From IMG/VR virus record IMGVR_UViG_2700989508_000029: DNA of 32,863 nt; one strand, written 5' to 3'. Positions 1 to 32,863 of this stretch are shown piece by piece. The notes under the pieces were generated by a model. That model saw only the letters and a list, made by a program, of their open reading frames with translations, was not told the origin of the DNA and searched no databases. Each line of letters opens with the position of its first letter. Within the stretch, counting starts at the first letter, position 1. The DNA comes from a virus (taxonomy: Duplodnaviria > Heunggongvirae > Uroviricota > Caudoviricetes). A program made the translations under genes and the position numbers.

Positions 1-411
1 ATGCCTGCCCCCGTCGTCCTGATCCTTGCGGCCGGGCGTGGAGAGCGCTTTCTCGCCTCCGGGGGAAATACCCATAAGTGTATCGGCTGGCGTCAGTCCC
101 CGGAGGTTGCGCCTTATCGCTGGCCATTTGAAGAAAACGGGAGAACTTTCGACCTTGCGATTGAACCGCAGATTACGACTAATGATCTGCGTCTGATGGT
201 GAGGCTGGCTCTTGCCGGCGGAGGAATAACAATTGCCACTCAGGAAACTTTCAGGCCATATATTGAAAGCGGTAAGCTTGTATCGCTGCTTGATGACTTT
301 CTTCCACAATTTCCGGGCTTCTATCTGTATTTCCCACAGCGTCGCAATATTGCACCAAAGCTCCGCGCCCTGATTGACTACGTCAAAGAATGGCGGCAGC
401 AATTGGTTTAA
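1..411 (+). CDS. yagP: LysR-family substrate-binding-domain remnant (YagP-like, 136 aa); chromosomal flank
   Basis: The C-terminal ~110 aa read like the effector-binding half of a LysR regulator, with no N-terminal HTH. The first ~26 aa (VVLILAAGRGERF) look like a nucleotidyltransferase motif, so the ORF appears chimeric. Its position beside a thrW-derived pseudo-tRNA fragment and an integrase matches the yagP-ptwF-intF order I recall from E. coli K-12. Confidence 0.7.
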   Translation: MPAPVVLILAAGRGERFLASGGNTHKCIGWRQSPEVAPYRWPFEENGRTFDLAIEPQITTNDLRLMVRLALAGGGITIATQETFRPYIESGKLVSLLDDFLPQFPGFYLYFPQRRNIAPKLRALIDYVKEWRQQLV

Positions 412-535
412 ATAGCTGCACCTGCACTGCCTGATGTCAGAACAGTATTTTGATGAATTGCCAAGGTTACAATGGCACAAATGCGGCACAGGAGGAAACG
501 TGGTGTATTTAAATATGGGGTAACTCTTTGATTTT

Positions 536-556
536 AATGGTGCCGATAATAGGAGT
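536..556. repeat. Distal att site: 21-bp exact copy of the thrW 3' end (ptwF-like pseudo-tRNA fragment)
   Basis: AATGGTGCCGATAATAGGAGT is identical to 31418-31438, which lies inside thrW. The two copies are in the same orientation. Confidence 0.9.
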
Positions 557-611
557 AAAACACTCGATTAATCTCGTGTTAATGCCATCACCTACGACCA
601 TTACTAATTGA

Positions 612-1976
612 TTGAATCTTATAGAAAAATCATCATTTTCTATGCGTCACAATCAATTTTCACATTACAAACGCTCCGACACTTTAGCCGGAGATTTTAT
701 GAGATACAAGCCTAACCAATACTTAATCTGTGATTCTTACGGTAACTACTATTTGAGGATCACGTTGCCTGTGTATATGCAGCCCTTTTTTGAAGGAAAA
801 AGGACGTTTGTCAGGAGTCTACATACAAGTAATCTTCGTGTTGCACGTAGAAAGCGTGATCAGATTGCAGATGAATACCATTGTCTACGGGAGAGTGTCG
901 CCCCTGTAAACAGCACAATAGAGAACACGCTGGAGCTGTTACGCAGTAAGGCTAAATACGCCAAAACAGCTACCAGAATGCAAGATACAGCGTCTTCGTG
1001 TCCGTCATTGCTTAAAATTCTTGAAATCTACCTGACAATTAACAGCACGAAGAAGAAGCCAGCCACTTTAGCTAAGGCAAGAAAAGCGGTAGAGATGTTT
1101 CTCTCCTACCGTAAAAAGCCTGATATTGCATTGCAAGATGTGAGCCGCACCACTGTTACAGGCTGGATTGAACACATGCAAAAAACCCTTTCACAACAAT
1201 CAATTGCAAATTATATCAGCCCAATGGCCCAGCTATGGGAGTTAGCTTCATCACGTTACCACGATGCGCCAGAAAGGGCGCTCTCCCCCTGGCGAGGGCA
1301 TAGGCTTGATGTGGCACAAAGTAGAGAGAGCTATGAGGCATTTTCTAACAAAGAGCTATTGCAGGTGTTGCAAGTATTTTCCGGTAATTCAGCAGAAAAC
1401 AAAGAAATGATGGCTTTGTGTCTTATCGGTGCTTATACAGGTATGCGGATCAATGAGATAGCAAGTCTCACAATAGACGATGTGAAAGAGATCGAAGGTG
1501 TGCTGTGTTTTGAAATCACACAGGGAAAAACGAAAGCTGCGGCGCGTGTTGTTCCTGTACATAGCCTTATCACTCCATTGGTGTTATCTCTTCGTGAAAA
1601 GCCTCACAATGGCTTTTTGTTCTATCACGCCAGCATTACAGAGCGTGCTGACGGTAAACGCTCTACGTGGCATACACAACGATTTACAAGAGCTAAACGA
1701 AAGGCTTTAGGGGAAAAGGGAACAGAAAGGAAGGTGTTTCATTCTCTGAGACACGGAGTAGCACAGCTTCTTGATCGAAATCAAATTCCAGAAGACAGGA
1801 TCGCCCTTCTCCTGGGCCATACACGCGGCAATACAGAGACATTCCGCACATATAGCAAGAATGCAGCTTCTCCAGTAGAGCTTAAAAAATATATTGAGCT
1901 TCTACGCTACCCTGAAATAGAGAAAGGCTTATCAATCAATAAAAAATCAAATTTAAGGCGTAAAACAACGCCATAG
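612..1976 (+). CDS. Tyrosine recombinase/integrase (IntF-like by position)
   Basis: Catalytic signature is present: GMRINEI (Arg), KTKAAARVVPVH (Lys), HSLRH (His-x-x-Arg), LLGH and RTYSK (Tyr). The gene starts just inside the att copy and reads into the element. The track start is TTG; the ATGs at 642 or 699 (MRYKPNQYL...) are more likely true starts. Confidence 0.85.
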   Translation: MNLIEKSSFSMRHNQFSHYKRSDTLAGDFMRYKPNQYLICDSYGNYYLRITLPVYMQPFFEGKRTFVRSLHTSNLRVARRKRDQIADEYHCLRESVAPVNSTIENTLELLRSKAKYAKTATRMQDTASSCPSLLKILEIYLTINSTKKKPATLAKARKAVEMFLSYRKKPDIALQDVSRTTVTGWIEHMQKTLSQQSIANYISPMAQLWELASSRYHDAPERALSPWRGHRLDVAQSRESYEAFSNKELLQVLQVFSGNSAENKEMMALCLIGAYTGMRINEIASLTIDDVKEIEGVLCFEITQGKTKAAARVVPVHSLITPLVLSLREKPHNGFLFYHASITERADGKRSTWHTQRFTRAKRKALGEKGTERKVFHSLRHGVAQLLDRNQIPEDRIALLLGHTRGNTETFRTYSKNAASPVELKKYIELLRYPEIEKGLSINKKSNLRRKTTP

Positions 1977-1983
1977 ACGCAAT

Positions 1984-2015
1984 AAAGAGGCTTCAACATA
2001 ATTGGTAGCCTCTTT
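1984..2015. terminator. Bidirectional rho-independent terminator between convergent int and tail genes
   Basis: AAAGAGGCT-N14-AGCCTCTTT hairpin with T-rich sequence on both strands. Confidence 0.6.
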
Positions 2016-2056
2016 TATAATTACATCGTTACAGAGCGTTTTAGAGGCATTTACGG

Positions 2057-2770
2057 CTATTCCTGTTTAAAGGCAGGAGTAATAGTGTCTTCACCTTCAC
2101 TACTTGATTTTTCAGTGTTAACACGTTTTTTCATATTAGCCCCAATGTTCTTAGATGGCTGTGTTTTGAGAGCTACAGTGTTTACAGTGCCATAAGAAAC
2201 TAATCTGATTTGTTCAAAGCTAAGATCAAATACCAGAGATTCGCTTGCCTCTTCTGTGTATTCGATGCCTGTTAAAACAACGTTCTCAAAAGTTTTATTT
2301 TCTGTAACAAGAAGAAAAGGCTGTCTACTGTCCATAATCTGATTCAGGTAATCAATAGCTAATGATCTTCTGTTCCCGTTCACCCCTGCACTCTTTAACA
2401 AGCCAGGATCGCTTTTAATCGGTGTTTCAGTGATCCTTCCTTTAAGAGAAAACTTATTGTTTTTAATTTGAACGTGATCAGACACAGTAGCACCATTTTC
2501 TACGGGGTAGCTTGTAACATCTGCCGAACGTCTCACGTTCACATCGTCAACACTATCAAAGGCCAGTGCCATATAATTTTCATAAACGTCATTGCCAGAA
2601 GATGCCAAGCCACTGGTAACAATAGCAAATCCATTTTCGCCTTTTGTTGTATTAGCTTTGCTATTTTCGTTTTTTGTAGAGTTTATATCTTGTTCTGCTT
2701 TGTAAACAGCCTGAACGTGTTGTTCTGGAGTATTTGCTGCACGTATGGTTAAAATCCCGGCGGTCGCCAT
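2057..2770 (-). CDS. Phage tail/baseplate protein with Dit-like N-terminal domain (237 aa)
   Basis: The segment VTSYPVENGATVSDHVQ...LKGRITE...AIDYLNQIM...LVTE..FENVVLTGIEY...LVFDLSFEQIRLV matches the pattern I associate with Dit-like/baseplate proteins encoded just after tape-measure genes. It lies directly downstream of the TMP-like ORF. Confidence 0.45.
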   Translation of the reverse strand: MATAGILTIRAANTPEQHVQAVYKAEQDINSTKNENSKANTTKGENGFAIVTSGLASSGNDVYENYMALAFDSVDDVNVRRSADVTSYPVENGATVSDHVQIKNNKFSLKGRITETPIKSDPGLLKSAGVNGNRRSLAIDYLNQIMDSRQPFLLVTENKTFENVVLTGIEYTEEASESLVFDLSFEQIRLVSYGTVNTVALKTQPSKNIGANMKKRVNTEKSSSEGEDTITPAFKQE

Positions 2771-2804
2771 AATAATAATTTTCCTTGTAATGTTATGGCG
2801 GGAA

Positions 2805-4634
2805 TTACCCGCCGTTAGATTGTCCTGATAAGCTGGTTAATGTTAATGATTTCAAGAAGCTATCCCGACTTGCTCTCGCTGTAAAATCCACATAATCGCT
2901 TAATCTTGATGTGTCAGAATTAATAGTAAGAGGAACCTCCGTTACCACTTCAAAGGTTGGATTTATATTAAACACAGGAGATAAATTATAAGCTGGAGTT
3001 GTCATTGCAAGATTATTTAAAGCACCCTGTTTGAGATTGGTTATCGGTGCTTCGCTGACTGACATTTTTACATCTGACACAGAAGAAGCATTATCATCGA
3101 AAAGCAATCCCTTAATCGTGTTAAAGAGAGAATGACTATTATCAGGTGCAGTTGTTGCAGTTCCAGCGCCTTTATATTGGTCAGGAACGAGATTAGAAAG
3201 ATGCTGTTTCATCCCTTCATTGCTTAATGGCGGTGCATCACCTAAATTTTTCTGAATAGCATCTGTCTTATCATCATTACGATTAAACCAGTTTACAATC
3301 TTCATAATAGCCTCAAAGAGACTTCCTACAGCTTCTCCCAGCTTCGTAAAATACGGAGTGAGATTAGAAAGGTTTTTCATAAACTCTTCCGTTACTTTTG
3401 GATCGAGAGATTTCATAAAGCCGTCTACGAATGCTACTTGTCTTGCATCAGAAAGCTGTGAAAGCTGTCTGTTTAGTTCTCTGAATTTAACGATAGATTC
3501 TTGCTGTGTTTCTGTTAGCCATTTTCCAGAGGCTTTTTGCTGATTAATACTTTCTTGTACATCTTTAACGGAACGTTGCCAATATTTTGACGTAAGCATC
3601 AAATCATCGCCCAGGTCTTCTAAACGTTGTCCAATTTGGGAGTCTGAAAACCCTTTTTTCATCATTCCATTAACAGCCTTAGAAATTAATCCGGCTGGAT
3701 TATCAGCAAATTTTTTAAGGTCGCTTTTGTTAATAACACCGATGTTTAGAAGTTCATTAATAGCATTATCACCGCCTTTCCATTCAGATTTTCCTTTCTT
3801 GTCTTTCAAGAATTCAGCTTCACTGTAGGATTTTGCGGCACGTTCCCTAACATCTTTCATCTGATCCAGGTATTTCCTAGCCCCTTGATCACCCATCATA
3901 GAGTCAACGCCGTTTCTATAGGCCCATTCTGTAATGTTGTACATCTGGTTAACGTCTACACCGCCCAGCTTGGCCCGTTGAATTAGCTCCCCTTGCGTCT
4001 CTGCGTTAGCGAAGCTGTTAGCCATAAATTCAGAGGTTTTACTAACAGCCATCACGCCAGCGGCAGCCGTAGCGCCTCCAAATAACAGAGCGCCCATCGT
4101 GGCGGAATTCCCTGATCCTCCCTTAACGGGGGCTAATTGAGTTTTTCTATTGCCATTAATCTTACGTTGTTGTTGTTGTAAGCGTTTCATTTGGCTATTC
4201 ATACGTGCAAGCGAGATAGCGCCTTGTTCGTATTGTTTCGCTATCTCTCTAGCCTGTGCAATAGCTTTGTATTGTTCCGCTACAGAGAGGCGGTGCATTG
4301 CACTTATAGAGCTTGACACATCAAGGAGTTTTAATTCTGCTTTCTCCTTACGTGCTGCTATTTGTTGCTGTTGCCTTGCCTGTGCTCTTGCTGCGGCAGC
4401 TTGTGCTCTTTGATTCTGTTTTTCGGTTTTAGCTTTCTGTTGAGCAATCTTGTCTACTTCGTTTTGTGCTTTCTTATAGCCTTTAGTGACATTATCAAAT
4501 CTTAATTTAGCTGGCTTGATGTTTTCTGCGAATTCCTTTAAGCCTGTAATAGAGTCTTTCGCTTTTTTCAAGCTGTCTTTATCTACACTAAATGTTACTG
4601 TGTTCTTAATTTTAGAAGTGTTAATTTCTAACAT
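2805..4634 (-). CDS. Tape-measure-like protein (609 aa)
   Basis: It has an N-terminal Q/A/K-rich coiled coil, a Gly/Ala hydrophobic stretch (ALLFGGATAAAGVMAV) and a long alpha-helical repeat-like body. An SD (aaggggatttt) precedes the ATG. It sits upstream of the Dit-like gene. Confidence 0.55.
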   Translation of the reverse strand: MLEINTSKIKNTVTFSVDKDSLKKAKDSITGLKEFAENIKPAKLRFDNVTKGYKKAQNEVDKIAQQKAKTEKQNQRAQAAAARAQARQQQQIAARKEKAELKLLDVSSSISAMHRLSVAEQYKAIAQAREIAKQYEQGAISLARMNSQMKRLQQQQRKINGNRKTQLAPVKGGSGNSATMGALLFGGATAAAGVMAVSKTSEFMANSFANAETQGELIQRAKLGGVDVNQMYNITEWAYRNGVDSMMGDQGARKYLDQMKDVRERAAKSYSEAEFLKDKKGKSEWKGGDNAINELLNIGVINKSDLKKFADNPAGLISKAVNGMMKKGFSDSQIGQRLEDLGDDLMLTSKYWQRSVKDVQESINQQKASGKWLTETQQESIVKFRELNRQLSQLSDARQVAFVDGFMKSLDPKVTEEFMKNLSNLTPYFTKLGEAVGSLFEAIMKIVNWFNRNDDKTDAIQKNLGDAPPLSNEGMKQHLSNLVPDQYKGAGTATTAPDNSHSLFNTIKGLLFDDNASSVSDVKMSVSEAPITNLKQGALNNLAMTTPAYNLSPVFNINPTFEVVTEVPLTINSDTSRLSDYVDFTARASRDSFLKSLTLTSLSGQSNGG

Positions 4635-4648
4635 TTAAAATCCCCTTA

Positions 4649-4852
4649 TTAATCATTTTTATCACCTTCTTTACTTAAGAAATGGTGTAGAGCCTGATCA
4701 ATACTCTCGTTTAATCTGAACATACGGGCTTTTACTCCTTCATATGGAACATCTAGGAGAGAACAGAGATATTTCAGATTTAACAAGCCTCTAGAATCAT
4801 TAGCATCTAAATGTACGTGTACACCATTTTTTGATTTCAAAATCACTTCCAT
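4649..4852 (-). CDS. Hypothetical small protein (67 aa) between capsid and tape-measure genes
   Basis: ORF with an SD (gagaggtgatt) upstream, in an operon with the TMP-like gene. No recognisable motif. Confidence 0.45.
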   Translation of the reverse strand: MEVILKSKNGVHVHLDANDSRGLLNLKYLCSLLDVPYEGVKARMFRLNESIDQALHHFLSKEGDKND

Positions 4853-4874
4853 ATTTTAATCACCTCTCAAAATT

Positions 4875-4918
4875 TAAAAAAATAAAAAAAAAGGCGAAGC
4901 GTGAATACACGCCACGCC
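4875..4918 (-). terminator. Strong rho-independent terminator/attenuator immediately after the major capsid gene
   Basis: On the minus strand, a GGCGTGGCGTG-TATT-CACGCTTCGCC hairpin is followed by a T9AT7 run. Confidence 0.65.
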
Positions 4919-4936
4919 TCTATTACACGTTAAATA

Positions 4937-5965
4937 TTATTTAACAGTGATTTGAACGGAGAAGCCTACACCGTGGTTTACAACCATCTGGCTATTCTCT
5001 GTAACAACGTTAACAGCATCACCACGAGAAGATTCATAGCTATAGCTATACACCTCAGCAGGAGCGGCATTGATCAGTTCAAAAGTGCTGGAAGCAGCCC
5101 CGTAGATGTTCTGATATACATTAGAGCCTTTAGCAAACTTCGGAATCGCAACCGCATCAGAAGTCATATGTGCAAGGTGTAGCGGATCTACCAGTTTAAC
5201 AACATCAATGTTAGTTCCTGGGATAGTGAACGCTGTCACCCCTGGCAGCAGGTCACGACGCTGATACACAACGTTCCCCTCTTCCAGTGGGCTTACATAC
5301 TGGAATGCGTTTGCCATACCAGCAGAGAATCGAATTGCGGAGAAGGCTTCAGGTTTACAGAAAACAACAATACGCTCTACAGCAGACGCCTGGCTTTGTG
5401 CTTTCTCGATAATGTCAGTAGCAATCTGATCAAATTCTTTAAAAATCTTCGTGGTGTCAGTGCTGGAAGCGTTCACAGTGGCTTTCATAGCTGATACGTT
5501 AAACAGCTTGCCCCATTCGATAAGAACATCATCAGTTTTCGGTGTATAAGTTTTGCCCGAGAACAAAGAAGCAGCCAATACGCTCTCTTTTGTACGCTGA
5601 TACGCTACGTGGTGTTTAGCGATATATTCCGCATAAATATCAGTGAGTGTTTCCTGGAAATCAGTGCCAGGTTTACGTTTGCCTTGAACATCAGAAGGAC
5701 GGATCACATCTTCACGCAGGAAGTAAGGGATCTCGATCAGCCATTCTTTACCTTGTTCTCGCTTAGTAACATTGTGTTCAGAACTAAAACGGCTTGTCTC
5801 TTTGTTAAAGAGAGATTCGTTGCTTTCGACAAGCTGGGAAACAGCTACTTTATGAGATGTAACCCCTACAGAATCCGTAAAATCAAGAGTAGAGAGCAGG
5901 AAGTTACGCGTGCTGTGTGTCTGGAACAGAGGGATCAAATCAACGTAATCATTGCCTAGAATCAT
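4937..5965 (-). CDS. Major capsid protein, lambda gpE-like (Phage_cap_E-type), 342 aa
   Basis: Its length is close to lambda gpE (341 aa). The family-like segment is IPYFLREDVIRPSDVQGKRKPGT...YQRTKESVLAASLFSGK...LIEWGKLF. It is directly preceded by a decoration-like gene, as in the lambda D-E order. Confidence 0.65.
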   Translation of the reverse strand: MILGNDYVDLIPLFQTHSTRNFLLSTLDFTDSVGVTSHKVAVSQLVESNESLFNKETSRFSSEHNVTKREQGKEWLIEIPYFLREDVIRPSDVQGKRKPGTDFQETLTDIYAEYIAKHHVAYQRTKESVLAASLFSGKTYTPKTDDVLIEWGKLFNVSAMKATVNASSTDTTKIFKEFDQIATDIIEKAQSQASAVERIVVFCKPEAFSAIRFSAGMANAFQYVSPLEEGNVVYQRRDLLPGVTAFTIPGTNIDVVKLVDPLHLAHMTSDAVAIPKFAKGSNVYQNIYGAASSTFELINAAPAEVYSYSYESSRGDAVNVVTENSQMVVNHGVGFSVQITVK

Positions 5966-5983
5966 TTATTATTATTCCTTTTA

Positions 5984-6346
5984 TTAAGAAGTGAAAACAG
6001 AATGGAACCCTTCAAGCTGGAAGCCTTTTTTAATTAATGCTGTTTTTGCTGCTTCACTTACAGCATTCAGCGCATCAGCTTTGATGCATACAAGCCCAGC
6101 ATTGCTACGTAAAACATCTACAGGTTTGTTTTCTCCAGCCGTTACAAATTCACTCATAACAACATAGATATCATCTCCTGATACATATTTAGCGCCAGTG
6201 CTGGTGATCAAGTCGCCGCATTCAACATCAGCAGGAAGAGAAGCAAAAACCTTGCTTTCTACAGAGGCAAACGGATCAGTACAATAACTTACAATATCTG
6301 TGAAAGTCTTTCGAACTGGAAACAGAGTGTCTAAATCAATAATCAT
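5984..6346 (-). CDS. Head decoration protein-like (lambda gpD-position), 120 aa
   Basis: The size and the position immediately upstream of the E-like capsid gene fit. Its ATG overlaps the stop of the upstream ORF (ATGA). Confidence 0.45.
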   Translation of the reverse strand: MIIDLDTLFPVRKTFTDIVSYCTDPFASVESKVFASLPADVECGDLITSTGAKYVSGDDIYVVMSEFVTAGENKPVDVLRSNAGLVCIKADALNAVSEAAKTALIKKGFQLEGFHSVFTS

Positions 6347-6555
6347 TTAGTAATCTCCTTAGCTTTTAATTTGATTAATTCATTAAGGGAAGGTGTAGAC
6401 GGAGAAGAAGGAGAAAAATATTTTTCAACACATCTTTCTACTTCTTCTACAGAACACCCAGCGTATTTAGCTACCATTTCGGTAATTTGTGGATTTATTT
6501 TCAGCATTTCATCTTTATACTTGATGATTTGCTCTTTATCATTTAAGAACAACAT
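6343..6555 (-). CDS. Hypothetical protein (70 aa), first gene of the structural operon
   Basis: Translationally coupled (ATGA) to the decoration-like gene. No motif recognised. Confidence 0.45.
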   Translation of the reverse strand: MLFLNDKEQIIKYKDEMLKINPQITEMVAKYAGCSVEEVERCVEKYFSPSSPSTPSLNELIKLKAKEITK

Positions 6556-6617
6556 TTATATAAACCTTGTTACCTTGTTTAAAGTAAGAAATACAACTTT
6601 TAAGTTGCATAACGGGC

Positions 6618-6649
6618 AAAATAAAAGGCAGCATTTAGAGCCGCCTTTT
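6618..6649 (-). terminator. Rho-independent terminator separating the early and structural operons
   Basis: On the minus strand, the GGCGGC-UCUAAAU-GCUGCC hairpin has a G-U pair that is valid only on that strand, followed by UUUUAUUUU. Confidence 0.55.
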
Positions 6650-6678
6650 ATTAACTTGTACCTATGTAATTACCCTAT

Positions 6679-6708
6679 GTTATGCATACTCCAAGATGTA
6701 TGCATAAC
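6679..6708. promoter_or_regulatory. Operator-like perfect inverted repeat GTTATGCATA-N10-TATGCATAAC upstream of the structural operon
   Basis: 10-bp perfect arms. A third half-site, TTGCATAAC, lies at 6605-6613, nearer the operon start. Confidence 0.45.
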
Positions 6709-6904
6709 AAAGGAAAAAAGAGGTAATAATGACACAGTATTTACTTAAGGAGGAGAAGCGGGGAGCGGAGATTTTACTCCCCTTTAACGACAAGAAGAAT
6801 TTTTAATATCGAACCAATAAAGGAAAAATAATCACCCCATATAATTATATTAACATATAATAGATGGAATGTCAAGATATTTTACAACTTTTTTGTTGCT
6901 TTTT

Positions 6905-7267
6905 TTATTCTTCTGTGATAGTGCCTAAGCGTTGAGCGAGTTCGACAAGTCCATCTCCCACATAGCGAACATCAGATTCGATATCTTCTATCCAGTTTGA
7001 TAGCTCCCATATCTGATCGGCTGTCAGGTATGCGTTTTCGCGCTTACAGAGCATCTCTACACGCTTAGAGAGGTGCTCAAAGGCATTCACAGCTAAATCC
7101 CAGTGTTTAAACGCCTCATTTAGTGACGCTGGTGTGTTTTCTTTGTATGCTTCAAGTTCAGCGCGGTTTAAAGGCAGAAGGTAATCATCCTCATAATAAT
7201 TAATTAGTGAGTAAATTGTGTCATACGTGTTTTTGTTCATATTAAAAGTCTCCATAGTGATCAGCAT
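6905..7267 (-). CDS. Hypothetical protein (up to 120 aa; likely start at 7240 or 7255)
   Basis: The ORF is adjacent to the upstream gene's stop at 7242-7244. A GGAGA SD precedes the ATG at 7240. Confidence 0.45.
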   Translation of the reverse strand: MLITMETFNMNKNTYDTIYSLINYYEDDYLLPLNRAELEAYKENTPASLNEAFKHWDLAVNAFEHLSKRVEMLCKRENAYLTADQIWELSNWIEDIESDVRYVGDGLVELAQRLGTITEE

Positions 7268-7652
7268 TATCTAGAATCTGGAAGTCTGGAACTAAGTTAT
7301 TTAGGCCATTTGTGGCGAGATAACCAACGTAGTGGTTATAGTCTTCAAATCCTAAAATCTGGTATTTGCGTAAATCAGAGCTATCAACGATATACTCTTT
7401 TCTTTTTCTAGGTTTCCAGAATACGCCAGGTGTTGAAGATAAGATTTCTTGTAAGGCGTTAAATTCATCTCCGCAAGGCACAGAGGGAGAATGTTCTATG
7501 ATCTCTGTTTTCCATTCGCCAGGGGCGCTATTTTGCTTGGTGAGCGTAACTAGCTCTTTAAAGTCTTTGCGTCTTAGAATAGATTTAGGTTTACTTAGAA
7601 GAGAAGCTGAATCCCCGATTTTCTTAACAACGTTGTTTTTTCTTTTTGCCAT
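7242..7652 (-). CDS. Hypothetical protein with basic N-terminus (136 aa)
   Basis: ATG at 7652 with an AAGGAAA SD. The N-terminus is MAKRKNNVVKK. No family recognised. Confidence 0.45.
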   Translation of the reverse strand: MAKRKNNVVKKIGDSASLLSKPKSILRRKDFKELVTLTKQNSAPGEWKTEIIEHSPSVPCGDEFNALQEILSSTPGVFWKPRKRKEYIVDSSDLRKYQILGFEDYNHYVGYLATNGLNNLVPDFQILDNADHYGDF

Positions 7653-7784
7653 TATTTACTTTTCCTTTTCTTTTAAAGGAAAACACCCCGAAGTATGTTT
7701 CTAACGTGAGAAAGAACAATAACCAATACATAGCTACTATCATAATAATGTTTTCCTTTTATATTTTAATTACATAGAGAGATT

Positions 7785-8063
7785 TTAGAGAGTGGAATAG
7801 ATGAATTCTATTTCTTTATCTAGTCTTTTGAGATTGAATGTAGAGAAAGATAATTCTTTAATTTCTATAACACCGAAGTTTGATAGCTGTTTCAGCCAGA
7901 ATTTTAAACCATCTTCAGAGCACCCTGCTCGATGTAACACATCGCTATATTTTAGCGGTGTTGGCTTTCCTTTATAGAGGTAAGCAAGTGTTTCGTAGAT
8001 GCGTTTTCCTGTGTCGTTACACTGAATTCTGTCTACTTGATTTTTTACTAAATATTGAATCAT
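7785..8063 (-). CDS. Small putative winged-helix DNA-binding protein (92 aa)
   Basis: A strong SD (AAGGAGGG) precedes the ATG at 8063. The sequence looks wHTH-like. Confidence 0.45.
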   Translation of the reverse strand: MIQYLVKNQVDRIQCNDTGKRIYETLAYLYKGKPTPLKYSDVLHRAGCSEDGLKFWLKQLSNFGVIEIKELSFSTFNLKRLDKEIEFIYSTL

Positions 8064-8074
8064 AACCCTCCTTA

Positions 8075-8767
8075 TTAAAATGGAATATCAAAGTCTTCGT
8101 ATACTTTGGGATGTTTCTTAGCAAAATATGCCTCAATACCATTTGGTAGCTTTAACCTGTGCTTATAGGCTAACGATGTTGCAAATTCTATAAATGATGC
8201 TCCTCCTGTTCTAGTATTCTTCTGCTTGATAATAAGAGAGGCAAAATTCTTTAACACATCCTCCTCATTATCATTAGCTACCTTTTCACTTGATGAAACA
8301 GGTGTTTCTTCCGTCTCCCACGGTAAAGGCGTATCCCAATCATCATCAAGAACATCAAAAGAAGGCTGTTTATGGCCTTTAGGTTGTTCCTGTGCTTCTT
8401 CTGCCTCAGAAAGATCAGAGAGTGATGATTCTCCTGGGGGAGTAATATGTGCATCTGTGAGAGGGAGAGCATTGTAAATCAAAGATGAAATATACGGATC
8501 AGGATGTGGGGATGTTTCTAATAATCCCATCTCTTTAAGATCGTTTATCTTACGTTTAATTGTTGACGCTGAAGACTTAAAAATCTTAGCTAATGTTTCG
8601 TGACTTTCATAACAATTAAGGTTGTTTTCCTGATAACTAAGGAATCGAAAATAAAGCACAATATGTAATAGATCTAAATCTTTTCCTTGAGGGAATTTAT
8701 CAGAATAAATCTTTGATACATTATCAAACGTGTCATAGTGTTTTGTAAAAGTTAGTTGGTTAATCAT
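8075..8767 (-). CDS. HTH replication-initiator-like protein ending in an SSB C-terminal-tip-like motif (230 aa from MINQL)
   Basis: AAGGAG SD 7 nt before the ATG at 8767. The N-terminal wHTH-like segment is ESHETLAKIFKSSASTIKRKINDLKEMGLLE. An acidic linker follows, and the C-terminus YEDFDIPF resembles the E. coli SSB tip DFDDDIPF. Confidence 0.5.
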   Translation of the reverse strand: MINQLTFTKHYDTFDNVSKIYSDKFPQGKDLDLLHIVLYFRFLSYQENNLNCYESHETLAKIFKSSASTIKRKINDLKEMGLLETSPHPDPYISSLIYNALPLTDAHITPPGESSLSDLSEAEEAQEQPKGHKQPSFDVLDDDWDTPLPWETEETPVSSSEKVANDNEEDVLKNFASLIIKQKNTRTGGASFIEFATSLAYKHRLKLPNGIEAYFAKKHPKVYEDFDIPF

Positions 8768-8820
8768 TAAAAATCTCCTTGATGTAATCACGCTCTATGG
8801 CGCTACTATGGTGATAAAAA

Positions 8821-8991
8821 TCACTTGCTTTTATTTGAGAGTGTTTCAGCCTCTCTTTTCAACATATCAAGAATGTAATCTGTGACAGTGATCCGTCTAC
8901 TTCTGGCTTCTTTAAATAACACCTGAAATACTTCATCAGGAATATGAAAGCAAGTGCGTGGTTGTCTTTTCTTTTCTGTAGTTTCGCTCAT
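8821..8991 (-). CDS. Ribbon-helix-helix (CopG/Arc-like) protein (56 aa from MSETT)
   Basis: AAGGAG SD before the ATG at 8991. RTCFHIPDEVFQVLFKEARSRRITVTDYILDML fits a beta-alpha-alpha RHH pattern. Confidence 0.5.
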   Translation of the reverse strand: MSETTEKKRQPRTCFHIPDEVFQVLFKEARSRRITVTDYILDMLKREAETLSNKSK

Positions 8992-9010
8992 AGTTTTCTC
9001 CTTCTCTTCT

Positions 9011-9199
9011 TTACTCTGTTTCAGATTCTTTTTCATTTTTTCTTAGTTCATCAATAATCTTGAGTGCTTCATTGAAGCAAGCTGCTCGCTCTGGATAACC
9101 TCGACTCCTTGCCATATTACGATTCATTACTACTTGGTGGCGTGTAAGCTCACCTTTTTTAAATGCCTGGACGACGTGCTCAGGTGTAAACCATTTCAT
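9011..9199 (-). CDS. Hypothetical small protein (62 aa), first gene of the early operon
   Basis: AAGGAG SD before the ATG at 9199. Confidence 0.45.
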   Translation of the reverse strand: MKWFTPEHVVQAFKKGELTRHQVVMNRNMARSRGYPERAACFNEALKIIDELRKNEKESETE

Positions 9200-9310
9200 A
9201 AAAAACTCCTTATTCAGTTAAAAGAAAAAACACCTTGCAAGCCTGACGGCTTCAAAGTGCATTGATTTTGATTATTTAGAGAAGAATGTTTTTCTGTCCC
9301 TCTAATACCT

Positions 9311-9339
9311 ATTATTACATATAAAGAAACATTTGTCAA
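9311..9339 (-). promoter_or_regulatory. Candidate sigma70 early promoter of the AT-rich element
   Basis: On the minus strand, TTGACA-N16/17-TAATAAT lies about 110 nt upstream of the first early ORF. Confidence 0.4.
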
Positions 9340-9855
9340 TACCTTTTCATAAAAAATCTGATCTTTTTCATGCACTTACATTTTTTCTTAGCAATTCGTG
9401 CTCTCCTATGTAGTGCTATTCTTCCTTATTGTCTAAAACGCTCTAAAACGCGTTCTAACGAGATTTTGATAAAAGCAATACATTCCCTTATCTAATGGCT
9501 GTTTAGCTCGCCAGAGGCTTATTTAAGTGGCTTATTTTGTATTTGTTAGATGATGATAGATATAAAACAGAGAGTCACTTTATAAAACGCTCTGTAAAGC
9601 CCTGTAGTGAGTTTATTATATGTAGGCAATGCGTTTCCATTCCCTACCCTGCTTAATGTTGTTAGAGAAGCATTTAGACCCCTTATTTTTAATTACCTAA
9701 AGTATCCTCTATACATCTCTGTTATGAAACACCTCTGAATCCTTCATAAAACACATTATGACGCAAAGAACACTTTTCTAAGGTGATTCCCTTCCTGAAT
9801 GCTGTTTCTTGCGTCAGAGAGCTACACAGAGCTTATAAAGATATTATTAATAATA

Positions 9856-9917
9856 AAGTAGATAAAGTAAGTAAGATAAGTAAGTAAGATAACTAAGATA
9901 GATAAGATTAATAAGAT
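9856..9917. repeat. Degenerate TAAGATA/TAAGTAAG tandem microrepeat
   Basis: gataaagtaagtaagataagtaagtaagataactaagatagataagattaataagat. Confidence 0.6.
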
Positions 9918-9961
9918 CAGAATTCTCTTTCGGTGTCGCCTCTGGCTTTTCCACCGAAAAC

Positions 9962-10228
9962 AATTACACGACTACAGAATGTAGGAAGTGAAATTGTATT
10001 GAGGCTTAGTGAAATTACACGAGGAAAGCAGAGTGTAATTGAGCTTTAGCCGCTCTCTTCGAGTAATTACACAACTACAGAGAATAACGAGAGTTATTAA
10101 ATGTAGGAAGTGGAATTAAGAGGTAGAGAGTTACACATAAGCAATCAGTATGATTGGTTAGGTGATTACTCTTCTGCGCACAGCGCAATAGTATTTCTTC
10201 GTGGGCGTTACCGCCACGATAGTTACAC
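9962..10228. repeat. Cluster of (A)ATTACAC sites (about 6 copies, one inverted)
   Basis: AATTACAC occurs at 9962, 10013 and 10065, and GTGTAATT (inverted) at 10033. TTACAC/GTTACAC occur at 10131 and 10222. The larger unit AATTACACnACTACAGA...TGTAGGAAGTGnAATT is repeated at 9962-9994 and 10065-10118. Confidence 0.6.
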
Positions 10229-10350
10229 GAAGAAAGTAACGCTTTGCTTTCGGTGTGAGCGGAACGGGCCAGCCACGAAGCCCGAAAGGTAGCGGAGTAA
10301 GGCTGCTTGCCAGAGAGTGAAGCTAACGCCGGAAGGCAAAAGATCATATA

Positions 10351-10501
10351 TATATAGTATAAAGAATATTATTATGATCTAATTAATAATCTAATATAGT
10401 TTTATTAATAGTCTTATTGTAGTTCACAGTGACCTACCCCCTAGCTCACTATGACCTACCCCCTAGGTCACAGTGACCTATATAGTATAAAGAATATTAT
10501 T
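10351..10501. repeat. 23-bp perfect direct repeats flanking TGACCTACCCCCTAG repeats and a 15-bp palindrome
   Basis: TATATAGTATAAAGAATATTATT occurs at 10351-10373 and 10479-10501. TGACCTACCCCCTAG occurs at 10430-10444 and 10452-10466. The palindrome AGGTCAC-A-GTGACCT lies at 10465-10479. Confidence 0.7.
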
Positions 10502-10526
10502 TATATTATTTAATTATAGTATTGGT

Positions 10527-10626
10527 GGAACTCATTTCCTAGGTAGGTAGGAACTCATTTCCTAAGTAGGTAGGAAACCACTTCCTAGGTTACTTCCTAA
10601 ATAGATCGGAAATCATTTCCTAGGTG
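10527..10626. repeat. Iteron array: 4-5 copies of GGAAnnCAyTTCCTArGT (internal GGAA-N5-TTCC dyad), ~23-bp period
   Basis: Copies start at 10527, 10550, 10573 and 10608, with a partial copy at about 10593. Confidence 0.7.
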
Positions 10627-10641
10627 TTATTTATTCTTATC

Positions 10642-10700
10642 GGGTATCAGTTTTGATAGGGGTATCAGACTTGATAGGGGTAACAGAATTCTGTGGGGGT
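10642..10700. repeat. Iteron array: 3 copies of GGGGTAwCAGnnTTGATA, 18-bp period
   Basis: Copies at 10642-10658, 10659-10676 and 10677-10694, then a GGGGGTAG partial copy. Confidence 0.65.
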
Positions 10701-10866
10701 AGTTCACTATGACCTACCCCTAGCTCACTGTGAGCTACCGTTACATTCAATCATCTTCCGATGTGTAATATCGTTACATTCAATAATTAGTCTATGTAAC
10801 ATATCGTTACTACCAACTTTCTTACAAAGAGCATTTCAGATAGCTGAATGTAACCTCTCGTTACAT
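10701..10866. repeat. Third TGACCTACCCCTAG copy, AGCTCAC-T-GTGAGCT palindrome, and CGTTACAT/ATGTAAC sites
   Basis: TGACCTACCCCTAG is at 10710-10723 and the palindrome at 10722-10736. CGTTACATTCAAT occurs at 10739 and 10772. ATGTAAC occurs at 10794 and 10848, and CGTTAC(AT) at 10805 and 10859. Confidence 0.6.
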
Positions 10867-11669
10867 CCATTTGTCACATAGCACTCTGTGTAATGCCTTT
10901 CTATGTGTGTGCCATAATCCCCCCTATATTCCCTGTGTAAATCATAGAATATCCCTAACTTATTCCTGTGTAATTCCATACTAAAAATTCAATGAAAAAA
11001 GTAGCTTAAAAGTTCAATTCTTACTTTCTTCACTTTTACATCACTTTCGCAAATCCTTGTGTAATGCGGCTTACAGAGCACCATCAGAAATTGTTGGCTA
11101 AAAATTGTTCTGCTTGTTTCTTAATGAGTTTTCTTGTTTGTGCAAATTTTAAAATTTATTTTGTTTTTACAGCCTTATTTCGTGTAATGCGTGGCATAGC
11201 AAGCCCTTTTCTTGTGTTGTCAAGACATTTGGCAACGTTCAAACATCTGTTTAGAAATGCCAAATTGTTGATCTAACAAATAAACCTGTATAAACAGAAC
11301 ACCATTTAATCTATTCCCCTGTGTAATCCACTACATCACACGATAAAAACAAAAAACTTTTAATTATATTTCATAGCACACAAAAGTCAACAGAAGCCCT
11401 CTCGTGCTCCTACGTAAAAAATCCATCACTTTTCCCCTGATACATCAACTCAAGGCGTTCTATGTGTTCCTTAGTGCATATTACGATTATTATGTTAAAT
11501 GGATTTTGGCCTATATTTTGACCTGCACCCGCATAAACACTGGTTTCATCGCTTACAGCCCTTGTGAGACGTGGTGCTGTTTCTAGCATCTGATCCGACA
11601 TAAAACCGATCATTCTCGTGTTTAGTGAAAGTTTAGTGAGAGACATTACAGAAAGGCTTTCTGTGTAAT
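10762..11669. repeat. Dispersed (C)TGTGTAAT sites (at least 8 copies), inverse orientation of the 9962-10228 ATTACAC cluster
   Basis: Copies at 10762, 10886, 10933, 10966, 11058, 11182, 11319 and 11661. One reversed copy (ACTACACAGG, next to GTTACAT) lies at about 12331-12347. Confidence 0.6.
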
Positions 11670-12137
11670 GATTTAATAGGTAAAAACGATGTTGATTACG
11701 CAAGAAAATTCCTTGCTGATATTTGGGGATTCTGGATTTTCCAGATCGGGGGGCGCTGAAAATCGCGTTAAGCACTTCTCGCAATCTAGCCATAAGGGAA
11801 GGGATATAGGTATTTAGATGTATTTATAGCTAATTTATAGCTATTTATTTTTTATTTACCTTTATTAAAAATAACCTTATAAATCAATAAGATACATAAT
11901 TATCTGTTTATATTCTAATCAATTAAATCAAGTTTAATACCCTTAAATAACCTGAAAATAGCCTTAAATACCCCAATAATTAATTTTAAGGTTTTCCGTG
12001 TTCTCTTCTGCATTATGAAAATGCAAAATAAGGCACAAAACAAGCTCACATACGCATTAAACACACATCACCTATACATCCCTATGCCAAGCAATGAAAA
12101 CAGCGTTAGAATGCGTCCTGTTGCGTTCTGGAGATTT

Positions 12138-12296
12138 TCAGAAATCCTCTCTAAGCCATTTCAACTCACTAAGGAGTTTTCTTTCTTCGTTCTCTCGTTG
12201 CTTTCGCTCTAGCCAGGCTTTTCCCTCTGGCGTAGACAGGAACTTACGAGCGTGAATCTTGCGGTTATTACGTTTGATAGCTGCAATGTTTTTCAT
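12138..12296 (-). CDS. Unlisted small basic ORF (52 aa, MKNIAAIKRNNRKIHARKFLSTPEGKAWLERKQRENEERKLLSELKWLREDF)
   Basis: I translated this by hand. It has an ATG with an AGAGG SD about 8 nt upstream, and GTTACAT / CTGTGTAGT-type sites lie just upstream. It is below the 60-aa threshold of the ORF track. Confidence 0.35.
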   Translation of the reverse strand: MKNIAAIKRNNRKIHARKFLSTPEGKAWLERKQRENEERKLLSELKWLREDF

Positions 12297-12479
12297 CGTG
12301 TGCCTCTGTATTCATATGAAAATTAACAAGTTACATACTACACAGGGAGACTACGCATAAAACACAATACAAGTAAAGATACATTTTCAAGACAATAGGA
12401 GCCATAAAGCGCCTTTGATGGTTATACCAAAAAATAAGCGCCGTAGGCGTATCCACTAAAAAGGGCTTTTTCACAAAAG

Positions 12480-12842
12480 CTATGAAGTCTTAGCAGTTCT
12501 TCTCTTATCAGGCACCCGTTGTACTCCGGTGGACGAAACCGTGCTAGAGCTTGATTCTTTCCCGATCAAGTTAGGTTTTGAAGAGGTGGGCTTTAATCCA
12601 CTATGCACTTAAAACTCTTCCCATCATTTAGCCTGTTTATCCTCTGCAACGTCTCACGACGTGTAGCATCATTGGACACCGCGCCAGGTGTGGAACATCT
12701 TGCTAAGAGTTTTGGTAGAAGGTTTAGAGACGGTGGCACGTCTTCCAGCTTCAAAGGAACTTGTTACGAGGTTGAGCCTGGGAACTACTCGCCCATACGT
12801 GTTACACTACCAAAGCCCATAACAACGTATAGGCGTTTGTAA
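12480..12842 (+). ncRNA. Candidate structured non-coding RNA (hairpin cluster) next to the inter-element att
   Basis: A locally GC-enriched block in AT-rich DNA holds seven consecutive hairpins: 12548-12572, 12581-12620, 12649-12662, 12676-12691, 12727-12744, 12745-12781 and 12790-12836. Three G-T appositions (12549/12571, 12727/12744, 12750/12776) are wobble-compatible only on the + strand. Confidence 0.35.
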
Positions 12843-12898
12843 GTGATAACAGAAGATACAATTTCTTAGAGAAGTTAAGCTAAGTTATTGATTTTCTT

Positions 12899-12916
12899 AA
12901 TGGTGCGATAATAGGA
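12899..12916. repeat. Degenerate internal att copy (junction between the two elements)
   Basis: AATGGTG-CGATAATAGGA differs from AATGGTGCCGATAATAGGA by a 1-nt deletion. Its flanks (TTGATTTT.. / ..AAAACA) also resemble those of the 536-556 copy. Confidence 0.6.
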
Positions 12917-12978
12917 ACAAAACAAACAATAAAAATACATTGATATATAAAGACATTTTCCCATTACATCTTTGTAGA

Positions 12979-12998
12979 TACCCCCAAAAGTACCCCCA
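12979..12998. promoter_or_regulatory. Putative integrase arm-type sites (TACCCCCAAAAGTACCCCCA), distal arm of the P4-like element
   Basis: 19/20 identical to 31287-31306 beside the integrase gene, in the same orientation, with the same 12-bp spacing of the TACCCCCA octamers. Confidence 0.5.
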
Positions 12999-13257
12999 AA
13001 CAATTTTCTCTCACCACCATTTGCACATAAAGCAGCCATGTACAACTGGTAGTTGAACAGGCGGGTAGACCGTTCGTTCAGTAAATACCTGATATTTCCG
13101 CCAACGAGAAATTGCGTTGGCTGGCAGAGTGCAAATTTGCACGATAACCTAACCCATTGATTCTTTCGAAAACCCGCAATGCAGGAAGCCGGATAACACC
13201 ATTTTATAGCTCCGATCCCTTCAAAGTGAGGGGTAATTTGCCAAAACAGAGAGAGCA

Positions 13258-13545
13258 TTACTGTCTCTGGCAATCTTTATCGCGATAACGCCTGAAGTAC
13301 CCTCTCGCTTCCTCATCCATACCAAGAGCCGAATGAGTCCGCTTAACTGCCTGTCTTAAATCTCCGAATCTGTCTGTAGTTGCTGGTGGGCGTGCCGCCT
13401 TACGGATACATTCAGAGCGTCTGTTTGCTGCATGTTCACGTTCTTTATCGCCATCTGCCAGCATCATGACTTCTGCCCATCGTGCGGCAGCTCTCCGGTA
13501 TAGCCCTTTTGACTCCAGCTCTTCAGCTTTCCTGTCCTTTATCAT
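13258..13545 (-). CDS. PerC/Pch-family transcriptional regulator-like protein (95 aa)
   Basis: AEELESKGLYRRAAARWAEVM...REHAANRRSEC matches the PerC-family N-terminal pattern I recall (..LE..G.YRRAA.RW..V..). Confidence 0.65.
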   Translation of the reverse strand: MIKDRKAEELESKGLYRRAAARWAEVMMLADGDKEREHAANRRSECIRKAARPPATTDRFGDLRQAVKRTHSALGMDEEARGYFRRYRDKDCQRQ

Positions 13546-13578
13546 TTCTGCCTCTCAGATTATATAGATAAGCAAAAA

Positions 13579-13705
13579 GGTGTTGGTTCAGTTGGTTCAG
13601 TTGGTTCAATTTGTAAAGAGCGTTGTTTTTATTGTGTTTTTTCTAAAATATTGAACCAACATCAACTCATTTTGAACCAACACAGCCCAGCTCTGAACCA
13701 ACAAC
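13579..13705. repeat. Iteron module A (ori/crr-like): 3 tandem GTTGGTTCA, an AT-rich spacer, then 3 TGAACCAAC
   Basis: GTTGGTTCA is at 13582, 13591 and 13600. TGAACCAAC is at 13652, 13673 and 13694. The module is an inverted homolog of 22036-22153. Confidence 0.7.
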
Positions 13706-13755
13706 ACAGCGATAGATTTGCGATTGGTCCGTTATTTTCTGGCTGATATTTGAGC

Positions 13756-13790
13756 GTATAACAGTGTTATACAGTGGTATACTGTATGGA
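13756..13790. promoter_or_regulatory. Operator-like overlapping dyads (GTATAAC-AGT-GTTATAC; ATACAGT-GGTAT-ACTGTAT) upstream of the RHH gene
   Basis: Perfect 7-bp arms at 13756-13772 and 13769-13787. Confidence 0.4.
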
Positions 13791-13804
13791 TATTACTCAC
13801 TGAT

Positions 13805-14245
13805 ATGGTCTTTGCAATGAGCAAATCTAATCTGATCGCGTTCCGCATCCCATCTGAATTGCAGGATGAGTTTAATCGGTCTGTTCTCGCTTCTGGAGGG
13901 GATAAAACCTCCTGGCTTGTTGATGCGATTCGCATGAAGCTGGGACAGCCGGAAAAGTCTATTGATTCACGAATGCTTGGGCTGGTGGAGCGCATGGAAA
14001 AAGCCGCAGCATCGCTTATTGCCGGAAAGCCGAACATCCCACCAAAGCCATATAACGAAACGGCAGTTATAAAGATCATTGCCGATACCATCCGACAGGG
14101 ATTTGATAATGGGCGTGTGATAGCTGAACGGCTCAATGAAGCAGGCTACCAAACAAAAGCTGGTAAAGCGTGGGATAAAGACATTTACAGCGCGTGGAAG
14201 CGTCAGGATAACAATATTAAAAGAATCAATACGCTGCTTCAGTAA
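13805..14245 (+). CDS. RHH-domain DNA-binding protein with a C-terminal recombinase-like helical domain (146 aa; possibly starts at 13817)
   Basis: NLIAFRIPSELQDEFNRSVLASGGDKTSWLVDAIRMKL fits an RHH pattern. The C-terminal AERLNEAGYQTKAGKAWDKDIY resembles the recombinase-domain LN..G..T..G..W motif. Confidence 0.5.
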   Translation: MVFAMSKSNLIAFRIPSELQDEFNRSVLASGGDKTSWLVDAIRMKLGQPEKSIDSRMLGLVERMEKAAASLIAGKPNIPPKPYNETAVIKIIADTIRQGFDNGRVIAERLNEAGYQTKAGKAWDKDIYSAWKRQDNNIKRINTLLQ

Positions 14246-14274
14246 TTGATCAGTGTATAAATGATATTTATCGC

Positions 14275-15252
14275 TCAATCGCTCCCTTTCCGCCCTTCAG
14301 CTACAGGGTCGTTGTCGGCGATAACAAAACCTAAGTCCTGAGAGAATCTCTCTCGTGGGAATCCTTTAGCAGGTAAACCCATTGAATCATATCCACATCC
14401 GGGAACATTTGGTTTAGAGTCAATAAGGTCTGCAATTTGCCGAAGCCATGTTGATCCCGGACCAAGTCGTTTAACTAAGTACCAGATAATACAGATCGCG
14501 CTAAAAATCCTCTCGCAACTCTCTGGATGGAGATTAAGTCCGTCAAAGTATTCATTATCCGGTACTGGAACTCGGGGATGCTTTCTATTCCATATTCTGG
14601 AATGGTGAGCGCAACGATTCCTTATGAGATTAAGGCACTTCAACCATTTTGCAAATGTCTGCTTATTATCAATGCCAAAACGACGTATAATTTTCCCCTG
14701 CATATGACCATTAAGCATCGCATAATATTTAGACATCTGACCAAAATCCCAGGTCTCCACCGCCACCCAAAATGGAATCTCCTTGCCTTGGCTTCGATGC
14801 CATTCAATACAGTCATCTCTGCTTTCGTCTAATTTTACTTTTTGCTTATACACCCAATGCTCGAAGGCAGATGAGAATTTTGGATTAATGTATTTTGATG
14901 ACATGTAGGCAAGTGGATCATTGCGACCAACCTCATGCGCGATGACTGAACGAACATGAATCTCTATTCTTTCGATAGCATCAATCATCAAAAGACGCAG
15001 TTTTTTGTCAAAAAGATATAGATCGTACGTCTTCTCGAAACTGGTACCAGTAAGAAATCGGTCTGTTCTGTACGAAAGACCTTTATCTGTTGTCGCAATA
15101 ATTCTTGATGGGTACCAAAAACCTGACAATCGATAATATCCAACCTGCGACAGCTTACGTATCGCACGATTTCGATCATTGATAATCATGCCACGTTCAA
15201 GTAGCAATCCTAGCAATTCGTGATAGTCCTTATGAGGCTTTGCGGCAATCAT
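14275..15252 (-). CDS. Abi_2 family (AbiD/AbiF-like) abortive-infection protein
   Basis: Family hallmarks are present: YYRLSGFWYP, ERIEIHVRSVIAHE and LNLIRNRCAHHSRIWNR. The likely start is MIAAKPHKDY at 15252; the track ORF extends to 15297. Confidence 0.85.
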   Translation of the reverse strand: MIAAKPHKDYHELLGLLLERGMIINDRNRAIRKLSQVGYYRLSGFWYPSRIIATTDKGLSYRTDRFLTGTSFEKTYDLYLFDKKLRLLMIDAIERIEIHVRSVIAHEVGRNDPLAYMSSKYINPKFSSAFEHWVYKQKVKLDESRDDCIEWHRSQGKEIPFWVAVETWDFGQMSKYYAMLNGHMQGKIIRRFGIDNKQTFAKWLKCLNLIRNRCAHHSRIWNRKHPRVPVPDNEYFDGLNLHPESCERIFSAICIIWYLVKRLGPGSTWLRQIADLIDSKPNVPGCGYDSMGLPAKGFPRERFSQDLGFVIADNDPVAEGRKGSD

Positions 15253-15422
15253 AGTGGCGAAACAAAAGATAATAAAAGGCCCGACCGTGAAACTCACATG
15301 CCTGAAATCGGCGGCGGAGAAACAGAGGATCGGGCTCGGTTGCCTGTAACTCTATCCGAAGTTATCCACATGTCAATGCACAGTTACTTAGGAAACTAAC
15401 ATAGGTACTATCATCACTCACG

Positions 15423-15445
15423 AAAAACCACTATATGTGGTTTTT
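15423..15445. terminator. Bidirectional hairpin terminator AAAAACCAC-TATAT-GTGGTTTTT
   Basis: 9-bp perfect stem with built-in A/T tracts on both sides. Confidence 0.5.
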
Positions 15446-15725
15446 ATTCATATCGTTATCCACTACAGGCTGTGTCAATAACTTTTACCTATTAATTGGG
15501 TAATTTCTACATTTTCCTATGCTGGCTAGTTTCTCTACTGAAAAGTTGGCACTCCTTAATCGCTTTTCGGTTAATACTATCGGTCTTCATATTGCCAGCA
15601 GCATACGCCATCCGATAATTTCGATGCTACGCGCGCGTACTTGTCGCAAAATATCAGGCAAAGGCCAGATTCAGAACGTCGTGATAACCACCAGCACAAC
15701 ATGAGATGTCATGTAACACGATTTA

Positions 15726-16104
15726 TCACATCAGATACATGTGATTGGTGTACCCGCATAAAACATCGTCATAGCGCGTCCTGTGCGCATATACGCCGAT
15801 AATCAACACATCACCACCACTCTGTCTCGTGTAGAGAACAGTTTCATGGTATCCCCCGCCATCGTGTGCGTACTGGTCGGACGTAGTTGCAAAATTTTTG
15901 CAACTGATACCCCTCGCGCGCGTACTGGTCACGAAATTGGTGTTTTGCTGTGGCAGTGATATCAGAAAAATCTTCCTGTTTCACATAAAGCGGATATGCG
16001 CGTACTGTAACGGCCCCATCAACGGGGATCGGATTTGAAATCCCGACCCAAGCTATGTACCAAATGCCATGTCTTGGATATATGATGATTGCCATTCTAA
16101 ACAA
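15726..16104 (-). pseudogene. Frameshifted small gene, possibly a RelE/ParE-like toxin remnant
   Basis: Two overlapping minus-strand ORFs in different frames (15844-16104 and 15726-15932). The C-terminal piece ...YHETVLYTRQSGGDVLIIGVYAHRTRY resembles the RelE/ParE C-terminal beta-strand/His-Arg pattern. The family assignment is weak. Confidence 0.3.
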
Positions 16105-16121
16105 CGCTAAAGGGGGTTGGT

Positions 16122-16736
16122 GTGAGCAGAAAAGATACTAAAGAATTGCTAACTATCTGCATGGTGTACTTTTCAATTTATTTTTGTGCATACATGATAG
16201 TCCCAGATGAGTTTGAACATGGCAGTATTATTTATTCCATAACATTCTATTTTTTAGAGCTAACACCAATTTTGGCTATCCTTTTGGCAATACATATTTA
16301 TTTTTCCTTAAAAAAAGAATCGACTAATTGGGAGAAGGTATGGAGAGACAGAGGATTTCTAACATCACCTAAAGATGATGCATATGAGAGTGATTTTTCT
16401 GACTTTATAACAAACTACTACTCCAGCGAACAATTCAAAAATAGACTGTCTGATGTTTGGGAAACAGCAATGTATTCCATAGGGATTATATTATTGATAC
16501 TTACTGGTATTGCTCAATATGTTTTTAACATTGACTTATCATTAAATCCTGAAAATTTAATATCGCCATTGATTTTTGGTGAGATATTGATCTTCTCATT
16601 CGGAATTTTCTTGAGTGTTGTTCTCTGCTCATTATGCAAACTACTGACTAACAGGTATCCAGGTGAAGCAAGGAGAGCAAGAAAGGCAAATCCATATTAT
16701 CTTTTATTTCCTAATGGAGACAGCAGAGATATCTAA
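16122..16736 (+). CDS. AT-rich 4-TM membrane protein (204 aa) at the position SieA occupies in P22
   Basis: GTG start with a strong SD (AAGGGGG). There are four hydrophobic helices. The gene converges on the end of the gp16-like gene. Confidence 0.6.
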   Translation: MSRKDTKELLTICMVYFSIYFCAYMIVPDEFEHGSIIYSITFYFLELTPILAILLAIHIYFSLKKESTNWEKVWRDRGFLTSPKDDAYESDFSDFITNYYSSEQFKNRLSDVWETAMYSIGIILLILTGIAQYVFNIDLSLNPENLISPLIFGEILIFSFGIFLSVVLCSLCKLLTNRYPGEARRARKANPYYLLFPNGDSRDI

Positions 16737-16754
16737 GCCATCCATGGCTACCAG

Positions 16755-18860
16755 TTATTGAGCTTCTTTTTGTGATGCCTGTGCGACTCTGGTGAGCGAT
16801 TGTGTGACCGTACTGATCGCTCTGTCATATGCTGTGCTACCTTTTGGCGTATTTGCCAAACGTAACAAGGCATTTCGTATAACAGGGCTTTCGTATGCCT
16901 TCGCGGCTCCGCCTACGGCACCAGCAGCAGGAACAACAAACGCAGCCGTTTTTAGCATCCCCGCTAATACTGCTGCGTTTATGATGCCACCACCAACTAA
17001 CAATCCATAAAGCTGCTGACCATTTAAGTTTTGAACGTTCGCTTTTGCCGCGTGTCTTGTATCGTTGAGGTATTTAATAACGCCGTCCAGTTCCTTTCCA
17101 TGTACGCCTTTAAAGAAAGTTGCTGATTGCTTCCTGTTCCGGTGTAACGCATTAATAAACTTCTCAACACTGATATTTCCAGACGGATCAGTCGCCTTAT
17201 CTACAGCATTCTGAACTATGGCTGCTCGTGCGTTTTGCCTACCATTGTCATCCAGAAGCCTGTAAAGCTGAGAACGTTCTGATGGGCTTTGGCTAAAAAC
17301 GAGTTTTGTTACATCCTCAGGCGTGGCCTTGCCGCTGGCTATTGCCTTTTGAACGCGCGTTCTTCCCATCATGTCATTGAATTTAGACCATGAGCGATCA
17401 ACCCTTGCCATATTAATGGCTTCGTCTGCTCCAAGATTTTTGGCTACGGCTTTTTTCATATCCGCCGTATATGCCTTGTAGATAATATCGCTGGCTTTCT
17501 GGAGCGTATCTTTATCAACAGTGTCAGATGACGCCATAAACCGCTTTCGAAGATCGGTTCTGTTTTCCCTCGCCAGACGCAGGTCATTTGGTCCGCTGGT
17601 GATATCGTCTTTAAATTGCTGCAAGACTTTTACCGCGGCTCTATCCTGAGATTTACCCGGGCGGCTTAACACAGCAATCTGATTGTCGATAGCTTTTACC
17701 GTGTTTGAGAGATCGACAGGGGTATCCCCCATAGCGTCAATTATGCGGTTATATCGCTTTCCTGCTGCCTCAATGAATTTTTGTTGCCCTTTAGTCGCAG
17801 ATTCATAAAGCTGTTTATCAGAAATGCCACCCAGACCATCGCTAAATGTTCTGACTAAATTTTCTCGTGCTTGTTGTTGATTCAGCCGATTCTTACCGGT
17901 TCCAAAAAAAGGAACTCTTTCGCCTAATGTCTGAGCCTGACTCTGCATAAAGGTTTTATCTTTCAGCATGTCACTGGTCATTAACGGCAGATTTCTTTCC
18001 GATGCAAAGTCGACAGCAGCCTTTGCTTCAGGCGACATATCACCACGAACAGCCCTCGAAACCGCACTCGCTGTATTTTCCAGCCCCTTACCAATACCAC
18101 CAATGCCAGCAGAAATTACCGTTTGTAACGGATCAATATCTTCTCCACCAGCAAGGCTAGTGGCTCCCTGTAGTGCTAAATCTGTAGCTGCTGATTTTCC
18201 TATGGCACCAAGCACCGTTCCAGCCCTGCCCGCTGGTGTAAACGCCAGCGCATTAGCCAGAAACGATGCCACGTCTTGCGGCGATAAACCCGGCTTGTTC
18301 AGAGCATAATCACCGGATGGCAGGGAAACGATAGTGTTACCCTTCTCATCCTGCCTTAATTTCGCTCCCATGCTCTGAAGAATCTTTTCCTGAGATGCGT
18401 CAGAGCCGAAAAGTTGAGACCATCGAGCTTTTAGAGCATCCATGCTGAGTGAGGTTAACTCTGGGGCAAGGTCGACATTTTGCAGTCTCTCCATCTCTGG
18501 AGTCATTCGGCTTTCGCCTGTTATAGCATCGCGCATCGCAGCCCCAAGACTGGCTCCCTGTTCTGCTGAACGCTCAAGCCCCTCTCTTTGCTGAGTAGCT
18601 AACTTTGCATACCCTGACGCAAGAGAATTATCAGATGATGTATGTTGAATATTTTGAGTTGCTGATTGGGATCGGTCTATTTCATTCGTTGATGGTAGTG
18701 GATAGGCAGCATAAAAAGCCTGCTTAGCCTGCTCTACACTTTCTCCGGCTTGCGGGGCCACGACTTCATTGAAGTATTGCTCCTGAGCCTGCGCTTTTTG
18801 TTCTGGTGCTAACGCCTGATACTGTGGAGAGGCGATAACATCTTTCCATGCTTTAGCCAT
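16755..18860 (-). CDS. P22 gp16-like DNA ejection/transfer protein (701 aa)
   Basis: It is the third gene of a 225/473/701-aa series, which parallels P22 gp7/gp20/gp16 (about 229/471/609 aa) in order. Its ATG overlaps the upstream stop (TAATG). The N-terminus MAKAWKDVIASPQYQALAPEQKAQAQEQYF is typical of podovirus internal/ejection proteins. Confidence 0.6.
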   Translation of the reverse strand: MAKAWKDVIASPQYQALAPEQKAQAQEQYFNEVVAPQAGESVEQAKQAFYAAYPLPSTNEIDRSQSATQNIQHTSSDNSLASGYAKLATQQREGLERSAEQGASLGAAMRDAITGESRMTPEMERLQNVDLAPELTSLSMDALKARWSQLFGSDASQEKILQSMGAKLRQDEKGNTIVSLPSGDYALNKPGLSPQDVASFLANALAFTPAGRAGTVLGAIGKSAATDLALQGATSLAGGEDIDPLQTVISAGIGGIGKGLENTASAVSRAVRGDMSPEAKAAVDFASERNLPLMTSDMLKDKTFMQSQAQTLGERVPFFGTGKNRLNQQQARENLVRTFSDGLGGISDKQLYESATKGQQKFIEAAGKRYNRIIDAMGDTPVDLSNTVKAIDNQIAVLSRPGKSQDRAAVKVLQQFKDDITSGPNDLRLARENRTDLRKRFMASSDTVDKDTLQKASDIIYKAYTADMKKAVAKNLGADEAINMARVDRSWSKFNDMMGRTRVQKAIASGKATPEDVTKLVFSQSPSERSQLYRLLDDNGRQNARAAIVQNAVDKATDPSGNISVEKFINALHRNRKQSATFFKGVHGKELDGVIKYLNDTRHAAKANVQNLNGQQLYGLLVGGGIINAAVLAGMLKTAAFVVPAAGAVGGAAKAYESPVIRNALLRLANTPKGSTAYDRAISTVTQSLTRVAQASQKEAQ

Positions 18861-20281
18861 TAATCACCCCATAGTGAAGAAAAGTTACTGCTGGCTGCTG
18901 GCTGTGATACCTGCTCAGATTGCGGCAATGTCTGCGACGAAGAAGAAGTTCCTCTGTCAACTGCTGAAATAACCCGCAAAGCATCATAAGCTCGACCAGA
19001 AGCAGCTTTCAGCGAATTGAACTGGTTTTCCATCTTCCGGCGCTTGGTATCAATGGTTTTTGTGGAGTCGCCAGGCTGAGGGAAATACATTTGATAATAT
19101 TTTGACATTTCAGCAGGTACGATGGCTGCCCCTGTTTCCTGACGGAGTATTGCCATTATTGCGTCATTAGCATTAACAACGTATTGCTGTTCTGTTGGGC
19201 TGAGCGTTAAGTTAGCCAGCGTCCCATTACCCAAAGCATTATTAATGATCGCCACTCGCTGTGGGCTAAGCTGGTCTTTCAGTGTATCTATTGAATCAAG
19301 AGCATCCCTAACCCTGTATGCAAATCCAGCAGCTTTTTTAGCCCCTTCTGGCGACTTTTCCATGATCTTTTGGGCTGTTGGCAAAGCTATTGGACGAAAC
19401 CCATCTCCAGATATTGGCTGGTTTAGTTTTCCCTGCTCTTCACTTCCGTCTGTGTAGTATTTTGTGACAGTGCCATCATCGTTTTCTCTAACACTCATTA
19501 ATTTTTTGGCGTTTGTATTAATTCCAGCCGCTGCCGCAAATGCCGCCGCCCCCTCTGGATCCGCCTTTAACATTTGAGCGTACTGATTGTAATTCTGCAT
19601 TGCTGCTGTTGGTGCATATGCTGACGTTAACGCATTTGCTCGGCTAATATCCTGCCCTCTCGCCTGAAGTGCTTCGCCAGCCTGATTGCTGCGGATTGTC
19701 TCTGCCAACTTGCCACGCTCAATATCCCGACCTTCCATTTGATCTTTGATATCGAAATACTTCTCATGACCGAGAGAAAACAGTGCCATACTACCAGCAA
19801 GCCGCTGGAACCCCTGTGGATCATTAACATGCATTTCGGCAACAGACTCAGGAGAAATTCCCAAGCGACGCATTTCATCTTCGTTATCTGCTATGAATTT
19901 TCCAAATGCCCCAGTTCCGAGCGAAGATGCGATTTGAGCACTAGTCGCAAGATGACCAATAGAATTTCTCTGGTCGTCATCAATAAAGCCCATCCCTTTC
20001 TGAACGCTTTCAAATTCTTCTGGATACTCAGAAATAAGACTGCGCATTTTGTTTCTGTCTCCAGACTCAAAAGCCCCGGCATATGCTTTCTGAAACTCTG
20101 CTTTACGCTGTTGTTGACGTGCCTGCTGATTAATCTCAGCAACGCCTCTTAGCCCCTGTAGCGCCATTAAACCTACGTTTGGCTGCTGCTGATACTGCAC
20201 AGGCTGAGGAACGGAAGAACGAGGAGCATTATCATTTTGCGGTGCCATGCTAGGCAGCCCGCCAAGTTGCCATGTCGCCAT
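18860..20281 (-). CDS. P22 gp20-like DNA ejection/transfer protein (473 aa)
   Basis: Size and position fit within the gp7-gp20-gp16 order. It is Q-rich, and both its start and its stop overlap the neighbouring genes. Confidence 0.6.
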   Translation of the reverse strand: MATWQLGGLPSMAPQNDNAPRSSVPQPVQYQQQPNVGLMALQGLRGVAEINQQARQQQRKAEFQKAYAGAFESGDRNKMRSLISEYPEEFESVQKGMGFIDDDQRNSIGHLATSAQIASSLGTGAFGKFIADNEDEMRRLGISPESVAEMHVNDPQGFQRLAGSMALFSLGHEKYFDIKDQMEGRDIERGKLAETIRSNQAGEALQARGQDISRANALTSAYAPTAAMQNYNQYAQMLKADPEGAAAFAAAAGINTNAKKLMSVRENDDGTVTKYYTDGSEEQGKLNQPISGDGFRPIALPTAQKIMEKSPEGAKKAAGFAYRVRDALDSIDTLKDQLSPQRVAIINNALGNGTLANLTLSPTEQQYVVNANDAIMAILRQETGAAIVPAEMSKYYQMYFPQPGDSTKTIDTKRRKMENQFNSLKAASGRAYDALRVISAVDRGTSSSSQTLPQSEQVSQPAASSNFSSLWGD

Positions 20282-20958
20282 TAGAATCCAAGCCCCCCAA
20301 CAAGACCAATAAGCCCACCACCAATAGCGCCGGCCGCAGTTCCTATTCCAGGAACAACGGAACCAAGTTGCGCACCCGCTAAAGCGCCTGATGCTGCCCC
20401 ACCAATACCACGCGCAAGACTGGATGGCTGCTGCGCCTGACCTGCACGAATAGCGCCAAGCCCCTGCAAGAGTTGTCCGGTATTATTGGCGTAGTTTTGC
20501 CCTGCCGTTGCCTGCCCTGATGCCGCATTCATCCCGACATTTAGCAGGTTTCCATAATTTTGCATTTGCCCACTAAGCCAATTGTTATAAAGCATGGGCG
20601 CAATGGAAGATAACTGGTTACTGGTAGCTGTTGAGCCAAGCCCCCCGGTAGCTTCTGCTGAGACAAGGTTCTGATAACGGGCCTGATCTGCCTGTGTTTT
20701 ATATAAACCAGAACCAAAGAAATCATTCGCTGCTTTATTCTGCCCTTCCAGAGTCATCAGTCCTTGTAGTTGTTGTAAAGCAGGCAATCCGACTTCTGCA
20801 TACGGCTTGAGATTATTCATCACCGTATTCCACTGCTCGCGCTGCAAATCAATTGCCTGCTGCTGGGCCTTCGCCTGAGCTTTAGAGGCACCACCATCAC
20901 CGCCTTTTTCGTATACGGCACGATTGAGATGTTTATGAGCTATATGGGTAATTAACAT
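20281..20958 (-). CDS. P22 gp7-like DNA ejection/transfer protein (225 aa)
   Basis: The N-terminus ...RAVYEKGGDGGASKAQAKAQQQA... resembles the P22 gp7 N-terminus I recall (..YPEKGGKGG..). The body is Q/G/N-rich with a Gly-rich hydrophobic C-terminus. Confidence 0.6.
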   Translation of the reverse strand: MLITHIAHKHLNRAVYEKGGDGGASKAQAKAQQQAIDLQREQWNTVMNNLKPYAEVGLPALQQLQGLMTLEGQNKAANDFFGSGLYKTQADQARYQNLVSAEATGGLGSTATSNQLSSIAPMLYNNWLSGQMQNYGNLLNVGMNAASGQATAGQNYANNTGQLLQGLGAIRAGQAQQPSSLARGIGGAASGALAGAQLGSVVPGIGTAAGAIGGGLIGLVGGLGF

Positions 20959-21413
20959 TCGCTGAATTCCTTATATTGTTGCCGAGTTAACTGATAAAGC
21001 GTTACGCCGACGGGTTTACCACATCTGATATAAGCATCATCAAGGTGACCAACACGGGTAGCGCCAAGCAAACGGATAATTGCCCGTCCGTATTTCGTGG
21101 TGTCAGGAACCATAGTGATGCTGTTAAGGAATGGTGAGTTTTCGAGAAGCCATTTGCAGAATAATCGATGTCCTTGCAGTGCATATTCACCACGGAATCC
21201 GGGGTCGTACACCGCATGGCATTCAACAACGCTATGCCAGAAGCTACGCACTTCATGAACGCCAGCCAGCACCAATCCTTCGTAGATGCCGAGATATACC
21301 GCATCAGGCTTGATGTAGTACGTGTGCCCCGGCTCAACAATATTTTCGGTATTGCCTGGCTCGTTAAGAAAGGCCTGTAATCGCACAGGGTTATCAATAA
21401 ATTTTAGTTCCAT
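20952..21413 (-). CDS. P22 gp14-like (DUF2824-type) protein (153 aa)
   Basis: It lies immediately upstream of the gp7-like gene with a 7-nt overlap, and its size matches gp14. The call is by position and size only. Confidence 0.45.
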   Translation of the reverse strand: MELKFIDNPVRLQAFLNEPGNTENIVEPGHTYYIKPDAVYLGIYEGLVLAGVHEVRSFWHSVVECHAVYDPGFRGEYALQGHRLFCKWLLENSPFLNSITMVPDTTKYGRAIIRLLGATRVGHLDDAYIRCGKPVGVTLYQLTRQQYKEFSEC

Positions 21414-21429
21414 GCGATGCCATCCATTT

Positions 21430-21591
21430 TCACATACAGCCTGCCAGCGCCTTATCTATTAACCCTCGTGCAATTTCATGCAGAGTTGGCGCTACTCCAA
21501 TTCCTGATTTTTTACGCTGCTCTTCCTGAATTTTCTTTATCGCTTCCATTTGCTTCTCACTTATCAATACCGGCTTTACTGAAATAGCCAT
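21430..21591 (-). CDS. Unlisted small RHH (Arc/Mnt/CopG-like) protein (53 aa, MAISVKPVLISEKQMEAIKKIQEEQRKKSGIGVAPTLHEIARGLIDKALAGCM)
   Basis: I translated this by hand. A strong SD (AAGGGGG) lies 5 nt before the ATG, and the sequence fits a beta-alpha-alpha pattern. It is the first gene behind the LexA-box promoter. Confidence 0.45.
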   Translation of the reverse strand: MAISVKPVLISEKQMEAIKKIQEEQRKKSGIGVAPTLHEIARGLIDKALAGCM

Positions 21592-21604
21592 AACGCCCCC
21601 TTAG

Positions 21605-21630
21605 AACTGTATAAAACAACAGTTATTATA
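21605..21630 (-). promoter_or_regulatory. TATAAT -10 element abutting a LexA-type SOS box (AACTGT-TGTTTTAT-ACAGTT)
   Basis: The minus strand reads TATAAT-AACTGTTGTTTTATACAGTT. The CTGT-N8-ACAG core is perfect, about 15 nt upstream of the SD of the RHH gene. Confidence 0.5.
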
Positions 21631-21685
21631 GTTTCACAAATCGCAATATTCATCATAGTAATTGCAAAATATGAAACAAATAGCA

Positions 21686-21719
21686 CAAAAAAATGCCACC
21701 GCTCAGTAGCTGGTGGCAT
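21686..21719 (-). terminator. Rho-independent terminator insulating the alpha operon/iteron region from the ejection-protein operon
   Basis: On the minus strand, an ATGCCACC-N11-GGTGGCAT hairpin is followed by T7. Confidence 0.6.
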
Positions 21720-22035
21720 CGTTCTGTGTGTCAGGTTTTGACAGGTTTTTTATGGACTCTAAAAACTATATTTATGGTGTCGCATTACTCTTCACGGCAG
21801 GCGCTTTTCAGTTCTGCCCTTGCTTCTGGCTCCATTGGTAATTTGATTCGCGATCAGCTATGCGGATGGTTTGCTGAACAGGCATAACAACTTCTCAGAG
21901 GCTGTTTTTTGAACTGCGAAAATTTCGTAGTGCTCACTTTCAAAAACGTCACGCCCTTGTACACAGGATTTTACGAAAGTCTCGTAAAACACTCTCTGAT
22001 GCCAGCCAGGTGTTGTGCGCATCAATTCAGTCACA

Positions 22036-22153
22036 TTGTGTTGGTTCAAAATACCGTGTTGTTGGTTCAGTGTTGGTTCAATAAAAAGAATAAAATCCTT
22101 ATAAAACAATACACTTTACAAATTGAACCAACTGAACCAACTGAACCAACACC
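22036..22153. repeat. Iteron module B (crr-like), inverted homolog of 13579-13705, just downstream of the primase-helicase gene
   Basis: GTTGGTTCA is at 22040, 22061 and 22072. TGAACCAAC occurs three times in tandem at 22124-22150. The terminal ~40 bp are the exact reverse complement of 13579-13620. Confidence 0.7.
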
Positions 22154-22175
22154 TTTTCTACGCACATGAAGAAGC

Positions 22176-24935
22176 TCATTCTTCAGATGAGTTATAATCT
22201 CCTGGCTGGTAATTGAGTACATAAACGTTTATTTGTCGTCCCTGAATACGTGGTGATTTTCTTTGGTATCCACGACCGCTGTTTGGTGGGGTTAGCATCC
22301 CGGCTTTTTTCAACACTTCAGCAAACTGTTTTGCGTTGAAACCACATGCGATCTCCTTTTCAAATGTGGCCGGGAATGTGTAGAAAATCATTGGGCTTTC
22401 GTCATGTTCTCCACGCTGACGGTATCCGGCTAAATCTTTGATGGGCAAATCTGCCGGGCTGTATGGAAATGGTGCAAAACGGCTAAGCCCATAGGCATTA
22501 AGAAATGCCTCCGTTTGTTCAATAATCTGCTGATGCTCTTTGTTACCTGTGCCGAACTCGCGCAACCATGCGTTATAGCTGTGCTGTATCGCATCACGGC
22601 ATGTCTGAGCATCCCAGCCTGTTACAACCTCGCCTAACAACAATGCGGCCTCCATAATGGCAAATCGCGCGGCTACACGGTGAACCTGCTCACCATAATC
22701 GGATGGGATCAGGCTTCTCCATCTGCTTTCGCAATCACGAACGGTTTTAATAGCCTGTTGCTGGTGGTGTGCCAGCCATTTAATCCACTCACGCCCGGAC
22801 GCGCCGTGGTGATGCTGGTAAGCGTCTTTCAGTGCGTCTGCGTGCTGTTTTCCGTTCTGGTAATCGTGAAAGCGTACTGCTTTACTCAACGGAATATTCA
22901 GCAGTCGCACCAGTTGCCCGGCTTTGGTTTTTCGCCCGGAAGTAGCGATAAATGTTTCTAAATCCATTTCTCCGGTGCTGATTGCCACTGTACGCCAGCG
23001 TTTTAGATCCCGGTTTCCACCATCTTTAGCGCCTTGCAGTTTCCCTACACCGTTAAATAACGCATAGGCAGACTGTGAAACGCTGACAGGATCAGCGCCC
23101 TGACCAACTTCATCAAGCGGCATTAGTCCGTCATTGTGGGCGGCGGCCTCATTTGCCAGCCCCAGCGCGGTTCCGTACCACGTCAGCCGCAGTAAATCAG
23201 GGTTGCCGTATAAGCTGCTCGCCACGTTTGCCGTGGTGGTCTTACCTGCGCTCGACTGCTCATAGAAATGAATGCCGAACCCGTCAGCGCCCACCAGCCC
23301 AATCAATGGCGCTGCCAGTGCTGCGCCGATCCCGGTCATCATTGAATAGTTACCAAAGGCCAGACGCGCCACGTTATCACGCCAGCTTTTCGCGCTCCCT
23401 GAGACGGTATATCCGGCTGCGGCTGAGCTTCTCCCGCTGAACAGCACAGGATTTTCAGGTGTTCCGATGATTTCCCCATCAGGCATGATGTACGCTCCGC
23501 ATTGCCAGCCAGTGGCATGAGCAACACGCCACAATTCACGAGAGCCACTGCGTTGTAGCCAGTCTGCCAGTATTGCTCTGAGGCTGCTTTTGGTCGTGAC
23601 ATTTACCCCACCAGCTTTAAGTGTGCGCCATCCTTCACGTTCACCAATATCAGCCAGTGGAATGGCAGCGGTTGTCGGCGTTTCAGAACCAAACGACAGC
23701 CAGCGAAGAATGAGATACTGGTCTTTATCGTCTCTGCCAGTACCGATAACGCTTAACGGAGAACATAACCAGCTTTCGTTATTGATGATTTCTCCACTCT
23801 GGCTGTCAGCTCTCGGAGATACCCAATAAATACCATCCTCGCGGCTTTCTATTCTTGGTTTCAGTGGGTCGGTATCCATAACCTTAAAATCGCTTCCCTC
23901 AATGGTCTGTGGCTCCTGTTTCACGCCATTACCCTGTGGTTGGTACATTGACTTATTGAACGCTTCTGTGGCGCATTTAATGCCGTGTTTTTGGTGGTAA
24001 TCATTCCAGTCTGCTTTGTGATCTGTCGGGGGTAATGCCACCCATCCAGAAACAGATAAAGCTGCTTTTTCTGCTGCTATTCTCCCCGTGTTTTGTCTTC
24101 CTTCGCTGTGGTCGTTATCCGCAGCAATGATGATTTGTGCTGAAGGAAATTTATCCCGCAGTACCTGGGCGACATATAACAGGTTCCCGGCATCAATCGC
24201 CGCCACTGTCAGCGCCTCTGGACGAATTAAATGGGCAGATAATGCCGTTGCCAGACCTTCTGCGATTAAGATGCTCTGTGTTGTTTCTGGTGCGTTTATG
24301 GCGTGATATGCCCCCCGCTTTGCTGAACCTGTCAGGAGTCTTTTTTCACCATGTGAGGTAATAGTCTGTGCTGCTGTTACTGCGCCGGATTTATCCACCA
24401 GCGCCAGCAACAGAGATCCATCGGGCAACACGGGGAATGTAAAATCACCTACCCCTTTCGCAACCAGATAATCAGATTTGCCGTTTACAGCCTTTCTGCG
24501 CATGTCATCAAACTGACGGGAAAACGTATCCCGTCTTTGTTGTTCGTCCTTCTCTGCCCTTTTCAGGCGCTCCTGTTCGCGTCGCTGGCGCTCGGTTTCC
24601 AGTTGTTCCCGTTTCTGGCTGGTGGCTTCTGGTGTTTCCGTTGTCCGGTAATCAATACCCAGAACATCAGCGGCAAGAAGCGCCGCCTCTGTTGTGTCGC
24701 AGTTATTTACGCGTTTAATTAAATCCAGCCCATCACCAGCGCCGCACTGATTACAGATGAAGCTACCGCGCCCGTTGTCATCGAACCGGAATCGATCTTT
24801 GCCCCCACATGCAGGGCAGGGAGCATGACGGCGCGGAGAGTCAGGGACATTTATGTTCAGGCAGCCCAGCACATGAGGCCAGTTGTTTTCAGACGCACTG
24901 ATAACCTGACGGATAAGATCAATGTTTCGCATCAC
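22176..24935 (-). CDS. P4 alpha-like primase-helicase (Zn-ribbon + Toprim + DUF927/P-loop), 919 aa
   Basis: Cys4 zinc ribbon: CPACGGKDRFRF...FICNQCG. Toprim motifs: IAEGLATALS and IIIAADNDHSEG. P-loop: EQSSAGKTT. Confidence 0.9.
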   Translation of the reverse strand: MMRNIDLIRQVISASENNWPHVLGCLNINVPDSPRRHAPCPACGGKDRFRFDDNGRGSFICNQCGAGDGLDLIKRVNNCDTTEAALLAADVLGIDYRTTETPEATSQKREQLETERQRREQERLKRAEKDEQQRRDTFSRQFDDMRRKAVNGKSDYLVAKGVGDFTFPVLPDGSLLLALVDKSGAVTAAQTITSHGEKRLLTGSAKRGAYHAINAPETTQSILIAEGLATALSAHLIRPEALTVAAIDAGNLLYVAQVLRDKFPSAQIIIAADNDHSEGRQNTGRIAAEKAALSVSGWVALPPTDHKADWNDYHQKHGIKCATEAFNKSMYQPQGNGVKQEPQTIEGSDFKVMDTDPLKPRIESREDGIYWVSPRADSQSGEIINNESWLCSPLSVIGTGRDDKDQYLILRWLSFGSETPTTAAIPLADIGEREGWRTLKAGGVNVTTKSSLRAILADWLQRSGSRELWRVAHATGWQCGAYIMPDGEIIGTPENPVLFSGRSSAAAGYTVSGSAKSWRDNVARLAFGNYSMMTGIGAALAAPLIGLVGADGFGIHFYEQSSAGKTTTANVASSLYGNPDLLRLTWYGTALGLANEAAAHNDGLMPLDEVGQGADPVSVSQSAYALFNGVGKLQGAKDGGNRDLKRWRTVAISTGEMDLETFIATSGRKTKAGQLVRLLNIPLSKAVRFHDYQNGKQHADALKDAYQHHHGASGREWIKWLAHHQQQAIKTVRDCESRWRSLIPSDYGEQVHRVAARFAIMEAALLLGEVVTGWDAQTCRDAIQHSYNAWLREFGTGNKEHQQIIEQTEAFLNAYGLSRFAPFPYSPADLPIKDLAGYRQRGEHDESPMIFYTFPATFEKEIACGFNAKQFAEVLKKAGMLTPPNSGRGYQRKSPRIQGRQINVYVLNYQPGDYNSSEE

Positions 24936-25290
24936 CGTACCCCACGTGGTCTATAGCGTTTGCGATATGGCTAACCAGCATCTGCCACTTGGTTATTCCG
25001 TAATCAGTCAGCATGCCATCATTGTTTAGCCACATATCAAATTCAGCGGTTGTCGCAAGTTTCCACTTATCGCCGTGGACAGTCCTCATTGCTGGGTACA
25101 TGAATGCGCAAATCAGATCACAAACATCTGACGGCTTCAGAGATGTAGTAATGGTGCGTCCCTCTGGCGTCTGAATTGCCATTTTCTCTTCACCAGTAGA
25201 ATGAAGGTTATGAATCCACACAGCACCAGCAATCTTTGCCACCTGCTCTCCGATTGCGGAGCTAAGCGCCATTTCTGCATTTTCACGCAT
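24919..25290 (-). CDS. Hypothetical protein (123 aa), early operon
   Basis: It overlaps both neighbours (coupled translation). It shares a weak YP...DG.LTD.G..W motif with the ORF upstream. Confidence 0.55.
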   Translation of the reverse strand: MRENAEMALSSAIGEQVAKIAGAVWIHNLHSTGEEKMAIQTPEGRTITTSLKPSDVCDLICAFMYPAMRTVHGDKWKLATTAEFDMWLNNDGMLTDYGITKWQMLVSHIANAIDHVGYGDAKH

Positions 25291-25624
25291 GAGAACCTCC
25301 CGCTACAGTTGCGCCCATGTCATTAACCATGCTTTGCCATATCTCACGCCCGACGTCAGTCAATCCGTCCTTAGTGACGCAACGCTCAAGAAGCTCGATC
25401 CCCACGGTTTCCCACTGCGGGTAGAACACTTTCATGGCTGCCAGTGTGTAGCTATCGATCAGGCTGCGAACGCCTTTTACTCCATTGACGATTTCCACAC
25501 GTACGGCCTCGCCGTCCGCATCAACCATGAAATAGTCCCCGCCGCTGGTGGAGGTAATGTGGTTATACAGTGCCGACGCATACTTATTTGCCAGCGCATT
25601 CAGTCGGAAATTTTTAGTAATCAT
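25283..25624 (-). CDS. Hypothetical protein (113 aa), early operon
   Basis: Coupled ORF. No family recognised. Confidence 0.55.
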   Translation of the reverse strand: MITKNFRLNALANKYASALYNHITSTSGGDYFMVDADGEAVRVEIVNGVKGVRSLIDSYTLAAMKVFYPQWETVGIELLERCVTKDGLTDVGREIWQSMVNDMGATVAGGSHA

Positions 25625-25634
25625 GGCTCCATCC

Positions 25635-26237
25635 TCAGTGCGTCACTGGTTCCGCTGGCATGCCGTTTTCATTCAGTTCAGCTATAAAGCTGTTGTGAAG
25701 TTCAGCAAGCGTTTCACGACCAAATGGAGTCAGTGCTCCTTGTTCCACATCCATCATGGCTCTGTAGAAAATGATGGCGCGTTCTGTGCCAGACTCGATG
25801 CCAAAACGTTCTATCATCGCGCCCTCAATGTTGTTTGCCATAGCGAGGCGCTCTGCTACTGGATACAGCGGCATGGCGACGATGCCGTTGGAATAAACAG
25901 CCACTTCGGAAGGATTGCCAGTATCATCAATGATGCTGACAGTGCCGTTTTCCTCTCTCATTTCCAGCATGAATACTGTTGCGATCAGCCATCTCCACAT
26001 AATGACGTTATGCTGTGATGTGTAATCGAAATATCCCTGGTTGCCGCCATCGGCTATAGCGAGATGTATTGACATGCCTTCATCTGGTTTATCGTCATAA
26101 TCCCCGGCATCCAGACGATTTACGGCATCAATATATGAGACGGTCTCAACGCGTTCTGTCATGCCATCGTTGCTGCGGTGCATGATGTTTACGCCGTCAG
26201 GCGTTGCTTCTGCATGGAAAGTTAAGAAATTATTCAT
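25635..26237 (-). CDS. Hypothetical protein (200 aa from MNNFLTF)
   Basis: The ATG at 26237 overlaps the upstream stop (ATGAATAA). The track ORF extends to 26342 in overlap with the upstream gene. Confidence 0.5.
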   Translation of the reverse strand: MNNFLTFHAEATPDGVNIMHRSNDGMTERVETVSYIDAVNRLDAGDYDDKPDEGMSIHLAIADGGNQGYFDYTSQHNVIMWRWLIATVFMLEMREENGTVSIIDDTGNPSEVAVYSNGIVAMPLYPVAERLAMANNIEGAMIERFGIESGTERAIIFYRAMMDVEQGALTPFGRETLAELHNSFIAELNENGMPAEPVTH

Positions 26238-26451
26238 GTTTCGCCTCGCCTGAATGATTCTGTAACTCATATTTGCCCAACAATTCGTCTGCTTCCTGAA
26301 TAGCTTCTGGTACGCCATTGAGCAGTGACATAACCGCGCCAATCATTAACTTGTCTCTGTTGCTGGGGCTGGCCCCTTCAAGCCAGAACCCTAAAACAGT
26401 CTGAACCTGTTCGATGCGACATTGCGCTTCAATGAGCTGGATGTTGGTCAT
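26230..26451 (-). CDS. Hypothetical protein (73 aa)
   Basis: 4-nt overlap with the upstream ORF. Confidence 0.5.
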   Translation of the reverse strand: MTNIQLIEAQCRIEQVQTVLGFWLEGASPSNRDKLMIGAVMSLLNGVPEAIQEADELLGKYELQNHSGEAKHE

Positions 26452-26711
26452 TTCGCACTCTCCGCATCGATTAAACTGATATCTATCAGAGAGGTAACTT
26501 TTTGTAGCCAGCTAGTGATTACTGTCGCCCGTTCCCCTCCCACCGATGGAAGAATCTCATTCATCACATGAACCAGACCTGTGCGCGCTCTGGTAAGCCG
26601 TTCAGTCGTGCGATCTGCAAGAGTGAATGTGTCTGGATATGGCTCTTCACGGCTCAGCAATGATTCAATTCCCAGCTCACACGGATGACGATAAATTAAG
26701 TTGATATTCAT
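26448..26711 (-). CDS. Hypothetical protein (87 aa)
   Basis: 4-nt overlap with the upstream ORF. Confidence 0.5.
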   Translation of the reverse strand: MNINLIYRHPCELGIESLLSREEPYPDTFTLADRTTERLTRARTGLVHVMNEILPSVGGERATVITSWLQKVTSLIDISLIDAESAK

Positions 26712-26902
26712 TTTTCACCCCCAAGAATTACCAGCTCTGCACGGGCATCGTTAACCAAAGATGAGCACGCTTTAATCGCATCCACGACATCAGTAGCGTC
26801 CATTTCTTCAGCCGAAAGACTGACAGCAACCAGGACAGCCGCTGCTTGCTCGATTAATTGAAGTGCGGACGTAAGGCGAGGGGTATTAATTGAGTTATTC
26901 AT
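26708..26902 (-). CDS. Hypothetical protein (64 aa)
   Basis: 8-nt overlap with the upstream ORF. Confidence 0.5.
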   Translation of the reverse strand: MNNSINTPRLTSALQLIEQAAAVLVAVSLSAEEMDATDVVDAIKACSSLVNDARAELVILGGEK

Positions 26903-27113
26903 TGGTTTCCCCCGTTTTTACTGGCATTTCGCCACCTTCCAGCAGGAAATGAACGTCACGAACGGCGAGATCCAATATCGCGAGTAACGCCTTCAGTCTT
27001 TCGTCTCGTGAGGGAGAGTTGCTCACCAGAATGTCGTTAATCACTTCTGTCAGTGTGATGATCTGGCTTGTGCGTTCGAGGGGATCCATATGCACATCGT
27101 AGGTTTTAATCAT
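26895..27113 (-). CDS. Hypothetical protein (72 aa from MIKTYDV); C-terminal part of the 355-aa track ORF
   Basis: The internal ATG at 27113 overlaps the stop of the Icd-like ORF by 8 nt, the same coupling pattern seen in the rest of the operon. Confidence 0.4.
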   Translation of the reverse strand: MIKTYDVHMDPLERTSQIITLTEVINDILVSNSPSRDERLKALLAILDLAVRDVHFLLEGGEMPVKTGETNE

Positions 27114-27300
27114 GTGCCACCTCCATGCGGATACGACCAGCAAAAAAGCAGACGTGATCGCGCACCAGAGAACGGCGAGCATCGCGTTCAGACTCGGCAG
27201 CAATATGATGAATTTTGGCGGTAATTGTCGGGCAATCGCGGCGAACTGCGGCGATAATCCAGATAAATTGCGGTTTTTGGGTAGGGGTAGTAGCCAGCAT
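27106..27300 (-). CDS. Host cell division inhibitor Icd-like protein (64 aa from MLATTP)
   Basis: MLATTPTQKPQFIWIIAAVRR...AESERDARRSLVRDHVCFFAGRI matches the Icd-like pattern I recall from P1/P4-type immunity regions. It is embedded in another frame of the 355-aa ORF. Confidence 0.5.
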   Translation of the reverse strand: MLATTPTQKPQFIWIIAAVRRDCPTITAKIHHIAAESERDARRSLVRDHVCFFAGRIRMEVAHD

Positions 27301-27319
27301 GTGGCAGCCTCCATTCGAT

Positions 27320-27440
27320 AGCATGTAACGCTACCACCGGAAACGCCAATTTCGCTGGTGGTAGCCCAGACAGGGTTGGCGTAACCGGCTCGAATGGATA
27401 CCGGCGCTTCCGAAGAAGCCCCTGCCTGAGCCACCATTGA
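27320..27440 (-). ncRNA. Candidate C4/CI-type antisense immunity RNA upstream of the Icd-like ORF
   Basis: Minus-strand hairpins: GGCTTC-TTCG-GAAG(C)GCC, CCGG-N12-CCGG, and a 9-bp stem GCTACCACC-N18-GGTGGTAGC. In P1 and P4 the c4/CI RNA lies just upstream of icd-like sequences. Confidence 0.3.
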
Positions 27441-27962
27441 TTGACAAAGGCGCTGGATTATACACCAACGCCCAAAAAATGGGTGAGTCAGACCTACGAC
27501 ATAAAAAAAGACGCTCGGCGCGTCATATGTCGCCATTCGATTTACCAGGACGCCAATCCCGGCACCCGTTTTATGAGGTGCCTTATAACCATAAACCGTG
27601 TTGCCGCATAACGGCAAGCTCTTTTTTATGGACTCCGAAAACTCGCTATTGGAAGCACCAGATGCACAGTACATCGCGCTCATTTCGTTAACGTCACGCA
27701 CGTGGACGAATGTTTTTGTGGAGTCACTACACGAGCGGAAGACATCATCTACGACCAGAAATTTTCTGGCGCAGCCGCTGACCTTCTCAATGCTAATATC
27801 ATCGCCCGAGATTTCTGACATAGTTAAGGCATCCGCTCCTACCACCAGCAAATGATAAACTTTGCTTGTATCTGCTGTATTAATGCCTGACTTTGCTGTC
27901 ATATTGCTGGATTTTGGCGACATACCAGCCAGTGAAAATGTCTTCTTCTGGGCGGTTAGCAT
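27326..27962 (-). CDS. N-terminal/central part of the 355-aa read-through ORF (ash-family-like sequence); coding status uncertain
   Basis: The ATG at 27962 is coupled to the upstream stop (ATGCTAA). The stretch KTGAGIGV...[30 protein letters not shown] resembles ORFs annotated as ash family. There is no in-frame stop until 26895, so the 3' end given here is nominal. Confidence 0.35.
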
Positions 27963-28138
27963 TTGTTAACCTCCGCGAACTCCTTCATGAAACGTGCCAG
28001 CGGTTGTACGCATGGCGATTGATACCCGTCGCGATAAAACGTCACTCGGTTGTGAGACACGCTTTCGACAGTAACGAGTGCTCCGTGGGCATCTTTGTAG
28101 CGTTTTTGAGGTTGTGGTGTTCCTGTCGGCTTAAACAT
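27956..28138 (-). CDS. DUF4222-like small protein (60 aa from MFKPTG)
   Basis: KDAHGALVTVESVSHNRVTFYRDGYQSPCVQPLARFMKEF fits the DUF4222 pattern I recall. The ATG at 28138 overlaps the antirepressor stop by 8 nt. Confidence 0.5.
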   Translation of the reverse strand: MFKPTGTPQPQKRYKDAHGALVTVESVSHNRVTFYRDGYQSPCVQPLARFMKEFAEVNKC

Positions 28139-28964
28139 GGACCGCCTCCAGACGCTTAGCGAGCCAGCGTTGCGACAGGCGGGTGAGTTCTCCTTTGCGC
28201 TGCTCATATTCCATGCCCATATCAATTAACGTGATATTGGTGCTTTCGAGATATGAGAGGTGCTCAAGCTGTTCTGCGTTCATATGGTCGCGAGGTTCGC
28301 CAGAATAGCCATTTATCCGCGCCCACTGCTTAGCAGTTAGCCCACCAAGAACGATACGAGAAATCATATTGCTCTCGTTTGTGTAGTGGTGTTGCTGCGT
28401 CGTTTTCCCCATCTCGGCACGGGCCATATTCAGCGCATCGCACATTGGCTTAAAGTTGTTTGCGGCACTGATACGGGCTTTTAGCTGGCGACGATAGCGG
28501 GCGGCGATTTCAGGCACGCTACGCTGTAATTCTTCCTCGCACTGGATGAAATAACGGCGGATAGCGCGCCCCTGATCATTGCGTTCGATCATTGCCAGTT
28601 CTTTCGCCATTCCGACACTTAACAGATAGTCTTTGCCGGGTCTTCCAGACTGCTTAATCTTGCTGTAAGCCGCGCCATTCGGGCTTTTCCCCAAATTTGG
28701 GGAAATTGTTTTATGGACTGAGTAATCGTGCCCAATGGTGAAGTCATATTCAGAGATGCGATCAGTGATCCATGTAGAGAAGTCTTTTCCCACGCCCAAC
28801 GCTTTGTGTAACGCTTTTGCGCTAACAATATTGGTTTCACGCCCACCGATATGACCAGGAATAACCGGGACAATTGCGGCAAATTCATTACCGTTAATTG
28901 TGCCCAGAGAGGCGTTCAGATGAGGGGCGGCCTCAGAAATTAATCTGCTTTTTTCGATGTTCAT
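28131..28964 (-). CDS. Phage antirepressor (AntA/AntB-type domain), 277 aa
   Basis: VSAKALHKALGVGKDFSTWITDRI...DYLLSVGMAKELAMIERNDQGRAIRRYFIQCEEEL is typical of AntA/AntB antirepressor domains. Confidence 0.7.
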   Translation of the reverse strand: MNIEKSRLISEAAPHLNASLGTINGNEFAAIVPVIPGHIGGRETNIVSAKALHKALGVGKDFSTWITDRISEYDFTIGHDYSVHKTISPNLGKSPNGAAYSKIKQSGRPGKDYLLSVGMAKELAMIERNDQGRAIRRYFIQCEEELQRSVPEIAARYRRQLKARISAANNFKPMCDALNMARAEMGKTTQQHHYTNESNMISRIVLGGLTAKQWARINGYSGEPRDHMNAEQLEHLSYLESTNITLIDMGMEYEQRKGELTRLSQRWLAKRLEAVHV

Positions 28965-28976
28965 TTTCAGTCTCCG

Positions 28977-29408
28977 TTAGGCGGCGTTAAACGCGTCCGG
29001 GTAGAGTTTCAGAATGTCGGCAATTTCCTGCTGAGAAAGTCCGTTGTGATCATTTATGTTCGCAAGATGGTTAATATGAGTGATCACTTTCAGAACATCA
29101 CCACGGCAGGAGAAACGGTAGCGAAGGTGTGTTCCGATACCATCAGGATTCTTTTCGTCGATACGCTCCAGAGTGATTCCAAGCTGGCGTTCTAACTCTG
29201 TTGCATAGTTACGACCAGAAGACAGACGGCAGTAGCGAAGAATGTCATTTTCTGTCCATCCCTCTATACCAGTACGCAGCATATAGACTCTGGCACGATG
29301 CTTTTTCGGTGTGCGCTTTGGTGCTTGAAGGGATTTTGTAAGGGGCGTAACATCAGATACACGAATATCTGAATTAGCCGCCTGTAATGGGCGGTTTTTC
29401 TTTTCCAT
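28977..29408 (-). CDS. Hypothetical protein (143 aa)
   Basis: The ATG shares one nucleotide with the alpA stop (TGATG). No family recognised. Confidence 0.5.
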   Translation of the reverse strand: MEKKNRPLQAANSDIRVSDVTPLTKSLQAPKRTPKKHRARVYMLRTGIEGWTENDILRYCRLSSGRNYATELERQLGITLERIDEKNPDGIGTHLRYRFSCRGDVLKVITHINHLANINDHNGLSQQEIADILKLYPDAFNAA

Positions 29409-29611
29409 CAAGCCACCTCGTCTCTAGATTCTAATATACACTTCTCAATCCATTCATCTATTTCAGACTCAACAAAAGCAATTGCCCGACTTCCAATTTT
29501 TACCTGTTTAGGGAACCTCCCCTGACTAATAAGACGATAAATCCATGCTTTGCTATAACCAGTTCGCCTTTGAACTTCAGAGAGACGAATTAATGAATTG
29601 TAATTAGCCAT
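29408..29611 (-). CDS. alpA: AlpA/Vis-family excisionase-type transcriptional regulator (67 aa)
   Basis: LIRLSEVQRRTGYSKAWIYRLISQGRFPKQVKIGSRAIAFVESEIDEWI is a canonical AlpA-family HTH. It lies next to a P4-type integrase. Confidence 0.85.
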   Translation of the reverse strand: MANYNSLIRLSEVQRRTGYSKAWIYRLISQGRFPKQVKIGSRAIAFVESEIDEWIEKCILESRDEVA

Positions 29612-29833
29612 TTATTAATATCCTGTACTAATGACGCAATAACTCCCTCCTGCAACGAATGGCGAGAGTTTTATTTGCGTCAAATGTCGAATACGCCAAA
29701 GACCACAATATGAAAAACATATTGCGGTCTTTTATAAAAGATAGTCAGATTGTTTTGGTTTGTTTGCTCCACAAGGGTAGAGCTACCCTGCATTTCGGCA
29801 GGATCACGCTATTAGGCGTGACATCCAGTAGTT

Positions 29834-29896
29834 TTAAAGAACAATTGCGCTTTGTCAGCGCCAAAGCCTGTTAAAGAACATTCCGCTTTGTCAGCG
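29834..29896. repeat. Two direct repeats TTAAAGAACAwTkCGCTTTGTCAGCG between alpA and int
   Basis: Copies at 29834-29860 and 29871-29896 (37-bp period) in the int-alpA intergenic region. Confidence 0.5.
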
Positions 29897-30039
29897 ACGT
29901 AGAAGGCTCAATACACCTTCGTTTATAAAAGAGCGATTGCCCTTCTCCAGGGCTAACTGTTAAATAGCAATCCTCTGTGAGTTTTTATCAATCTACTCCC
30001 CTATACTTTAGTAAACCTCTGTATACTTGTCCAGTTGTT

Positions 30040-31254
30040 TCATGCGTGTTTTTCAAACACCATATGCACCACATTTCCGCCATGCTCGAGAGAATCCATA
30101 TAGTCGGCATACCATTGAAGCATCTCCCGCCTTCCATCCAGATATTGCGCATGGTTGTATGTGCCACGAATTGAGTTCTTATCAACGTGAGCGAGCTGCG
30201 TTTCTATCCACGCGGTGTTATAGCCCTGCTCATGCAAAATCGTACTCATAGTGTGCCGGAACCCATGACCAGTTACACGTCCAGCGTAGCCAATGCGCTT
30301 AAACACTTGGTTTATGCTGGCCTCGCTCATTGTTTTCCTTGGATCATTGCGCCCGGGAAACATAAGAGGGTAATTGCCTGTTATTTCTCTAATCTTCCCA
30401 ATAAGCGAAAGAGCCTGCTCAGACAATGGCACAATATGAGTCCGCCGCATTTTCATACGTGAAGCGGGTATCTCCCAGATAGCCTTGTTGAAATCAATTT
30501 CATCCCATAATGCGCCACGTAGTTCGCCAGTCCGCAAGCCGGTGATAATCAGTAGACGAGCCGCCATAACAACCAATGCGCTTCCTGAGTAACTGGACAA
30601 TGCCTTGAAAAAATCAGGTAATTCTTTGGCTGTAAGGAAAGGGTAATGATTAGATTCATGGCCTTGCATCGCGCTAGTAAGGTCTGGTGCAGGGTTATAC
30701 TCTGCGCGACCAGTGACTATTGCATAGCGGAAAACTTCCCCGCACCGTTGCCTCACTTTTTTGGCTTTTTCTGTAGCACCGCGCCCCTCGATGCGACGCA
30801 GCACATTCAGAAGTTCAAGTGGTTTGATTTCGGCGATGGGTTTTTTGCCAATGTAAGGGAACACATCTTTGTTGAAGGCTTCGAGGATGTCTGAAGCATA
30901 ACCAGCAGACCATTTTTTTAATTTGCTGCTGTGCCACTCAAGGGCAATATCTTTGAAGGTGTTGTTTAACTGCGTTTCCCGGGCAATCTTTTCCTCTCGT
31001 TTCGCTTCCATCGGATCGATACCACCAGCGATACCTCTTTTCGCATCTTCACGTTTTGCCCGAGCATCGGCTAGAGTAACCTCAGGATAAACACCTAGTG
31101 CCAATAGCTTCTCTTTACCAGCTACACGATATTTAAGTCGCCAGTATTTACCTCCATTAGGTTTTACCAAGAGATACAAACCGCCACCATCGGCCAGCTT
31201 GTAAGCCTTCTCTTTTGGCTTGGCTGTGTCTATTTGACGGGCATTGAGTTTCAC
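30040..31254 (-). CDS. P4-family tyrosine integrase (404 aa, GTG start)
   Basis: The N-terminus KLNARQIDTAKPKEKAYKLADGGGLYLLVKPNGGKYWRLKYR is the DUF4102/P4-int signature. C-terminal motifs are GLRTGELRG, HGFRH and IRGTYNH. It lies immediately downstream of thrW in the same direction. Confidence 0.92.
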   Translation of the reverse strand: MKLNARQIDTAKPKEKAYKLADGGGLYLLVKPNGGKYWRLKYRVAGKEKLLALGVYPEVTLADARAKREDAKRGIAGGIDPMEAKREEKIARETQLNNTFKDIALEWHSSKLKKWSAGYASDILEAFNKDVFPYIGKKPIAEIKPLELLNVLRRIEGRGATEKAKKVRQRCGEVFRYAIVTGRAEYNPAPDLTSAMQGHESNHYPFLTAKELPDFFKALSSYSGSALVVMAARLLIITGLRTGELRGALWDEIDFNKAIWEIPASRMKMRRTHIVPLSEQALSLIGKIREITGNYPLMFPGRNDPRKTMSEASINQVFKRIGYAGRVTGHGFRHTMSTILHEQGYNTAWIETQLAHVDKNSIRGTYNHAQYLDGRREMLQWYADYMDSLEHGGNVVHMVFEKHA

Positions 31255-31286
31255 TTGGGGGTACCTCCACTAAACCGAACAGCAAA

Positions 31287-31402
31287 TACCCCCATAAGTA
31301 CCCCCATCTGACCGTAGATTTTGAGGGACTTTAGTAGACGTCAAAAGACGAACGGGGCTTTAATACGCGGATTATAAGGGGTTTTGAAAGACTTTAGTAG
31401 AC
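31287..31402. promoter_or_regulatory. attL arm region: TACCCCCATAAGTACCCCCA plus two TTTTGArrGACTTTAGTAGAC direct repeats
   Basis: The TACCCCCA pair is at 31287-31306. GACTTTAGTAGAC occurs at 31327-31339 and 31390-31402. All lie between the int start and the tRNA. Confidence 0.45.
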
Positions 31403-31419
31403 TTGGGGAGATGTTTGAA

Positions 31420-31495
31420 TGGTGCCGATAATAGGAGTCGAACCTACGACCTTCGCATTACGAATGCGCTGCTCTACCAACTGAGCTATATCGGC
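31420..31495 (-). tRNA. thrW: tRNA-Thr (anticodon CGU)
   Basis: The reverse complement reads GCCGATATAGCTCAGTTGGTAGAGCAGCGCATTCGTAATGCGAAGGTCGTAGGTTCGACTCCTATTATCGGCACCA. It has a cloverleaf, a TTCGTAA anticodon loop, GGTTCGA in the T-loop and an encoded CCA. It is adjacent to proA, as in E. coli. Confidence 0.95.
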
Positions 31496-31609
31496 CCTGA
31501 AAGGACATGTTCACGAACGTGAATCACGGTGGACAAGGTTAAAACTAACCGGGCGATGCGTCAATGGCCTTGTGAATCAAATGGCTACTTTTGCATCACC
31601 CGGTTTTAT

Positions 31610-32863
31610 TTACGCACGAATGGTGTAATCACCAATGCCGATCCACTTGTAAGTGGTCAGTGCTTCCAGCCCCATTGGGCCACGCGCGTGGAGTTTTTGT
31701 GTGCTTACCGCCACTTCCGCACCCAGACCAAACTGGCCGCCGTCGGTAAAACGCGTAGAGGCGTTAACGTAAACAGCGGACGAATCCACTTCGTTAACAA
31801 AACGCTGGGCGTTGCGCATATCGCGGGTCAGGATCGCATCGGAGTGTTGTGTGCCGTGTTCACGAATATGGGCGATGGCATCGTCAAGATCGCTGACGAT
31901 TTTGACGTTCAAATCTAATGACAGAAACTCATCGTCATACTCTTCGGCTTTAACAGCAACCACCTTCGCAGGGCCTGCCTGCAACTGCGCCAGTGCAGCT
32001 GCATCTGCGTGTAATGTCACGCCGCTTTCCGCCATTTGTTTGCTTAATGCGGGCAGGAAGCTATCGGCGATGTTTTTATTCACCAGCAACGTTTCAACCG
32101 TATTACATGTGCTCGGACGCTGAGTTTTCGCGTTGACGATCACTTTTAATGCTTCAGCGATCTCTACACTTTCATCAACGTAAATATGGCATACGCCTAT
32201 ACCACCTGTGATCACCGGGATTGTCGACTGTTCACGGCACAGTTTATGCAAACCAGCGCCACCACGCGGGATCAGCATGTCGATGTATTTATCCATACGC
32301 AGCATTTCACTGACCAGCGCACGGTCAGGATTATCAATCGCCTGCACGGCACCCGCCGGTAAGCCGCAGGATTTCAGGGCGTCCTGAATCACCGCCACCG
32401 TTGCAGCGTTAGTGCGACACGTTTCTTTGCCACCGCGCAGGATCACCGCATTACCGGTTTTCAGGCACAGCGAAGCGACATCAACCGTCACGTTCGGGCG
32501 CGCTTCATAAATCACGCCAATAACCCCCAGCGGTACGCGACGACGCTCAAGACGCAGGCCGCTGTCCAGTACGCTGCCATCGATTACCTGCCCCACCGGA
32601 TCGGCGAGGTTACACACCTGGCGCACATCATCGGCAATGCCTTTCAGCCGTGCGGGCGTCAGTGCCAGACGGTCAAGCATCGCTTCGCCAAGGCCATTGG
32701 CACGCGCGTCAGCAACATCCTGGGCGTTAGCGTTGAGGATGATTTCGCTTTGTGCTTCCAGTTCATCGGCGATTTTTTCCAGCACGCGATTTTTTTCGCG
32801 GCTGGAGAGTTGCGCTAATTTATACGAGGCTTGCTTCGCGGCAATGCCCATTTGTTCCAGCAT
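31610..32863 (-). CDS. proA: Gamma-glutamyl phosphate reductase
   Basis: The full-length 417-aa product ([25 protein letters not shown]...GDYTIRA) is recognisably E. coli ProA. The start codon is the last 3 nt of the window. Confidence 0.97.

Follow-up and report, generated by a model that had tools for sequence, protein, structure and literature searches.

A probable LexA operator at the promoter of an ejection-protein operon in an EcCIMP1-type phage-inducible chromosomal island

We propose that a phage-inducible chromosomal island (PICI) of the EcCIMP1 type has placed its ejection-protein genes under the host LexA repressor. The site in question is a 20-nt dyad on the minus strand of the viral record IMGVR_UViG_2700989508_000029 (32,863 nt; "the window" below means this whole stretch of DNA, which is what was analysed), and it directly adjoins the -10 hexamer of a predicted private promoter of the operon, which we call P_E. 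The sequence features set out here make it likely that the dyad is a functional LexA operator on P_E, and the satellite would probably switch its ejection genes on by the same SOS signal that wakes its helper prophage. The features of the promoter region and operon are as follows.

21685-21710, minus strand: intrinsic terminator after the primase gene, an inverted repeat with its stem at 21710-21695 followed by a T-run (terminator scan)
21631-21677, minus strand: second, larger imperfect dyad around the -35, with arms at 21677-21661 and 21647-21631 (repeat search)
21648-21653, minus strand: candidate -35 ATGAAT, read by eye, matching TTGACA at three of six positions, with a 17-bp spacer
21625-21630, minus strand: -10 hexamer TATAAT, directly adjoining the box and (nearly) invariant across related loci
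21605-21624, minus strand: predicted LexA operator (SOS box), the 20-mer AACTGTTGTTTTATACAGTT, heterology index 8.19, arms kept across genera
21622-21607, minus strand: CTGT-N8-ACAG core of the box, a 16-bp palindrome with an AT-rich spacer
21596-21602, minus strand: Shine-Dalgarno sequence AAGGGGG, 4 nt 5' of the ATG
21430-21591, minus strand: gene of a 53-aa protein, first in the operon (WP_001018524.1; ORF list and RefSeq annotation)
20952-21413, minus strand: gp14 homologue (DUF2824; Pfam PF11039, E 4e-61; phrog_651)
20281-20958, minus strand: gp7-type ejection protein (Pfam P22_gp7, E 6.6e-73)
18860-20281, minus strand: gp20-type ejection protein (Pfam Inj_translocase, E 4.5e-58)
16755-18860, minus strand: gp16-type DNA transfer (ejection) protein of 701 aa, last gene of the operon (phrog_770 'DNA transfer protein', E 3e-161)

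The first-pass annotation of this DNA gave the minus-strand sequence exactly, as TATAAT (21630-21625) followed by AACTGTTGTTTTATACAGTT (21624-21605), and the perfect core with AT-rich spacer that it described is present. Continuing 3' on the minus strand, the box is followed by ctAAGGGGGcgtt and then by the ATG at 21591, so that 13 nt separate box and start codon. A pattern scan finds CTGT-N8-ACAG only once in the 32.9-kb window. The bare core pattern is not significant by itself, because at least one copy occurs in 34 of 100 shuffles of the window; the full 20-mer was therefore scored by the heterology index (HI) instead.

The Lewis HI matrix was rebuilt by regression on the 140 sequence/HI pairs of PSOSP Table S1 (PMC12527982). 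HI is additive over positions, the residual of the regression was 1e-5, and the rebuilt matrix gives back the published HIs of 2.77, 4.31, 4.65, 6.11, 8.32 and 8.80, which we take to be those of the PSOSP boxes for umuDC, recA, sulA, uvrB, lexA box 2 and uvrD, respectively. The 20-mer at P_E scores 8.19, with non-consensus bases at positions 8 (G) and 9 (T). Among the E. coli K-12 entries of PSOSP Table S1, those with an HI up to about 9.6 all belong, presumably, to known SOS genes. The score lies within the LexA-binding range (threshold below about 12.6-13.9); Mean Shift clustering separates low-HI from high-HI sites near 13.6-13.9 (PMC12527982). The heterology-index check, proposed beforehand, did not return a poor value: an HI of 8.19 predicts an intermediate LexA affinity, like that of lexA box 2 or uvrD. 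By exact calculation at the base composition of the window, the probability of an HI of 8.2 or below is 3e-7 per position, and sites of this quality are expected 0.0099 times per window, 0.00024 times in the 584-nt intergenic spacer and about 1.4 times per 4.6-Mb genome. As an internal control, CTGT-N8-ACAG was matched elsewhere in the first five loci only at the known dinD box, with HI 3.3 and 4.9.

Two weaker LexA-like sites occur elsewhere in the window. One, TGCTGGATTTGCATACAGGG at 19312-19331 (HI 10.47), falls within the gp20-type coding sequence and persists in some island copies (L001, L004); the other, AACTGGACAAGTATACAGAG at 30017-30036 (HI 12.9), begins 4 nt past the integrase stop codon. 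At those scores 0.06 and 0.24 sites are expected per window, respectively, and the 30017-30036 site in particular could be a chance match.

Read in the direction of transcription, the region runs from the terminator through the perfect -10, the box and the Shine-Dalgarno sequence to the ATG. Relative to the perfect, conserved -10, and taking the start site that it predicts, the box spans -6 to about +14. For the Salmonella SOS genes nlhH, umuD, yebG, dinI and sulA the spacing from box to start is 13-21 nt (PMC8072944); the 13-nt gap at P_E matches this spacing, and we count it in favor of a LexA operator. The terminator lies 3' of the primase gene, and the ejection operon should therefore form a separate transcription unit; an equivalent hairpin with a T-run occurs at the Citrobacter loci and at the metagenomic loci L020/L021. 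A consensus promoter scan called no promoter here, the -10 being perfect and the best -35 matching at only three of six positions. The pattern (A/G)TGA(A/T)(T/C) at the same spacing recurs in the Serratia, Citrobacter and Klebsiella loci. The larger dyad around the -35 has arms of 17 nt each that are 76% complementary and 13 nt apart; none of the nine aligned loci (four genera) departs from its TTTCA...TGAAA elements, not even those that lack a LexA box. As a candidate operator it might be bound by the 53-aa protein or by some other regulator of the island, and it probably adds a second, element-specific layer of control. We considered whether the LexA-like dyad might be read as an RNA hairpin or terminator; the predicted start site, near 21618, falls inside the dyad, so that only one arm would be transcribed, and that reading was rejected. 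The earlier suggestion of a LexA-type operator overlapping the promoter of the ejection operon thus draws support from the HI of 8.19, the chance estimate, the position at -6 to about +14 and the conservation of the arms across genera described below.

The DNA of the window is E. coli DNA, and the island that carries P_E sits at tRNA-Thr, adjoining proA. On the minus strand its genes are, in order, integrase, AlpA, AntA, Ash, Toprim/DUF927 primase, terminator, the promoter with its box, the 53-aa gene and the ejection genes; beyond these lie a convergent SieA-like ORF and then Abi_2 and PerC genes. Pfam matches within it comprise integrase domains, Phage_AlpA, AntA, Phage_ASH, Toprim/DUF927 and PerC. 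It is thus a tRNA-sited element of the about 15-20 kb class that encodes integrase, AlpA, primase and PerC, appears free of capsid, tail and lysis genes, and is colinear with EcCIMP1, a PICI that resides in E. coli MP1 and for whose mobilisation the P22-like phage Kapi1 serves as helper (Pick, Stadel and Raivio 2025, PMC11773190). The two share the tRNA-Thr/proA site, an identical 53-aa protein, an identical promoter and box sequence, and the gene order int, alpA, antA, ash, primase, 53-aa gene, DUF2824, gp7-like, gp20-like, gp16-like, PerC. They differ in the gp16-type protein, which has 701 aa in the window and 906 aa with a lytic-transglycosylase domain in EcCIMP1 (L005), and in the Abi_2 gene, which the window has in addition. 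The first-pass annotation had called the element P4-like. Primases and integrases of the sort that the island encodes do occur in P4-like elements; the P4 capsid-hijacking and regulatory genes sid, delta and psu are absent from the RefSeq annotation of an identical island and from the Pfam scans of the tested ORFs. Colinearity with EcCIMP1 (PMC11773190) instead leads us to class the element, on its sequence, as a PICI of the EcCIMP1 type whose helper would be P22-like, and not as a P4 satellite in the classical sense, its P4-like kind of integrase notwithstanding.

At 95% identity or above, the segment is found in 499 of the 5426 complete E. coli genomes (about 9%), among them ETEC H10407 and O26 strains. 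A common E. coli variant (L002, L003, L004, about 9190-12940) is without the gp14 and gp7 homologues and has a 57-aa version of the 53-aa-type gene followed directly by the gp20- and gp16-type genes; some copies of this variant lie between yicC and dinD, not at tRNA-Thr.

Apparently beyond the PICI, at about 600-8800 of the window, there is a second element, which holds capsid and Dit genes; these genes appear to belong to this neighboring element and not to the PICI. Its features are as follows.

612-1976, plus strand: second tyrosine integrase
2057-2770: Dit-like tail protein
2805-4634: 609-aa protein without a Pfam match
4937-5965: Phage_cap_E major capsid protein (Pfam)

The ejection-protein cargo claimed for the operon is borne out by Pfam, PHROG and tblastn, which give, behind the 53-aa gene, a DUF2824/gp14 homologue, a P22_gp7 protein, an Inj_translocase/gp20 protein and a gp16-type protein. 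The genes are tightly packed, overlapping or abutting. By tblastn, the gp16-type protein of the window is 31-67% identical to the gp16-type proteins of P22-like phages (among them Sf6, ST64T and N7), its closest phage relatives being the Escherichia phages N7 and HZ41 at only 67% identity. The last ejection gene of EcCIMP1, Serratia and Citrobacter has a lytic-transglycosylase (SLT) domain (906 aa in EcCIMP1, L005 12598-15318), unlike that of the window.

The 53-aa protein that heads the operon had been described as a ribbon-helix-helix (RHH) protein. This identification is a putative one. The AlphaFold model (pLDDT 78) does show the extended-helix-helix layout, with an extended stretch at residues 1-11 and helices at 12-29 and 37-52, and an RHH assignment is plausible on this model. 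Sequence-profile searches of Pfam, PHROG and PDB gave no match, and a Foldseek search of the model against PDB gave nothing significant (no match with E below 3.9), even though the best TM-scores, 0.59-0.61, include the ParD RHH structure 7ycw_D. Among 50,697 phage records tblastn likewise found no match to the 53-aa protein, and the module therefore does not come from a sequenced P22-like phage.

Conservation of the box among the E. coli copies is uninformative, because the whole region is 92-100% identical; one E. coli variant of the box begins GACTGT and has an HI of 9.53. Loci in other genera were reached through homologues of the 53-aa protein, and the sequences that follow the -10 at these loci are as follows.

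Serratia: TACTGTGTCTATATACAGTT, HI 6.32; cargo of gp20 and gp16 types
Citrobacter: AGCTGTATCGTTATACAGTG, HI 11.02; cargo of gp14, gp7, gp20 and gp16 types
Leclercia: GGCTGTATCGTTATACAGTG, HI 12.36; known here from the box and the same 53-aa-type gene
Metagenomic L020/L021: TACTGTATCGTTATCCAGTG, HI 10.38; cargo of gp14, gp7, gp20 and gp16 types
Metagenomic L024: GACTGTATCGTTATACAGTG, HI 11.3; DUF2824 cargo, then the contig end
K. michiganensis L009-L013, and L023: GACTGTATAAATATCAGG, no box, a 1-nt deletion giving CTG-N9-CAG; tape-measure-like, injection-transglycosylase-like or baseplate-hub-like cargo
Metagenomic L022: AATTGTATCGATATAGAGTG, no box, both triplets being mutated (CTG to TTG and CAG to GAG); T7-type internal virion proteins

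The arms CTGT/(A/C)CAG are kept while the spacers drift (TGTTTTAT, GTCTATAT, ATCGTTAT) in E. coli, Escherichia sp., Serratia, Citrobacter, Leclercia and two metagenomic lineages. Across the lineages with an intact box, five of the eight spacer positions vary, the arms are invariant, and HI ranges from 6.3 to 12.4, the boxes of Citrobacter (11.0) and Leclercia (12.4) being near the binding limit. The box is intact in all eight lineages counted as having P22-type cargo and broken in all four with other cargo, which retain the -10, the upstream dyad and the 53-aa gene; on both sides these lineages are few and not phylogenetically independent. Kept arms, drifting spacers and loss of the box with other cargo together argue for selection on LexA binding, and the breakage of the box where the 53-aa gene is retained argues against the box being that protein's own operator.

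Cassettes headed by the 53-aa gene and carrying other genome-delivery proteins were seen at several of these loci. In L022 (65-2392) the homologue of the 53-aa gene heads a cassette with T7-type internal virion proteins (Pfam T7_gp14, phrog_418). At L009 (6001-8065), L012 (6001-7202) and L023 (1579-2156) the cargo comprises a 605-aa protein like injection transglycosylases and tape-measure proteins, a baseplate-hub-like protein and a tape-measure-like fragment. None of these four loci has kept an intact LexA box.

Three other explanations of the dyad have to be weighed. It might be the operator of a regulator encoded by the element itself, most obviously an autorepressing 53-aa protein of the putative RHH type, with the likeness to LexA sites being coincidental. 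RHH proteins are often encoded first in their operons and bind dyads in their own promoters, the AlphaFold model of the 53-aa protein has the extended-helix-helix layout, and an operator of this kind would show conserved arms as well. Yet four lineages have lost the dyad while retaining the promoter and the 53-aa gene (with the same N-terminal VKPVL), and the dyad around the -35, with its TTTCA...TGAAA elements kept in every lineage, is the better candidate for an element-specific operator. A coincidental match over the full 20 nt at an HI of 8.2 would moreover have the probability of about 3e-7 per position given above, and the RHH fold is itself putative, with no profile match and no significant Foldseek match. 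We regard this explanation as quite improbable. A match arising by chance, or a relic without a regulatory role, is more improbable still and we give it very little credence. The frequency of the bare core among the shuffles would allow for it, and the E. coli region is too similar to reveal selection; against this, the full matrix predicts 0.01 such sites per window, the spacer has a single promoter-like element and the site coincides exactly with its -10/+1, and the arms are kept around a variable spacer in five genera, the box being lost specifically where the cargo differs.

The remaining alternative accepts that LexA binds and makes it a minor brake, the operon depending mainly on an activator (the island's AlpA or one from the helper phage), so that damage in a cell without a helper would not express the cassette. 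It gains some weight from the weak -35 and from the conserved second dyad around it, and from the finding that induction of alpA depends on the helper and not on SOS as such in both EcCIMP1 (PMC11773190) and EcCICFT073 (PMC6092414). Against it, the strong terminator isolates the operon from the AlpA-driven genes upstream, and no AlpA site was identified at P_E. Many sigma-70 promoters, besides, make do with a perfect TATAAT, a 17-bp spacer and a partial -35. This account seems to us unlikely. Even so, given the weak -35 and the negative promoter scan, P_E may need an activator, and loss of LexA might not by itself suffice.

Under the reading that we prefer, in which the dyad is a LexA operator that governs P_E, a LexA dimer in an undamaged cell would occupy about -6 to +14, just 3' of TATAAT. 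Its footprint there would cover the predicted start site, and open-complex formation would therefore be blocked. DNA damage would yield activated RecA, LexA would cleave itself, and P_E would fire, so that the 53-aa protein and the homologues of gp14, gp7, gp20 and gp16 would be made. What the DNA shows is the sequence with its score, its place relative to the -10, the genes of the operon and the pattern of conservation; that LexA occupies the site, where transcription starts, that SOS induces the operon and what becomes of its proteins we infer from it. P22-like helper prophages are SOS-induced through RecA-stimulated cleavage of their repressor, and P22-like procapsids load ejection proteins during assembly. 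As the helper prophage responds to SOS too, the satellite's ejection proteins would appear while helper procapsids are being built.

These proteins might be loaded into the helper procapsids, might serve to evade exclusion of the SieA type, or might have to do with the superinfection immunity of EcCIMP1. A 204-aa ORF at 16122-16736 of the window (plus strand) runs convergently towards the last gene of the ejection operon and matches, weakly, the PHROG family 'superinfection exclusion SieA-like' (phrog_7745, E 4.4e-4). In P22, sieA and gene 16 are neighbors; gp16 and gp20 are the proteins to which SieA resistance maps (PMC10461980). The SieA-like neighbor suggests that particles with satellite ejection proteins could inject into cells closed to the helper, those two proteins being where resistance to such exclusion maps. 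EcCIMP1 is reported to add superinfection immunity against its helper (PMC11773190), and the cassette itself may alternatively underlie that phenotype. A broader reading would join these observations, taking the 53-aa-headed cassette as a swappable set of satellite genome-delivery proteins matched to the type of helper, with only the P22-matched version wired to LexA and its ejection proteins loaded into helper procapsids at induction; we offer it tentatively and consider it doubtful as a whole.

What has been reported for EcCIMP1 bears on how such a switch would fit into the island. Its alpA promoter is induced by the helper, and mitomycin C alone, without the helper, does not induce it; circularisation was detected only with the helper present, and the requirement of a helper for excision and transfer was demonstrated with Kapi1, for EcCIMP1 itself (all PMC11773190). 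Since alpA is not induced by mitomycin C without the helper, the island as a whole is not simply SOS-driven. The same study treats genes _017 to _019, which follow the primase gene, as possible packaging genes, and in its account of EcCIMP1 mentions neither LexA nor ejection (PMC11773190). RNA-seq of E. coli MP1 placed EcCIMP1 gene(s) and colicin-plasmid gene(s), unnamed in the text, among the few horizontally acquired genes whose expression rises in Kapi1 lysogens whatever the medium (PMC12922286). As colicin operons are LexA-repressed (PMC2994835), their up-regulation together with EcCIMP1 gene(s) is suggestive.

The P_E box has the CTGT-N8-ACAG core and AT-rich spacer of the canonical E. 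coli SOS boxes (dinD AACTGTATATAAATACAGTT, uvrB AACTGTTTTTTTATCCAGTA, yebG, lexA box 2, uvrD); its AACTGT...ACAGTT flanks are identical to those of dinD, and its HI falls between those of yebG (7.04) and uvrD (8.80). It differs from these boxes in its location, a mobile island and not the core SOS regulon. Temperate phages have LexA-repressed antirepressor or induction genes, such as tum of coliphage 186 and the Gifsy-type antirepressors. These and the colicin operons resemble P_E in that a mobile element ties one promoter to the host LexA and so reads the SOS state, whereas their targets are switch genes or toxins and the target of P_E is a set of virion-internal DNA-delivery proteins.

The parallel with staphylococcal SaPIs drawn in the first-pass annotation is valid as an analogy. 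Operon I of the Staphylococcus aureus SaPIs is LexA-controlled (Ubeda et al. 2007 Mol Microbiol 65:41, as cited in PMC6092414), and the resemblance is that a satellite operon aimed at the virions of the helper answers to the SOS repressor of the host (at P_E, by prediction), so that the signal which induces the helper prophage switches it on too, independently of the satellite's master switch. The two have no sequence relationship: operon I has a Gram-positive host, another LexA motif and capsid-size/packaging cargo, and the P_E operon encodes DNA-ejection proteins. LexA control has been demonstrated for the SaPIs and is predicted from sequence for P_E. Gram-negative PICIs have been described as SOS-insensitive, answering helper-phage proteins through AlpA only (PMC6092414, PMC11773190), and in the literature on them that we found no LexA operator is reported. 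The P_E box is thus a probable new LexA target, and its operon a probable Gram-negative analogue of SaPI operon I. If this is correct, a direct LexA operator on a PICI operon would provide a second, helper-independent input, and the 'possible packaging genes' of EcCIMP1 would be re-labelled as a predicted LexA-gated set of ejection proteins, which bears both on island transfer and on the unexplained superinfection-immunity phenotype of EcCIMP1.

A scan of 185,579 species genomes, in which sampling at the species level is thin, for TGAAACTATAAT-NN-CTGT-N8-ACAG found three loci only, two of them homologous islands and the third at a umuD-like gene of Colwellia. This outcome agrees, like the dinD matches, with the scoring of the P_E box. 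In the Colwellia sp. MAG (L018, 7971-8000), an unrelated marine bacterium, the 12 nt TGAAACTATAAT are followed by the LexA box AACTGTACATTTATACAGGC (HI 7.92), 5' of the umuD-like gene; umuD is a canonical SOS gene, and its box is placed as at P_E, although the likeness to P_E is probably a coincidence of the promoter and box consensus sequences.
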